Of a stretch of DNA of 64,000 bases, positions 1 through 64,000 are shown piece by piece. The notes under the pieces were generated by a model. It worked only from the letters and a program-made list of their open reading frames with translations, was not told the origin of the DNA and searched no databases. The translations under genes were made by a program, and so were the position numbers. Numbering within the stretch: position 1 is the first letter of the stretch; every line of letters begins with the position of its first letter. Location: contig CAVSHO010000009.1 of the NCBI GenBank assembly GCA_963727825.1, forward strand, positions 704,001-768,000, given 5' to 3'. This DNA comes from Ignavibacteriota bacterium (GTDB lineage: Bacteria; Bacteroidota; Ignavibacteria; UBA10030).

Positions 1-74
1 AGCAGCATCGCAAGGAATATCCAGAGTGTCAGATAGCGGTCAAGAAATGAAAGTCGCTTTATTACATTTTGCAT
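1..74 (-). CDS. acr3: Acr3 arsenite efflux permease, N-terminus only (runs off window start)
   Basis: Not in ORF track. Minus strand from ATG at 74 reads MQNVIKRLSFLDRYLTLWIFLAML, the typical Acr3 N-terminal motif; starts 9 nt after the arsC stop. Confidence 0.88.
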   Translation of the reverse strand, partial: MQNVIKRLSFLDRYLTLWIFLAML

Positions 75-83
75 GTCAAGACC

Positions 84-527
84 TTAATTTAGTCTCGATG
101 ATTTTGGTTCTGTAAGCCATTTATCGATTTGAGCTTTTATCTGATTTCGGATATCAATTGTTTTATGGAGTTTTTCATCAAATGTTCCTTGCAAAGTCGA
201 AGGATCAGGAAAGCTCCAGTGAAGCTTCTTTGCAATACCCGGGAAAAGTGGGCATCGTTCGCCGCTTGCCTCATCGCAGACCGTGATAACGTAATTGAAA
301 CGCCGACCCTGCTTGTAGAGGTCAAACACATCTTGAGTCCCCTTTTGCGAAATATCAATCCCCATATCCTTCATAGCTTCGACCGCAAGAGGATTGAGTT
401 TACCTGGTTCAAGCCCTGCGCTTTCAGCAATGAACCGATCTCCTGCAAGATGGTTCAGAAGCGCTTCTGCCATTTGGCTTCTCGCACTATTATGGACGCA
501 AACGAATAAAACTTTTTCTTTCTCCAT
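84..527 (-). CDS. arsC: Arsenate reductase, LMW-PTPase/thioredoxin-linked type
   Basis: P-loop [12 protein letters not shown], resolving Cys pair [19 protein letters not shown] motif; ars context. Confidence 0.92.
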
Positions 528-646
528 GGTATCTCCTTTTTTTTCCTAATATTTAAAAGTCCGTTCTTGTCGGTTAGATTACTTTCCGCCATTTTAATAT
601 AATGTGAATAACCAATGGAGAGAAGTTACCTTATTGTTATCTTTTT

Positions 647-1426
647 TCAACTCTTCAGCTTCTTGTATAGTGTATTCAACCGATTCTGATAGAAGCCTTT
701 GATCGTGGCTTCTTCTTCACCTAACGGTTTGACAGGCACTAAATCCATGACTTCCGCCGGTGTCAATCCTGATTCGTACATTGTCTTTGCAGCACCATTC
801 AGCATTTTGGGAATAGCATCCTTCAGCGTATGAGAGGAGATACCGAATGATTTTGCCAATTCCTGCAATTCATACAATTGGAACCAGAAATATGTTGGTC
901 CCATAGCTGTGGTGATGGCAAATGATTCCAGTAATTCTTCAGGTACTTCTGGGCAATCCCCGAGTGGTTGGAATAATTCTAACACAGCGGCTTTTCCTGT
1001 GCTGCCTACAGTATTTGAAAATGTAATTGGATTATATCCAGCATTTACGATGGAGGGAGCATTCGGGTTGACGCGCGCAATATTGTTAAATCCGCTAAGT
1101 AGTTCAGAAAATTTCGTAATTGATATCTTCGGTGCGAGTGATACAACTATTGCAGATGGCTTTAGAACAGGTTTGATTTCTTGCAGTATCTCACTAATTA
1201 CTGGCGGGTGAAGTCCAACAATTACAACATCACAAGATGCAGGTATTTTAGCATTATTAATTACTAATTCAATATGTGGAACATCGTTTTTCAGTTTTTG
1301 CAAAACGTCTGCATTAATATCACTCACAACGATCTTGTGAGAAAGTGTTCCCGCGCGTTTCCATCCATTGAGAAGGATCTTTGCAACTCGACCGCCGCCT
1401 ATAAAACCGATTGATTGATTAGTCAT
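647..1426 (-). CDS. Pyrroline-5-carboxylate reductase-like NAD(P)-dependent oxidoreductase
   Basis: Rossmann IGFIGGGRV, ARVNPNAP (ProC RxMPN-like), AMGPTYF (ProC GSGPAY-like); divergent from housekeeping ProC. Confidence 0.75.
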   Translation of the reverse strand: MTNQSIGFIGGGRVAKILLNGWKRAGTLSHKIVVSDINADVLQKLKNDVPHIELVINNAKIPASCDVVIVGLHPPVISEILQEIKPVLKPSAIVVSLAPKISITKFSELLSGFNNIARVNPNAPSIVNAGYNPITFSNTVGSTGKAAVLELFQPLGDCPEVPEELLESFAITTAMGPTYFWFQLYELQELAKSFGISSHTLKDAIPKMLNGAAKTMYESGLTPAEVMDLVPVKPLGEEEATIKGFYQNRLNTLYKKLKS

Positions 1427-1444
1427 TGTACATTCCCTTTCATT

Positions 1445-2143
1445 TTATGTTGTATAAAGAGTATAAATACCACCAAGAATAACGAGAAAGCCAGCTACGC
1501 GTTTTATCCATAAAACGATATTAGATCTATTCGTCCAATCGAGATATGATTGCACCCGGGATTCGAGTCCACCTGCTGCGACAATAACACTGCAATGCCC
1601 AAGTCCAAAAGCGAATAGCAACGCTCCTGCCATTATCACATTGGTGCTAGATAGTTGAAACACAACTCCTAAAACTGGCGCCATAAATGCAAATGTGCAC
1701 GGACCAAGTGCTATTCCGAATATCAATCCGAGAACAAATGCAGACCAGAGCGCTGAACGAGTCTGTATGAGACGTAAATTCACTCCTGTATCAGGAAGGC
1801 GAATAATGTCCATCATGTACAATCCAACGATAAAGAAAACAACTGCAACTGCATATTTTCCATATGCACCAACATCTCCCATAATTCTTCCGAGAGCTGC
1901 AGTGATAATTCCGAGAACAGCAATTGTCAGTAAGATCCCAACAGCGAAAACGAAAGCAAGAAGTACACCCCGTGATGTCTTTTTCTCGTTCTTTGATGTG
2001 AGGAAACCAATGATAAGTGGAATACTTGATAGATGACACGGGCTTAGAAGAATGCTTAATGTTCCCCAGGAAAACGAAGCAAGTAACGCAAGTGCAAGGT
2101 TTCCGTATAGAGCTTCCGTGAGTGCAGTGAATAGAGACTCCAT
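1445..2143 (-). CDS. ccdA: CcdA/DsbD-beta family transmembrane electron transporter
   Basis: About six hydrophobic segments with LLSPCHL and LGPCTF redox cysteine motifs. Confidence 0.88.
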   Translation of the reverse strand: MESLFTALTEALYGNLALALLASFSWGTLSILLSPCHLSSIPLIIGFLTSKNEKKTSRGVLLAFVFAVGILLTIAVLGIITAALGRIMGDVGAYGKYAVAVVFFIVGLYMMDIIRLPDTGVNLRLIQTRSALWSAFVLGLIFGIALGPCTFAFMAPVLGVVFQLSSTNVIMAGALLFAFGLGHCSVIVAAGGLESRVQSYLDWTNRSNIVLWIKRVAGFLVILGGIYTLYTT

Positions 2144-2146
2144 CGG

Positions 2147-2584
2147 TTATCCTTTTCCGTTGGAATTAGGTTTCAAACCTTTCGATTGCAGGAAAGCATC
2201 AATCTCTTTTTCCGGAAAATATCCTTCATGACGCATAAGCTCTTTGTCGTTTGCATCAAGAAAGACTTGCGTGGGTATCAAGCGGATATTATAGTCTTTT
2301 GCAAAATGCACTTGTTCTTCTTTCCATACATCGTAAAATACTATCTTGATTTGACTGCCGTATTTTTCTTCAACGGCCTTCATCACTTTTTGCATAGCTT
2401 TGCAGGGAATACAATTTATCGATCCGAGTTCAACGAATATGATGAGCGGGTTGGCAATTGTTGCGCTGGTATCCTTCGTTACAGAAGTTGGTTTTGTTTT
2501 CTTAGTGGTTTTCATTGATTGTGCAAATGCCGCTGAACCAAAAGCGATGCTTAGAATCAGAAATAATACTATTTGTCTTTTCAT
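2147..2584 (-). CDS. Exported thioredoxin-family protein
   Basis: Start moved to MKRQIV (ATGA overlap with upstream stop); signal peptide ending AFA, CIPC active site, cis-Pro IPT motif. Confidence 0.85.
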   Translation of the reverse strand: MKRQIVLFLILSIAFGSAAFAQSMKTTKKTKPTSVTKDTSATIANPLIIFVELGSINCIPCKAMQKVMKAVEEKYGSQIKIVFYDVWKEEQVHFAKDYNIRLIPTQVFLDANDKELMRHEGYFPEKEIDAFLQSKGLKPNSNGKG

Positions 2585-2823
2585 GTGTGTGCTCCACTCA
2601 ACCAAGAAAGGAGTTGTTCGTCTTTAGGAATTGAACCTGAACTCTTCACAGCGCCATCGATGACTAAACCAGGAGTAGAGAGAATGCCGAATTTCATAAT
2701 TTCCTGCAGATCTGTCACTTTTTCGATTTCCAAATTAAGTCGATGCTTATCATTCAACGACCGGACTTTTTGTTCAAGTGTTTTGCATTTCGCACAACCT
2801 GAACCGAGTATTTGAACTTTCAT
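2581..2823 (-). CDS. Small redox-active disulfide protein (MTH895/thioredoxin-like)
   Basis: 80 aa, GSGCAKC, STPGLVIDG. Confidence 0.88.
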   Translation of the reverse strand: MKVQILGSGCAKCKTLEQKVRSLNDKHRLNLEIEKVTDLQEIMKFGILSTPGLVIDGAVKSSGSIPKDEQLLSWLSGAHT

Positions 2824-2844
2824 TTGTAGATTCCTACCGTTTAA

Positions 2845-3870
2845 TTAATATACAAGGTTAAATACATACCCTACGATGATAATACCTATTGCAACTACGC
2901 CAACAAAAATGAATATCAATGGTAATTTCAAAACTTTCCGTAATATAATTGTTTCAGGCAGTGAGAGACCAATGACCGACATCATAAAGGCAAGCGTTGT
3001 GCCAAGCGATGCACCTTTTTCAAGCAATGCATGTACGACAGGAATGATACCGGCAGCATTCGAGTAGAGTGGAACACCAATGAGGACAGCGATGGGAACT
3101 GACCACCATGCGGACTTGCCCATAAGACTTGCCATGAAATTCTCCGGCACATATCCATGAATACCTGCTCCGACACCAATACCAACAAGAAGATATGGCC
3201 ATACCTTTCCAACAATATCTTTTACTGCGTCATATCCCGAGTGCATATGGTCACGGAATGTTTGCACGGTTTCTTCCGGTGAAGCAGCATTGGAATGGAT
3301 TTGATAGACCCAATCTTCAACGAAATGTTCAACTTTCAATCTGCCAATGACGTAACCGGAAGTGATGGCGATGAGCAATCCAGTGCTCACATAGAGCAAA
3401 GCTGTCTGCCAACCGAATAAACCGAATAACAAAACGACGGCCACTTCATTGATCATTGGCGCTGCAATGAGGAAAGAGAATGTGACACCAATAGGGATTC
3501 CCGACTCCACGAAACCAATGAAGAGTGGGATTGCTGAACATGAGCAAAACGGAGTGACAATACCGAGCATGCTTGCAAGAACATTGCCTGTAAAGAGAGA
3601 TTTTCCGCCTAACATTTTACGAGTGCGTTCCGGGGAAAAGTAAGTCCGCACAATTCCGACTGCAAATACCACCAGTGTAAGAAGCAGTAACACTTTCGGC
3701 GCTTCAAAGACAAAGAAGCGAACTGCTTCCGTCAATCGTTCGCCTTGGACTAATCCTGTCACAGAAATAAATGCGTCTGCAAGAGGCTGCAAGGCCGTAT
3801 ACAGAGCAATCCAGAATATCAAAAGAATCGTTGCTGTACTAAACGGATATTGTCCGATCAACTTCTTCAT
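2845..3870 (-). CDS. arsP: ArsP/DUF318-family permease
   Basis: TPFCSCSAIP and GVPLYSN motifs, multiple TM helices; likely start MKKLIG at 3870 overlapping the upstream stop. Confidence 0.85.
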   Translation of the reverse strand: MKKLIGQYPFSTATILLIFWIALYTALQPLADAFISVTGLVQGERLTEAVRFFVFEAPKVLLLLTLVVFAVGIVRTYFSPERTRKMLGGKSLFTGNVLASMLGIVTPFCSCSAIPLFIGFVESGIPIGVTFSFLIAAPMINEVAVVLLFGLFGWQTALLYVSTGLLIAITSGYVIGRLKVEHFVEDWVYQIHSNAASPEETVQTFRDHMHSGYDAVKDIVGKVWPYLLVGIGVGAGIHGYVPENFMASLMGKSAWWSVPIAVLIGVPLYSNAAGIIPVVHALLEKGASLGTTLAFMMSVIGLSLPETIILRKVLKLPLIFIFVGVVAIGIIIVGYVFNLVY

Positions 3871-4115
3871 TATGCGCTCCGGTGCTCTATGAGAATCTCT
3901 TTGAGTTTTTCGACGGTCGGCACAAAACCTGCTATGGCAATCTTTTCGTCTATCACGAGGCCGGGTGTACACATAATTCCATAGGAAGCTATCTTTTGGT
4001 AATCCTCAACCTTCTCGACAGCCGCATCCATTTTTAATTCCTGCAAGGCTTCGATGGTTCGTTTCTCAAGCATCTTGCAGTTCATACATCCGGACCCTAA
4101 CACTTTAATAATCAT
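3870..4115 (-). CDS. Small redox-active disulfide protein (MTH895/thioredoxin-like), paralogue of 2581..2823
   Basis: 81 aa, GSGCMNC, TPGLVID. Confidence 0.88.
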   Translation of the reverse strand: MIIKVLGSGCMNCKMLEKRTIEALQELKMDAAVEKVEDYQKIASYGIMCTPGLVIDEKIAIAGFVPTVEKLKEILIEHRSA

Positions 4116-4133
4116 ATCCTTTCCTTTCGCAGG

Positions 4134-4481
4134 TTAGATTTTGCAGATCTTTTTACGATTCACTCGATGAAGCTTTACTGCATCTTCCTGAATTGACTCA
4201 TCATCGTCGAACGATTTTTTGATAAGTCCAATTAATGAGCGAATGAATCCGCGTTCCGATTTATCATTCAGTCGAAAATTCACCCATTTGCCGTCTTTGG
4301 TGTCTAACAACAAACCAGCATTTCTAAGGATTGTCAAATGTTTTGACACAGTCGAATTGGAAAGATCGAGCACCTCTCGAATCTCGCACATACATAATTC
4401 TCGTTCAGCAAGCATCTTAACGATACGGATGCGATTGGGGTCGCTCAGAGCTTTAAAGATATTGACATAGTCACGTTTCAT
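4134..4481 (-). CDS. arsR: ArsR/SmtB-family repressor
   Basis: FKALSDPNRIRI, ELCMCE metal-binding helix, STVSKHL, DGKWV. Confidence 0.92.
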   Translation of the reverse strand: MKRDYVNIFKALSDPNRIRIVKMLAERELCMCEIREVLDLSNSTVSKHLTILRNAGLLLDTKDGKWVNFRLNDKSERGFIRSLIGLIKKSFDDDESIQEDAVKLHRVNRKKICKI

Positions 4482-4493
4482 GGTTACTCCTTC

Positions 4494-4539
4494 ATTTCGT
4501 CAACTATCGAAATATAACAATCATCTTATCCACATGCAA
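4494..4539 (-). promoter_or_regulatory. Promoter and putative ArsR operator of the left ars unit
   Basis: Inverted repeat ATTTCG-N8-CGAAAT (4494-4513) overlapping the -10 of a minus-strand TTGCAT-N17-TATATT promoter. Confidence 0.65.
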
Positions 4540-4660
4540 GCACGAACTTAAACATATTTCTGAGAGAAACGCAGGTGATGGTAATGAACGAGAATAATAC
4601 AATAATCGTTTGCATTATTACGAAGTGAGTATATTTTAGCAACTACAACCATAGAGAGGT

Positions 4661-4805
4661 ATGAAAATAAACGATAGCGGAATGCCGGAAGAAACTTACT
4701 GGAATAGTCTGTTTAATATTCCGCTTATAATAAAATGGCTGGACTTAAAAAACGTTTTCGGTACTATTGTAGAAGTTGGCTGTGGATATGGCACTTTCAC
4801 TTCAC
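4661..4805 (+). pseudogene. Truncated class I SAM-dependent methyltransferase
   Basis: Good RBS (agagagg) and N-terminus ending in motif I IVEVGCGYGTFT; the rest of the Rossmann fold is not recognisable and the ORF runs into the arsC 3' end. Confidence 0.6.
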
Positions 4806-4901
4806 CGATATTATTTTGTGATATCCGGTCATCAAAAACATTTACTATGGCGTTCGCTTCATCCAATGATCGAGCAAAACCGCAATATGATAATGCAATA
4901 T

Positions 4902-5345
4902 TCATTTTGAATTTCCTTTTTCTGATTGAATAGATTGTTGATAGAATGTCAAGAAATCCTTTTTTATTTCATCTCGTACTCTTCGGAATACTGATAGAAT
5001 CTCGTCTTCTGAACCGGAGGCATTTGCTGGATCATCAAATCCAATATGCAATCGATGGGCAACTTTTCCTGTAAAGAACGGACACGTTTCTTTCGCATGG
5101 TCACACACTGTAATGACGTAATCAAAAGATTCGACAAGGAATTGATCAACAAGCTTTGTGGTTTGAGATGAGATATCGATACCAATCTCCTTCATTACTT
5201 GAATGGCTATGGGATGAACTGAATTAGCAGGCTTTATCCCTGCCGAATAAACTTCTAGCGAGGGATCAAACGATTTCAGAAATCCTTCCGCCATTTGACT
5301 TCGACTCGAATTACCTGTGCAGAGAATGAGAATTCGTTTTTTCAT
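4902..5345 (-). CDS. arsC: Arsenate reductase, LMW-PTPase type (second copy)
   Basis: CTGNSSRSQMAE, TVCDHAKETCP, GFDDP, FRRVRDEI. Confidence 0.92.
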   Translation of the reverse strand: MKKRILILCTGNSSRSQMAEGFLKSFDPSLEVYSAGIKPANSVHPIAIQVMKEIGIDISSQTTKLVDQFLVESFDYVITVCDHAKETCPFFTGKVAHRLHIGFDDPANASGSEDEILSVFRRVRDEIKKDFLTFYQQSIQSEKGNSK

Positions 5346-5349
5346 AATA

Positions 5350-6216
5350 TTACTTTTCCTTTGCTCTCCATGTTACTGTGTATTCAGTGCCTTCAGGTAG
5401 TTGAAGTTTCGGATCATCAAGAACCCAGCTACCTTTCAACCCAAGTTCACGAGAAGTAAGTTCAAAATGGCACATCGCAATACCCATATCAACGCGTTGT
5501 AAATCAGCAAGTCTCAGAATGTTAAATATCATTGTTCCTTTGCCGTACCCTTTTGTTCGTTGAAGATAAAAATGCCATGCATCATTGATTCGAACGATAT
5601 GCCAGGGTTGCTTATTGGAAGCCGAGGGAGCCCATCGGACCATTTCGATAGGTTCAGCATATTTACCGACAGTATCCCTTGACAGTGAATTATTGAATGA
5701 TTCTTCAAAGAATAGTTGTCCTGCTGGCAAACGGCGCGCACCACTCATGTATTTCCTAATCTGTCCGTTTCTTCCCTTCTTCTCTTCATCATATCCGATA
5801 GAAACAACAGCAGGAATTGTTTCCTTTTCACGCAGAGATATTTTCTTTGCAAAACTACTTTTCGTAAAGGAACCGCCAAGCCAGCATGTTCCTAAACCAA
5901 TCTCCGTTGCTTTGAGAATAATGTTTTCAAGAAGATACCCATAATCTTCGAGGTTCTTCGGCCCTTGCTCAAGTGCACCAATAATAAATCCGGCGGGGTT
6001 GTTGATAAAGCCGTAAGTGCCAAGTCCTTTCAAAGATTGTCTGTCATCCTGATTGGCTGCAACAAGTTCAAACCGTGTATTTGTACCGAATGGACCGATC
6101 TGCTGCGTGTCTAAGAACTCCCTCAATACTTGTTGATGAATTTCCTGTACCGATTCATCGTTGTAAGATCGGCAAGAATATCTTTGTCTGATGATTTCTT
6201 GAATAGTCTGATTCAT
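5350..6216 (-). CDS. Nitroreductase-family flavoprotein (tandem-domain type)
   Basis: RYSCRSY, GLGTCWLGG, WAPSASNKQPW, DMGIAMCHFEL. Confidence 0.88.
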   Translation of the reverse strand: MNQTIQEIIRQRYSCRSYNDESVQEIHQQVLREFLDTQQIGPFGTNTRFELVAANQDDRQSLKGLGTYGFINNPAGFIIGALEQGPKNLEDYGYLLENIILKATEIGLGTCWLGGSFTKSSFAKKISLREKETIPAVVSIGYDEEKKGRNGQIRKYMSGARRLPAGQLFFEESFNNSLSRDTVGKYAEPIEMVRWAPSASNKQPWHIVRINDAWHFYLQRTKGYGKGTMIFNILRLADLQRVDMGIAMCHFELTSRELGLKGSWVLDDPKLQLPEGTEYTVTWRAKEK

Positions 6217-6265
6217 TCTGTTTTAATCTTTACATTCCGCAGTTGATCTTTTTTGAAAAAGCCTT

Positions 6266-7075
6266 TTATGGCTTTTCTGCATACACGGTGACACTGAATA
6301 TACCAACATGACTTTTCTTGTAATCCCTCAATTGATCAATTGTAAGAAATTTAGCAAGAATTTCATTTGAAATTTCAATCTTGCGGTCTTTTTGAACGAC
6401 AATATTTGTAAAACCGGCTTTTTTGATTAGGTGCAAATATTCTTCTTTTTGAACTGCACCGGAGATACATCCAGCATATAAAGTTGCCTCTTTGCGCAAA
6501 TCATCCGGAAGTTCACCCTGTAGAACGATATCAGAAATACTGAAATGTCCACCACTTTTAATGATGCGAAATGTTTCGGCAAATGCTTTCTGCTTGTCTG
6601 GCACAAGGTTCATAACACAGTTGCTCACAACGACATCTGCCGTGTTGTCTTCGACTGGCATATTATCGATATCGCCGAGACGAAATTTTACATTCTTGAA
6701 TCCGAGTTTTGCCGCATTTGCTTTTGCCTTGTCAATCATTGCCTCCGTCATATCGATCCCGATGACCCTACCGGTCTCACCAACAATAGAGCGTGCAATA
6801 AAGCAATCATTTCCTGCGCCCGAACCAAGATCGACGACGGTGTCACCCGTTTTGATCTGAGCAAATTCTGTCGGCAACCCGCACCCCAATGCAAGGTCGG
6901 CATCAGCTACATATCCGGGAAGTTTTGTATAGTCTTCCGACATAACTGAAAACTCAACATTCGAACACCCGCATCCGCTTCCGCAGCAGGAAGATTGGTT
7001 CTGTTGTTTTGATTGTTTAGCGATGGCTTCGTATTTCTCTTTTACCATCTCTTTGATTTCTTGTTCAGTATTCAT
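6266..7075 (-). CDS. arsM: Arsenite S-adenosylmethionine methyltransferase
   Basis: N-terminal SCCGSGCGC, LGCGLP, DLGSGAGND, SNCVMNL, YAGCISGA. Confidence 0.95.
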   Translation of the reverse strand: MNTEQEIKEMVKEKYEAIAKQSKQQNQSSCCGSGCGCSNVEFSVMSEDYTKLPGYVADADLALGCGLPTEFAQIKTGDTVVDLGSGAGNDCFIARSIVGETGRVIGIDMTEAMIDKAKANAAKLGFKNVKFRLGDIDNMPVEDNTADVVVSNCVMNLVPDKQKAFAETFRIIKSGGHFSISDIVLQGELPDDLRKEATLYAGCISGAVQKEEYLHLIKKAGFTNIVVQKDRKIEISNEILAKFLTIDQLRDYKKSHVGIFSVTVYAEKP

Positions 7076-7096
7076 AATAGTTCTCCTATAAATATT

Positions 7097-7114
7097 TATC
7101 GTAATAATACGATA
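7097..7114. promoter_or_regulatory. Putative ArsR operator upstream of arsM
   Basis: Perfect 7-4-7 palindrome TATCGTA-ATAA-TACGATA, identical to the copy at 7462-7479. Confidence 0.8.
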
Positions 7115-7132
7115 GACAAGTGCAAAAAATTT

Positions 7133-7453
7133 TCAACAACACGATTTTATATCAGTCATAAATTGTGCAAGAAGTTGTTTTGCTTCCTGCCATGATTTTT
7201 TATTGATGCAATAGCATACTTTTGGACCATCAATCGTGCCTTTAATAAGGCCGACTTGTTTCAATTCAGCAAGATGTTGGGAAATAGTCGCTTGTGACAA
7301 TGGAAGCTCGTCCACAATATCCCCGCATATACAGACATCTTTCGCTGCAAGAAATTGTAGGATCGCAATGCGTGCTGGATGACTTAACGCCTTTGCCAAA
7401 TCAGCCAGCCGATTCTGATTACTGCTAAAATTTTCTTTCTTCGATGTACCCAT
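7133..7453 (-). CDS. arsR: ArsR/SmtB-family repressor
   Basis: Likely start MGTSKKE at 7453; KALSHPARI, VCICGD, QATISQHL, C-terminal CC. Confidence 0.92.
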   Translation of the reverse strand: MGTSKKENFSSNQNRLADLAKALSHPARIAILQFLAAKDVCICGDIVDELPLSQATISQHLAELKQVGLIKGTIDGPKVCYCINKKSWQEAKQLLAQFMTDIKSCC

Positions 7454-7461
7454 AATTCTTA

Positions 7462-7497
7462 TATCGTAATAATACGATAGAAGTTTCAAAAAAGCAA
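7462..7497 (-). promoter_or_regulatory. arsR promoter with overlapping operator
   Basis: TATCGTAATAATACGATA at 7462-7479 overlapping the -10 of a minus-strand TTGCTT-N17-TATTAT promoter. Confidence 0.75.
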
Positions 7498-7571
7498 TAG
7501 TCCTAAGAAAAAATATTTAGAGATAAATAAACATCCTCGCCGCAAGCGTCGGGGTATTGAACCCGAAAGAG

Positions 7572-7623
7572 AAAAAAAACTCCGGCCTCCCTGAGATAAT
7601 AATCCAGAACCGGAAGGCCGGAG
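7572..7623 (-). terminator. Rho-independent terminator downstream of ftsZ
   Basis: CTCCGGCCT...AGGCCGGAG stem followed by T8 on the minus strand. Confidence 0.6.
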
Positions 7624-7758
7624 ATATGTGATCCATCCATCATTCCCACCGTGCGAGAGAGAATAGATGAAAACCCATTTTTTAATATAAATAAAATCGA
7701 TGTCAGGACTTCCGTCTTGACATTGCAGCATTGAGATTTAAGAAATTAGAAAATTATT

Positions 7759-7782
7759 GCGTCAGGAGATAACTCCTGACGC
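7759..7782 (-). terminator. Hairpin just after the ftsZ stop
   Basis: GCGTCAGGAG-ATAA-CTCCTGACGC perfect 10-bp stem. Confidence 0.6.
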
Positions 7783-7794
7783 CACCGCAAATTA

Positions 7795-8967
7795 TTAATC
7801 CATAATTTTTCTAAGAAATGCCGGACGTTCTGTATCAGACTTATCAATCTTTTCGCGCATTCCTACTTCGCGAAGCGGTGTGTTTGGAATTTCCACACCG
7901 CGCCGGGCATACGTTGGTACATCGAACCGTTGAAGTTCGGTGGGACCAACGGGCACATGATCAATCAGTTTTGCAGCTGGCTTTGCGGGCCGTTGTATTG
8001 CTGCCGCGCGTTTGTTGAATCCCGTAGCGATGACGGTCACCATAATATCTTCAGTCATATTTTCATCAATCACTGTCCCGAGTATTACGTTTGCCTCTTC
8101 GCCAGCTGCCTCATGAATAACCTTTGTCGCTTCATCCACTTCTGTAAGGCTGAGTTCTTTTCCGCCTGTGATGTTAATTAGAATCCCCTGTGCGCCGGCT
8201 ATAGAAACGCCTTCGAGCAGCGGACTGGAAATTGCCATTTGTGCGGCTTCGGTTGCACGATTATCGCCAGTAGCGATTCCGGTACCCATTAACGCATCAC
8301 CCATTTCCTTCATAATCGTGCGGACATCGGCGAAGTCCACATTGATATAACCAGGAACAGTGATAACTTCCGAGATTCCGCGTGTAGCATTATAGAGCAC
8401 TTGATTTGCAATCTCGAATGCTTCCATAATTGGAGTGCGGCGGTCAATGAGATCAAGAAGTTTCTGGTTTGGAATGACTATGAGCGTATCGACATTCTTC
8501 TTCAGCTCTTCAATTCCTTCTACGGCTTGTTCGTTTCGCTTTTTCCCCTCACTATTAAATGGTTTAGTAACGATACCGACCACAAGCGCGCCAACGCTTT
8601 TTGCAATATTTGCTACTAATGGTGCACCGCCGGTTCCAGTGCCGCCGCCCATACCTGCGGTTATAAAGACCATATCGCAACCACTCAATGATTGGGCAAT
8701 CTCTTCTCTGTCCTCTTCAACAGCACGGAAGCCGACGCTGGGATCAGAGCCCGCTCCAAGTCCGCGCGTGAGATTTTTTCCAATTTGAAGTTTGTGCTCG
8801 GCTTTGCTGCGTTCCAATGCTTGAAGATCCGTATTGATAGAAACAAAGTCGACACCGGTAAGTCCTTTGTGGATCATGCTATTGACGGCATTGCCTCCGC
8901 CTCCGCCAACGCCAATGACACGAATTTTTGCTCCTCGACCAGATGGTATATCAAGTTCGATAGGCAC
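7795..8967 (-). CDS. ftsZ: Cell division protein FtsZ
   Basis: GVGGGGGNAV, tubulin signature GMGGGTGTG, INVDFAD, C-terminal PAFLRK. Confidence 0.99.
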   Translation of the reverse strand: MPIELDIPSGRGAKIRVIGVGGGGGNAVNSMIHKGLTGVDFVSINTDLQALERSKAEHKLQIGKNLTRGLGAGSDPSVGFRAVEEDREEIAQSLSGCDMVFITAGMGGGTGTGGAPLVANIAKSVGALVVGIVTKPFNSEGKKRNEQAVEGIEELKKNVDTLIVIPNQKLLDLIDRRTPIMEAFEIANQVLYNATRGISEVITVPGYINVDFADVRTIMKEMGDALMGTGIATGDNRATEAAQMAISSPLLEGVSIAGAQGILINITGGKELSLTEVDEATKVIHEAAGEEANVILGTVIDENMTEDIMVTVIATGFNKRAAAIQRPAKPAAKLIDHVPVGPTELQRFDVPTYARRGVEIPNTPLREVGMREKIDKSDTERPAFLRKIMD

Positions 8968-9048
8968 GGTATATTCTCCTTTTTATTTGTGATTTGGTTT
9001 GTTTAATAAATTCATGCTCGTCATTTAAGATTTAGTCTATTTGCAATC

Positions 9049-9202
9049 AGTATCAAAGTAAAAAGTATTTAGTATCTATTTTTCAAGGCTTCGTTTTAAT
9101 CCGATAAGCATCAACACTATTAATCTCCTAAAATCATGCATATTGGGTTATCCTGCTTTTTTCTGTTACTTGCTTTATACTTACTACTTTTTACTTCTTA
9201 CT
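9049..9202. repeat. Two degenerate heptamer arrays in inverted orientation
   Basis: AGT at 9049, 9057, 9064, 9071; five 7-mers acttgct/ttatact/tactact/ttttact/tcttact at 9168-9202; 9057-9067 is the exact reverse complement of 9185-9195. Confidence 0.65.
9076..9141 (-). pseudogene. Internally deleted four-helix-bundle (23S rRNA IVS-type) protein gene remnant
   Basis: Reads MHDFRRLIVLMLIGLKRSLEK*; the first half resembles the family N-terminus (MxxFxxLxVW) and the second half its C-terminus (MLxGLxxSL); RBS-like AGGA upstream; flanked by heptamer arrays. Confidence 0.65.
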
Positions 9203-9219
9203 TTCAGCTTGCTTTTCGC

Positions 9220-10458
9220 TTACAATTCATCAAACCACGATTTCATTTTTTGGAAAATCGTTTTTCCTTTTCCATCTTGAATAACGGCTTTAACTCCAGA
9301 CCGGTCGCGGTTTTTTAACTCGTGCATCACTAATCCAACACCGGTTGCATAAATAGGATTCTCAATTTCCCGCACGAGTCCTGAACTAAAACCACCTGGA
9401 ATGCCAATCTTCACTGGCATACCAAGCACTTCTTTGGCAAGGTCAGCGGTCCCTTTGATAAGTGAGCCGCCGCCTGTAAGCACGACGCCGGCGGAAAGAT
9501 GTTTGGAATAGCCGGAACGTTTAATCTCCATCGCGGTAAATTCCAGAATCTCTTCCATCCGCGGTTGTATTACTTTACACAAAAGTCGCTTGTCAATATC
9601 TATAGGCGCGCGACCGCCGATGCCAGGAAGCTGAATCGGCTGGTTATCTACAATTGCCGGTTCGTAGGTGAAACCGTACTCGACTTTCGTTCTTTCCGCT
9701 TGATCTGTCAGAATGCCAAAGCCTTTGCGAATATCATCCGTTACTTTTTTACCGGCAATACCGATTACAGCAGTGTGACGGATAGTGCGCTCTTCAAATA
9801 CAGCAAGATCAGTAGTGCCACCGCCTATATCCAGCAATGCCACGCCGACTTCCTTTTCTTCATCATCCAGTACTGCATAACTTGATGCAAGCGGTTCAAG
9901 TACCATATCGTTTACGTGTAAACCGGCACGTTGAACACACTTATAAATATTTTGTGCTGCTGTAACAAGTCCGGTGATGATATGAACAACTGCTTCCATC
10001 CGCACGCCGGACATACCAACCGGATCATAAATTCCATCTTGTCCATCAACAATAAACTGTTGGGGGATAACGTGAATAATTTTTCTGTCGAGCGGAAGCG
10101 CGACACGTTTCGTGTCTTCAATCAGCCGGTCAACATCTTCCTGCGTGATTTCATTCTCCGGCCTGCTGATACTAATAACACCGCGACTCTGAAAGCTTTG
10201 GATGTGATCACCAGCGATTCCAACCGTTACGGTTGTGATCTTCACGCCCGATTGTTGTTCTGCATCCTGCACTGCTGCTTGAATGGAGCGAACAGTTTTT
10301 TCAATGTTCGTCACAACACCGCGTGTCAATCCTTCTGATGCGCTTTTACCGATGCCGAGAATTTTCAGTTTGCCTGGATAATTATCATCCGGCGATGCGA
10401 CAATTGCGCATACTTTAGTTGTGCCAATATCTAAACCAACCGCAATATCCTGTTCCAT
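9220..10458 (-). CDS. ftsA: Cell division protein FtsA
   Basis: GLDIGTTKV, DIGGGTTD, VLTGGGS. Confidence 0.99.
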   Translation of the reverse strand: MEQDIAVGLDIGTTKVCAIVASPDDNYPGKLKILGIGKSASEGLTRGVVTNIEKTVRSIQAAVQDAEQQSGVKITTVTVGIAGDHIQSFQSRGVISISRPENEITQEDVDRLIEDTKRVALPLDRKIIHVIPQQFIVDGQDGIYDPVGMSGVRMEAVVHIITGLVTAAQNIYKCVQRAGLHVNDMVLEPLASSYAVLDDEEKEVGVALLDIGGGTTDLAVFEERTIRHTAVIGIAGKKVTDDIRKGFGILTDQAERTKVEYGFTYEPAIVDNQPIQLPGIGGRAPIDIDKRLLCKVIQPRMEEILEFTAMEIKRSGYSKHLSAGVVLTGGGSLIKGTADLAKEVLGMPVKIGIPGGFSSGLVREIENPIYATGVGLVMHELKNRDRSGVKAVIQDGKGKTIFQKMKSWFDEL

Positions 10459-10502
10459 TTTACTTCCTTATAGTCTATAGTTCTTCCATCAGAGCTTTGC
10501 CG

Positions 10503-11264
10503 CTACAGGCTTTTAGTCGCCGATGGTTCTGGTTTCCAACACGCTACAATCTGATCTTGATAGCGCAAATCTACATATTGCAACAATTGTGTACCACGTG
10601 TACGCACTACATTGTTCCAAAAAGTTTCTAATCGCACAAGTTTGCTCGGTATTTCGCCGCGCCCGAAGATGATAGGCACGCCACCTTCTGTAGAATAAAT
10701 GACAATGTCTCCACCATTGCGCACTTGCACCTCTGAAATATTATGATACATCGGGCGATTCACTGTCTTCATTGCGGCAAGCAGTTGTAATACTTCAATT
10801 ACATCCGGCTGTTTAATGATTGAACCTAATACCATCGGTTCACTTTCCGAAATTCCGCTGATCATTGGCATATCAAATAGCCTGTGTGATATACTCCTTG
10901 GAAGCACTGTACCATTTTCATCCAAATACATTGTCTCAGGGCGATTCACAATTGCGATTGGAATACGCTCCATGATCTGAATGTGGATGGAATTGGGGAG
11001 ATTACGTTCTACCACTGCATCTTTTATATAATAATGACTCATTACATTCCGTTGAATGGCTGTTAAATCAATTTTATACAAAAGTGTATTCATCTGTATT
11101 TGTGTAAGTTGAATAATCTCATTTTCCCCGACAATTCGATTGCCATCGATTTTAATTTGTTTTATTCTCAAACTTGATTTCCAGGCATTCGCGCCAAACA
11201 CAAGACAAATCGCAATGGCAATGAGCACTAACGCGCTAGCGGTTTTAGATTTCATTTCGCTCAT
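10503..11264 (-). CDS. ftsQ: Cell division protein FtsQ/DivIB
   Basis: TM, POTRA-like region, YVDLRYQDQIV; position before ftsA. Confidence 0.93.
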   Translation of the reverse strand: MSEMKSKTASALVLIAIAICLVFGANAWKSSLRIKQIKIDGNRIVGENEIIQLTQIQMNTLLYKIDLTAIQRNVMSHYYIKDAVVERNLPNSIHIQIMERIPIAIVNRPETMYLDENGTVLPRSISHRLFDMPMISGISESEPMVLGSIIKQPDVIEVLQLLAAMKTVNRPMYHNISEVQVRNGGDIVIYSTEGGVPIIFGRGEIPSKLVRLETFWNNVVRTRGTQLLQYVDLRYQDQIVACWKPEPSATKSL

Positions 11265-12175
11265 GCCGCTTCCTTTGCGAAGTTCGAAAACCCGACCATC
11301 TTTACTTCTAGTTCTAACATCAAACCAGAATTTTGATATACAGTGCGCTTAACTAAATCTATTAGTTTCACTATATCCACTGCTTTTGCATTGTCAAGAT
11401 TGACAATGAAGTTGGCATGCTTTTCTGAAACCTGCGCATCGCCTACACGTTTGCCTTTGAGTCCGGCTTGCTCAATTAATTTTGCTGCAAATGTGTTCGG
11501 CGGATTCTTGAACATGCTACCGAGATTTGGATATTCCAACGGCTGTGTTTCATTTCGCCTTAAGATGAACTCACGCCGCACCGCTGAAAGTTTTTCCTTG
11601 TCTCCATGTTCTAATTGGAAAGATGCACCCAATACAACATCATCGGTAAACCGAGAGTGACGGTATGTAAAAGATCCTTCATCTTTTCGAATTCTCTTCA
11701 CAATACCGTCATGAATAGTTTCTACTTCTATTAAATGATCTGCAATTTCTCCGCCGTGAGCACCGGCATTCATTACCACTGCGCCACCGATCGTACCTGG
11801 AATTCCGGCAAGCATTTCTACGCCAGCAAGTTCGTTCTGGATACAAAAATCCACAAACTTGGTCAGTCGTACGCCAGCATCAGCGAATACTAAATTGTTA
11901 TCCATGCGTATGCCTGAGAGCGAATTTTCAATATTGATAACAGCGCCACGAATTCCTTCATCACTCACAAGTACATTGCTGCCGCGCCCAATCATCAACC
12001 ATGAATAATTATGAACACGGAAATATTCAATAACAGAAATCAAATCCTCTTTGTCCGCCGGTTCGATATAGAAATCAGCAGGCCCGCCAACCTTCATCCA
12101 AGTGTACTTCGCCATGGGAACATCAACAACGATGTTTCCTCGAAGAAATTTTTGTATGTCGGTTAATGAAATCAT
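11261..12175 (-). CDS. murB: UDP-N-acetylenolpyruvoylglucosamine reductase
   Basis: GRGSNVL, GIPGTIGGAVVMNAGA, GSMFKNP, KHANFIVN. Confidence 0.98.
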   Translation of the reverse strand: MISLTDIQKFLRGNIVVDVPMAKYTWMKVGGPADFYIEPADKEDLISVIEYFRVHNYSWLMIGRGSNVLVSDEGIRGAVINIENSLSGIRMDNNLVFADAGVRLTKFVDFCIQNELAGVEMLAGIPGTIGGAVVMNAGAHGGEIADHLIEVETIHDGIVKRIRKDEGSFTYRHSRFTDDVVLGASFQLEHGDKEKLSAVRREFILRRNETQPLEYPNLGSMFKNPPNTFAAKLIEQAGLKGKRVGDAQVSEKHANFIVNLDNAKAVDIVKLIDLVKRTVYQNSGLMLELEVKMVGFSNFAKEAA

Positions 12176-13554
12176 TTAGACGAATATTGTTTTAAGAATT
12201 CTTCACCGTATTTCCAGATATCACCAGCACCCATCGTGATGACGATATCACCAGACTTGACGATGGTTTTAAGAAACGCAGGAACTTGTTTTTTATCTGG
12301 AACGTAATGAACATCCTTGTGGCCAAACTGCTTTGCAGCATTTACAATTAACTCGCCGGTAATACCTTGAATTGGTTCTTCGCGTGCCGGATATATATCC
12401 GTTACAACGAGCACATCAGACAATAGAAATGACTTGCCAAAGTCTTCGTAGAAATCTCGTGTGCGGCTGTACAGATGCGGCTGAAATACGCACACGACAC
12501 GACGACGCCAACCAGCTTTTACACCTGAAAGTGTTGCCCTGCATTCGGTCGGATGATGTGCGTAATCGTCATAAACCGCAATATCGTTTATTTCGCCTTT
12601 CTTTTCCCATCTGCGGTATACGCCGGCGAATTTCTCAATGCCTGATTTAATTTTTTCAAATGGAACACCAAGCTCTAATCCGACAGCAATAGCACCAAGC
12701 GAATTCTGCACGTTATGCTTACCCGGCACTTGAAGTTTAATCGTACCAAGTTCTTTATCGCCTCGAATTATTGTATACGTTGTGCTATTGTCTTTATGCC
12801 GGATTTCAACTGCTTGTACATCTGCCTGCGGATTAAGGCCATATGTTATTATTTTTTTCTTGTTAAGATTCGGCATTATGTCCAAAAGCGCCGGCTCATC
12901 AAGACAAAGGATAACGAATCCGTAAAAAGGTACTTTATTGGCAAATTGAATAAATGCGCTCTTGATGTCTTCTAAATCTCGATAGCAATCAAGATGGTCG
13001 GTTTCCAGCGTTGTCGGTACAGCAATTGTCGGTGAGATAGATAAAAACGACCGATCAAACTCATCTGCTTCTACAACAATAAATTCTCCGCGTCCAAGAC
13101 GAGCATTTGTTCCGCCAAGCCCGCTTAATTTTCCGCCGACAATAACAGTCGGATCAAGTCCGCCTTCCATCAGAACAAGACTTGTCATTGATGTCGTTGT
13201 CGTTTTTCCATGTGTACCCGCGATGCCAATACCGTACTTCAACCGCATTACTTCTGCAAGCATTTCTGCTCGTCGCACAATTGGAATCTTTCGCCGCTGT
13301 GCTTCAAGAATTTCTGGATTGTCCGGTTGTACTGCGGATGAATAAACAACAGTGTCAACATCGTTTGCGATATTGCTTGAGCGATGTCCTTCAAAAATTA
13401 TCGCGCCAAGATTTTTAAGGCGTTCAGTGACTTCAGACAATGCACGGTCAGACCCACTGACTTTAAATCCTTGATCGAGAAGAATCTCAGCGATGCCGCT
13501 CATACCAATGCCGCCGATACCGATAAAATGTAATTTCCTTATTGAACTAAACAT
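12172..13554 (-). CDS. murC: UDP-N-acetylmuramate--L-alanine ligase
   Basis: GIGGIGMSG, GTHGKTTT, EADE, DDYAHHPTE. Confidence 0.99.
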   Translation of the reverse strand: MFSSIRKLHFIGIGGIGMSGIAEILLDQGFKVSGSDRALSEVTERLKNLGAIIFEGHRSSNIANDVDTVVYSSAVQPDNPEILEAQRRKIPIVRRAEMLAEVMRLKYGIGIAGTHGKTTTTSMTSLVLMEGGLDPTVIVGGKLSGLGGTNARLGRGEFIVVEADEFDRSFLSISPTIAVPTTLETDHLDCYRDLEDIKSAFIQFANKVPFYGFVILCLDEPALLDIMPNLNKKKIITYGLNPQADVQAVEIRHKDNSTTYTIIRGDKELGTIKLQVPGKHNVQNSLGAIAVGLELGVPFEKIKSGIEKFAGVYRRWEKKGEINDIAVYDDYAHHPTECRATLSGVKAGWRRRVVCVFQPHLYSRTRDFYEDFGKSFLLSDVLVVTDIYPAREEPIQGITGELIVNAAKQFGHKDVHYVPDKKQVPAFLKTIVKSGDIVITMGAGDIWKYGEEFLKQYSSK

Positions 13555-13590
13555 CTAGCGTTCTTTCGTTAACCATTTTTGCTTGCATGA

Positions 13591-14685
13591 TTAATTTGCC
13601 AATTCAAGAATTCGTTGTGCAATTTCTTTGCCTGCGTTTGGTTTTCCTATAGCAAGGCTCGCTTCGTTCATTTGCTGGCGGTTTTTATCATCTTTTATAA
13701 TAGAATTAATCACATCTTTTAATTTCATCTTAACATCTCGGTCAGCTATCATAACTGAGGCGCCGGCATCTACCAGAGTCTGCGCATTGTACGTCTGATG
13801 ATCCGCGGCGGCATGTGGATATGGAATTAATATCGATGCTTTACCAAGCCGAGTTAGTTCCGCCAACGTTGTAGCACCGGCACGACAAACTACTATATCA
13901 GCTGCTGCGTAAGCATATTCCATTTTATCAATGAATGTATTCATCCAGCAATTCTTCATCGTTGCCATTTCCTTTGCCACCGCCATATCAGTTTTGCCTG
14001 TCTGCCATATAAATTGAATGTTGGAATCAATAAAATCATTTACCAGCAACTTTGCTGCCTCATTGATGGAGGCGGCACCGAGACTTCCGCCAAATACAAA
14101 CACTGTCTTTTTTAATGGATCAAGATTAAAAAACTTTATTCCATCTTCGCGCGATACAGTTCCGAGTACATTACGCGTTGGCGTACCTGCCAATTCTATA
14201 TTGTCTTTCCGTTTCAACCAGCGGGCTGTAGTATCAAACGCGGTAAATATTCGCGTTGCTCTCGTTGACAGCATCCGTGTTGTAATTCCAGGAAAGCTGT
14301 TCGATTCGTGAACAACTGTTGGAATTCCAAGTAGCGATGCAATAAACAATACTGGCCCGCATACATAACCACCGGTTCCAATAACAATATCCGGTTGAAA
14401 CCTTTTAATGAGAAAGAACGATTGCACTAGCGACACTAATACTTTTATCGGGAACAGCAGATTATCTATCCGCAAACTGCGATAGAACCCGCTAATCCAG
14501 ATAAATGCCAGTAAATATCCTCGTTGAGGAACGACACGTGCTTCAATTTTTCCTTTTGTACCAACAAATAATAATTCTGCATTCGATCTCAGCTTTTTTA
14601 TTTCATCTGCAATAGCAATTGCAGGAAATACATGCCCGCCGGTTCCTCCGGCTGCTATAAGAATTTTTGGTCTATCGTTCGACAC
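13591..14685 (-). CDS. murG: MurG glycosyltransferase
   Basis: GGTGGH, GGSLGA, RAGATT, DHQTYNA. Confidence 0.99.
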   Translation of the reverse strand: MSNDRPKILIAAGGTGGHVFPAIAIADEIKKLRSNAELLFVGTKGKIEARVVPQRGYLLAFIWISGFYRSLRIDNLLFPIKVLVSLVQSFFLIKRFQPDIVIGTGGYVCGPVLFIASLLGIPTVVHESNSFPGITTRMLSTRATRIFTAFDTTARWLKRKDNIELAGTPTRNVLGTVSREDGIKFFNLDPLKKTVFVFGGSLGAASINEAAKLLVNDFIDSNIQFIWQTGKTDMAVAKEMATMKNCWMNTFIDKMEYAYAAADIVVCRAGATTLAELTRLGKASILIPYPHAAADHQTYNAQTLVDAGASVMIADRDVKMKLKDVINSIIKDDKNRQQMNEASLAIGKPNAGKEIAQRILELAN

Positions 14686-14688
14686 ACG

Positions 14689-15876
14689 TCAATACACTTT
14701 TCCGAGTCCAGTCTCTGACCCGAGTATTTCTGTATTTACTTTTTCTTTTTTCGCGGCTCGCGGATGTAAATCCGTATGCGCGGAAATGTTCAACAGCACA
14801 CCTATGGAAAACGCCGACAACATAAGAGAAGAGCCACCATAGCTGATAAATGGCATAGGCAATCCGGTGGTCGGAAGAAGTCCGAGTGCTACGCTTGCAT
14901 TTACCAGTGCGTACAATGTGATTGTGCTTGAGATTGCGATTGAAAGGAATCTTGCAAAATCGTCTTTTGCATGCTTTGCAATCCTAAATCCGCGCAACAT
15001 AACAAATAAAAATGCGCCAAGCAGAAGTATCGTGCCGAGCAATCCGTACTCTTCACCAACAATTGAATAAACAAAATCGTTGTACGATTCCGGCAGGAAT
15101 AAATCCCGCTGACGGCTTTCGCCTGGTCCGACGCCGAATAATCCTCCATTGCCAAAACCGATAATGCCCTGCCAGAGTTGATAATTTTGTTGTCCGTTCG
15201 GTGTCCCATGAACAAAGTGCATTATTCGCTCAAGTTGATAAGGACGTTTTAGCACATATGCCATAACGAGCACATAGATAGCAAACAAACAGACGGCAAC
15301 GAAAATCATTCCCAAAAGGTGCATCATCTTAACATGTCCAACAAATAAGAGGATAATCGTCAACGCAAATAACATCACACCGGTGCTCAGATTCGGTTGT
15401 GCTAACACCAATCCGGTTACAACACCAATCCAAATGATAATGGGAAGAAACCCTCTCTTAAAATCTTTTAAAAGTTCACCTTTCGTAGCCATCAGCAAAC
15501 TTATATGGAATAAAAGCGCAAACTTTGCAAACTCAGACGGCTGAAATCCTAATCCGCCAAAACGCAGCCAACGCACAGCACCTTTGGTTTCACCGCCAAG
15601 CACAAATGTCACAGCCAGAAAGAGTACAGCAATGATAAGCACCGGCTTTGTAAATTTTTTATAAGCACCATAAGGAATACTTAAACCTACAAATAATGCA
15701 GCAATACTTAACAAAATTTTTATCGCATGCAGATCAAGGTAATGACTCTGTGTGTCGAAGCGTTTGAATGACCACTCTGCGGATGCGCTGTATACTACAC
15801 CGAGGCTGGTAACCATTAGTCCAAGTACGACGATAAGTAGCCAGATGTCAATATGATTGCGTTGTACCTTAAGCAT
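14689..15876 (-). CDS. ftsW: SEDS peptidoglycan polymerase FtsW
   Basis: GAVRW, FQPSEFAK, LPESYNDF, PFISYGGSS. Confidence 0.97.
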   Translation of the reverse strand: MLKVQRNHIDIWLLIVVLGLMVTSLGVVYSASAEWSFKRFDTQSHYLDLHAIKILLSIAALFVGLSIPYGAYKKFTKPVLIIAVLFLAVTFVLGGETKGAVRWLRFGGLGFQPSEFAKFALLFHISLLMATKGELLKDFKRGFLPIIIWIGVVTGLVLAQPNLSTGVMLFALTIILLFVGHVKMMHLLGMIFVAVCLFAIYVLVMAYVLKRPYQLERIMHFVHGTPNGQQNYQLWQGIIGFGNGGLFGVGPGESRQRDLFLPESYNDFVYSIVGEEYGLLGTILLLGAFLFVMLRGFRIAKHAKDDFARFLSIAISSTITLYALVNASVALGLLPTTGLPMPFISYGGSSLMLSAFSIGVLLNISAHTDLHPRAAKKEKVNTEILGSETGLGKVY

Positions 15877-17232
15877 TTATAATTTATTCACCAGTCCTTT
15901 AAACACTTCGCCGCGGTGTTCGTAATTCTTAAACCAATCGAACGAAGCACAAGCTGGAGAAAGCAGAACCACGTCTCCCGGTTGTGCAAGAAAGCGGGCT
16001 ATATCAACAGCTTCCTCCATCGAAGATGCTTTTGTAATCACTGTCGCACCTTTGAAGGACTGTTCGACAATATCTGCTGATTCACCGATGGCGACAATTG
16101 CTTTTACCTGTTTGCGCACAAGTTCTGTTAATTTGGAATAATCATTTCCTTTATCGCGCCCACCTAAGAACAGCACAATTGGTTCTTTAAATGACTGTAA
16201 AGCGAACCAAACAGAATCGACGTTAGTTGCTTTTGAATCGTTATAGTAACTAACTTCGTTGAGTTTACGAACAAACTCAAGGCGATGCTCTACGCCTTCA
16301 AATGTCTTTAACGTAGATTGAATCAATGTTGTATCAACCCCAAGCAATTGTCCGACAAGGACTGCCGCCATCGAATTGTAAAGATTATGCATACCCTTGA
16401 TAAATATCTGATTGATATCAATGATTTCGATTCTGGTTCCGCCGATGGAGGTAATGAGTTTGCCATCTTCAATGAACGCTCCTTCATTCAACTTCTTTTG
16501 TTCGCTTAAACCAATCTTGCGACACTGTGCTTGATGGATTATTTTATTAGTCCATTCGTCATCTGTATTATAGATAAGTATATCGTCGGTTTGTTGATTT
16601 TTGAACACGCGCGCTTTCGAAGCAGAGTACTTCTCCATAGAGTGGTCATATCGGTCCATGTGATCCGGCGTGATGTTGAGCAAGACAGAAATCTTTGGCC
16701 GGAATTTGTCTATGTGGTCTAATTGAAAACTGCTCACTTCCAGAACAGCAATATCTGTCTCAGCCAATTCCAGAACGATAGATGAGAATGCCGTTCCAAT
16801 GTTACCAGCAACAACGTGTTTCTTCGTTGCATCGTTCAGTATCCTTCCCGTTAATGTTGTGGTTGTTGTCTTTCCGTTACTGCCGGTGATTGCCACAACA
16901 GGCGCCCGGCAGAACCAACTACCAACTTCAAGTTCACTAACGACTTTGATATTTCGCTTCTGTGCTTCAAGAACTACCGGCGCATTACTAGGAACGCCAG
17001 GACTGATGACCATCAACTCACATTCATAAACACGATTGCTGTGCTTACCAACTTCATACTCAATTTTTTCTGATTGAAGATTGAGAATAGAGGATTGGAG
17101 CTTATCTGCAACAGCCGAATCGCTGACAAATACATTTGCATTTTGAGACTTTAATAGCTTTGCCACTGCTACACCGCTGCGCACCGCGCCAATAACAGAA
17201 ACCTTTTTATTATGGAGAAGATTGATATCCAT
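15877..17232 (-). CDS. murD: UDP-MurNAc-L-Ala--D-glutamate ligase
   Basis: ITGSNGKTTT, EVSSFQL, NDSKATN, LLSPACASFD. Confidence 0.99.
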   Translation of the reverse strand: MDINLLHNKKVSVIGAVRSGVAVAKLLKSQNANVFVSDSAVADKLQSSILNLQSEKIEYEVGKHSNRVYECELMVISPGVPSNAPVVLEAQKRNIKVVSELEVGSWFCRAPVVAITGSNGKTTTTTLTGRILNDATKKHVVAGNIGTAFSSIVLELAETDIAVLEVSSFQLDHIDKFRPKISVLLNITPDHMDRYDHSMEKYSASKARVFKNQQTDDILIYNTDDEWTNKIIHQAQCRKIGLSEQKKLNEGAFIEDGKLITSIGGTRIEIIDINQIFIKGMHNLYNSMAAVLVGQLLGVDTTLIQSTLKTFEGVEHRLEFVRKLNEVSYYNDSKATNVDSVWFALQSFKEPIVLFLGGRDKGNDYSKLTELVRKQVKAIVAIGESADIVEQSFKGATVITKASSMEEAVDIARFLAQPGDVVLLSPACASFDWFKNYEHRGEVFKGLVNKL

Positions 17233-17240
17233 TACGACAA

Positions 17241-18365
17241 TTACCGCACCTTAAACGTTGCAAGACTTAAAATCATTAATAGAATTGCGATGATATAAAA
17301 TCGCGTAACAATTTTTGGTTCCGGCCAGCCAAGCATTTCAAAATGATGATGAATTGGTGCCATTTTAAACACACGTTTACCCTCGCCGTATCGTTTCTTA
17401 GTATATTTGAAATACATTCGCTGAATAATAACAGATACAGTCTCCATCAAAAAAACACCTCCGAGAGTTGGCAAGAGCAATTCTTTCTTTATCAAAACAC
17501 ACATTGCGCCAATAATACCGCCGAGTGCCAGCGAGCCAGTATCACCCATAAATACCTGCGCCGGATGCGAGTTGAACCAAAGAAATCCAAGTGCCGCCCC
17601 GCTGATTGCTGCACAATAAATGGCAAGCTCACCATTGCCGCGCAGAAATGGAATCGTCAGGTACTGGCTCCATACCGCATGTCCGGAAACATAAGTGATA
17701 ATAGCAAGCGTCCCGCTAACTATTCCGACAGTTCCTATGGCGAGACCGTCAAGGCCATCTGTTAGATTCACTGCATTCGATGTGGCTGTAATAATGAATA
17801 TTACAACCGGAATGTAGAACACGCCTAAATTCCACTCTAAGTTTTTCATGAACGGCACTGTTGTACTTGATTTGAATGGCACAAGCGTTTGATCAATCCA
17901 TTGGGGAAAGAAGTAAATAACACTGCCAACTACTAAGCCGACGAACACTTGTCCGGCTATTTTATATTTGCCGATTAGGCCTTTGGGTTTCTTTCGGACG
18001 ACTTTGAGGAAGTCATCTAAAAATCCGACCGCACCAAGCGCTACAGTAACAAACAAAATGAGCAAGATGTACCCGTTCTTCAAATCTGTCCAGAGCAGCG
18101 CCGGGATAATAATTGATAAGAGTACAATCAATCCGCCCATTGTTGGTGTGCCTGCTTTTGCCAAATGCGATTTGGGCGCTTCAAGTTTTGCCGACTCGCC
18201 GATTTGATAAACACGAAGCTTACGAATAATCTTTGGACCGAGCCAGAAGGAAATAATTAACGCCGTAATTGCAGCCGCACCTGCGCGGAATGTAATGTAG
18301 CGGAATATTCCAAAGCCGGGAACGTTGAACGTTTTATGCAGATATGAGAAGAGATAGAACAGCAT
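17241..18365 (-). CDS. mraY: Phospho-MurNAc-pentapeptide transferase
   Basis: GTPTMGG, NLTDGLDGL, FMGDTGS, APIHHHFE. Confidence 0.99.
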   Translation of the reverse strand: MLFYLFSYLHKTFNVPGFGIFRYITFRAGAAAITALIISFWLGPKIIRKLRVYQIGESAKLEAPKSHLAKAGTPTMGGLIVLLSIIIPALLWTDLKNGYILLILFVTVALGAVGFLDDFLKVVRKKPKGLIGKYKIAGQVFVGLVVGSVIYFFPQWIDQTLVPFKSSTTVPFMKNLEWNLGVFYIPVVIFIITATSNAVNLTDGLDGLAIGTVGIVSGTLAIITYVSGHAVWSQYLTIPFLRGNGELAIYCAAISGAALGFLWFNSHPAQVFMGDTGSLALGGIIGAMCVLIKKELLLPTLGGVFLMETVSVIIQRMYFKYTKKRYGEGKRVFKMAPIHHHFEMLGWPEPKIVTRFYIIAILLMILSLATFKVR

Positions 18366-18368
18366 GTA

Positions 18369-19781
18369 TTAGATTCCTACCTTTGATGAAAGCTGCTCAT
18401 CGAGATTCATAACAATTTCTTCCATCTTCATTCCGCGCGATCCTTTGACAAGCACTATATCGCCATCAGCCAGTGTGTGCATTAAATATTCTGTGAGTGC
18501 AGATTTATTTTCAAAATGCGCCTTAGTTTCAACCGAAGCAGTGTCATTGATAAATTTTGAAAGCGGTCCGAATGTTAGAAGAATATCAACACCGCATCGT
18601 GCTGTATTCTTTCCAATTTGCCGGTGAAACTCTTCTGCTTGCTCGCCGAGTTCTAACATGTCGGCGAGAACCGCAATTTTCTTTCCCGTCGTTTTCATTG
18701 CTTGCAAAGTTGTCAATGCTGCAAGTGTGGAATCGGGGTTTGCATTGTACGTGTCATTTAAAACCGTTACCCGAGAAATGTGTTGCAGTTGCATTCGTTT
18801 GCTGGCAGACTGGAACGATGCAAGTGATTTCTGAATATCTGCCGGTGGCACATTCATCTTTAGACCTACCGAGGCAGCAGCAAGGGCGTTCTTTGCATTG
18901 TGTTCTCCGGGAATTCCTACAGTGATATCGAACGCCTTCTTGCCTTTCGGCTTTACATGCAGCAATGCTTGCGCATTGGTATTAAATGATTTAATTGTGC
19001 CTGTGATGGAAACTCTGCGGAAATAGAATCCAAAACTCACTATTTTTTTGTTTTTTTTGGATAAACGAACGAGATGCTTATCGTCTGCATTGACAAAGAT
19101 TATGCCGTGATGCTTTGCTATCCAAACGAACAATTCTCCTTCCGATTTGGCAACGCCTTCCAGCGAACCAAAGAATTCCAAATGTTCTCTGCCGATATTT
19201 GTCAGCAACCCATGCGTTGGTTCTAAAATAGAGCACAAGTAATCAATTTCACGGGGGTGATTCGTGCCGATCTCAACAATCGCAATCTCGTGTTTCTTTT
19301 CTAATAGGAAGAGTGTTTGCGGTACACCAATATGGTTATTTAGATTTCCCTCTGTGCAGAGTACGTTGTATTTAGTTCCAAGTACATCCCGGATCATTTC
19401 CTTTGTTGTTGTTTTGCCGTTTGATCCGCCTATGGCAATAACAGGAATGTCAAACTTACGGCGATACAGGTTGGCAAGTTTTCCTAGCGCCTGAATCGTG
19501 TTTTCGACAATAAGACGTGGAATATTTATGCTGACCATCATCGAAACGTTTACTTCTGCCCAGCGATGTTCAACAATGATGCAGACTGCGCCTGCTTCGA
19601 TTGCTTTAGAAATAAAGTTATGTCCATCAAACTGATCGCCACGAATAGCTACAAATAAATCGCCTGCTTTAACTGTGCGTGAATCTATGGAGATGCCTGT
19701 GACTTTTAAATTCTTCAACCCATCAAAACCTATCGCTTTGAAATGCGGTATTGCTAATATGTCGGACTTTATCAATTTCAT
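18369..19781 (-). CDS. murF: MurF D-Ala-D-Ala-adding ligase
   Basis: GSNGKTTTKE, NLNNHIGVP, DTYNANP, LVKGSRG. Confidence 0.99.
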   Translation of the reverse strand: MKLIKSDILAIPHFKAIGFDGLKNLKVTGISIDSRTVKAGDLFVAIRGDQFDGHNFISKAIEAGAVCIIVEHRWAEVNVSMMVSINIPRLIVENTIQALGKLANLYRRKFDIPVIAIGGSNGKTTTKEMIRDVLGTKYNVLCTEGNLNNHIGVPQTLFLLEKKHEIAIVEIGTNHPREIDYLCSILEPTHGLLTNIGREHLEFFGSLEGVAKSEGELFVWIAKHHGIIFVNADDKHLVRLSKKNKKIVSFGFYFRRVSITGTIKSFNTNAQALLHVKPKGKKAFDITVGIPGEHNAKNALAAASVGLKMNVPPADIQKSLASFQSASKRMQLQHISRVTVLNDTYNANPDSTLAALTTLQAMKTTGKKIAVLADMLELGEQAEEFHRQIGKNTARCGVDILLTFGPLSKFINDTASVETKAHFENKSALTEYLMHTLADGDIVLVKGSRGMKMEEIVMNLDEQLSSKVGI

Positions 19782-21277
19782 TATAGAAGATTTTCTACAA
19801 CTTCTCGGTCGCTAAAATGTGTTTTCTCTTTACCTATTATTTGATAATCTTCATGCCCTTTGCCTGCTATAAGGACAACATCACCGCGTTGTGCACACTT
19901 GATTGCACGTTCAATTGCTGTATGTCGATCTACTTCGCGCAAAACGTTTGCGTGGCGGGTAATACCCCGCATAATATCATTGATAATTGTCTCCGGCTCT
20001 TCTGTTCGCGGATTGTCAGATGTCACAATGACAATATCGCTATAGTCGCCTGCAATACGTCCCATTATTGGGCGTTTAGTTTTATCGCGATCACCGCCAG
20101 CACCAAATACTGTAATGATGCGCCCATGGTTTTCTTTTGGTAAAACATCGTGGATAGTTTTTAAACAATTTTCAAGCGCATCCGGGGTATGTGCGTAATC
20201 GACGATAGCCGTCCATCCGGCAGGAGAAGTTATACGTTCAAACCTGCCACGTACATTTTTTAAGTTCTTAATACCTGTAAGAATCTGTTCTTGCTGAAGC
20301 CCGAGCGCAAGACCTGTTGCGTAAGCTGCCAGAACATTATATACGTTAAATGTGCCAATGAGCGGAGTCGAAACCGTACATTCTTCTTGACCATTGCTGA
20401 CAATAAATGTTGTTCCATTTATACTGAGCTGGATTTCCTTTGCGAATATATTTGCAGTTGAGTTAATGCCGTATGAAATTTTTTTCGTATCAATGGAACC
20501 GAGAAGTTGAATTCCCCATTGATCATCATGATTGATAACTGCGTAACACGATGGTTTCAAGTGCGTAAATAATATTTTCTTCGCCTCAAAATAATTTTCC
20601 ATCGTAACGTGATAATCAAGATGATCCTGCGTTAAGTTGGTGAAGACGGCGACGTCGAAATCTAATCCATAAACACGGCGTTGATCCAGCGCATGCGATG
20701 ATACTTCCATTGAAACAGAGGTGCAATTGTTTTCTACCATTGATGCGAATAGTTCGTTTAACTCTAAGGATTCGGGCGTTGTGTGTGTTGCTGGAATGAT
20801 TTGCTCACCAATCTGGTATTCTATAGTTCCTACTAATCCAACCTTTTCTCCATCCGTTTCCAAAATCGCTTTAACCAAATGCGATGTGGTAGTTTTTCCA
20901 TTGGTCCCTGTAATGCCAACAAACTTTAATTTTTTCGATGGATGACTAAAAAAATTTGCAGACATTATAGCAAGTGCTTTGCGAGAATCCGGCACAACGA
21001 CCTTAATGACGCCTGCATGCATACACAATGGATCTGGTAGAACCCCATCATCTTGGAGCACGACAACCTTTGCGCCTTGATTAATAGCGCTTTGAATAAA
21101 TATATGTCCATCACTCGCCGTACCTTTGATTGCGACGAAGCAGTCACCCCTTTGAATTTTTCTCGAGTCGTACTGCACTTTGCCTATTTCAACCTCGTGT
21201 GTAACAACCATTTGGCCGTACATAGTCTGAAATAATTTGGAAACCGTTACATTTTCAAGAAGTTGAGAAAGACGCAT
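19781..21277 (-). CDS. murE: MurE ligase (meso-DAP type)
   Basis: GTNGKTT, MEVSSH, DYAHTPD, DNPR specificity motif, GKGHE. Confidence 0.99.
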   Translation of the reverse strand: MRLSQLLENVTVSKLFQTMYGQMVVTHEVEIGKVQYDSRKIQRGDCFVAIKGTASDGHIFIQSAINQGAKVVVLQDDGVLPDPLCMHAGVIKVVVPDSRKALAIMSANFFSHPSKKLKFVGITGTNGKTTTSHLVKAILETDGEKVGLVGTIEYQIGEQIIPATHTTPESLELNELFASMVENNCTSVSMEVSSHALDQRRVYGLDFDVAVFTNLTQDHLDYHVTMENYFEAKKILFTHLKPSCYAVINHDDQWGIQLLGSIDTKKISYGINSTANIFAKEIQLSINGTTFIVSNGQEECTVSTPLIGTFNVYNVLAAYATGLALGLQQEQILTGIKNLKNVRGRFERITSPAGWTAIVDYAHTPDALENCLKTIHDVLPKENHGRIITVFGAGGDRDKTKRPIMGRIAGDYSDIVIVTSDNPRTEEPETIINDIMRGITRHANVLREVDRHTAIERAIKCAQRGDVVLIAGKGHEDYQIIGKEKTHFSDREVVENLL

Positions 21278-21364
21278 TAGAAATCAAAAGCCTTTCGTTG
21301 GGATATAACATTTTCTAACTACTCATCGACAAGGAGTATAGCTCTTGTCAAGAAAATTACATTA

Positions 21365-23554
21365 TCAATACAGCGATGCCTGCATTACACTTCGTGGTGA
21401 ACATAGTAACACGATGCTTGAACCTGCTGTTGCACGTTCGCCCGCAGCTGGAATTTGCTGTGTCACAACACCAGATCCTTGCACCTTTATTTCAAATTCA
21501 TCTGAAACAAGCCGATTCATCGCACGTCGGATGCTCATACCTCGTACGTCCGGCACGGCAATCATTCCGTCAGACGAAACAACAGGTTCACCGTTGAGGA
21601 TGAGAGAGACAGCTTCACCTTTCTCGATTTTCTTTCCCGGTTCAGGTGTCTGTTTTATCACAATTGTTCCAATTCCAAATGTCTGGCAATTCAATTCGTA
21701 ACTTGAAAGCATTTTCTTTGCTAGCGACGGCTGCAGCATACGAACATCGGGGACGGAGACTGTACCATTTATCGTAGGTTCTTGTGCAATTGCAGTACGT
21801 GAAAATTTATATGATGTCGTAATCACTCGCTCAGCAATTGAATGAAAAACCGGCCCGCTTGTACTGCCGCCGTAATAACTTTTCGCTCTTGGGTTGTCCA
21901 TCATCACCAAGCATACAACTTGCGGATCTTCTACAGGGAAAAAGCCGACAAACGAGGCAGTATAGTTACTCTGCACATATTTGCCATTTAAATATTTTCT
22001 CGAGGTTCCAGTTTTACCGGCGATACGAACACCGTTAATGCGCGCCTCTTTTCCAGTGCCACGTTCGACAACTCCTTCAAACGCAGAGATTAATTCATCC
22101 TGAGTCCGCGTTGACATCACGCGTCTGATAGCTTGGGGTTTCTGCTCGGATATCATTTTTCCGTCGGCATTTTTGATTTTATCTATGACGTACGGTTTCA
22201 TCAATATTCCTTTATTTGCCACGGCTGCATAGGCACATGCAATCTGAAGAGGCGTTACTCCGATTTCATATCCATAGGACATAGTCTGCAGTGTCGTACC
22301 CGACCAATCGTGATCGCTTGGCTTCTTGAGCACGCCACGCACTTCGCCAGGAAGATCAATTCCTGTTGTCATACCAAAACCAAAATCGCGCGCTTGACGA
22401 TAAAGTTTTTCGCCGCCAATGAGTTTACCAACCTTTGCCAGTACAATATTGCTGGATAATTCAATGGCTTCCTGGAACGTGAGATTGCTATATTCATGCG
22501 AATCGCTAATCAGACGAAATTTATTTCCACCAAGGAAGACTTTCATTTTTCCGTGCTCGGCGTCGAAGAGCATTTCAGGAGTTACAAGATTATTTTCGTA
22601 CGCTGCCGTCGCCGTTACGACTTTAAACACCGAGCCCGGTTCAAATACATCGCTCACTACTCTGTTTCGTGCAACAGCTACATCGAATGTACCAGCATCA
22701 TTCGGATTTATGCACGGATAAATTGACAGTGCCAGTACCTCTCCTGTTTTGGGATTCAAAATGAGCGCACAACCGCCGTCGGCTCTATTTGCTTCAACGC
22801 CATGTTTTAATTCTTCATCAACGATGGCTTGATATGTTATATCAATTGTGAGATAAATATCTTTCCCGTTTATTGGTTCGCGGCGCGGATAATCCGCAGA
22901 AGGACGTACACGCCCTAAACCATCCCGCTGCATCACAACCGAACCGTTAACACCTTTCATCTCGTTGTCATATTGCAATTCGATTCCCGAAATGCCTTTA
23001 TTATCAACATTCGTAAATCCAAGCAATGCGCCGGCAAGTTCATCGTAATGATATAATCGCTTTGGTTCGTTTATCATTACGATGCCGTCTAGTTTTGCCA
23101 ACTCAACACGATGCGCAATTTCCGGTTTCACTCTGCGTTCAAGCCAGACAAATCGTTTATTGTTTTGATTTTGATCCGTATCACGTAATTTGTCTAAATA
23201 GAATGAGCGTGGTTTTCCGAAAATGCCTGCAAATGTTTCTGCCACATGCTCCTGATTGTCACCGATAATTTTGGGGTCAGCGGCAAAAGAAAGAAACATT
23301 GTGTTAGAAACAATTACATTACCGTTCCGATCGAAAATTTCTCCTCGCGTTGCAGGCAGAACAAATGAACGCTCATACTGCTTCCGTGCTAAGGTTTTAT
23401 ATATACTTGAATCGACTACTTGAATTTTTGCTAATCGAACAACAATTAGAGCAAAGAAAGCAAGGAAACACAATTTTAGGATAAGAAACTTTGACCGGGA
23501 AAGAGATGACAACTCTTTTTCTGAAACTATATTCTCTGTATCCCGATCTATCAT
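21365..23554 (-). CDS. ftsI: Divisome transpeptidase FtsI/PBP3 with two PASTA domains
   Basis: RGEIFDRNG, SxxK (GSVFK), SSN, KTG; two C-terminal VPDVR repeats. Confidence 0.96.
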   Translation of the reverse strand: MIDRDTENIVSEKELSSLSRSKFLILKLCFLAFFALIVVRLAKIQVVDSSIYKTLARKQYERSFVLPATRGEIFDRNGNVIVSNTMFLSFAADPKIIGDNQEHVAETFAGIFGKPRSFYLDKLRDTDQNQNNKRFVWLERRVKPEIAHRVELAKLDGIVMINEPKRLYHYDELAGALLGFTNVDNKGISGIELQYDNEMKGVNGSVVMQRDGLGRVRPSADYPRREPINGKDIYLTIDITYQAIVDEELKHGVEANRADGGCALILNPKTGEVLALSIYPCINPNDAGTFDVAVARNRVVSDVFEPGSVFKVVTATAAYENNLVTPEMLFDAEHGKMKVFLGGNKFRLISDSHEYSNLTFQEAIELSSNIVLAKVGKLIGGEKLYRQARDFGFGMTTGIDLPGEVRGVLKKPSDHDWSGTTLQTMSYGYEIGVTPLQIACAYAAVANKGILMKPYVIDKIKNADGKMISEQKPQAIRRVMSTRTQDELISAFEGVVERGTGKEARINGVRIAGKTGTSRKYLNGKYVQSNYTASFVGFFPVEDPQVVCLVMMDNPRAKSYYGGSTSGPVFHSIAERVITTSYKFSRTAIAQEPTINGTVSVPDVRMLQPSLAKKMLSSYELNCQTFGIGTIVIKQTPEPGKKIEKGEAVSLILNGEPVVSSDGMIAVPDVRGMSIRRAMNRLVSDEFEIKVQGSGVVTQQIPAAGERATAGSSIVLLCSPRSVMQASLY

Positions 23555-24078
23555 TGCTTGTGTTCCATTTGTTGTTGTATAACTTCTTCCACTTCGTTAA
23601 CTCTTTCAGGATCAATCTCAATCCACACTGGAAGCTGTCCGAGATTCCGCAATCCTAATTGGTCGTGTGCAATTTGTTGAATTCGTTCTAACCCAGATAG
23701 CCGGTTGATTTGTGCTTTTAGCAACTCTTGTTCATTCAATATTTGCTGATGCTTTGTTTGGAGTACATTAATTTGAACTATCAGATTCCCAACAGCCAAA
23801 ATATTGCCAATGTACAATACGCTTGCCACTGCACCGCCAAGAAGAAGCAATACAATAGTAAATGGAGAAACCCTTCGTTTCTTTTGCTTTTTATTGCGTG
23901 GTGCTTGCGGGGCATTGATTGGCAATGCTTCATCATTTAATGAACTAGTTGTTCCGTTGTAAACCATATCCCTTGCTTCACGTATCTTCGGGATAGAAAT
24001 TGGCGAAGTCGTCTGCTCGTACTTTGCCATCGCATTGGCTGCAAAAATTTCATTGATATTTTGTTTTTCATATTCCAC
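23551..24078 (-). CDS. ftsL: FtsL-like cell division protein
   Basis: Single TM then coiled coil ending RIQQIAHDQLGL; position between rsmH and ftsI. Confidence 0.8.
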   Translation of the reverse strand: MEYEKQNINEIFAANAMAKYEQTTSPISIPKIREARDMVYNGTTSSLNDEALPINAPQAPRNKKQKKRRVSPFTIVLLLLGGAVASVLYIGNILAVGNLIVQINVLQTKHQQILNEQELLKAQINRLSGLERIQQIAHDQLGLRNLGQLPVWIEIDPERVNEVEEVIQQQMEHKQ

Positions 24079-24092
24079 GAACAGTGTTTTTC

Positions 24093-25025
24093 TTATAATT
24101 TCTCTGCAGCCCGAAGCTTTGCACTTCGTGAACGACGGTTAATTTTCATTTCTTCTTTTGACGCCGTTACAGGTTTTCGTGTTAATATCTTCAGCACCGG
24201 CTGAAGCGGCTTATCTGGAATAATTTTATTTCCTGAAGGAATCGACTGCGCCGATGCTGCACGAAAAGCATATTTAACCAACCGATCTTCTAATGAATGA
24301 TAAGAGATGACAACGAGTCTTCCACTGGGCTTCAACAAATCAATACACTCATACAATGCTTGCCGAAGATTCTCTATTTCATTATTTACTTCAATACGAA
24401 TTGCTTGAAAAACTCGCGCTAATGTTTTATTCAGAAATTGTCCACCAACAGTTCGCTCGACAAGGGCCGCAAGCTGGCCAGTGGTATCGATTGATTGTTC
24501 AACGCGTCGTTGCACAATCGCTTTTGCAATTCGGCGTGAATGCTTTTCTTCGCCGTACATCCATAGAATATCTACTAATGCTTGTTCGTCGTAATGGTTA
24601 ATAATGTGCTTCGCATCCACTTGTTGATGACGATCCATACGCATATCAAGCAGTTCGTCCATTTGAAAACTAAATCCTTTTGTCGGTTCATCAATTTGAT
24701 ATGATGAAACACCAAGATCGAGCAATATGCCTTGAACTTGGTGTATACTATTTTGAGAAAGAACAGATTTAATATTTCTAAAATTTTCTCTTACAAAAAT
24801 AGCGCGTTCTCCAAAACGCGCCAGGCGTTCACGCGCGGCTTCCAATGCATCGTCGTCAAGATCAATACCGATCAGCTTGCCGGACGGCATCAGCTGTTCA
24901 AGTATTGCTTCTGCATGGCCGCCGCCGCCGAGCGTTCCATCAACATAAAACCCGTTCCTTGCGGTAAGAAGGTTGAATAGAACCTCCTGCAAAAGAACGG
25001 GAGTATGATACGTGTTTGCCTCCAA
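24093..25025 (-). CDS. rsmH: 16S rRNA m4C1402 methyltransferase
   Basis: HTPVLL, DGTLGGGGH, DLGVSS, SYHSLEDR, SRSAKLR. Confidence 0.99.
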   Translation of the reverse strand: MEANTYHTPVLLQEVLFNLLTARNGFYVDGTLGGGGHAEAILEQLMPSGKLIGIDLDDDALEAARERLARFGERAIFVRENFRNIKSVLSQNSIHQVQGILLDLGVSSYQIDEPTKGFSFQMDELLDMRMDRHQQVDAKHIINHYDEQALVDILWMYGEEKHSRRIAKAIVQRRVEQSIDTTGQLAALVERTVGGQFLNKTLARVFQAIRIEVNNEIENLRQALYECIDLLKPSGRLVVISYHSLEDRLVKYAFRAASAQSIPSGNKIIPDKPLQPVLKILTRKPVTASKEEMKINRRSRSAKLRAAEKL

Positions 25026-25039
25026 TGAAAGCCGATAAA

Positions 25040-25489
25040 TTATTGCTGCGGCTTAAATACTTGCTCGGCAACAGTTTCGTATGTGTCTGGATGATTTCTC
25101 TGATACTCTTCATACACCGCAGGGTTCCAGATCTCCACTCGATCTAGTACGCCAAGAATTAATACTTCGTTTTTAATCCCGGCAAATTCCATAAGCTCTG
25201 GAGGAATTGTGATACGCGATTGTCCGTCGATCTTTGAATCATTTGCTCGCTCAAATAATGTGCGTGCATAAAAACGATGTTGTGCATCTAAAAATGAAAG
25301 GCCTCGCACAAATTGTTCTAATTTATTCCACTCATCTTGCGGATAGACATATAGACAACGTTCAAAACCACGTGTTACGACGAAATTTCCTTTCGCACTT
25401 GTTGCAAGATTGCTTCGCAGCTTTGCTGGAAGTGCCACACGCCCTTTTTCATCTACTGAATAAGAATATCTACCCTTAAATGATGACAC
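25040..25489 (-). CDS. mraZ: MraZ transcriptional regulator
   Basis: Likely GTG start at 25489 after GAGGTAGG; DEKGR and DGQSR repeats, EIWN. Confidence 0.96.
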   Translation of the reverse strand: MSSFKGRYSYSVDEKGRVALPAKLRSNLATSAKGNFVVTRGFERCLYVYPQDEWNKLEQFVRGLSFLDAQHRFYARTLFERANDSKIDGQSRITIPPELMEFAGIKNEVLILGVLDRVEIWNPAVYEEYQRNHPDTYETVAEQVFKPQQ

Positions 25490-25532
25490 CCCTACCTCAT
25501 AATTTTCACAAATTTTCGCATAGAAAAACGGC

Positions 25533-25597
25533 TTCCCAATTTCCCCACTTTTCCCCACGTTGGAGATCAAATTTACTGAAATACCATTGAAAGTCAA
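25533..25597 (-). promoter_or_regulatory. dcw promoter with three MraZ boxes
   Basis: Minus strand GTGGGGAAAA GTGGGGAAAT TGGGAA with about 10-nt period (25533-25558), downstream of TTGACT-N16-TAAATT. Confidence 0.8.
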
Positions 25598-25906
25598 GCA
25601 AAAATTAGAGTTTTTTAATTGACACGGTCAGAAGTGCTTTTATGGTTTCCTTAACCAGCTGGCTACTTTACTTTTACTCAGGTTTGAACTTCTAGAACTT
25701 CGATAATAGTTAAGTAATATTCCTTTGCAAGATCGGATTTAATCGTTGAGCAAAGAGTTTCGTTACTCTTACTGGCATTGGAACATCAAGAATATTTACA
25801 GTTTCCAGAAAAAATGTATTTGAAAAAGTGTTCAACGAAAAAGCTTTGAATTTATCCTTTCATTTCAATAGCTTGAAATAATTGAATTGTCGGCGGAATT
25901 TAAACT

Positions 25907-27043
25907 ATGGACACAAACAGAAGAAATTTTTTAAAATCCACTGCCCTTGTAACCGGTGCCGCTATGATAACGAATAATCCGTATGAAGTTCTTGCCGAAA
26001 GTGTTCCTGACAGTTTCCGTTATGGAAAGATGAATTTGACATATCGTCCTTACACTTTAGAATTGAAACACGTTTTTACTATTGCAACCAATTCCCGTAC
26101 AACGACGCCAATAGTATTGACAGAGATTGAATTCAACGGCATTGTTGGTTATGGCGAAGCATCGATGCCGCCGTATCTTGGCGAGACACATGAAAGCGTG
26201 CTGGCATTTCTCTCCAAGGTTGATTTTAGCAAGTATGATAATCCATTTGACCTTGAAAATATACTGAACGACATCGACAACATTGCGCAAGGAAATCCGG
26301 CAGCAAAGGCATCGGTGGATATTGCTCTACACGACCTTGTCGGCAAGATAATGAGCCAACCGTGGTATAATATTTGGGGATATGATAAGAATAAAACGCC
26401 GTTTACTTCTTTTACTATCGGTATCGATACCCCGGAGGTGGTGCGGCAAAAAACAAGAGAAGCTGAAGAATTTAAAGTGTTAAAAGTAAAACTTGGCCGC
26501 GACACTGACAAAGAAATGATCGAGACCATTCGTTCTATCACAGATAAGCCGATCACTAGCGATGTGAATCAGGGGTGGACAAATAAGGAAAAAGCGCTTG
26601 AGATGCTTCACTGGCTAAAAGAGCACGATGTCGTAATGGTGGAACAACCGATGCCGAAGGAACGAATTGATGATTTAGCATGGCTGACAGAACGATCGCC
26701 GCTCCCAATTATTGGCGATGAAGGAGTACAGCGGCTTGTGGACGTGAAAAACGCCGTTGGTGTGTACCACGGTATTAACATTAAATTGATGAAGAGTACG
26801 GGAATGCGCGAGGCACAGAAAATGCTAACCCTTGCCCGTTCGCTGGGAATGAAAGTAATGCTTGGGTGTATGACAGAGACTTCTTGCGCTATTTCTGCCG
26901 CTTCACATCTCTCGCCGATGGTTGACTGGGCAGATCTCGACGGCGCATTGCTCATTAAAAACGATATCTTTGACGGCACAAAAATCATTAATGGAAAGGT
27001 GATGTTGATGGATCGGCCTGGTATTGGAGTTGTAAAAGTTTGA
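25907..27043 (+). CDS. L-Ala-D/L-Glu dipeptide epimerase (enolase superfamily) with Tat signal
   Basis: RRNFLK Tat motif; KVK, DVNQGW, EQP, DE, INIKLMK, DLDG. Confidence 0.9.
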   Translation: MDTNRRNFLKSTALVTGAAMITNNPYEVLAESVPDSFRYGKMNLTYRPYTLELKHVFTIATNSRTTTPIVLTEIEFNGIVGYGEASMPPYLGETHESVLAFLSKVDFSKYDNPFDLENILNDIDNIAQGNPAAKASVDIALHDLVGKIMSQPWYNIWGYDKNKTPFTSFTIGIDTPEVVRQKTREAEEFKVLKVKLGRDTDKEMIETIRSITDKPITSDVNQGWTNKEKALEMLHWLKEHDVVMVEQPMPKERIDDLAWLTERSPLPIIGDEGVQRLVDVKNAVGVYHGINIKLMKSTGMREAQKMLTLARSLGMKVMLGCMTETSCAISAASHLSPMVDWADLDGALLIKNDIFDGTKIINGKVMLMDRPGIGVVKV

Positions 27044-27064
27044 CGACGATCAACTTTGTCGAGG

Positions 27065-27664
27065 TTAGCTTAGGAGTGTATTTAATGAAGTGTTAAGTTT
27101 CTTCACACCCTCAAAACGAATTGCCTGCATACCAATTAAGCGCGCCCCTTCGACGTTCGATTCAAGATCATCAATTAAAAGTATTTCAGAAGGATAAATT
27201 TTTTGATCTTTGATAATGGCGTCATAGAATTCGTGCATTGGTTTCATAACATGCAATTTATAAGAGAGATAGTGTTTGTGAAGAATGCTGAGTGCGTCGA
27301 ACTTTTCCAAACTAATCTTATAGTGAATTTCATTTGTATTGCTAACCAATGCTGTTCGGTGTGTGCGAGACACACTTTTTACGACTTCTATCATTCCAAT
27401 AACAGGTTCCCGCATAATATTCGCAAATGCTTGCCCAAGTTGTTCGGTATAAAAAGGTTGCCCGAAAACAGATTGAAGCCCAGCCAAGTATTCACTCGTT
27501 GATACAAATCCAATTTCATATTGATGTGTCCACGATTTATATCCATCTGCAAACGGTGCAATTTCTTCTGGGCGCAGAAAGCCGAGTGAGCGCCAGAACT
27601 CGTTAAAATCAATAAATGCGAGCACGTTTCCAAGGTCAAATAACACCGTTTTTATTTGCCCCAT
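27065..27664 (-). CDS. HAD-family phosphatase (YihX-like)
   Basis: FDLGNV, SNTN, KP, IDDLESNVEGA. Confidence 0.9.
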   Translation of the reverse strand: MGQIKTVLFDLGNVLAFIDFNEFWRSLGFLRPEEIAPFADGYKSWTHQYEIGFVSTSEYLAGLQSVFGQPFYTEQLGQAFANIMREPVIGMIEVVKSVSRTHRTALVSNTNEIHYKISLEKFDALSILHKHYLSYKLHVMKPMHEFYDAIIKDQKIYPSEILLIDDLESNVEGARLIGMQAIRFEGVKKLNTSLNTLLS

Positions 27665-27818
27665 CAGCCATTCTCCTTTCTTCTTCTCACAATAAAAGAT
27701 CGTAAGAAGTTCTAAGATATAAAAACAGAATCTATGGGAACTTCATTTGTTTGTTACTTTGTTATAAATCGTGACAATAAATCATTCAAATTTAACATTC
27801 ATTGAAAAGGGATATTTC

Positions 27819-28382
27819 ATGATTAAGATTAACTCACCAGCACCCGATTTTACTGAAGATGCTTTTATAGACAATCAAATTAAAAAGACCTCACTTAAGG
27901 ATTATCGAGGCAAGTGGGTTATTCTATTTTTCTATCCAGCAGATTTTACTTTTGTGTGTCCAACAGAACTCGGAGAATTAGCTGATCACTATGACGAAAT
28001 CAAATCAGAGGGCGCGGAAGTAATTTCAGTAAGCGTAGATACTGGATTTGTGCATAAGGCCTGGCACGATACCTCTGATACGATCAAGAAAATTAAATAT
28101 CCCATGCTTGCCGATCCGGCAAGGCACGTTTCCTCCGCGTATGGTACACTCATTGAAGACGAAGGACTGTCGTTGCGAGGAACATTTATCATTGACCCGC
28201 AGGGTATTTTGAAGGCGTACGAAATTAACGACAACAGTATTGGTAGAAGTATTGATGAACTAATTCGCAAATTGCAGGCAGCAAAATTTGTTGCCGAGCA
28301 TAACGGCGAGGTCTGTCCAATGAATTGGAAACCGGGAGCAAAGACTCTTAGGCCGGGATTAGATTTGGTTGGAAAGATTTAG
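27819..28382 (+). CDS. ahpC: 2-Cys peroxiredoxin AhpC
   Basis: YPADFTFVCPTE and EVCP; likely ATG at 27819. Confidence 0.95.
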   Translation: MIKINSPAPDFTEDAFIDNQIKKTSLKDYRGKWVILFFYPADFTFVCPTELGELADHYDEIKSEGAEVISVSVDTGFVHKAWHDTSDTIKKIKYPMLADPARHVSSAYGTLIEDEGLSLRGTFIIDPQGILKAYEINDNSIGRSIDELIRKLQAAKFVAEHNGEVCPMNWKPGAKTLRPGLDLVGKI

Positions 28383-28570
28383 TTTGAGTAGATATAAAAT
28401 ATAATAGCATGGCAAAATGAAACAGTGCGCGTCTCTGGGAATGTAATTGTCGAAGGAGGCGTTTGTATTTATTAATCTTCATCGTTTAATTTATGATCGC
28501 ACATCAAGACCAGGCGATATGAAACACCCCCCCCCGACTACTATTGTTCTATTTAAGTGTCTTTTTATAT

Positions 28571-29789
28571 CTAGTACTCTTTCCTGTTAGCATAGAAGTT
28601 CATCAACAAACCGACTATCGTCATATTCGCTATAAGCGCAGAGCCGCCGTAACTCATAAAAGGAAGCGGAAGGCCAATCACTGGCATCAATCCCATTGCC
28701 ATGCCGATGTTTATAACTATATGTGTGGTAAGAATACCTGTAATACCAATCGCTGATAAACTTCCGAATTTATTTTTAGACATACTCGCCACCCGCAGTC
28801 CATGTAACGATAACGCTGCAAACAATGATAAGACAATAGAGGAACCAAGAAATCCAAACTCTTCTCCTTGAACACAGAAAATAAAATCCGTCCATTGTTC
28901 CGGAATGTAATTAAGTTGAGTCTGCGTTCCTTTCAAAAAACCTTTTCCTTTAAATCCACCAGAGCCGATGGCAATTTTCGATTGTAGTACATTGTATCCG
29001 GCACCCAATTGGTCGGCTTCTGGATAGAGAAAAGTAGTAATTCTTTTTTGTTGATAGACATGCATGTGTTCATACACGATTTGCACAGAAAGTCCAATGG
29101 CAAGTGCAACTCCAAATGCGATTGCAACTGCGAATCGATTCTCACGGAAGAGATACAATAAAATTGCTCCGAGAACCGATGCAATTAGGAATTGCGCAGT
29201 ACCCTAAGAGTGCGCCCAATGCAACAAGAATGGGGACAATAATGGCAATAAGGATAAAATTTGAAACTCCTGCCCAATAAAGAAGCGGTAATAGTGTCAC
29301 AAAGAAAACAATGGCTGTTCCAAGATCGGGCTCTGCAAGGATAAGAAACATTGGTATTGCAAAGATGCATAGCACTATAACAAGATGTTTGATCTGCAAA
29401 ATTGAAACATCTGTTTTTGAGAGATACGAAGCGAATGCAAGCACGGTTGCAATCTTTGCAAACTCAGATGGCTGCCCACCGATGCCGCCAATGCCGAACC
29501 AACTTTTCGATCCCTTAATAGTGCTACCAACTATAAGAACAATCACAAGAACAGCGATAGTTGTAAAATAAAACGCAAACGACAAGCGCTGTACAGTACG
29601 AAGAGGAATGAATGCTGTTACTAACATTACGATCAAACCAATTCCAGCCCAAAGCGACTGTTTATAGAAATTTGCTGCATTATTGATGTCAAATGTTGCG
29701 CTATAGATTGACATTAAGCCAATAATCACCAAAGCAAGGCAAATGAGGCATGCACGGTAATCAAAATATTCTTTCAAGTAAGAAAACAT
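28571..29789 (-). CDS. rodA: Rod shape-determining SEDS protein RodA, split by one extra base
   Basis: QPSEFAK, EPDLGTA, PEQWTDF, SYGGS are spread over two ORFs; removing one C from ccc at 29202-29204 gives one 405-aa ORF (..LGTAQFLIASVLGAILLYLFRENR..). Confidence 0.93.
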
Positions 29790-29790
29790 A

Positions 29791-31629
29791 TTACCGCTCT
29801 TGTGTGTTAAATGAATGTTTAGATGTGTCATTCTGTGATGCTACTGGATGACTGTTTGCTTGCAACGTTAGTTCGCCAAAGATATACTTTTGCATCACTT
29901 TGCCCGCGATTGGGGCTGCTTTTGCTCCACCCATTCCAGCGTTTTCTAATAGTACAGCAATTGCAATTTTAGGATGATCAAACGGTGCAAAACCGATATA
30001 CCATGCATGATCGGCTCCGTGCGGATTTTGTGCAGTTCCCGTCTTTCCACCTGACATAATACCTCGTATTCGTGCCGCGCCGCCAGTGCCTCCCGGCGCC
30101 TCTACAACACGACGCATACCTTCACGAATTATATTCATCACGCTTGAATCAACTCCTACCGAACTTTCTTTGTGATCAATGATATCAAGACTTTTTGTGC
30201 GTTTATTGCGAATTGAATTGACGGTGTGCGGCTGCAGGAGCGTACCGCCATTTGCTAACAAGGCGGCATACCGAGCCATCTGCAAAGGTGATACACCTAC
30301 TTCACCTTGACCGATCCCAAGGCTCACAATATTTCCCTGTGTCCATTTTCCTTTTCCGTAAACGCGATTGTAATATTCGGTGGATGGGATGAGGCCTGCA
30401 GTTTCTTCCCCAATGTCAATATTTGTAAATTGACCAAAACCAAATTTTTTACCGTATTCATTTAATTTATCTAACCCAACTTTTAGGACAAGCTGATAGA
30501 AAAAAACGTCACATGATCTTTGTATAGCTTCTATCACATTCACGGATCCATGGACGTGCATATCTTTAAAAACTTTATTTCCAAAACGGAATGCTCCGCC
30601 GCAGGTGATACGATAATGTTCATCGATAATTCCTTCCTGAAGCGCTGCTGCCGCAATGAGCATTTTAAAAGTCGAACCAGGCGGGTAACGCGTCATCGTT
30701 GCACGGTTGAACAGCACTTTATCTGGGTCATTATTCAATTGATTCCATACTTCGACTGATGTTACACCGCTGAAAACAGATGGATCAAAATCCGGCTTAC
30801 TAACCATTGCAAGTACACCACCATCATTCGGATCAATGGCAACTAATGCGCCGCGATAATTCGTCATTAAGGATTCTGCGAGCATTTGCAATTCGAAGTC
30901 GATACTCAGATTCAAATCGAATCCATCTTTTGAAGGAATGTCACGCTGTCCTCCTTCGAGTGGGCCTAATAATTGACCCTTGGAATTTACCGAGATGAAC
31001 TCAAAACCCTTTTCGCCGCGCAAAAATGTTTCATAACTTGCCTCCAAACCCGAGGAGCCAATAATATCTCCTGGCTGATACGCAGTACCAACCTTTGCAA
31101 GTTGGGCATCGGTAATTTCTTTGCAATATCCAAGCAGATGCGGCGCCCGGACATTAAATGGATAGATTCGTTTCGATTCGATTTCATACATAACACCAGG
31201 CAGTTTATAAAGATTTTCCTCTACTGCAGCAAGTGTCTTAAAATCAACGTCTCGCTTGATGCGAACGGGAGAGAACCGTGAATAAATACGACCGCGGTTG
31301 AGACGTTCTTGAATCATAGATGGTTCCATTTGCAAAAGTGAACTTAAAAAATAAAGCGTGCGTGTATCAAAGGAAGCAGGTGTCACAGTGATTGAGTATG
31401 CCGGACCTACATCCACAACTAACCGGCCATTACGATCAAATATATATCCCCGCACCGGTTCTTTGACGACCGTTCGTACACTGTTTTCATCGGATTTTTT
31501 CCCAAACTCTGTATGGTACAATAATTGCAATTGACAAAGCCGAAGCAATAAAAATCCAAAAGTCAAAACAATAATAATTGTCAGTACTTGTTTCCTCGAT
31601 GGGGTACCGATTTCTTCTATATTAATCAT
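29791..31629 (-). CDS. mrdA: Penicillin-binding protein 2
   Basis: RGYIFDRNG, PPGSTFK, SCD, KTGTAQ; ATGA overlap with the mreD stop. Confidence 0.97.
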   Translation of the reverse strand: MINIEEIGTPSRKQVLTIIIVLTFGFLLLRLCQLQLLYHTEFGKKSDENSVRTVVKEPVRGYIFDRNGRLVVDVGPAYSITVTPASFDTRTLYFLSSLLQMEPSMIQERLNRGRIYSRFSPVRIKRDVDFKTLAAVEENLYKLPGVMYEIESKRIYPFNVRAPHLLGYCKEITDAQLAKVGTAYQPGDIIGSSGLEASYETFLRGEKGFEFISVNSKGQLLGPLEGGQRDIPSKDGFDLNLSIDFELQMLAESLMTNYRGALVAIDPNDGGVLAMVSKPDFDPSVFSGVTSVEVWNQLNNDPDKVLFNRATMTRYPPGSTFKMLIAAAALQEGIIDEHYRITCGGAFRFGNKVFKDMHVHGSVNVIEAIQRSCDVFFYQLVLKVGLDKLNEYGKKFGFGQFTNIDIGEETAGLIPSTEYYNRVYGKGKWTQGNIVSLGIGQGEVGVSPLQMARYAALLANGGTLLQPHTVNSIRNKRTKSLDIIDHKESSVGVDSSVMNIIREGMRRVVEAPGGTGGAARIRGIMSGGKTGTAQNPHGADHAWYIGFAPFDHPKIAIAVLLENAGMGGAKAAPIAGKVMQKYIFGELTLQANSHPVASQNDTSKHSFNTQER

Positions 31630-32123
31630 TGTGCCCAAGGTGTGTTATATTTTCTGGAATAGAAAAACATCGGTAAGACACTAATGACACAAGTATAGAG
31701 TGTCATTCCTATGGTGTGCTCAATTGTAGAAAATAATACTGAGTCGTTATTCCCTTGAAAAAAAATCAAGAAATATATAAGATTATGAACAACTGAACAA
31801 AGTGCAACCAACAGCACATAGCGGTATGAACCAAGGGTTTGTTCCACTGTGTTTTCGTTAAAAAAATATCCTGCAACAAATCCAGCGATGGTTTTGGAAA
31901 GTGCCGCCAATCCAAAAAATTGTATTGTGATCACATCTTGCAATAATCCGATGATAAATCCACTAATGGTTGCTTCAATTTGCCCGCGGCGCAATGCTAT
32001 ATAGACTAGATAGAGAATAAATAGATCTGGAAGATACCCACTTAAAGAAATAAATGGGAGAAAAGTGGTTTGGAGCAGCAATAATCCGATGACGACAAGA
32101 GCAGAGCGTATGTAAGGTTGCAT
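31626..32123 (-). CDS. mreD: Rod shape-determining protein MreD
   Basis: PDLFIL, GFIIGLLQD, hydrophobic; likely start MQPYIR. Confidence 0.9.
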   Translation of the reverse strand: MQPYIRSALVVIGLLLLQTTFLPFISLSGYLPDLFILYLVYIALRRGQIEATISGFIIGLLQDVITIQFFGLAALSKTIAGFVAGYFFNENTVEQTLGSYRYVLLVALCSVVHNLIYFLIFFQGNNDSVLFSTIEHTIGMTLYTCVISVLPMFFYSRKYNTPWAQ

Positions 32124-32145
32124 TTTTTTCCGTAGAATAATTGAA

Positions 32146-32174
32146 AAAGTACCGAGAAAAGGAGAGAGAAGCAA
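32146..32174 (-). promoter_or_regulatory. Putative sigma70 promoter of mreD-mrdA-rodA
   Basis: Minus strand TTGCTT-N17-TACTTT. Confidence 0.5.
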
Positions 32175-32236
32175 GAACGAGTACAGTAAGAAAATCGCTT
32201 ATGATTTATAGCATGGGTGTGGATTACTAAAGCACA

Positions 32237-32262
32237 AAAGCCAGGTCCACCGGCCTGGCTTT
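32237..32262 (-). terminator. Terminator after the 32299..32673 gene
   Basis: AAAGCCAGG...CCTGGCTTT stem. Confidence 0.6.
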
Positions 32263-32298
32263 GTGTTGACATTGCGGCTGTGTACTTTCTCTACCGCA

Positions 32299-32673
32299 TT
32301 ATTGTGTCGGTCGTCCCATACGTGCCCGGCGCTCTTGGACCATTTTATCGTACTCTTTAGCTTGGTCTTCCGTGAGAACTGCTTTGATTTTGTCGTCTGA
32401 CTTCTTCATAAGTTCTTGCATGGCCGAGCGCATTGCATCACGGTCGCCTTGATTCTCGCTCATTGCCGTGGTCATTTCTTCACGTTGATCTTCTAAAATT
32501 TTTGTGATTTTTGCGCTTTGTTCCTCGCTCAGCTTCAAACTATCGCTCAGCATTTTGACACGATCTTCTACCGACATTCGCTGTGGCTGGGCTTGCGCGA
32601 GAGTAGAAAATAGCATTACGATACCAAGAACGACTACGAGTCCCATAGTCTTTCGCATCACTGTTGTTGACAT
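32299..32673 (-). CDS. Secreted helical protein, Spy/CpxP/DUF4890-like
   Basis: Signal peptide (AQA), LKLSEEQ and VLTEDQ LTxxQ-type motifs, Met/Arg-rich. Confidence 0.75.
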   Translation of the reverse strand: MSTTVMRKTMGLVVVLGIVMLFSTLAQAQPQRMSVEDRVKMLSDSLKLSEEQSAKITKILEDQREEMTTAMSENQGDRDAMRSAMQELMKKSDDKIKAVLTEDQAKEYDKMVQERRARMGRPTQ

Positions 32674-32747
32674 AGGTCCATCCTTTCTTTTTTTAACGCT
32701 TTTGATTATGTATCTCTGGATCCTTTGACCGTCTGGCCTGTATTTAA

Positions 32748-32772
32748 AACGCTGAAAGCACGGAAATGTTTC
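32748..32772 (-). promoter_or_regulatory. ECF-sigma-type promoter
   Basis: Minus strand GAAAC-N16-CGTT. Confidence 0.55.
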
Positions 32773-33038
32773 TATATGGAATGTCTTTTAATATCATGAT
32801 ATTAGACTCTTTAATGGGGTGATTGGTTGAATGAGAAACAAATTTTTTTAGGGAATATTGATCAACACGGCGAACGCCGAAGACCTTGCTGAATAGTCAA
32901 ATCAGGAATATGGTTCCCGTGTAATCTCGTTCGGTCGCGCATATACCTTTAGGGCGCTGTCAAAAAATCCAAGGTTGAATCGCTGAAATATGATAATGAA
33001 TTGTAGTAAGGACTCAATATATTGAATCCCTTCCTAAA

Positions 33039-34115
33039 TCATTTCAATATCCACAGCAGATATCCATATCCCTCTTTTTCCATCTCTTCTTTTGGAATAA
33101 ATTTTAGTGAAGCAGAATTGATACAATATCGTAAATGCGTTGGAGTCGGTCCATCATCAAAGACATGTCCCAAATGTGAATCGCCCGACTTGCTGCGTAC
33201 TTCAATTCTTTCCATATATGCAGATGAATCTTTTTTCTTTACGATGTAGCGCGAGTCAATCGGCTTTGTAAAGCTTGGCCAACCGGTTCCCGACTCAAAC
33301 TTATCGGTCGAACTAAACAGCGGTTCGCCGGATACAATATCAACATAGATTCCAACTTTTTTATTGTTCCAATACGCATTATGAAAAGCCGGTTCTGTTC
33401 CGCATTGTGCAGTGACCTCGTATTGTTCATCTGTCAGTTTCTTTTTTAATTCTTCTTTTGGCGGTTTTTGAAACTTCGACAGGCCGACATCGCCCCATAC
33501 CGCTTTAATAAATTGATCTCTCCCTGAAGCGCTTCTATAACTGTAATATCGAACAGGATTCTTTTTACAATATTGCTGATGGTAATCCTCGGCTGGATAA
33601 AATGTAGTGAATGGAATAATTTTCGCAGCTATGGGTTTATCAAAGATCCCGGATTTTCCCAATTCGGCTTTTGATGATTCGGCTATCTTTTTTTGTACAT
33701 CATTGTGATAGAAAATAGCTGAGAGATATTGTGATCCTCTGTCTACAAAGGAGCCTCCTGAATCTGTAGGATCGATTTGTCTCCAAAATATGTCAACCAA
33801 TTCAGCATAACTAATGAGCTGCGGATCAAAGATAATCTGAACGGATTCAAGGTGGCCTGTTGTACCAGTGCAAACTTCCTCGTATGTAGGATTCTTAACG
33901 TGCCCGCCTGCATAACCGGATATAACTTTCTTGACGCCGTCTAAATCTTCAAAAGCTGTTTCCATACACCAAAAACAACCGCCTGCAAAAGTTGCGGTTT
34001 CCAATCCTTGTTCATCCTTTTGTATAAATCGTGTATTCATATCTTTTGAATCCGTTTTTGTACAACTCGAAATGATAAGAACGCTTATCAGTAATAAAAT
34101 TGATTTAAAATTCAT
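33039..34115 (-). CDS. msrAB: Lipoprotein methionine sulfoxide reductase MsrA-MsrB fusion
   Basis: Lipobox ISSC; GGCFWC and AEDYHQ (MsrA); GWPSF, HLGHVF, RYCINS (MsrB). Confidence 0.96.
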
Positions 34116-34255
34116 ACATTCCTCTTAATGTTCTATTTAATAACAGAACATTTATAAAGCTATTAAAGTTTCAAAATATTGAAAAAGTAAATTGAATTTT
34201 ATCTGGAAAACTCAGATCTATTAAACTAGAGAAGAGGAAATTCAACTTGGTCGAT

Positions 34256-34981
34256 TTATAATTTAAGTTGTATTCCTATATAACCCCATAGATTCGTGTC
34301 ATCATTCTTCTGATGAAGACTTTTTCCGATTGAGCCTAAAAATGAGATAGATTCTGAATATTCCCATATTATACCAACGTTGATCATAGGCTCACATATA
34401 TCGAATGGAGCTTCTTGCAAATTGGAGTGGTATTCAACAAGAACATCGGTATGATTTAAGAATAATGCGGCAGCGATACCACCTCTCCAGCCGGCTGAAT
34501 GTCCTTGTATCCAATCATGCCCAAGCTCGGCGGTTAATCCAAAGGACGACCATTCTTTGTTCAATTCGACAGGCAAGAAAAATTCTGCCTTGTCTTCAAA
34601 TTTTAGCGGGATCTGAATTTGTGGGTAGCTTGAAATATTCGATCCAAACGATTCTGCGTCCAGAAATCTGTACTTAATACCAAATTTTATTTCGTCAAAA
34701 CCATTCCATAAATAACTATTGTTTTCTTTTTCAATCATAAAAGGAGATTCAACCTTCAGTTGCATATGTTCTCCTACTCCATAATTGATATCGATGAATG
34801 GCATTTGCCACGCTGCTACAAGAGATGAGCGTTCAACTGCCGCTGCAATGTTGATTTCCCAATTACCGGGTCCAGGAGTTAATGGATCGTCGGTTATCAA
34901 GGGTGGACCTCCTTGGGCGAAAGATACAAATGGGAAAATTAATGGAAAGAAAATGGAAACATTAATCAAAAATGTTTTCAT
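34256..34981 (-). CDS. Putative outer-membrane beta-barrel protein
   Basis: Signal peptide, QGGPPLITDDP start, alternating beta pattern, terminal YIGIQLKL strand. Confidence 0.6.
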   Translation of the reverse strand: MKTFLINVSIFFPLIFPFVSFAQGGPPLITDDPLTPGPGNWEINIAAAVERSSLVAAWQMPFIDINYGVGEHMQLKVESPFMIEKENNSYLWNGFDEIKFGIKYRFLDAESFGSNISSYPQIQIPLKFEDKAEFFLPVELNKEWSSFGLTAELGHDWIQGHSAGWRGGIAAALFLNHTDVLVEYHSNLQEAPFDICEPMINVGIIWEYSESISFLGSIGKSLHQKNDDTNLWGYIGIQLKL

Positions 34982-35011
34982 AAAGAACTTTTAGTAAAAA
35001 TAGAAGAATAG

Positions 35012-36037
35012 CTATTTTTGTATTTTCAACACAATGAAAGTGTTGGGCAAAATAGCCGGACGCGGATGTGGACGTTCATCTGTTGGGACCGGCGCAGGAC
35101 CAAATTCTGCCGTGGGAATGTACACTGTATGTGTTACAGGATCAACTGTTATCGTACGCCCTCCAATCTGCGTTTTTACTGTTTCCAGCACAGAAAATTT
35201 CGACGGCGATTCTTCGCGTACGATTGTTATTGTTCCTTCGCCGTTTGCTGAAAATACTAATTCTGTTCCCGGATCAAATGCACATCCATCGACCCTCTCC
35301 CCGATGGGAAGTGTAGTGATAACATTTCCGTTATCTGCATTTATGACAACCATCAATTTATTGCCACACACAGAAAATAGACGATTGTGTTTGACATCAA
35401 TAGTCAACCCGGAAGGTTCTTCACCCGGTTTTATCGGCCAGCGAGAGAGAATTTTCATTTCTTTTGCATCGATAACCACAATTTCATTTTTATCCTCGAT
35501 ATTTACAAAGACATGACCTTTGCCATCGGTGGCAGAAAACTCAGGTTTGCCTTCAAGCGGCAATGTTGAGAGAACAGCCCCTTTTTTAGCATCAAGAATC
35601 GAAGCATCATTGCTTCGACCGTTGAAAACAAAAACGCGCTTGGAAAAATGATCATAGAGAATTGCATCGGGATTTTTTCCGACCGAAACCGTATCGATGA
35701 GCTTCAGGGTTTTCAAATCGACAATGCTGACCGTGGAAGCACGACCATTAGAGACGAAACAACGACCAAATTCGTTAGCCACCGCAATACCATGCACACC
35801 TTCTGTTTTAAGGATTTCGCCTGCCACTTTATCGGAATCGGTACTAATGACATCCACTTTAGTCCCGTGCGATGCAAACAATCGATGCGATTGAGCGTCG
35901 AATGAAATATAATCCCAGCCGCCTTCACCGCCAACAACAATCTTCTTTACAACATGATACCCCGAAGAAGATTGTGCAATGCTAATGAGCGAAAAGATTA
36001 TAAGAAGAATTGCGACATTCCGAATAATTTTTAACAT
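35012..36037 (-). CDS. Exported YncE/YVTN-family beta-propeller protein
   Basis: Signal peptide, GGEGGWDY, repeated VGKNPD/GKPE/GEEPSG blades. Confidence 0.85.
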   Translation of the reverse strand: MLKIIRNVAILLIIFSLISIAQSSSGYHVVKKIVVGGEGGWDYISFDAQSHRLFASHGTKVDVISTDSDKVAGEILKTEGVHGIAVANEFGRCFVSNGRASTVSIVDLKTLKLIDTVSVGKNPDAILYDHFSKRVFVFNGRSNDASILDAKKGAVLSTLPLEGKPEFSATDGKGHVFVNIEDKNEIVVIDAKEMKILSRWPIKPGEEPSGLTIDVKHNRLFSVCGNKLMVVINADNGNVITTLPIGERVDGCAFDPGTELVFSANGEGTITIVREESPSKFSVLETVKTQIGGRTITVDPVTHTVYIPTAEFGPAPVPTDERPHPRPAILPNTFIVLKIQK

Positions 36038-36269
36038 GGTGTTCTCCTAATATATGATTGGTTTAAAAACAATATTCTCTAGTCACGTGAACATAAAGAC
36101 AAACATATATTCGACTAAAGTGAATCACCTCCATAGGTTTATCAATTAATATACAAGAAATATAGATGCAGATAATTTGGAATAGTCTTCTATAAGAAGT
36201 ACGCATATAGATTGCTCTATATGTAGAGTACCAAAAAAGATGAAATGGGGCGAAAACTTTTAGGAAAGT

Positions 36270-36317
36270 GAAGTCCATCTTCTTTCTTGTCGGAAAGATA
36301 TGCAGAAGATGGACTTC
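36270..36317 (-). terminator. Long inverted repeat after the ABC permease gene
   Basis: GAAGTCCATCTTCT...AGAAGATGGACTTC 14-bp stem. Confidence 0.55.
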
Positions 36318-36328
36318 GTTCTTGTGTG

Positions 36329-37546
36329 TTATTCATATCTTAAAGCATCAATGGGATTCAGCATTGCTGCTTTTCTAGCTGGATAAAACCCAAAGAATAT
36401 TCCGATAGCAATAGAAAATCCGAATGAAAGGATAATCGAGAATGCCGTAACAATAGTCGGCCACTTCGCAAGACTTGATATGACCGATGAACCGACAACA
36501 CCGAGTATAATTCCAATAATACCGCCTAATAAACTTAGCACAAGCGCTTCGATAAGAAATTGTGTAAGTATGTCTCTGCTTCTGGCACCAATGGACATAC
36601 GAATTCCGATTTCGCGAGTTCGCTCTGTGACAGACACAAGCATAATGTTCATAATGCCGATGCCGCCGACAAGTAGCGAGACCGATGCAATGCTTGCCAG
36701 AAGGATTGTGAGAATATCTGTGGTCGCTGTTGCTGTTGCCGCAAGATCGGTTTGATTGCGAATTGTGAAGTCGTCCGAATCGTATGGCTGAATTTTATGC
36801 CTCATTCGCAGAAGTTCGGAGATCTGTGTTTGCGCAACACTAATATCTTTCAAACTTGTAGCGGAAACAAGGATAAACCTTAAATTGGGCCAATGAGAGA
36901 GTCTTAGTATTACAGTTGTATATGGCGCAAGGATAACATCGTCTTGATCCTGCCCCATTGCGTTTTGCCCTTTTTTCGTAAGTACGCCGACGACTTTAAA
37001 CGGGACACTTCGTATACGAATGGTTTGATCAACCGGACTTGATTCAGGAAAAAGATTGTCAGCAACTGTTCTTCCTAATATACAGACTTTTGCCGCAGCC
37101 TTAATATCTTGATCGGTGAAGAATTCTCCATATTCAATCGGCCATTGACGTATTTCAAGATAGTCGGTACCGACACCTTGAATACCGGTCGACCAATTAA
37201 GATTGCCGGCAATAATCTGACCTCCGGCCATGGACCCTGGAGAAATATACTGAACCGCTGGGCATTCTTTTGAAATTGCGAGAGCATCGTCCTCCGTTAG
37301 AGTAGTCGCCGCTCCTGCCGCACTCCGAACTCCTGCTTGCTGTTGGGCGCCTGGATAGACCATAAGTACATTTGTGCCCAAAGATGCTATCTGTTCCTTC
37401 ACTGAATACTCCGCACCCTGACCGATGGCAAGCATCGCTATAACAGCCCCAACGCCGATAATAATTCCAAGCATGGTAAGAAATGAGCGCATCTTATTGC
37501 GCTGCAAAGCTCTGAATGCTGAAAGAAGAATATTCAAAATCTTCAT
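36329..37546 (-). CDS. MacB-family ABC permease
   Basis: RSFLTMLGIIIGV, GGIGIMNIMLVSVTERTREIG, PIDALRYE. Confidence 0.95.
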   Translation of the reverse strand: MKILNILLSAFRALQRNKMRSFLTMLGIIIGVGAVIAMLAIGQGAEYSVKEQIASLGTNVLMVYPGAQQQAGVRSAAGAATTLTEDDALAISKECPAVQYISPGSMAGGQIIAGNLNWSTGIQGVGTDYLEIRQWPIEYGEFFTDQDIKAAAKVCILGRTVADNLFPESSPVDQTIRIRSVPFKVVGVLTKKGQNAMGQDQDDVILAPYTTVILRLSHWPNLRFILVSATSLKDISVAQTQISELLRMRHKIQPYDSDDFTIRNQTDLAATATATTDILTILLASIASVSLLVGGIGIMNIMLVSVTERTREIGIRMSIGARSRDILTQFLIEALVLSLLGGIIGIILGVVGSSVISSLAKWPTIVTAFSIILSFGFSIAIGIFFGFYPARKAAMLNPIDALRYE

Positions 37547-38334
37547 ATAGTCTCCTCCTCTTCATCATCGATTGTCGGCATTTCTTTAATTACTTCGGAA
37601 GCGACCTTGGGACTGCTATTGATCCTATCTGTTTTAATCTTACCATCTCGAAAAACGATGTGTCGATTCGCAAACGTTGCAACGTCCGGTTCATGGGTTA
37701 CAAGAATGACCGTAATGCCGTTATTGTTAAGCTCTTGAAATATGCCCATAACCTCAACGCTTGTCCGGCTATCCAGATTACCTGTTGGTTCATCAGCAAG
37801 AATAATACTAGGATCATTTACCAGTGCTCTTGCAATTGCTACACGTTGTTGTTGACCACCGGAGAGTTGGTTGGGATAATGATGGATCCTATCCCCGAGT
37901 CCTACACGCTCGATTGCTTCAATGGCTTTCGCTTTACGCAATTTTGTCGATGTTGGACCATAGAATAATGGGAGTTCTACGTTCTCCAACGCTGAAGTGC
38001 GTGAAAGCAAATTAAATCCCTGGAATACGAAACCGATTTTCTTATTCCGTATCGCTGCAAGTTCATCTCTGGATAATTTTCCGACATCGATCCCTTCAAG
38101 CACGTATGATCCTTTCGTTGGCTTGTCGAGACATCCCAAAATGTTCATAAATGTAGATTTACCAGAACCGGAAGCTCCCATAATGGCAACGAACTCACCT
38201 TTTGATACGTTAACCGATACACCACGTAGAGCATGTACGTCAATCTCTCCAAGTTGATAGATTTTAACTAAGTGCTCAATCTGGATAAGAGTTCCATTAA
38301 CATCTATTGGTGCAGTGTGAACATCGGCGATCAT
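37543..38334 (-). CDS. MacB/LolD-type ABC ATP-binding protein
   Basis: [25 protein letters not shown]. Confidence 0.96.
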
Positions 38335-39911
38335 CGGAAGCCACCTCCGCCGCCAGGAGGTCGCTGACTTTGACTGGTGAGAGGACTTTGAACCTGCGTG
38401 GAGGCATCGCTGTTGTTAGATGTTGCACCGAGCACTATTTGATCACCCGGTTTCAATCTCGACGAATTGATCTCTGTGTATCTCCCATCATTCAATCCGG
38501 TTCTTACAAAAACCGATTCAAGCAATCCATTTGATTTTAGAATCCAGACTCTTCCTCTTCCAGATTGATGAGAAGGTATATATGCACCCTTCTGATACTC
38601 AGGATAATTTGAAACAATACCGAAGTTTTCTGCACCTCCGGACATTTTGGTTTTTGGTTTATTTAAAGTGGCTGGCACATTTTTCTGGGAGGCTCTTCTC
38701 GCGAACATTTTTTGCATTTCGGCACGGAAATCCTCTGAACTTAATTTACCGCCATGTGCAGATTGAATAGAGTCCCTGATTGCTCGGAAACGCGCCATGT
38801 CTGTCGCTGATGGTTGAAAGTTTTCATACTGTCCAGCACCCTCATTTTGTCCGTTCTGACCAAATGACTTTTGATTATCTGATGATTTGTTGTCTTTAGC
38901 TAAGGAAGGGCGGCCCGACTTTGAAGAGTCTGTTATGTTTTCTCCTCTTCCCATGAAACCGTTTCGCATTGAACCAATACCTGTTGTATCAATAATATCT
39001 GCTGATGGTTGAAATCGTAAGGCCATATTAGAGACTTTCAAAACATTGCTTGCGCTGGCAACGAAAATTTTAACATTTGCTGTAAGGCCTGGCATAAGTT
39101 TCAGTTGATCATTTTGAACGTCTATAACAACAATATAATTTACAACGTTTTGTATGGATTGCGGGGCAAGCCTAATTTGTGATACCGTGCCTGTGAATTT
39201 ATCATCAGGATACGCATCAACAGTGAATGTTGCTTCTTGTCCAATGCTAATTCTTCCAATATCCGTTTCATCAACAGTTGTCTCGACCTGCATTTTCTTC
39301 AGATCATTTGCAATTGTAAATAATGTTGGGGAGGAGAAACTCGCTGCTACTGTCTGGCCGATGTTAACAGCACGGTTGATCACTACGCCATCCATCGGAG
39401 CATAAATCGTTGCGTAAGCTAAATTGATTTTTGCCCTATCGAGTGCGGCTTCTGCAGATTTTAAGTTGGCTTCATTTGATTCGTTCGTTGTTAATGCCGC
39501 ATCATAATTGATCTGCGAATCGAGCCCGCGATCAAGCAGTGCTTTCTCCCTGTCAAGGTTCCTTTTGCTGTCTGCGTACTGCGCTTTTGCCTTGTCGAGA
39601 CTTGCTTCGGCATCAACAACTGATTGATAAAGAAATGTGGAATCGATCTGCGCAATGATTTGCCCTTTTTTAACAACAGAGTTAAAGTCTGCATAAAGTT
39701 TAGCAATGATTCCCGAAACCTGTGTGCCGACATCAACACTAATAACAGCGTTAATAGTGCCGGTCGCCGTTACAAAGACTGTCATGTCTCCTTGCGTAAC
39801 TTTATCAAACCGGAAACTGTAGCCTTGACTTCTATTTCTTGCAAAGAATAGAATTACTCCAATAATTATTACGACGATAACTGAACCATAAATAAGGAAC
39901 GACTTCTTCAT
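38331..39911 (-). CDS. MacA-like periplasmic adaptor (membrane fusion protein) with long insertion
   Basis: VGTQVSG, IYAPMDGVV, GQTVAAS, LMPGLTA. Confidence 0.92.
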   Translation of the reverse strand: MKKSFLIYGSVIVVIIIGVILFFARNRSQGYSFRFDKVTQGDMTVFVTATGTINAVISVDVGTQVSGIIAKLYADFNSVVKKGQIIAQIDSTFLYQSVVDAEASLDKAKAQYADSKRNLDREKALLDRGLDSQINYDAALTTNESNEANLKSAEAALDRAKINLAYATIYAPMDGVVINRAVNIGQTVAASFSSPTLFTIANDLKKMQVETTVDETDIGRISIGQEATFTVDAYPDDKFTGTVSQIRLAPQSIQNVVNYIVVIDVQNDQLKLMPGLTANVKIFVASASNVLKVSNMALRFQPSADIIDTTGIGSMRNGFMGRGENITDSSKSGRPSLAKDNKSSDNQKSFGQNGQNEGAGQYENFQPSATDMARFRAIRDSIQSAHGGKLSSEDFRAEMQKMFARRASQKNVPATLNKPKTKMSGGAENFGIVSNYPEYQKGAYIPSHQSGRGRVWILKSNGLLESVFVRTGLNDGRYTEINSSRLKPGDQIVLGATSNNSDASTQVQSPLTSQSQRPPGGGGGFR

Positions 39912-39963
39912 AATGAACTCCTAAGGAACCATTGATATAGGACATACACGTTGTCTGTAAATA

Positions 39964-39993
39964 TTAGACGAATCTTGACAGGAAAAGTTTTTC
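39964..39993 (-). promoter_or_regulatory. ECF-sigma-type promoter of the MacAB-like operon
   Basis: Minus strand GAAAAAC-N16-CGTCTAA. Confidence 0.55.
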
Positions 39994-40372
39994 AATCTGG
40001 GCCGGAATTAATTAATGTTTTTTCATTTCAGGCTATGATATAGAAATACGTACCCATACGGAAAACCTTACAAATATATAATCGAAACGCGCAGATTAAC
40101 TTTCTTTTGGCATCGATGAATCTGATATAACTATTATTGTGGTGGCGTTTTAATTAGTTCAGTTTGTTTTGATAAATATTTTGGATACATTTCTCCCTGT
40201 GTAGATATTAAAACGCCCGAAATATCGCGGAATACGCACTTTCAGGAAAGCAGCATTAAAAATTTTCGCATAACTGAAAAGCAGGGGGCGGTTTTATGCT
40301 AAAGCAATCATATCACAGATCGGTACATTTATTGCCTATTAAGTGATAGATTTATCAAGAAACTGTCATGTC

Positions 40373-40735
40373 ATGCATGAACTTTCTATTGCACAAAACA
40401 TTATAGAGATAATTCAGCAACATGTTCCTGAATTGGAATGGGAACGCGTCACTGTGGTGCGCTTAAAAATCGGTGCAGTTGCCGGTATAGTACCTGAGTC
40501 GCTGGAGTTTTCATTTCGGGCAATTACGGCAGAATCTTTACTTAGTCACACTCGGTTAGAAATTGAATCTGTTCCATTTCGCATTCATTGTAATGCTTGC
40601 GATACGACAACAGAAAACGAAGATGGATTTGCATTGTGCGGTAATTGTGGAAGCACGGACACGAAAATGCTATCGGGATCAGAGCTGAACATCAGTGAAA
40701 TTGAGATAGCGGAACCAGAAGTGGAATTGCTATGA
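40373..40735 (+). CDS. hypA: Hydrogenase nickel metallochaperone
   Basis: MHELSIA start, two CxxC motifs. Confidence 0.96.
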   Translation: MHELSIAQNIIEIIQQHVPELEWERVTVVRLKIGAVAGIVPESLEFSFRAITAESLLSHTRLEIESVPFRIHCNACDTTTENEDGFALCGNCGSTDTKMLSGSELNISEIEIAEPEVELL

Positions 40736-41391
40736 GTATTCTTACTGTCGAACGAAAAGTGTTAGAGAAGAATGACGAGCTTGCAGCAAAAAACCGTAAA
40801 CTCTTTCAACACCATGGTACGTTCGTATTAAATATTGTTAGCTCTCCGGGTTCTGGTAAAACAAGTATTTTAGAACGAACACTAGAGCTCCTGAAAGACA
40901 ATCTCCGCATCGCGGTTATTGAAGGCGATGTACAAACGGATTTTGACGCGCAGCGTGTGGCAAAGTTCGGCGTACCGGTTGTTCAAATTATCACAAATGG
41001 AGGATGCCATCTTGACGCAAAATTGGTGCAGGATGCGCTTGGTAATATTGACTTGAAAGGAATTCAACTGCTCGTCATCGAAAATGTAGGCAATCTGGTA
41101 TGCCCCGCTAACTACGATCTGGGGGAACACGTAAAAGTTGTAGTGGCGAGTACAACAGAAGGAGACGATAAACCATTGAAGTATCCGTCAATGTTCCGAA
41201 ACGCTTCTGTTCTTCTTGTTAATAAAATTGATTTGATACCATACATAAATTGTAATATTAATGAGTTAAAAAACAATGCTCTCCGGATCAATCCAGCATT
41301 AAATGTATTTGAAACATCATGCACAACAAAACAAGGTATTGATTTGTGGTGCGCCTGGTTAGAAAAACAGGTAAAGAGCATTTCATCATGA
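40732..41391 (+). CDS. hypB: Hydrogenase nickel-insertion GTPase
   Basis: SPGSGKT, GGCHL, ENVGNLVCP, DDKPLKYP, NKIDL. Confidence 0.97.
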   Translation: MSILTVERKVLEKNDELAAKNRKLFQHHGTFVLNIVSSPGSGKTSILERTLELLKDNLRIAVIEGDVQTDFDAQRVAKFGVPVVQIITNGGCHLDAKLVQDALGNIDLKGIQLLVIENVGNLVCPANYDLGEHVKVVVASTTEGDDKPLKYPSMFRNASVLLVNKIDLIPYINCNINELKNNALRINPALNVFETSCTTKQGIDLWCAWLEKQVKSISS

Positions 41392-41444
41392 ACAAATTAT
41401 CCCTCAAGTAATATGGGACTCAAACAACAGGCAATGAATTAAGA

Positions 41445-41975
41445 ATGAAAATTATGGCACAATTAGAAACAAAAACAGCAAATCATCCAAGCGGTGATAA
41501 TCGGTTTAAGCTGCTCGACCGAGCAATCACCAAGTATCATGGAAGTGGTTATGCATTAATTGAGATTTTGCATGTAGCGCAGGGCATTTTTGGATTTATT
41601 GAAAATGATCTGATGGTGTATATTGCCAATGCACTGAAGCTTCCACTCAGCCGTGTGTACGGTGTAGCAACATTTTATCATTTCTTCCGCTTAAAACCAC
41701 AAGGTGAACATACCTTCGTACTTTGCACTGGTACAGCATGTTATGTGAAGGGTGCAAACGAAATTCAAAAAGCTGTTGAACATCACTGCAAATGTAAGTT
41801 CGGCGAGACAACAAAGGACAACAAAGTTTCGCTCATCTCGGCGCGCTGTGTCGGTTCGTGCGGATTGGCTCCGGTTTCTGTACTCGATGATTCTGTAGCC
41901 GGCAAAGTGACGCCCGATGAAGCTGTGAAACGCATAAAGCATTGGCAGGAAGAAAAAAAGGAGGTTGCAGCATGA
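41445..41975 (+). CDS. hoxE: Bidirectional hydrogenase diaphorase subunit HoxE (NuoE-like)
   Basis: [24 protein letters not shown] [2Fe-2S] ligands. Confidence 0.93.
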
Positions 41976-43633
41976 CAATAGAAGATCTCCGTGAGTTAGC
42001 AGAAAAGGAACAAACACGGCAGGCACAATTTGAACACCGTATTTTGTTTTGTTCGTCTGCCGGTTGTGTTTCAAGTGGATGCGACGCAGTGAAAGCCGAG
42101 ATGAAGAAAACAATTGAAGAGTTAGGGTTGACTAAGAAATGCGAATTGATCGGAACTGGCTGTCTTGGTCTCTGCGGTGAAGGTCCCCTGGTGTTTGTGC
42201 ATTCCGATCCGACACTCTATCAGCATGTAGATGCGAAAGTGGCGCGTCGTATCGTGGAAGAACATATTGGCCAGGGAAAGAAAGTAAAAGAGAACGAGAT
42301 TGATTTAAATGATTCATTCTTTTCTTCGCAGAAGAAAATTGTGCTGGAAAACATGGGCAAGATCAATGCCGAGAGCATCGAAGAGTACATCGCGGCAGGC
42401 GGATACGAAGCACTTGCCAAGGTGCTCACCGAATTGACACCGGAAGAAGTAATCGGCGAAGTTCGCAAGGCCGGATTACGCGGAAGAGGCGGTGCAGGTT
42501 ACCCAACAGGATTAAAATGGGATATAGTCCGCAAAGGTGTAGCAGATCAAAAGTATGTTATTTGCAATGCCGATGAAGGAGACCCTGGTGCATTTATGGA
42601 TCGCAGCGTTCTCGAAGGTGATCCGCATCGCGTGTTGGAAGGCATGGCTATTGCCGGATATGCGGTTGGTGCAAGCCAGGGATTCATATATGTACGGGCA
42701 GAATACCCACTTGCTATCGAACGGCTAAAGACAGCAATCAAGCAAGCCGAACGACTTGGACTGCTTGGAAATAGAATTTTTGAATCGCAATTCAACTTCC
42801 GTATTGATATTCGCATTGGCGCTGGTGCATTTGTTTGTGGTGAAGAAACAGCTTTAATGCGATCTATTATGGGGCGCCGCGGCCGTCCGAAAGTGCGGCC
42901 ACCGTATCCGTCGGAAAAAGGATTGTGGGACAAACCCACGCTAATTAATAATGTCGAAACGTATGCCAATATTACGCCAATTCTTGCACGCGGAAGCGCT
43001 TGGTTCACAGGAATTGGTACTCCAAAAAGCCCCGGCACAAAAGTTTTTGCGCTTGCGGGAAAAATTAACCGTAATGGCCTTGTTGAAGTACCGATGGGCA
43101 TTCCACTGAGAAAAATTATTTTCGACATCGGCGGAGGAACTCCGGAAGGAACTGAATTTAAAGCAGCGCAAACCGGCGGACCTTCCGGCGGCTGTATTCC
43201 GAAAGAACATCTCGACCTACCAGTTGATTATGAATCGCTCCAAGCAGTTGGTTCGATCATGGGCAGCGGTGGAATGATCATTATGGATGACACTTCTGAC
43301 ATGGTAGATGTAGCTAAATATTTTATGGATTTTTGTATGGACGAATCGTGCGGCAAGTGTATTCCTTGCCGCGTTGGGACAAAACATATCTATATGCTAC
43401 TCGACAAGATTGTCAACCGTAAAGCGACGCAAGAAGAATTTGAATTATTGAAAGAACTTTGTGTTATGGTAAAAGAGACAAGTCTCTGCGGTCTTGGCCA
43501 AGCAGCGCCGAACCCTGTCCTTTCCACCATTCGATTCTTCAAAGAAGAATATATATCCAAACTGAAAGCTGCGACAGAATTTAATGCAAATGACAGCGAT
43601 CACTCGCCAGCATCTGCCGCGAAGGAGGCATAA
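41972..43633 (+). CDS. hoxF: Diaphorase flavoprotein subunit HoxF (NuoF-like)
   Basis: ATG at 41972 overlaps the hoxE stop; [35 protein letters not shown]. Confidence 0.95.
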
Positions 43634-43636
43634 CAC

Positions 43637-44371
43637 ATGTCAGTTATTACATTTGTCATAGATGAAGAACACTATAGTGCTCAAGAAGGAGATACAATAC
43701 TTCAGGTTGCACGTGATAATAAAATTCATATTCCCACCTTGTGTTATCTTGATGGTTTGTCCACTATTGGCGCTTGTCGATTATGTGTAGTAGAAATCGA
43801 AGGATCGCCAAAATTGTTTCCTGCGTGTACGACAAAACCCACTGAAGGCATCATCGTTCACACTAATACTGAACGGCTGAAAAAATATCGACGGATGATT
43901 GTAGAACTTTTGGCATCTGAAGGAAACCATGAATGTGCTGTTTGTGTGGTCAATGGGCATTGTGAGTTGCAAAATTTGGCATACGAAGTCGGCCTCGACC
44001 ACGTGCGCTTCACCTATCTATTTCCACATAAATCTCTCGATGCCACACACAAAGAATTTGTGCTGGATAGAAATCGCTGCGTCTTGTGTACGCGCTGCGT
44101 GCGTGTCTGCCATGAAGTTGAAGGTGCGCACGTTTGGGATATTGCTGGCAGGGGAATCGATTGTGAAATCATTGCTGAACTTAATCAGCCATGGGGAACA
44201 TCGGAAAGCTGTACCTCTTGTGGTAAATGCGTTCGTGTCTGCCCGACAGGCGCGTTATTTGAGAAAGGCGCTTCAATTGGCGAGATGCAAAAAGAACGTG
44301 GATTTATTAAGTATATCGTAAATGCGCGCAATAAGCGCGAGTGGGTACACACAGCTCAAGAAGATGAATAA
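43637..44371 (+). CDS. hoxU: Diaphorase Fe-S subunit HoxU
   Basis: IPTLC, GACRLC, HECAVC, CVLCTRC, CTSCGKC. Confidence 0.95.
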
Positions 44372-44449
44372 GATCGATGTAAAATAAATAATTGTTGAAT
44401 AAAAAAATGTAGTGAAAACGGAAACTGAAAACTCTCAACGAGAATAATT

Positions 44450-44986
44450 ATGAAACCAAGAGTAGCAACAGTATGGCTTGGAGGATGTTCCGGCTGTCAT
44501 ATGTCGTTTCTCGATTTAGACGAACGGCTTATTGAGCTTGCAGACAAGATTGAACTTGTCTATTCTCCATTTGCTGATGTGAAAGAATTTCCACAGAATG
44601 TTGATGTCGCACTCGTTGAAGGCGCAATTGCAAACATCGAAAACGAAGAGTTGGCGCATATCGTTCGGAAAAATTCTCGCATTATTATGGCATTCGGTGA
44701 CTGTGCAACGACCGGCAATGTAACTGCAATGAGGAATCCGATACCACTTGAAGAAGTTGAGCGGCGCTCATACATTGAACTTGCAGACAAGAATCCGCAA
44801 ATACCCGATGAATATACAACTATTGCCCAGCTTCTAAAAACAGCGCGGCCGTTGCACGAAGTTATCAAAGTAGACGTATGGCTGCATGGTTGTCCGCCAA
44901 CCGCCGATCAAATTTGGTTCGCTGTGAATGAATTACTGCAAGGTAAAATTCCTGTGTTGCCGCCGGCATATTTACGGTACGGATAA
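44450..44986 (+). CDS. hoxY: [NiFe] hydrogenase small subunit HoxY
   Basis: GCSGCHMS, GDCA, GCPP; short (178 aa). Confidence 0.95.
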   Translation: MKPRVATVWLGGCSGCHMSFLDLDERLIELADKIELVYSPFADVKEFPQNVDVALVEGAIANIENEELAHIVRKNSRIIMAFGDCATTGNVTAMRNPIPLEEVERRSYIELADKNPQIPDEYTTIAQLLKTARPLHEVIKVDVWLHGCPPTADQIWFAVNELLQGKIPVLPPAYLRYG

Positions 44987-45059
44987 TCGGATATCTAGAG
45001 CACGTTCCTTTATGAAATTTATAAAGGCAAAAATATTAATTGATTGAACTGAGAAAAAT

Positions 45060-46493
45060 ATGTCAAAAACAATAACATTAGCGCCTGTGACTCGCATCGA
45101 GGGTCACGCAAAGATCACTATTCAGTTGGATGATAACAGCGATGTCTTAGATGCTAAATTTCATGTAAATGAATTTCGGGGATTCGAAAAGTTCACGGAA
45201 GGCAGATTACTCTGGGAAATGCCGGGTATTACATCGCGAATTTGTGGTATCTGTCCGGCCAGCCATCTTTTAACATCGGCAAAAGCCGGTGATGATATTC
45301 TTGCGGTAGAAATTCCGGAGACCGCCGAGAAATTACGCCGCCTGCTAACGCTCGCACAGTGGCTGCAATCTCACGCGCTCAGTTTTTTCCATCTTTCTGC
45401 ACCGGATTTTCTGCTGGGCTTCGATTCCAATCCGGCAACGAGAAATGTGTTCGGCCTTATCGCTGCCGATAAAGAATTTGCAAAGCGTGGTATTCGTTTG
45501 CGAAAGTTTGGTCAGGAAATCATCGAGATTCTTGGCAGCCGCCGCATCCATACACCGTGGACGGTTCCGGGCGGTGTTCGCGAACCGCTCGATCCTGCAA
45601 AGAAAGATTATATGCTCGGCTGGATTCCTGAAGCGAAAGAAACTGTCGGGCTTGCTTTGGATGCGGTAAAGAAAATACATAAGAAGTTTGCAAAAGAAAT
45701 TCCAGAGTTCGGTAATTTCCGCTCACTACTTGTCGGACTTGTTTCTAAAGATGGCGGACTTGAGTACTATGACGGTTTTCTTCGCATTATGGATGGAAAT
45801 GGAAATACAATTGCCGACAAATTAGATCCAAAGAAGTTTTTTGAATACTTTGGTGAAGCAGTAGAGCCGTGGTCCTATTTGAAATTCCCGTACTATAAGC
45901 CGTTCGATTATCCAAAAGGAATGTACCGGGTTGGCCCATTGGCACGCTTGAACATTTGCGATTACATAGAAACACCGCTGGCAGAAGCTGAACGAAAGGT
46001 CTTTAAAAAGCTTGGCGGGAACGTTGGTGTTGTGAATAACTCATTCTATTATCATTATGCCCGCTGCATTGAAATGCTCTTTGCGGTAGAGAAAATAGAA
46101 ATGCTGCTAAACGATCCTGCAATTCTTGGTACAAATATTCGCTCTATGGCATCCATAAATAGGAGCGAGGGTGTCGGTTGTACCGAAGCGCCTCGCGGCA
46201 TCTTGTTCCACCATTACCACGTAAATAAAGACGGTGTTATCCAGAAAGCAAATCTTGTCATTGCGACAGCGCAGAATAATATAGCAATGAATCGTACTGT
46301 CCGCCAGATTGCGACGCATTTTATCGACGGCAAGAAAGGAAAAATTACAGAAGGCATTTTGAATCGTGTTGAAGCTGGAATCCGCTGTTACGATCCTTGC
46401 TTATCGTGTTCAACGCATGCGCTTGGCCAGATGCCGTTGCATGTAGAATTGGTAAATGCAAATGGAAAGGTACCTGACGAAGTTCGGCGATGA
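45060..46493 (+). CDS. hoxH: [NiFe] hydrogenase large subunit HoxH (group 3d)
   Basis: RIEGH, L1 RICGICP, EAPRG, L2 DPCLSCSTH with C-terminal extension. Confidence 0.96.
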
Positions 46494-46924
46494 GCAAAAT
46501 ACTCGTCATCGGTTATGGCAACACGCTTCGTGGCGACGATGCGGCGGGCGTTCATGCCGCCGAGTTGATTGCAAAACACCATCCTGAAATCATCTGTGTT
46601 TGTGTGCACCAGCTTATGCCTGAATTAGCGGAACAGATAGCTGAATGCAACATTGTCTTCTTTATCGATGCGCAAAAAGATATCACTGAAACGAATGTAC
46701 GGCTTGTTACGCCCAATGTCGAGGCAGATCAGCCGCGCACTCATTTTATCTCGCCAGAATCTCTTCTTGCTCTGACTCAACAATTATACCAGCATTTACC
46801 AGCCAAGACATACGTGGTCGGTATCCCCGCATCACAGTTTGAATTCAGCGAAAAGCTTTCCGCACAAACAGATCAAGCAATGCATGAATGTGTTAGTTTA
46901 GTAGAAAAATACTTGACGCTATAA
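46490..46924 (+). CDS. hoxW: Hydrogenase maturation protease
   Basis: [25 protein letters not shown]. Confidence 0.9.
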
Positions 46925-46927
46925 ATA

Positions 46928-46961
46928 AAAACGGTCATCGTATTTCTACGACAACCATTTT
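46928..46961 (-). terminator. Terminator between converging hoxW and peptidase genes
   Basis: Minus-strand RNA AAAAUGGUUGUCGUA-GAAA-UACGAUGACCGUUUU pairs fully with G-U. Confidence 0.65.
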
Positions 46962-47068
46962 TCTATTCAAGAGATATGTGTTTTTCCGGAAAAATTATTT
47001 CTTCGACATAATTAATAGAAGTGCGATCGCAACATAACTATGATTAGACTTCACCCTTTGTGTGTATG

Positions 47069-50000
47069 CTATCTCGCTATCAATTTAACTTGGGTAATTT
47101 GATTTATTCCTTCTCTGGAAAATGTTACTTCAACTATATCCCCCGGTTGGAAATTCTTCAAAGCATCTGAGTATTCACGTAAATTTGTTACTTCGTACTT
47201 GTCAATTTTCAAAATGACATCGCCTTTTTGCAGGCCTGCTTTCGCTGCCGGAGAATCCGGCGAACGATCCGCGATCCGAACTCCTGTGCCAGAATATTCA
47301 AAATCCGGCATACTACCTGTCGTGACTTTTCTCTCGCTATTGGTTTGAGGCTTCTTCGCTTCTGTCACCACCTGGCCTTGAAACGTAAGCGCACCTTCTC
47401 GATCAGCGAGATAGAGAATTGCTTCGCGAGCAACAGTTGCAACCTTCACTAACCCGGCTCCGTCAATCTTATCGGGAGTATCTGTGGGCTTGTGGTAATC
47501 CTCGTATGCACCGGCAAAGAATTGAACGCCAGGAACTCCGACGGCTATGAAGCTTCGTTCATCGCTCGCATCAAGATCCTGTGTCACCATTTCTGATTCC
47601 ACTCCCGTGGCATAGCCCGCTCCCATAAAGATAAATTTCCATTCACGAGCACTATTACTGCTTAATATGAGGAGTTTCTTGGCACCTAACCGGCCTACTG
47701 CATCAAAGTTCAAAACTCCGACAGCCTTCTTTGCAGGGAATCGTTTCATAGTGTTGACATAATATTTTGATCCGACACGTCCTTCTTCTTCATTTGTAAA
47801 GGCAATAAAGACAATCGTCCGTTGCGGATTCAAAGTTTTTCCGAGCAATCCAGCGATTTCCAGCATAACCGCGACACCACTCGCATTATCATCTGCACCG
47901 GGATGAATCTTTCCCACGTTCCCAGCACTTCCTCCCGGCCATCCAAGACCGAGATGATCGTAGTGTGCACAGATCACAACCGATTCATCACTCAATTTTT
48001 GATTCACACCGGGAATAATGCCTATAATGTTTTTGACTGGCGACTTTGTTCCTTTTTGATCGACTACATCGTCCCAAGTTTGAGTGTAACTCCCATCATC
48101 TGAGCCTGGCTGCAATCCAGCTTGCTTGAATTTCTCCACAATATAATCGGCTGCTTTTGCTATGCCTGCAGAACCAGGTGCTCTACCAGCCAATTCTGGA
48201 CTTGCAAGAAAATTCACCGTGTTCAGCATTCTCTCTGCAGAAAAAACAGGAGCCAGTACTGCAAGAGCTTTGCGCGCAGGAAGTTCCGTATATACATGCT
48301 TCTCCTCCGGTGCAATTCGTGCAACTAACGGAGAATTGGATGATTCCCACTCCCCCTTTTCTATATTCGTCGGTTCGTTTCCTTCAAACACGAGATAGCT
48401 ATACTTGCCATAATGTGGCAGTTTCTTGGCAAGCCCTTGAGCAGCTTCCTTACTGTCGGTTGATAACAGGACCAGAACTGCCGATGGGTTCTTCGGATTT
48501 CGAACAGAAATGATATAACTATTCATATTCCTCTTGTAAGTAGCATTCCCAAGCCGTACAGATTCAGCTGTTATTTCTGCATGATACTCCTTGAGCCCTT
48601 CTTTCACAGTTGACGCATATATATTTTCCATTCCAAAGATCCAAACATTTTCGTCCGCTGGAAGTTTGGGAAGTTCACGATCTAATAAAATCCGGATTCT
48701 TTTCGTAGAGTCGTTTGCCCAGGCTTTTGCCAATCCCCGATAATATTCCAGACTCCGCTGATCCGCTTTCGATGGCAAAAGGATCAGTAACTCTTCTGAT
48801 CCAAAAATCTTAGACAGCGAAGGTGGAATTTCATTATAATGCAGTTTACGGAATATGTCAAACTGAGGATCAATCCGTACGAGCAACGGATTTTCCGGAA
48901 GATCCAACTCGAACGTCTGTTCCTTCTGCGTCATCGCCACATTCTTGATCTCGGCTTTTTTTTCATAAGAGATTACAACCGGGATGTCAAGTATAAAAGC
49001 ATCGTCGTTTTGGACTTGCTTGAGAGTAAACTGAAGGTGATAGCTATTTTTGCTTTCCATACACTGAACATTTGAGAGATTGAGTTCAGGTGCTCCTTTT
49101 CGTTCTACCCATTGATCAAAGAATGGTTTTAGATCTTTGCCAGTTACACCTTCAAACGCGAGGCGGATGCTGTTAAAGGATGCTGCCTTGAACTTGTTAT
49201 CTCGATTGAATTTTTGAAAACCCTTCACAAAAGATTCGTCTCCTACCAAAACACGCAACATGTCCCACATCATCATGCTTTTTCCATATCCAATAGCTTC
49301 GGACGATGAATTGCTTCGCGATGTGAATTTATTCAATGGAAAATCGTTGGTTGGATTAACATAATCCGTGTAATTCTGGAGTGCCGTGCGCCGATATTCT
49401 GCTCCTTGCCCGCGCTGTTCTGCGATTAAATGATCAGCCATATACACCGTAAGACCTTCACACCAGTTCCCAGAATTGAAATCGACATACACACTATTGC
49501 CCCAGTAATTATGCAGAAGTTCATGCGGATAAGAAGAATTCAGGATGAAGGGGAAGCGAATGATTTGCTCTCCGAGAAGCGTGAATGATGGCATGCCGTA
49601 GCCTGTTTCCCAAAAGTTCTCTACGAGCGCAAACTTGGTAAACGGATATGGGCCTATGAGCTTTCGATACATTTCGAGATACTGGGCTGTCGTTTCGAGG
49701 TACTTGTTCGCAAGCGCTTCATCAGGGGTACGCAGGAATGCCATGACATCGGTCGCGCCGGCGGAGAGTGCATATTCCTTGAAACGAGCCGCAATCAGAT
49801 ACGCTTCTTCCATCAGCTCCGGTGAATCCCATCTGGAAACACGAACACCATTTTTTATTTCATGGAAAATCCTTTTCCCTTGGCTGACAACCTCCCAAGG
49901 ATCTGACATTGTCGTTGTCAATTCGAAAGTGATCAACTCTTTATTGAACCACGGAATCCAATATGTCGATCCCGCAAGATAGACGCCCTTTGCATCAATT

Positions 50001-50443
50001 ATTCCCGGCGTTTGACTGAACCCTCTTGCGTACTCTTCACCCACCTGCCTAATAGGATAGTTGATTACACCACTGAACTTGAGGGTGAACGTGACAGTGT
50101 TCACACTCTGCTCCTTGAAGGTCAAAGAATATTTATTCAGAATATAATTTTCAGTCGTAGTGAAATCCTCGCGATCCATCCCTAGACCTTCTGCTTTCAC
50201 ACCGGCCTGATCCAACGCGATAACAACCCCTGGAGTCTCAGAGATTACTGTCAGATTCGAATTGAGAATGAAGTGCATAAGCGGCTTTGTCTGTTCCGCT
50301 GGGATGGTAATCTGATCTGTTACTTCGATGAAATGATTTTCAGGATTCACCGTTGCATTAAGCTTATGATGGATTCCGTTATCTGCATAAGCAAGAGACA
50401 TGGAAAAGAAGAGGACAAGCATTCGTGTACATATTCGAAGCAT
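47069..50443 (-). CDS. Secreted M1-type aminopeptidase + M28 peptidase + PDZ fusion
   Basis: Signal peptide; GYGMP, HELLH...EGL gluzincin; AHYDH, GADDNASG, EEEG, DYHKPTD (M28); SPAAKAGLQKGD (PDZ). Confidence 0.88.
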   Translation of the reverse strand: MLRICTRMLVLFFSMSLAYADNGIHHKLNATVNPENHFIEVTDQITIPAEQTKPLMHFILNSNLTVISETPGVVIALDQAGVKAEGLGMDREDFTTTENYILNKYSLTFKEQSVNTVTFTLKFSGVINYPIRQVGEEYARGFSQTPGIIDAKGVYLAGSTYWIPWFNKELITFELTTTMSDPWEVVSQGKRIFHEIKNGVRVSRWDSPELMEEAYLIAARFKEYALSAGATDVMAFLRTPDEALANKYLETTAQYLEMYRKLIGPYPFTKFALVENFWETGYGMPSFTLLGEQIIRFPFILNSSYPHELLHNYWGNSVYVDFNSGNWCEGLTVYMADHLIAEQRGQGAEYRRTALQNYTDYVNPTNDFPLNKFTSRSNSSSEAIGYGKSMMMWDMLRVLVGDESFVKGFQKFNRDNKFKAASFNSIRLAFEGVTGKDLKPFFDQWVERKGAPELNLSNVQCMESKNSYHLQFTLKQVQNDDAFILDIPVVISYEKKAEIKNVAMTQKEQTFELDLPENPLLVRIDPQFDIFRKLHYNEIPPSLSKIFGSEELLILLPSKADQRSLEYYRGLAKAWANDSTKRIRILLDRELPKLPADENVWIFGMENIYASTVKEGLKEYHAEITAESVRLGNATYKRNMNSYIISVRNPKNPSAVLVLLSTDSKEAAQGLAKKLPHYGKYSYLVFEGNEPTNIEKGEWESSNSPLVARIAPEEKHVYTELPARKALAVLAPVFSAERMLNTVNFLASPELAGRAPGSAGIAKAADYIVEKFKQAGLQPGSDDGSYTQTWDDVVDQKGTKSPVKNIIGIIPGVNQKLSDESVVICAHYDHLGLGWPGGSAGNVGKIHPGADDNASGVAVMLEIAGLLGKTLNPQRTIVFIAFTNEEEGRVGSKYYVNTMKRFPAKKAVGVLNFDAVGRLGAKKLLILSSNSAREWKFIFMGAGYATGVESEMVTQDLDASDERSFIAVGVPGVQFFAGAYEDYHKPTDTPDKIDGAGLVKVATVAREAILYLADREGALTFQGQVVTEAKKPQTNSERKVTTGSMPDFEYSGTGVRIADRSPDSPAAKAGLQKGDVILKIDKYEVTNLREYSDALKNFQPGDIVEVTFSREGINQITQVKLIAR

Positions 50444-50575
50444 ATTTTTTCTCCGTAAGTAATTTTCTTGATTCACCTTTTTTATCCTATTATTCATATT
50501 AAAATAAATCAGTGCAAATCCATTCTCTCACTCTTTCCTGTCTTGCGATAAGAAGGAGAAGATTCGATAAATACC

Positions 50576-51377
50576 TTACTTCATTTTTGAATAATCAAGC
50601 TCGGAACCGAGCAGACTGTGTGGAATGAGGAAAGCAATAAGTGTAATGAGTGCAGCACCGAGAATCCATCGTTTTGGATTTGGAGATCTCTTTAATGCAA
50701 TTGCGGCTGACAATCCAACTGAGAATCGCAACCGCCAATTTATTATCTGTCAGGTCAGTACCAAATGGCCAGCCAGTCCAATAAACATCGAACGCGTACT
50801 TCTGAACAACTGGCCCAAGAACCATTCCGCCCACGAAGAGTAATGTAACGGTCCAATAAGTAAAAGCTGTGTAATGTGGCTCTTTGGCGAATATTTCTAT
50901 TCCAGTGCGCGTAGAAAATAGCATTGCGCCAAAAATGACAATGATATGAAAAATAAGCACCGCATTTGGTACCGCGCCTTTAAATCGAATGATGATTGAT
51001 CCATCTGCGGGGAGCACAACAGTCCGGATTGAATCTTGAAGATATACCCGATACTGAAGTTTTCCTGCCGGCGGCTGCAAAGGAATTTCGGCAGAGAGCA
51101 ATCCATTTTCGTAGTTCATATCGACGCGTGTCCATTCATCGTTTGTCTTGTTCCGTTTCCATTGAGCGAATCCGTGAATACTCGGATCACCTGTACGAAT
51201 TTGTATTCTGTGGTTTCTGATGCTTTCTTCACTTTTTTTCAACTTATAGAGAATTTCCTTTCCGTTCATCGACACGCTTCCGGTTACAGGGTGTGTTGGC
51301 CCGGTCATTCGTTGATAAATTGCCGAGACAGCTGTAATGAGGAATGCGAGAATCCAGAAAAGAAAAGAACGTTTCAT
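50576..51377 (-). CDS. Hypothetical membrane protein, frameshifted near the 3' end
   Basis: Several TM segments, WTGWPFGTDLTDNK; removing one base near 50710 restores a TM helix and the C-terminus IPHSLLGSELDYSKMK* (266 aa). Confidence 0.75.
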
Positions 51378-51832
51378 ATATTATTCCAATAAATTATTTA
51401 AGTGTATTTCAAACCGCGATAACTTTCTGCCGAAATCTTCAATATCGTCTGCTAGTCATTATTAAAACAATTTATGCAAAGTGTTTCGGGAAAAAAATCT
51501 CAAAGAATCAATTTTGACAGTAACTTCAGCTTAACAATCATAAACCGATTTAATCTACCCCTAATAAATGTTTCAATAATAAGTTAGTGATCTCCTTCGG
51601 TATCAGCAAGTTTAAAAGGATAAGAAGTTTTATTTGAGATCAACAACAATTAACGGACATGACATTATTTACTTGATTTTCATATCTCCTTCTAAGTAGA
51701 TCTGAGGGGAATAGACAGATTAGAAGATTTGACCTTTAAAAATAATATTGGGGATATTTTGAATAAAAATTAAAATGTTACTTTATTTAGTTACACAATC
51801 TTGGTAACTTTTTCCCAACTAGGAACGGTGAC

Positions 51833-52195
51833 ATGAATAATAATATACAGAATGCGCGTTTTGATTTCATCGAGTTTCCGGTTAAATTTCTTACTGATCT
51901 ATTAAAGACAAAATCCTTTTATTCAACTGTATTTGGATGGTCATATAAAGATTGGGGCGATGATTATTCGGACACGAAGGACAGTGGATTAGGAAGTGGT
52001 TTGAATGCCGATCCATCACATAAATCTAAAAATCCTCTTGCAGTGATTTATGTAGATGCAATTGAGGTGTCAAAAGAAGCCGTTATTTCTGCAGGTGGGC
52101 AGATTACTCGCGATATATTTTCATTTCCAGGAGGTCGTCGCTTTCATTTTATCGACCCAGCAGGAAATGAACTTGCTGTTTGGTCTGAAAAGTAA
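51833..52195 (+). CDS. VOC/glyoxalase-family protein
   Basis: FIEFP, FYSTVFGW, FPGGRRFHFIDPAGNELAVW. Confidence 0.9.
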   Translation: MNNNIQNARFDFIEFPVKFLTDLLKTKSFYSTVFGWSYKDWGDDYSDTKDSGLGSGLNADPSHKSKNPLAVIYVDAIEVSKEAVISAGGQITRDIFSFPGGRRFHFIDPAGNELAVWSEK

Positions 52196-52377
52196 AGATC
52201 ATAACTGTTATATGGCTTTGATTCAAATTAACGTTTTTATTGTTAAATTTGGATTTTGCAAATCATATGCTGATAGATATATTTAAAACGGATTCTTACA
52301 ATCGTACCGAAGCATGTGATGCCGGCGAAACAACGATTGGTTATTAAACAATAATCATAACAAAGGAGGACATAGTT

Positions 52378-52848
52378 ATGAAGGGCAACGATAAACTTCT
52401 CACAACATTGAACGAACTTTTAGCAGAAGAACTTACTGCTATTAGCCAGTATATGGTGCACTCGGAAATGTACGACAACTGGGGTTATGCAAAACTGCAC
52501 AAGTCGATTGAGAAACAGGCCGTCGATGAAATGAAACATGCTGAATGGCTAATCGGGCGTATTCTTTTCTTAGAAGGCATACCGATTATGTCCAAGCTCA
52601 ATCAAATCAAAATTGGTGCCGATATTCCTGCTATGCTATTGAACGATAGCAATGGAGAACAGACCGCAGTTCAGTTATATAACAAAGCTATCAATCTAGC
52701 GCGCGAAGTTTCTGATGCGGGGACAGCCGATTTATTTACAAAGATTCTTCTTATGGAAGAAGGACACGGCGATTGGCTGGGACAGCAACGTGATCAAATA
52801 GCACAAATTGGAATACAAAATTACTTGGCGAACCAGACGGGTGAATAA
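52378..52848 (+). CDS. bfr: Bacterioferritin
   Basis: MKG start, EELTAISQY, DEMKHA (heme Met), EEGH, IGIQNYL. Confidence 0.95.
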   Translation: MKGNDKLLTTLNELLAEELTAISQYMVHSEMYDNWGYAKLHKSIEKQAVDEMKHAEWLIGRILFLEGIPIMSKLNQIKIGADIPAMLLNDSNGEQTAVQLYNKAINLAREVSDAGTADLFTKILLMEEGHGDWLGQQRDQIAQIGIQNYLANQTGE

Positions 52849-52882
52849 CAACATGCGGATCTTGTTTCGACAATAGAATTTA

Positions 52883-52919
52883 AAAGCGAGTATGGGAGAT
52901 TCTGTGCTCGCTTTATTTT
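52883..52919 (+). terminator. bfr terminator
   Basis: AAAGCGAG...CTCGCTTT stem followed by ATTTT. Confidence 0.6.
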
Positions 52920-52972
52920 GTGCAAGAAAAAACCATTCACCTGTTCACTTTATGAGATAAACTAAATATCCT

Positions 52973-54058
52973 GTGAAACTCTTTACTCCTGATATGAAAA
53001 TGGCTGATGTTATTCACGGAAATTATTTATTAATGCCCGTAATCAATCGTTTTGGTGTATCACTGGGTGTCGGTGAGAAGACGGTGCGTGCAGTTTGTCG
53101 ACAACATAAAATTGATGTCGACTTCTTTTTAACAATTATCAATGCATATTCTCAAGAACATTATTTTCAGGAAAAGAAACTTCAGACGTTCAATGTACTA
53201 ATGATTGTCGATTATCTGCAAAAAACGCATCGATATTATATCGAAGCACAAGTTCCACTAATAGAAAAGCTGCTTAACAACCTGCTCCGCAAAGGCTCTG
53301 TCGATGTAAAGCGGCTTAGGCTCATCAAGAAATTTTTTCTGGAGTATAAGCAAGAGTTATTAAGCCATTTGGAACGGGAAGATGTCACGACCTTTCCTTA
53401 TGTTCGGAAAGTATATCGCCTGTTCAATACTCTTCGTCCCACTGCACAAGAAAAAAGGGCCCTCTCAAAATATTCCATGCACGTATATGAAGAGGAACAT
53501 AATAACGTTGATGAAAAACTCTACGACTTAAAAAATATCCTTATCAAATATATTCACGGCGATTCGATGGAACGGTTGTATCAAGAGGTAATCTTTGAGC
53601 TTTTCCGTCTTGAGAAAGACATTCTCGATCACACACGCATCGAGGATAATATTTTACTCCCGCTTGTGGCTGAAATGGAAGATGCATTGTTTTATCCAGA
53701 GGAACATTCAAAACGTACTGCGGGGAAAAACGCACTTACACAAAAGGCGACAAAAACGCTTGTGACACCCGAAGTAAAACCAAGCGAATCGCCGCAAGCA
53801 TTATATCGGATACCCTCTCATATTTCTAAAACAGGAACACAACAGTTTGAAGAACTCACTAAACGAGAACTTGAAGTTCTTCAACTTGTAGCATGTGGTT
53901 TTTTGAATAAACAAATTGCAGATAAACTTTCCATTAGCCTTCATACTGTTATTTCTCATAGAAAAAATATTACACGTAAACTCCAAATTAAAACTATCGC
54001 CGGGTTGACTGTGTACGCTTTGCTCAATGGATTGATTTCTCCAAAAAACATCACCTGA
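52973..54058 (+). CDS. Hemerythrin/RIC-like di-iron domain fused to a LuxR-type HTH
   Basis: N-terminal ScdA-like segment, THRYY, HLERE, EEEH, HTRIEDNILLP; C-terminal LTKRELEVL...NKQIADKLSISLHTVISHRKN. Confidence 0.88.
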   Translation: MKLFTPDMKMADVIHGNYLLMPVINRFGVSLGVGEKTVRAVCRQHKIDVDFFLTIINAYSQEHYFQEKKLQTFNVLMIVDYLQKTHRYYIEAQVPLIEKLLNNLLRKGSVDVKRLRLIKKFFLEYKQELLSHLEREDVTTFPYVRKVYRLFNTLRPTAQEKRALSKYSMHVYEEEHNNVDEKLYDLKNILIKYIHGDSMERLYQEVIFELFRLEKDILDHTRIEDNILLPLVAEMEDALFYPEEHSKRTAGKNALTQKATKTLVTPEVKPSESPQALYRIPSHISKTGTQQFEELTKRELEVLQLVACGFLNKQIADKLSISLHTVISHRKNITRKLQIKTIAGLTVYALLNGLISPKNIT

Positions 54059-54120
54059 TTATCCTCGCTCTAATTTTGAATTTTAACATCCCACTCTGAT
54101 TCCTTCTAGGGTATTTATAA

Positions 54121-54140
54121 AATCCCTACTAATGGGGATT
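54121..54140. promoter_or_regulatory. 20-bp palindrome upstream of methyltransferase-feoAB
   Basis: AATCCCTA-CTAA-TGGGGATT (one mismatch in 8-bp arms). Confidence 0.5.
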
Positions 54141-54226
54141 GTTTACTTTTCCCCTTCCTTTATCTTACCATGGTGATCTTGGGATAAATTAGATGGCTAT
54201 GCAAATATTAAAAGGGGAATAGAACA

Positions 54227-54814
54227 ATGTCTCGGCTATCAAGAGCAGAATTTCAAGCGATGAATAGTCTTCCCAGAAGGCTATTACAAAAACATTATGA
54301 GCTTCCACGCTTAAAACACATGGGTGCTTGTTTCAATGGAAAAGATATTTTAGAAATCGGATGTGGCTCAGGATACGGAGCTATTTTGATACTGAGGGAT
54401 AAACCACTAAGTTATATCGGAATCGATGTAATGGAAGAACAAATAGCGTTAGCGCAAAAGAGAGAAATCCAAGGTGCAGAATTTCGAATTGAAGATGCAA
54501 CAAATATGCAATCCATCGAAGATGCAAGCAAAGATTTAATTGTGATTTTTGGAGCATTGCATCATATACCAGAATGGCCCGTTGCATTATCGGAGTGTCA
54601 TCGGGTTCTTCGATCTGATGGAGAAATATACTTGGAGGAACCTACTGGGAAATTGTTGGAATTATTTGATGGCAGATGGCTGCATTGGTATCATCCCAAG
54701 GAGGGCCACTTCTCACTTCAAGAATTGACTAGAAGCCTAACGAATACATGTTTTAGAACTCTTAACTTGTCATCATTTTTTGGCATCGGTTTTTATAAGG
54801 CACAACGAATATAA
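54227..54814 (+). CDS. Class I SAM-dependent methyltransferase
   Basis: ILEIGCGSG, GID, LHHI, RVLRSDG. Confidence 0.9.
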   Translation: MSRLSRAEFQAMNSLPRRLLQKHYELPRLKHMGACFNGKDILEIGCGSGYGAILILRDKPLSYIGIDVMEEQIALAQKREIQGAEFRIEDATNMQSIEDASKDLIVIFGALHHIPEWPVALSECHRVLRSDGEIYLEEPTGKLLELFDGRWLHWYHPKEGHFSLQELTRSLTNTCFRTLNLSSFFGIGFYKAQRI

Positions 54815-54877
54815 GAGAATATTTTTGCCATTATTTCACGAAAACGTATTTTTCACAGAATGTTGGGGTAGGCAGAG

Positions 54878-57169
54878 ATGTTGAAACGCAGAAATCCTAT
54901 TGAGTTACCCGAATCCTTCACCGGAGAATCACATGGGGAAACAACTACATTCCCGGTACTAAGTGATCTCGTACCCGGAACACACAGCGTCGTACGTGGA
55001 TTGCGTGGGGGTCAAAAATTCATTAGCCGAATGGCTGCACTTGGTTTTACGTTGAAAGCCGAGGTAGATATTATCCAGAACCTCGGTCATGCAATCATCG
55101 TCGGTGTGCGCGGAACACAAATCGCACTTGGACGCGGTGAAGCTGCTAAAGTATATGTCAATGTACAGAAGGCAACTACTCAAAATAAACCGGTTGCACC
55201 ACCGGGTACAATCCGAGTAGCACTCACAGGGCAGCCGAACGCAGGCAAGTCCACTCTATTCAATTCATTGACCGGACTTACACAGCATGTTGGCAACTGG
55301 CCAGGCAAAACCATTGAGCAAAAGAGCGGCATCTATCAGCATGGGAATATTACGCTACAATTAGTTGACTTACCTGGAACCTACAGCCTGACAGCCAACT
55401 CGTTAGAAGAGCGGATTACACGAGACTATATTCTGACCGAACAACCGGATGTTGTGGTGGATATAGTAGATGCATCTGCACTTGAACGAAATTTGTACTT
55501 GCTTTCCGAGCTGCTTGCGCTACCAACACCTGTTGTACTGGGACTAAACATGATGGATGTTGCGGAAAAGCATGGTATTAGGATAGAACCTCATGTTCTA
55601 GAAGCTGCTTTGGGTTTGCCGGTTGTACCATTGGTTGCCACGAGAAATCAAGGTATTCAAGAACTTGTCCAGGCGGTCAAACAGGTTGCGCGTCAAAAAC
55701 AAAGCTATTCCCCGCATCGCCCTGAAATCCGTCTCGATCACAAAGCGGTGCTCGTCCAGCTTCGCCAAATCATTGCAGACAAAACACCTGCACCTTATCC
55801 ACCTGATTGGGTAGCGCTCAAGCTTCTTGAAGGAGATGAACAGATCACGCAAATAGTGCGCGAAAGTCTTGGTAATGCTGACTGGGTGCAGGTGCATGAA
55901 ATTCTTAAAGCGCACGAAGATGCCGTGCTGGCCATTGCTGGTGGCAGGTACGAATGGATAGAACGCATGGTGCGTGCAGCCGTAACGCGGCCTCGCGCCG
56001 GACAAATCACGGTGACAGAGCGAGTGGACCGAATTGCAACTCATCCTGTGTGGGGGTTTATGTTACTTCTAGGAATATTAGGATTGATCTTCGGGTTCAC
56101 ATTTGGTGTTGGGGCACCGTTGCAGAGATGGATGAACGAAGACCTGATCCAAACTGGAGCGGCAGCCCTGCGCATGAAACTTTCCGGTGCTCCTTGGTGG
56201 GTTACAGGTCTGTTGACCGATGGCATTATTACAGGGGCAGGAATGGTTTTCACTTTTTTGCCGATTCTTTTAATTTTCTTTACTGCGCTCGGGTTTTTCG
56301 AAGATGTAGGATATATGGCGCGAGCCGCTTATGTTATGGATCGCTTTATGCATTGGATGGGGTTGCATGGTAAATCGTTCTTGCCGCTTTGCATTGGCTG
56401 CGGTTGCAACGTACCGGGCGTATTGTGCACTCGTATTATTGATTCATCCCGTGCTCGATTGTTAACTATTCTGTTAATGCCCCTAGTACCTTGCACAGCT
56501 CGCTTTACGCTACTGGCTGTGCTCACACCTTTATTCTTTGGTCCTGCAGCGGTGTGGGTATCTGTCGGTGTAATAGGATTAAATTTACTTTTATTGATAG
56601 GAATAGGTTATGCTCTCCATGAACTAGTGCTTGGAGGAGAACATGTCGCCTTCATCATGGAGATGCCTCTCTATCATTTGCCGAACATACGCACTATTAG
56701 TTTATCTGTTTGGCAACGCACGTTGGAGTTTTTAAAAAAGGCCGGGGGCATTATCGTTGTCGCCTCTATAGTAATCTGGATTTTTTCAATCCTACCCGAA
56801 GGTAATCTGGAATCAAGTTACTTAGCGAATATCGGAAGATTCCTTGCTCCATTCGGGTCATTGATGGGTTTAGATTGGCATATGATAGTAGCGCTACTAT
56901 CCAGCGTAGTCGCCAAAGAAAATACAATTGTGACATTGGGAATTCTCTATCATGGAACTGGCTTGAATGCTCTTGGCGCTATTATAACACCTGCGGCAGC
57001 TTTAGCTTTCCTGGTCATTCAGGTGACATTTATCCCGTGTGTGGCAACCATAACAGCGATACGTCAAGAGACGCGCTCGTGGCGTTGGACGGTATTCATC
57101 GTATCACTTTTACTTGTTATATCGTTGATGACAGGTGTGTTGGTATACCAGATAGGACGCTTGCTATAA
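54878..57169 (+). CDS. feoB: FeoA-FeoB fusion ferrous iron transporter
   Basis: N-terminal FeoA-like RMAALGF...IALGRGEA; GQPNAGKS, GNWPGKT, DLPG, NMMD; GCNVP, PCTAR, AKE, PCVAT. Confidence 0.95.
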   Translation: MLKRRNPIELPESFTGESHGETTTFPVLSDLVPGTHSVVRGLRGGQKFISRMAALGFTLKAEVDIIQNLGHAIIVGVRGTQIALGRGEAAKVYVNVQKATTQNKPVAPPGTIRVALTGQPNAGKSTLFNSLTGLTQHVGNWPGKTIEQKSGIYQHGNITLQLVDLPGTYSLTANSLEERITRDYILTEQPDVVVDIVDASALERNLYLLSELLALPTPVVLGLNMMDVAEKHGIRIEPHVLEAALGLPVVPLVATRNQGIQELVQAVKQVARQKQSYSPHRPEIRLDHKAVLVQLRQIIADKTPAPYPPDWVALKLLEGDEQITQIVRESLGNADWVQVHEILKAHEDAVLAIAGGRYEWIERMVRAAVTRPRAGQITVTERVDRIATHPVWGFMLLLGILGLIFGFTFGVGAPLQRWMNEDLIQTGAAALRMKLSGAPWWVTGLLTDGIITGAGMVFTFLPILLIFFTALGFFEDVGYMARAAYVMDRFMHWMGLHGKSFLPLCIGCGCNVPGVLCTRIIDSSRARLLTILLMPLVPCTARFTLLAVLTPLFFGPAAVWVSVGVIGLNLLLLIGIGYALHELVLGGEHVAFIMEMPLYHLPNIRTISLSVWQRTLEFLKKAGGIIVVASIVIWIFSILPEGNLESSYLANIGRFLAPFGSLMGLDWHMIVALLSSVVAKENTIVTLGILYHGTGLNALGAIITPAAALAFLVIQVTFIPCVATITAIRQETRSWRWTVFIVSLLLVISLMTGVLVYQIGRLL

Positions 57170-57372
57170 AATTGATCCTTCGAGAATGATTGTTGCTTTA
57201 GCTTTTAAACTTACGGCTAAAGCCAGTGGTGGGAGCAGTGAATATCCTCTCGAACAATTTGCTGATAGATTCTTTTTCGAAGCCCCACCATCAAATTCAG
57301 TATGCTATATTTCAAATCCTGCCTCAATTAGAACTGTACGAAGTTCATCTTCCATCGCAGCGTAAGCAACTC

Positions 57373-58095
57373 CTAATGAGGGATCTCGCTCAGTGATCTC
57401 GCAAAGAAATTACTAAGCAGACACTGTTCTGCATTTTTGCAATTTTGAAATTCACAAAGCTCGTTTCCGTATAAGACTAGAAAGCGGCTACAAGTACGAG
57501 ACGCAAATTCGACATCATGAGTCGCAATAACAATTGAAGATGCAACAGAGCGCAACAGATTTGCCAGTGACAATTTTCCGCGTGGGTCAAGCGCCGATGA
57601 CGGTTCATCAAGCAGCATCACCGAAGGATTGGTGACCAACGCACCTGCTAGTGCGATTCGCTGGCGCTGACCGTGGGAAAGTTGAAATGGTGAACACCCT
57701 GCGATGTCCGATACGCCCAATGCCGCAAGCACAGACATGGCTTTTTCATGCGCTATTTTCGACGGTGTTCCTTTACGAATCAGGCTATATGCAACGTCAT
57801 CAATTACACGGGGAAACAGAATTTGATCTTCGGGAATATTGAAAAGGAACCCTGTCCGGTCACGTGCTTCCTGAAGGCTCTTTTTTTCAATAGGAATCCC
57901 ATCGATGAAAATAGACCCGGTGAAGGGCACCAGCCCTACTGCAGCGAGCAGTAATGTCGTTTTCCCTGACCCGTTGAGACCGAATAACGCCACTCTTTCA
58001 TCGTGATGAACATGAAAGGAAACATTGCTGATAGTATTCTTAGAATTTCCAGGATATCGGATGGTCACTGATTTAAATTCAAGTACTGGGTTCAT
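57373..58095 (-). CDS. ECF transporter ATPase (CbiO/NikO/EcfA-like)
   Basis: GLNGSGKT, PEDQILFP, LSHGQRQR, LDEP, THD. Confidence 0.9.
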   Translation of the reverse strand: MNPVLEFKSVTIRYPGNSKNTISNVSFHVHHDERVALFGLNGSGKTTLLLAAVGLVPFTGSIFIDGIPIEKKSLQEARDRTGFLFNIPEDQILFPRVIDDVAYSLIRKGTPSKIAHEKAMSVLAALGVSDIAGCSPFQLSHGQRQRIALAGALVTNPSVMLLDEPSSALDPRGKLSLANLLRSVASSIVIATHDVEFASRTCSRFLVLYGNELCEFQNCKNAEQCLLSNFFARSLSEIPH

Positions 58096-58841
58096 GCTAT
58101 AATTCTCAACCTCATAAGAATAGATGCTATGAGAACAACAGAAGCACAGATGATCGTCAGTACGTCGGCAATCGTCAATTTAATATTCTCACCTGAAGTT
58201 ACTGCCTCAACTCCATACCCTCGAACTGTCATTGCCGCTGCGGTTCGTTCTGCACGAAACATAATTCTCACCATCCACACAATTGGAAAAGAAAACAGAA
58301 CCCTTGTGCCTCGTACTCCTGATGCGCCTCTCAATCGAAGCACACCGATAATGCGCAACGTTTCTTCCATTAGAAGCATGGTTTGATTGATTAGCTGGAC
58401 TATTAAGATAATAAATGTCCTGGGAATTGGAATGTTTGCGAACCCCCGATGCACGTCTTGAATTGCAAGAATAGTAATCGTCGATGCGGCAATAAAAAGA
58501 ACGCATGTGCTGCGAAGTGCAATAGCTCCTGCCTGTGCAAAGCGGTCAACCATCGGTGCTGTCATAGACGAATCAACTGTCATCCAGGGGGTCAATAAAA
58601 AAAAGGGAAAGAAAAGAATGAGAGAGACAATAATACATCGGAAAAACATTTTTACCGGCATTGCCGCTAGCAAACACCAGCAGGTTGTGGAAATGATCAT
58701 GAGGGCTATACCAGTTATAGATTGCAACGGAATCAGTAAACAGCTACTGCCAAGCAGAATTCCCGAAAGAATTTTAATATGCGCGTACAGAGATTTCAGA
58801 GGACCCTTTCCACACCCCCAGAATGTAAAACCATCTTTCAT
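58092..58841 (-). CDS. ECF transporter T component (CbiQ/EcfT-like)
   Basis: TM helices followed by coupling motifs LRLRG and RAERTAAAMTVRGY. Confidence 0.88.
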   Translation of the reverse strand: MKDGFTFWGCGKGPLKSLYAHIKILSGILLGSSCLLIPLQSITGIALMIISTTCWCLLAAMPVKMFFRCIIVSLILFFPFFLLTPWMTVDSSMTAPMVDRFAQAGAIALRSTCVLFIAASTITILAIQDVHRGFANIPIPRTFIILIVQLINQTMLLMEETLRIIGVLRLRGASGVRGTRVLFSFPIVWMVRIMFRAERTAAAMTVRGYGVEAVTSGENIKLTIADVLTIICASVVLIASILMRLRIIA

Positions 58842-58843
58842 AA

Positions 58844-59464
58844 TCAAACCTTACGCGCTGATATTAGATATCCTGAATCATCGTCCAGTGTTTCTTCGAT
58901 GATAAAGCCGGATTGTTCAAGTAACACTGCAGTTAGAGATGCCGGTACTAGCATATGATTACTTATGACCTTGGAAGCTCCTGCGTGAGTCTTGTTTATT
59001 GTTTCACGTGATCTCAAATGCCAGATATGGAGTTTGCCGCTGGGTTTGAGCATACTCTGGAATAATTTTGCCGCTATTCCAGAATTTTCCAAGTGTGGCC
59101 AGACCGAATAGCAGATCACTCTATCAAATACATTTTTAAATGTAGTCATGTTCTCGACCGAATCACATACCCATTTAACGCGCAAATCATTTATTTTCGT
59201 TTGTGCAATTTCGATCATCCGGCTGGATATATCAACGGCAGTAATTCTGCCTGCTTGTGATAATTGACAAAGAATTGCAGCTGTTAAATTCCCGGTACCA
59301 CAGCCGACATCGAGTACATGCTCATCGGGACGAAGACCAAATCGCTTGAGTCCATTATCAAATTGAACTTCAAGCGAATTAAGATTTTCCCATGAATCCC
59401 ATTTCGGAGCGATAGAATCAAAATATGCGGCAATTGTTTGTTTAGAACTATCACACATCTTCAT
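58844..59464 (-). CDS. Class I SAM-dependent methyltransferase embedded in the ECF operon
   Basis: YFDSIAPKWD, VLDVGCGTG, VDIS, CYSVWPH, LKPSG. Confidence 0.9.
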   Translation of the reverse strand: MKMCDSSKQTIAAYFDSIAPKWDSWENLNSLEVQFDNGLKRFGLRPDEHVLDVGCGTGNLTAAILCQLSQAGRITAVDISSRMIEIAQTKINDLRVKWVCDSVENMTTFKNVFDRVICYSVWPHLENSGIAAKLFQSMLKPSGKLHIWHLRSRETINKTHAGASKVISNHMLVPASLTAVLLEQSGFIIEETLDDDSGYLISARKV

Positions 59465-59984
59465 TTCCTGTTTGTATATTTGAATGGCCTACCGTACGAG
59501 AAATTCGAATGATTGCTGGAATAGCTACTATCATTAGAATGATTCCGGGCCATCCACTAAGAAGTGATACTCCGGCTATAAACTTAGCTGGCAATTTCAT
59601 GAGTAACGCCATAAGATAAATCAATCCTACGCCAATACATCTACCGACAAGTAGAATTGGAATAAAAATAATCAGCTCGTGAAGTTTTGGGAATAAAACG
59701 CGAACATAGGCGATGATTCCGCACATTGTTGCGAGTTCAATGCTCATAATAAATGCTATCGGAGGATAAAACGGCGGCATGCCGGTGATTGCACCGGAAA
59801 GCAGCGGCAACAGAAGCGCAGTCAGCATGGCAGGTATCGGCCCAACAAAAAAGGAAAGCGTCACCAAAGGTAAATACATAGGCATAAACATCGATCCAAT
59901 GTGAAAAACATGAAATATCACCGGCAGTAGCATCGCGGCCGCCCCGAAGACCGCACAATAAGCAATATCGCGTGGTTTAAGCAT
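59451..59984 (-). CDS. ECF transporter substrate-binding S component
   Basis: 177 aa, five to six TM; LPVIFH...GSMFMPMYLP, GAITGMPP, GWPGIIL; no NikM/CbiM MHIxDG N-terminus. Confidence 0.8.
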   Translation of the reverse strand: MLKPRDIAYCAVFGAAAMLLPVIFHVFHIGSMFMPMYLPLVTLSFFVGPIPAMLTALLLPLLSGAITGMPPFYPPIAFIMSIELATMCGIIAYVRVLFPKLHELIIFIPILLVGRCIGVGLIYLMALLMKLPAKFIAGVSLLSGWPGIILMIVAIPAIIRISRTVGHSNIQTGNEDV

Positions 59985-60090
59985 GGTTATTCCTTAAATG
60001 TCAGGCCGGTAAGAATGTCGGACTAAACATCAGATAATATAAAACAGATTCCTCACAATAAATAATATGACTTGATCTCGGCCCCTCTCA

Positions 60091-61917
60091 CTAGAGAGAC
60101 GCCCGCATTCCAACATTCACGGTTCTTCCCGGCATTGGATAACCGTAGATTGTTTGGTACGATTCATTTAAAACATTACGGCTTCCGATAGAAAGAGAAA
60201 TCTTTTCTGTTACTTGAGCTGCTACTCGAATTTCCATGTTTGTATAATCGGGTAATTGTTTCAAAGTATAGTCTGTTTCATCGGTTCCATAAATCGTATT
60301 GACATATTGTGCTGAGAGCAAAAAGGTTAATACATTCCAGCGGTATTCTCCGCCGAGATATGCTTTGTGTTTCGGTACGGCTTGGGCAACGTCGGGTTTA
60401 TCTGCAAAGGAATAATTTGCATTGATGGTAAAGTTATAAAAAGGAAGCAATTGTGCGGAGCATTCCACTCCGTCACGATGAAATCCGCCTGTGTTCCATG
60501 ATTTCATTCCGTACCAACTATCGACAATAGTGTTTTGTGCATCAATAAGATAACCGGCAATATCAATTGATGCATAATGGCTAAATACGTGAGAGATTCC
60601 GATTTCATAATTCCATAGGTTTTCCGGCTGTAATGTTCCATCCCTTGGAGTCAATTGATAGATTTCAAAAATCTGAGGTGCACGGTATCCTCGTCCAACC
60701 GATGCGCGGATGTTTGTTTCTTCTGTAAGTTTATATGTGATACCTGCCTGCGGTACGGCAATATCTCCAAAGTACGTATTATATGTATATCGAATACCGG
60801 CATTTGCCAGTAACCGATCACAGAATATCTGCTGCACGCTGATATATCCGGCATAATCTTCAATCGTATGCGTTCCCAAATCACCATATGCGTTCGATCC
60901 GTGTCCGCCGTTTTGTTGTACATCAATACCTGCACTAATTGTACTGCCGGTAGATAATTTAAATGATTGATAAGCTGTTGCAATAATCTGATGGTCGTCG
61001 GAAGTCCAACCTGCGTTATAAACCGGATCGAGTTCATTATGCCCTAAATTATACACAATATTAATACCGCCTTTTGATACCCAAAATCATTTTCAACGGA
61101 TGCACCAATATATCCACGCTGAATGTGCATCCAATCATTAGTATCAGGTTGTGTAATTTGTCCTGGATCAAATGTATTAAATTGAGTATAGCTTCCATCT
61201 ACAGAGAACCTATATTGTTCATTCAATTGATATGAAGTTTTAAGATAACCGCTGTTGGCAGTATATTCCGACCAAGGCCGTGAACCGTCGGTATGTTCAT
61301 GCGTAAAGGAACCTAATATATTCCAATTGTTTTCTTGATATCCAAGATGCAAGCCATATTGTTGTGCATCATCAGTGCCATATGAAATAGAGGCATTACC
61401 CAACATTCCATCTTGCTGCGTTCTATGAGTAATAATGTTAATTACACCGCCCATTGCATTGGAGCCGTACAACATCGATGCCGGACCGCGAATGACTTCA
61501 ATCCGTTCAGTATTCGTCGAGAGATAACTGTCGTTAATCGGATGTCCATACCATCCCATATATTGCGGGCGGCCATCAATGAGCGTGAGTACTTCGTTGT
61601 TAGGACTTCCGCCGATTCCCCGGATATTGATCTGACCGGAGGGCGAGTTCACACCAAATCCAAGAACATCCCGCTCAGCAATAAACACGCCAGGTACTTC
61701 TTGACTGATGAGTGAAAAAATAGATTTTTCTGGATTAGCACTTATTACATCGGCTGAAATGACGCTGATCGACGGCGATACCAAACTGCGAGAAGTTTCC
61801 GTCTTTGTTGCCGTTACTGTTACCGGATTTAGAATTGTACATCCGTGTCGTATCTATCTGCGCAAAGAGGATTATAGGAATAAATAATAAATAAATTATG
61901 CGAATAATTGTTTTCAT
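60091..61917 (-). CDS. TonB-dependent outer-membrane receptor, split by two compensating indels
   Basis: Signal peptide, corrected VTVTATK TonB-box region, plug INIRG...LIDGRP...RIEVIRGPASMLYGSNAMGGVINIIT, barrel ending NVLNESY...YPMPGRT; corrected length 608 aa. Confidence 0.9.
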
Positions 61918-62054
61918 AATGCTGATTCCTTTCTTTGTAATCTGAGATATTTCGTTAATATGTTTAGTAGACCGATTACAAAGAAACGGAGTGATAGGAA
62001 GTCCAAATAATAGTATTTACACCTATCATGATAGAACGTGCAAATTGATAAGGA

Positions 62055-62483
62055 TTATTTCCCATGATGATGACCTTGCAATGCCATTGTCAGCGTAAGC
62101 TTTCCATGTTTCACACCTTTGAAGCTTATAAGTTTTTCTGCGATGGTTTTTAGTACTACAGCTTTTCCTTTTAGCAGGACGACCTCCATGCAATGATCAT
62201 GATCAACGTGGACATGAGATGTCGATATAATATTCTCATAATAATCATGCTGAAGATTGGACAGAGATTTTTCCAGTTCCCGCTTATGGTGATCATATAT
62301 AAAAACCAATGCACCATAGACGATACCGTCGGGCGTTTTCACGCTTTCTTCAACAAGCGCATCACGCACAATATCGCGGACTGCTTCTGATCTGTTTGTA
62401 TATCCTTTTTGCTCAATGAGGCAATCGAATTGGTGGAGTAAATCCTCCTCCATCGACACGCTAAATCGGACAAGTTGTTCCAT
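62055..62483 (-). CDS. nikR: Nickel-responsive regulator NikR
   Basis: RFSVS ribbon, GYTNRSEAVRD, YDHH, QH, HVH..HDHCME. Confidence 0.96.
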   Translation of the reverse strand: MEQLVRFSVSMEEDLLHQFDCLIEQKGYTNRSEAVRDIVRDALVEESVKTPDGIVYGALVFIYDHHKRELEKSLSNLQHDYYENIISTSHVHVDHDHCMEVVLLKGKAVVLKTIAEKLISFKGVKHGKLTLTMALQGHHHGK

Positions 62484-62493
62484 GACATTCTCC

Positions 62494-62520
62494 GTGTTAC
62501 AATTATAATAATTGTAACAC
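62494..62520. promoter_or_regulatory. Putative NikR operator
   Basis: Perfect 12-3-12 palindrome GTGTTACAATTA-TAA-TAATTGTAACAC (GTGTTA-N15-TAACAC) 10 nt upstream of the nikR start. Confidence 0.8.
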
Positions 62521-62707
62521 TTTTTGGGGAAGAAATCAAGATGCGTTTTTGTGTTTGTTTATATTGAGAGGAACTTAGTCCGACATCTCCACAGTGCAGT
62601 TCAAATTCAATGAAGTTTTTTTGCACAAACAGATATTGCAATGCATGAATGTGTTAAGCTCGTGAATAGTGTGATTCATGAGGCATAAAAGAGCGTGAAA
62701 ACCGGGC

Positions 62708-63460
62708 TTACTTGTCAGAAGGAAGTAATGAAATAATTTTAAACGCTGCTGCTGCCGCTCCAACACCATTATCGATATTGACAACCGAAACGCCCGGAGC
62801 GCAACTCGTTAGCATCGCAAAGAGCGCAGTGAACCCCGAAAGCGCAGTGCCATACCCGACGCTTGTTGGAATTGCAATGATTGGCTGCGGATAAAGTCCT
62901 GCGATGACGCTTGGGAGCGCGCCTTCCATCCCGGCTGCAACAATAAGGACATCACAATCACGCAGCTTCATATCGTTTGCAAACAGACGATGAATTCCAG
63001 CAACACCCACATCAAAAACTCTTTGAACTTCTACACCGAGACTTTCTAAAACAAGTGCCGCTTCTTCGCACGCTGTAATATCAGTGGTTCCGGCGGAAAC
63101 AATACCAATTCGTCTCCCGGAAACTTGCGGCAGCGGTTTCCCGATACGGAAGGAACGCGCATCTTTTAAAAACAATCCCTGTGGAAAAGCTTTTCTTAAT
63201 TGCGGGAAAAATTCCTTCGGGCAGCGTGTACCAATCACAAGTTTTTGTTTTGCATAAAGCGCTTTTGAAATTGCAATAATGCGCTCAACTGATTTATTTT
63301 CACAGTAAATCACCTCAGGAATCGAAGTTCGATCGCGGCGTGACATATCGAGCTTTGCATATTCTTCAATAGCGTGCAACGATGATGAATGAAGTTGTGC
63401 TTTGTTGTGAGTGAATTTACGATTTTGATGGATTGCTGAACGGGACTTTCTATTTTGCAT
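62708..63460 (-). CDS. larB: Nickel-pincer cofactor biosynthesis carboxylase/hydrolase LarB
   Basis: PEVIY, AGTTD, DVGVAGIHR, AGMEGALPS, PTSVGYG, VVNIDNG. Confidence 0.93.
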   Translation of the reverse strand: MQNRKSRSAIHQNRKFTHNKAQLHSSSLHAIEEYAKLDMSRRDRTSIPEVIYCENKSVERIIAISKALYAKQKLVIGTRCPKEFFPQLRKAFPQGLFLKDARSFRIGKPLPQVSGRRIGIVSAGTTDITACEEAALVLESLGVEVQRVFDVGVAGIHRLFANDMKLRDCDVLIVAAGMEGALPSVIAGLYPQPIIAIPTSVGYGTALSGFTALFAMLTSCAPGVSVVNIDNGVGAAAAAFKIISLLPSDK

Positions 63461-64000
63461 TCTGTAGAATCTCCCGATTGAGCTTGCCGGATTTAAACCC
63501 TTCTTCATCTATAAGCACTTCTTTGTATCCTAACGATTTCAGAAACCCCTGAACATCGTCAAATATTACCGTAAGTTTTGTAATCGCCCAGGAATCCACC
63601 TCGATTTTTGCAGTTGTTTGAAAGTGTCGAACGCGCACATTTGTAAATCCTTTTTCCCGAATGTAGCGTTCAGCTTGTGCAATCATACTGATAGAAGTTC
63701 TATCGATCATTGTTCCATAAGGAATACGTGAAGAAAGGCATGGCGCAGACGGTTTATCGTGATTCGGCAAACCATATAATAGAGCAGCATCTCGGACATC
63801 CTGCTTGGTAAATTTGGCTTCAATCAATGGAGAGCGAATTTGATATTCTTTTGCGGCAATTCTTCCGGGACGATAATCCCCGATATCATCTAAGTTTGCA
63901 CCATCAAGCATGAACGGGATATTCTCTTTCCCTGCGATTTCGCCAAGCTGCCGATAGAGTTCTTGCTTGCAGAAATAACACCGATTAATAGGATTTGCTG
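63450..64000 (-). CDS. larE: Nickel-pincer cofactor sulfur transferase LarE (5' part beyond window)
   Basis: Frame is open to the window end: NPINRCYFCK, DGANLDD, DYRPG, PCLSSRIPYG, VRVRH, GFKSG. Confidence 0.93.
   Translation of the reverse strand, partial: ANPINRCYFCKQELYRQLGEIAGKENIPFMLDGANLDDIGDYRPGRIAAKEYQIRSPLIEAKFTKQDVRDAALLYGLPNHDKPSAPCLSSRIPYGTMIDRTSISMIAQAERYIREKGFTNVRVRHFQTTAKIEVDSWAITKLTVIFDDVQGFLKSLGYKEVLIDEEGFKSGKLNREILQNAK

Follow-up and report, generated by a model that had tools for sequence, protein, structure and literature searches.

Organization of the locus

The window, that is, the whole stretch of 64,000 nucleotides that was analyzed, ends in a set of genes that all lie on the minus strand, in the order larE, larB, an operator, nikR, and the genes for a TonB-dependent receptor, an S component, a methyltransferase, an ECF T component and an ECF A component. 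The features are as follows.

63450-64000, minus strand: larE, 3' part; a neighbor outside the module (TIGR00268, LarE, 204.6 bits, cut-off 150)
62708-63508, minus strand: larB; a neighbor outside the module (NF033503, LarB, 257.3 bits, cut-off 175)
62494-62520, unstranded: NikR operator, a perfect 27-bp palindrome, GTGTTAC-N13-GTAACAC
62055-62483, minus strand: nikR (NF003381, 175.6 bits, cut-off 105; PF08753, NikR_C, 106 bits, and an RHH domain)
60091-61917, minus strand: TonB-dependent receptor (Plug, PF07715, 78.9 bits; barrel, PF00593, 108.8 bits), frame broken twice
59451-59984, minus strand: putative S component of a new subfamily, 177 aa (by structure model; without a Pfam or NCBIfam match)
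58844-59464, minus strand: class I SAM methyltransferase, 206 aa (PF13649, 67.5 bits; PF08241, 61 bits)
58092-58847, minus strand: ECF T component, CbiQ family, divergent (PF02361, 25.5 bits, cut-off 25)
57373-58095, minus strand: ECF A component, a single CbiO-type ABC ATPase gene (PF00005, 91 bits; TIGR01166, cbiO, 148 bits, below the cut-off of 211.8)
57172-62725, unstranded: span of the cassette, which a genome of the same genus lacks between feoB and larB (alignment with locus L088)

The full larE frame encodes 267 aa (locus L001) and extends past the end of the window to G000:C9:768253. The genes for S, the methyltransferase, T and A overlap, in this order, by 14, 4 and 4 nt. Gene calls and profile matches bear out the gene order, the common strand and the overlapping or abutting of the last four genes that had been described in the initial annotation, and, as stated there, the operon contains no gene for a NikN, NikK, NikL or CbiN partner. 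A search of the literature for such a module yielded no description of one.

The genome of this uncultured bacterium encodes three NiFe hydrogenase large subunits, hypA/hypB, larB, larE and larC, and a weak LarA-like match; no CbiM/NikM, NiCoT or HupE/UreJ was found in it (completeness 96.8%). Hence, there is a nickel demand without a known importer, which is counted in favor of nickel as the cargo.

Distribution of the module

Homologues of the S gene were confirmed at 137 loci, the best 80 of which were examined; the smaller denominators below (69, 73 and 78) are subsets of these 80, the first comprising the loci with enough flanking sequence for the receptor count. Among the best 80, the methyltransferase gene comes next after S in 75/78 loci, T and A are each found downstream in 71/73, and an intact receptor gene lies directly upstream of S on the same strand in 56 of 69. 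In 28 of the best 80 loci nikR is present, always flanking the module. The recurrence that the initial annotation had proposed to check is confirmed for the nikR, receptor, S, methyltransferase, T and A combination, which forms a NikR-linked module in many diderm phyla. The taxon labels of the loci include Bacteroidota/Ignavibacteriota, Fibrobacterota, Raymondbacteria, Lentisphaerota, Verrucomicrobiota, Kiritimatiellia, Myxococcota, Acidobacteriota, Planctomycetota, Bdellovibrionota and Eisenbacteria. Two lipoprotein-like genes precede the receptor gene in many loci, hypA/hypB are near the module in 2 of the best 80, and no recurring metallophore biosynthesis genes were found in the module neighborhoods.

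A CbiM/NikM homologue is present in 25 of 50 module-carrying genomes, and the module is therefore no simple replacement of these proteins. It occurs in 5 of 15 relatives from the same genus, most of the others having neither the module nor CbiM, which identifies it as accessory.

Predicted control by NikR

The operator reads GTGTTACAATTAT-A-ATAATTGTAACAC, a perfect 13-1-13 palindrome located 11 nt before the ATG of nikR; that a perfect operator precedes nikR had been noticed at the outset. It overlaps the -10-like TACAAT of a predicted minus-strand promoter (TTGATT-17-TACAAT, 62539-62511). Its consensus equals GTGTTAC-N13/14-GTAACAC, the signal for NikR that PMC545781 derives for deltaproteobacteria and places upstream of nik(MN)QO operons. 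The palindrome is beyond chance expectation, being the sole perfect match to this signal in the 3.12-Mb genome, and nikR, present in a single copy, is the sole nickel-sensor gene of the genome.

Across 1.15 Mb of related loci (best 80 of 137), 15 sites with at most one mismatch were detected; 10 shuffles contained 0 or 1 site each, 1 in total. When up to two mismatches were allowed, 17 of the resulting 25 sites fell upstream of, and at most 80 nt from, the called start of nikR, a lipoprotein gene, the receptor gene or the S-methyltransferase fusion. Judging by these counts, candidate sites matching the published NikR operator are strongly enriched at operon starts. By tally, 36 of the best 80 loci have nikR, a site with at most one mismatch, or both. 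Many related loci show neither nikR nor the strict operator, which counts against the nickel reading; several of these are incomplete upstream.

A new subfamily of S components

The 177-aa protein has no Pfam or NCBIfam match, including none to PF01891 (CbiM), and a profile search of PDB sequences detected nothing. Its structure model (pLDDT 84.8) has ECF S components as all of its top 12 PDB matches (probability 0.99-1.00, TM 0.51-0.69), RibU, FolT, ThiT, PanT and HmpT among them, and relatives at 27-37% identity match PF12822. According to its model, the protein is thus an ECF S component that differs from NikM/CbiM and represents a new subfamily. This supports what had been a guess from sequence, along with the proposed non-NikM type, given the vitamin-type fold and the PF12822 matches of distant relatives; the N-terminal Met-His motif is indeed missing, the protein starting with MLKPRD.

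H25, M34, M69, E83, M87, R115 and W145 are invariant in 57 homologues, with conservation of at least 90% for C10, H28 and M36. In the model, the conserved His, Met, Cys and Glu residues appear to sit at the outer ends of helix 1, loop 1, loop 3 and helix 4. The pocket residues, rich in Met and His and including one Arg, do not give away the ligand.

The methyltransferase and its coupling to S

All scores of the methyltransferase against named NCBIfam subfamilies are below the cut-offs (UbiE, 65 of 216; CpaM, 57 of 180; DVU_1556, 52 of 155; BioC, 54 of 185). The nearest folds to its model (pLDDT 95.8) are UbiG and PmtA, and the SAM-binding motifs are intact. Invariant residues comprise motif I (DxGCGTGNL), W22, D23, D78, K90, D93, R95, C118, W122-P123-H124, H149, R153 and H160, of which the three histidines are invariant in 73 sequences as well as in a 27-30% identical variant, MT'. 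The latter forms part of a divergent S'-MT' pair (26-30% identity) found behind nikR and a receptor gene in two relatives, without T or A; one of these two loci adjoins a NiFe hydrogenase.

In 5 of the best 80 loci, with four different taxon labels, the methyltransferase is joined to the C-terminus of S in a single ORF, and five more fusion representatives are present in a library clustered at 50%. As far as gene order and fusions can indicate, the putative methyltransferase is tied to the S subunit. Since it is, modifying or unloading the ligand fits better than making it; all three roles had initially been offered.

State of the receptor gene

The receptor gene is in three pieces, namely a signal-peptide ORF (61735-61917), the plug (61044-61784) and the barrel (60091-61056). 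DNA alignment with the intact genes of loci L004 and L002 shows one extra nucleotide near 61835 and one missing nucleotide near 61080; if read through, the product would have about 610 aa, with the signal peptide and barrel in one frame and the plug in another. The broken state of the gene had been overlooked in the initial annotation. In this copy, either sequencing errors cause the frameshifts, or the outer-membrane step has been recently lost. Decay of this copy is a possibility to be taken seriously, if on the doubtful side, and is independent of all other readings: both indels fall in a 755-nt part of the receptor gene, the remaining eight genes of the region are intact, as are those for the 763-aa FeoB and a 1142-aa peptidase, and the module is accessory in the genus. 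Nevertheless, the two frameshifts may be assembly errors. The rodA gene in the window is likewise split into consecutive halves (28571-29158 and 29142-29831), which is unlikely to be real, and similar split genes occur in this operon at two related MAG loci (L003 and L009); moreover, the plug segment, though out of frame, still reads for 246 codons without a stop, and at the protein level the pieces share 81% identity with the L004 receptor ORF.

The receptor family has one invariant His among 56 sequences, which is neutral on the question of a chelate. The receptor scores about equally against the B12 receptor model and siderophore models, all far below the cut-offs.

Position beside the lar genes

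The larE-larB pair is conserved in 13 loci of the same genus, with nikR beside it in none of them, and LarB or LarE is near the S homologue in 0 of the best 80 of 137 loci. In the same-genus locus L088, feoB is next to larB without the 5.5-kb cassette: blocks aligning to window positions 55809-57171 and 62726-64000 are separated by 143 nt. The cassette is therefore an insertion/deletion difference between feoB and larB, and no flanking repeats were found. Elsewhere in the genus the module lies apart from these genes, as in genome G065, which has S near 0.76 Mb and larB near 1.03 Mb. That the module adjoins the nickel-pincer cofactor genes is a chance feature of this genome. The functional link to these genes suggested by the initial annotation is not supported, because lar genes are nowhere nearby in the 80 loci and feoB and larB are joined without the cassette; linkage of the module to lar is peculiar to this genome, whereas linkage to nikR is not.

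Discussion

The closest described systems are the group I ECF importers of Ni2+ and Co2+, NikMNQO, Nik(MN)QO, NikKMLQO and CbiMNQO, with which the module shares an operon-encoded ECF transporter with one CbiQ-type T and one CbiO-type A component. In some proteobacteria, Nik/Cbi ECF systems are said, in 2006 work of Rodionov et al., to be accompanied by a TonB-dependent receptor. The module differs from them in its S component, which lacks a PF01891 match and the N-terminal Met-His and is predicted to adopt a six-helix vitamin-type fold, in the absence of an N, K or L partner, and in the SAM methyltransferase encoded between S and T, or fused to S elsewhere. We know of no described Ni/Co ECF system with either arrangement, and of no earlier case of an importer with a methyltransferase as a working part. 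Control by NikR through a GTGTTAC-N13/14-GTAACAC operator, as described in PMC545781, is a further shared trait.

The predicted fold resembles that of the vitamin-type PF12822 S components, for which RibU, FolT, ThiT, BioY, PanT and HmpT have been solved, and the relatives at 27-37% identity share H25, M69-P70, E83, R115 and P146-G147. However, the S protein of the window is below detection by Pfam, NCBIfam and PDB-sequence profile searches, and it has its own T/A pair, receptor, NikR control and methyltransferase partner. The methyltransferase resembles UbiG, PmtA, RebM, Coq5 and BioC in fold (TM 0.69-0.76, E 1e-13 to 1e-11) and SAM-binding motifs, but shares only 15-22% sequence identity with them and has its own invariant residue set. 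The NikR-regulated TonB receptors, including FrpB4 and FecA3 of Helicobacter pylori and NikH, are alike, by description, in the TonB-energized outer-membrane step; in PMC11247825, their ligand is given as not identified, and they feed NixA, NiuBDE or Nik ABC systems rather than an ECF importer with a methyltransferase.

We consider it probable on balance that the module is a NikR-repressed, two-membrane nickel acquisition system in which the methyltransferase acts at S on the imported species, the nickel cargo, its chelated form and the target of methylation being the putative elements. At low nickel, NikR would leave the palindrome overlapping the -10 region, and nikR and the genes for the receptor, S, methyltransferase, T and A would then be transcribed, probably as one unit. 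The receptor would carry a nickel species through the outer membrane, and the 177-aa protein would capture the substrate as the S subunit of a dedicated ECF importer in the style of group I, with the one T and one A component of the operon. At the cytoplasmic face of S, the SAM methyltransferase would methylate the imported species, with the chelating ligand as the likeliest acceptor, leading to nickel release or making the import irreversible. Because the NikR-linked module recurs in many phyla, a nickel-regulated route across both membranes is the most economical reading; this part of the initial proposal stands, while a pincer cofactor or its precursor as the cargo is not supported. Points that weigh against the favored reading are the adjacency of nikR in only 28 of the 80 loci, the CbiM/NikM homologues in half of the module-carrying genomes, the accessory nature of the module in the genus, the scarcity of hypA/hypB and the lack of recurring metallophore genes around it, and the two frameshifts in the receptor gene of the window.

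It appears unlikely that unchelated Ni2+ (or Co2+) is what the receptor and S carry and that the methyltransferase-fold protein is a cytoplasmic nickel acceptor or gate, in which the three invariant histidines, kept even in MT', would bind the ion from S and SAM binding would be structural or regulatory. TonB receptors for unchelated metal ions exist (ZnuD, OprC), and the conserved His, Met, Cys and Glu of S would suit an ion, yet S belongs to the vitamin-type PF12822 lineage and not to the ion-binding NikM/CbiM type. Selection for SAM chemistry is indicated by the invariance of motif I and of the acidic D78, and the conserved K90, R95 and R153, together with nearest folds that are small-molecule O-, N- and C-methyltransferases, fit an organic acceptor. 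The lack of metallophore biosynthesis genes nearby speaks for the free ion, the two lipoprotein-like genes before the receptor in many loci against it; ligand-capture systems often have such lipoproteins.

Rather improbable is a cargo other than nickel, a micronutrient such as a corrinoid, tetrapyrrole, quinone-like compound or organic acid that is needed more when nickel is scarce, with NikR merely co-regulating its uptake. In fold and lineage S falls with the vitamin carriers, the receptor is no closer to siderophore models than to that of B12, and the NikR targets predicted in PMC545781 include, in some bacteria, non-transport genes such as hydAB of D. desulfuricans. Nonetheless, neither the window nor 15 loci without nikR yielded a cobalamin, SAM or other riboswitch indicating a different cargo, nikR stays with the module in many phyla and also with the S'-MT' variant, and the operon holds the only perfect NikR site of the genome. 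Finally, salvage of the nickel-pincer nucleotide or its precursor, tied to larB/larE function, has the larE-larB adjacency in the window as its sole support and is highly improbable in view of the lar-free loci, the larE-larB pairs without nikR, the modules located elsewhere in the genus and the cassette-free feoB-larB junction.

Acquisition of nickel across both membranes under NikR repression remains the reading that we favor, and the uptake operon, widespread and undescribed, is probably a new nickel-acquisition route.

The nikR operon and its operator

The module studied here is read from the minus strand and comprises nikR and the genes for a TonB-dependent receptor, a candidate S component, a methyltransferase and the T and A components of an ECF transporter, preceded by an operator:

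57373..58095, minus strand: ECF A component, CbiO type, overlapping the T gene by 4 nt (PF00005, 91 bits)
58092..58847, minus strand: ECF T component, CbiQ type, overlapping the methyltransferase gene by 4 nt (PF02361, 25.5 bits against a cut-off of 25)
58844..59464, minus strand: class I SAM methyltransferase, overlapping the S gene by 14 nt (PF13649, 67.5 bits; PF08241, 61 bits)
59451..59984, minus strand: 177-aa membrane protein, candidate S component
60091..61056, minus strand: receptor barrel ORF (PF00593, 108.8 bits)
61044..61784, minus strand: receptor plug ORF (PF07715, 78.9 bits)
61735..61917, minus strand: receptor signal-peptide ORF
62055..62483, minus strand: nikR (NF003381, 175.6 bits against a cut-off of 105)
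62494..62520: operator, perfect 13-1-13 palindrome GTGTTAC-N13-GTAACAC, 11 nt from the nikR start

The regulator is a NikR protein with a C-terminal nickel-binding domain (PF08753, 106.4 bits) and an RHH domain (PF01402, 29 bits), and carries an H-x-H-x5-C stretch with a further His 11 residues ahead of it, which together we take to be the equivalents of the E. coli nickel ligands. The operator, described as perfect in the initial annotation, is an exact palindrome that overlaps a -10-like TACAAT and constitutes the sole perfect match in the 3.12-Mb genome; the genome's single match with one mismatch (C7:59529) falls within a polysaccharide-export gene and is regarded as a chance occurrence. 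The site is identical to the consensus GTGTTAC-[N13/14]-GTAACAC, which PMC545781 gives as the NikR signal derived for deltaproteobacterial nik operons. In 1.15 Mb of loci from relatives, 15 matches with at most one mismatch were found compared to 0-1 per shuffle (10 shuffles), and 10 matches with two mismatches compared to 1-7 per shuffle. Among these 25 sites, 17 are located at most 80 nt before a called start, namely that of nikR, a lipoprotein gene, the receptor gene or an S-methyltransferase fusion. Four further sites (loci L032, L035, L062 and L065) are separated by 200-1200 nt from the nearest downstream gene that was recognised; for three of these, the first lipoprotein gene was called with too long an ORF, which takes in the site. 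The last four (two each in loci L070 and L073) are not so positioned. NikR, a site with at most one mismatch, or both are present in 36 of the best 80 of 137 loci. A riboswitch search of window positions 50000-64000 and of 15 loci lacking nikR yielded none, only one tRNA.

The ECF components and a new S subfamily

The T protein belongs to the CbiQ/EcfT family, with a marginal PF02361 score, and contains two xRG stretches (LRLRG and TVRG) that presumably represent the coupling-helix motifs. Encoded together with S and T is a CbiO/EcfA-type ABC ATPase, for which cbiO and ECF_ATPase are the highest-scoring NCBIfam models (E about 1e-43, though under their equivalog cut-offs). In composition this is a dedicated ECF module of the group I style.

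The 177-aa protein, called an S component in the initial annotation, has no match in Pfam or NCBIfam, and a sequence profile of its family produced 0 matches among PDB sequences at E up to 10. The structure model (pLDDT 84.8, pTM 0.79, based on a 57-sequence alignment) nevertheless has the helical layout of S components, and the best 12 Foldseek matches in the PDB are all ECF S components (RibU, FolT, ThiT, PanT and HmpT), with probabilities of 0.99-1.00, TM scores of 0.51-0.69 and E-values of merely 3e-3 to 0.2. Relatives of S with 27-37% identity match PF12822; H25, G30, P35, M69-P70, E83, R115 and P146-G147 are common to these relatives and the window protein, and C10, H28, M34, M36 and W145 are additionally conserved in the close family. 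Going by S-component topology, the conserved residues presumably reside in the outer half, on the substrate-binding side. Judged by the model and by the distant PF12822 relatives, this small membrane protein adopts the six-helix S fold and is an ECF S component of a new subfamily. The search for homologues returned 643 at E ≤ 0.001; among the best 120, those that carry a name at all are entered as ‘hypothetical protein’, with a single ‘ECF transporter S component’ as the exception. When 1.84 billion representatives were searched with a profile, 1119 S-related proteins were retrieved at E ≤ 0.001, 33 of them at E ≤ 1e-30.

A NikM/CbiM identity for S was ruled out, as PF01891 has no match in this protein or anywhere in the genome. 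The other two distinctions drawn in the initial annotation also hold: the N-terminus (MLKPRD) lacks the Met-His of NikM/CbiM, and, whereas NikMNQO and CbiMNQO include a NikN/CbiN or NikK/NikL partner, the sole extra gene of this operon encodes the methyltransferase. Several distant proteins of the PF12822 lineage in the representative library (P0239, P0268, P0267, P0140 and P0146) are fused to other cytoplasmic domains, TM1506/DUF1893 in two cases, FmdE in one and an ABC ATPase in two, and covalent attachment of a cytoplasmic partner may be more widespread among S components.

The methyltransferase and its association with S

The methyltransferase has a Rossmann-like fold with motif I and an acidic residue after strand 2. 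In 73 sequences, D52-G54-C55-G56-T57-G58 of motif I (DxGCGTGNL) and D78 are invariant, along with a set that is the family's own (W22, D23, K90, D93, R95, C118, W122-P123-H124, H149, R153 and H160). The model (pLDDT 95.8) matches the UbiG fold with E 1e-13, and its nearest folds are the small-molecule enzymes UbiG, PmtA, RebM and Coq5. Several specific identities were rejected because the respective scores are below the NCBIfam cut-offs: UbiE/MenG (65.5 against 216), CpaM (57.5 against 180), DVU_1556 (51.6 against 155), BioC (54.5 against 184.95) and ArsM (42.2 against 575); the cut-off is reached for none of the named subfamilies. Searches of PDB sequences and of the protein Atlas returned generic class I methyltransferases only. 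A second methyltransferase in the window (54227-54814) shares just 19% identity with the operon enzyme over the SAM motif and was not regarded as a noteworthy paralogue.

S and the methyltransferase form a single ORF in 5 of the best 80 of 137 loci, labelled Acidobacteria, Aminicenantales, Lentisphaeraceae (twice) and Kiritimatiellae, and five additional fusion clusters are present in the representative library. These fusions place the enzyme on the C-terminus of S, the cytoplasmic end, and the two proteins are a unit. A complex prediction for the pair scored 0.00, which was taken neither for nor against binding. In two relatives, a divergent pair (S' 26-28% identical to S, MT' 27-30% identical to the window methyltransferase) is encoded behind nikR and a receptor gene, without T or A:

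L116:2347-5844 (related genome G066): S'-MT' variant with nikR and receptor
L117:1662-5165 (related genome G059): S'-MT' variant with nikR and receptor

The variant in G066 directly adjoins genes for a NiFe hydrogenase large subunit and the HycI protease, and G059 contains both the variant and the full module, with one nikR each.

Recurrence of the module

A scan of one genome per species identified 137 confirmed S loci, the best 80 of which were examined for neighbourhood counts; the receptor count is limited to the 69 loci in which the upstream flank measures 2.3 kb or more. The module recurs in this set and is linked to NikR; the initial annotation had suggested looking for the combination, together with lar genes, in other genomes. 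In 56 of 69 loci the gene immediately ahead of S, and in its orientation, is that of the receptor. S is followed by the methyltransferase in 75 of 78, and homologues of T and A come next in 71 of 73 loci each. NikR is encoded in 28 of the 80 loci, or 21 of the 48 fully flanked ones, every time at one end of the module.

Additional genes accompany the module in some loci. Two families of small Cys-containing lipoprotein-like proteins (about 160-190 aa), whose genes separate the operator from the receptor gene, occur in 19 and 18 of the 80 loci, respectively (for example, L005:741-1786, L036:6064-7037, L048:6038-7047 and L072:6153-7081); they have no Pfam match and no homologue in the window genome, and possibly serve in surface capture of the cargo. 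A ZnuA-like binding protein with its transporter genes and a porin-like outer-membrane protein are found within a few kb of the module in nine loci (L008, L006, L009, L011, L013, L015, L016, L055 and L069), and FeoB is encoded near it in 6 of the 80. The module tends toward metal-transport islands.

State of the receptor gene

The TonB receptor named in the initial annotation is present in all its parts, including a TonB box (NPVTVTAT), but its reading frame is broken. Alignment with the intact genes of two relatives reveals one extra nucleotide near 61835 and one missing nucleotide near 61080. A stretch of 755 nt separating the signal peptide from the barrel is thereby out of frame with both, which share a frame, and the receptor parts (signal peptide, TonB box, plug and 22-strand barrel) are spread over two frames. 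The gene is intact in 56 related loci, and in those 56 sequences a search for a metal-binding cluster identified just one invariant His.

An assembly error could account for the frameshifts: no stop codon interrupts the shifted segment and the pieces are 81% identical at the protein level to the receptor ORF of the related locus L004, split genes in the module operon also occur in two related MAG loci, and a further gene in the window is split. The latter, a rodA/ftsW-family gene (28571-29831, minus strand) beside a PBP2-type transpeptidase gene, consists of two consecutive halves covering profile positions 5-188 and 177-355 with a 17-nt overlap and, being a normally essential gene, was probably divided by an assembly indel. 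Real recent inactivation is possible as well, since two lesions fall in one gene and the adjoining genes are intact. Among short Logan contigs, which derive from public reads, those of the best data set cover much of the receptor gene at ≥99%, and no contig bridges 61835 or 61080.

Nickel genes and the lar neighbours

The initial annotation had linked the transporter to the nickel-pincer cofactor genes upstream of the operator, larB (62708-63508; NF033503, 257 bits, cut-off 175) and larE (from 63450 past the window end; TIGR00268, 204.6 bits, cut-off 150). This link did not survive comparison. LarB or LarE is encoded near the module in none of the best 80 of 137 loci; the larE-larB pair is kept in 13 same-genus loci and nikR is beside it in none of them. 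The module is present in 5 of 15 same-genus genomes, in four of which it is beside nikR and apart from lar, and in the window genome larC is 210 kb distant from it. Genome G063, of the same genus, is colinear with window positions 55809-57171 (feoB) and 62726-64000 (larB/larE) with 143 nt between, so the 5.55-kb cassette at 57172-62725 is an insertion/deletion difference; no repeats flanking the 5.5-kb cassette were found. The Lar system was therefore rejected as the functional partner of the transporter, and the adjacency is incidental.

The neighbourhood in this genus is nickel-themed despite the incidental lar link. The window encodes hypA, hypB and a Hox-type bidirectional NiFe hydrogenase cluster on the plus strand (40343-46924), comprising a 2Fe-2S thioredoxin-like subunit, NuoF-like and NuoG-like proteins, the small subunit, the large subunit (45060-46493) and a 144-aa ORF; lying 11 kb from the nikR operon, these genes make the region a nickel-themed island. 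In locus L118 of another genome of the genus (G052:C3:441500-449500), hypA, hypB, a 142-aa ORF, nikR, a receptor gene and a cupin gene are convergent with larB-larE; this receptor is 60% identical to the barrel part of the window receptor, and S, the methyltransferase, T and A are all absent. Convergent with the operon is an iron-themed block (51833-57169, plus strand) encoding a glyoxalase-fold protein, ferritin, a hemerythrin-LuxR (GerE) fusion regulator, the second class I methyltransferase and a FeoA-FeoB fusion (763 aa). At 47069-50497 (minus strand) a 1142-aa protein with M1 and M28 peptidase domains and a C-terminal PDZ domain is encoded. An arsenic-type cluster (84-7489, minus strand) comprises genes for two ArsR-family regulators, an ArsP_1 permease, two low-molecular-weight phosphatase/ArsC-like proteins, a Methyltransf_31 (ArsM-like) methyltransferase, a nitroreductase-like protein, and thioredoxin and DsbD-like proteins.

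The window genome contains genes for three NiFe hydrogenase large subunits, larC, a weak LarA-like match and hypA/hypB. CbiM/NikM, NiCoT and HupE/UreJ, the importer types searched for, were not found in it (completeness 96.8%), which within that scope makes the operon its only recognisable candidate nickel importer. An either/or relationship with known nickel importers was rejected: 25 of 50 genomes with the module also encode CbiM, and most same-genus genomes have neither system. The module is accessory.

Discussion

The operon probably serves nickel acquisition under the control of NikR, which would repress it when nickel is replete. The receptor would carry a nickel species over the outer membrane, S would capture it, and T together with an A dimer would power its import; the methyltransferase, on the cytoplasmic side of S, would act on the imported cargo. 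To our knowledge, no ligand of a NikR-regulated TonB receptor has been identified so far.

For the methyltransferase, we tentatively favour methylation of a chelating ligand, by which nickel might be freed; this preference rests on four points: S is of a vitamin-type lineage, a receptor and lipoproteins accompany the importer, the methyltransferase fold is that of small-molecule enzymes, and Arg, Lys and His are conserved near its presumed acceptor site. More speculatively, the module could be a ‘methylation-coupled’ importer, in which a methyltransferase docked on or fused to S modifies the emerging cargo, strips the nickel and makes uptake irreversible, the cargo being the chelator of a nickel complex or a thiol or carboxylate ligand from anoxic habitats. 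We know of no description of methylation-coupled group translocation for ABC or ECF transporters, and full-text literature, with subscription journals largely outside the search, yielded no ECF importer with an embedded methyltransferase and no report of this S family.

The main rival is import of the free ion, in which the methyltransferase would use its His triad to accept nickel or to gate its passage. H124, H149 and H160 are kept even in the divergent MT', and the vitamin-type S lineage and small-molecule fold point to ligand methylation; we regard the free-ion reading as unlikely. A cargo other than nickel is more doubtful still, set against an operator at the NikR consensus and a NikR-encoding gene at the module end. 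Salvage of the pincer cofactor, for which the larE-larB neighbours would speak and their incidental position would not, is very improbable.

Nickel acquisition in diderms is poorly known beyond a few model pathogens, notably for anoxic habitats that are sulfidic or organic-rich and in which nickel is bound in tight complexes, and metal release from chelates has so far been ascribed mainly to reduction or hydrolysis of siderophores. With 137 loci, 1119 S-related protein clusters, a new S subfamily and an unprecedented enzyme partner, the module offers a well-defined target of wide occurrence. Should the cargo be processed by the methyltransferase, this would be a new principle for ABC/ECF transport and for metal release from chelates. 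The module is also a candidate nickel route where NiFe hydrogenases and Lar enzymes occur without a recognised nickel transporter, as in this genome.
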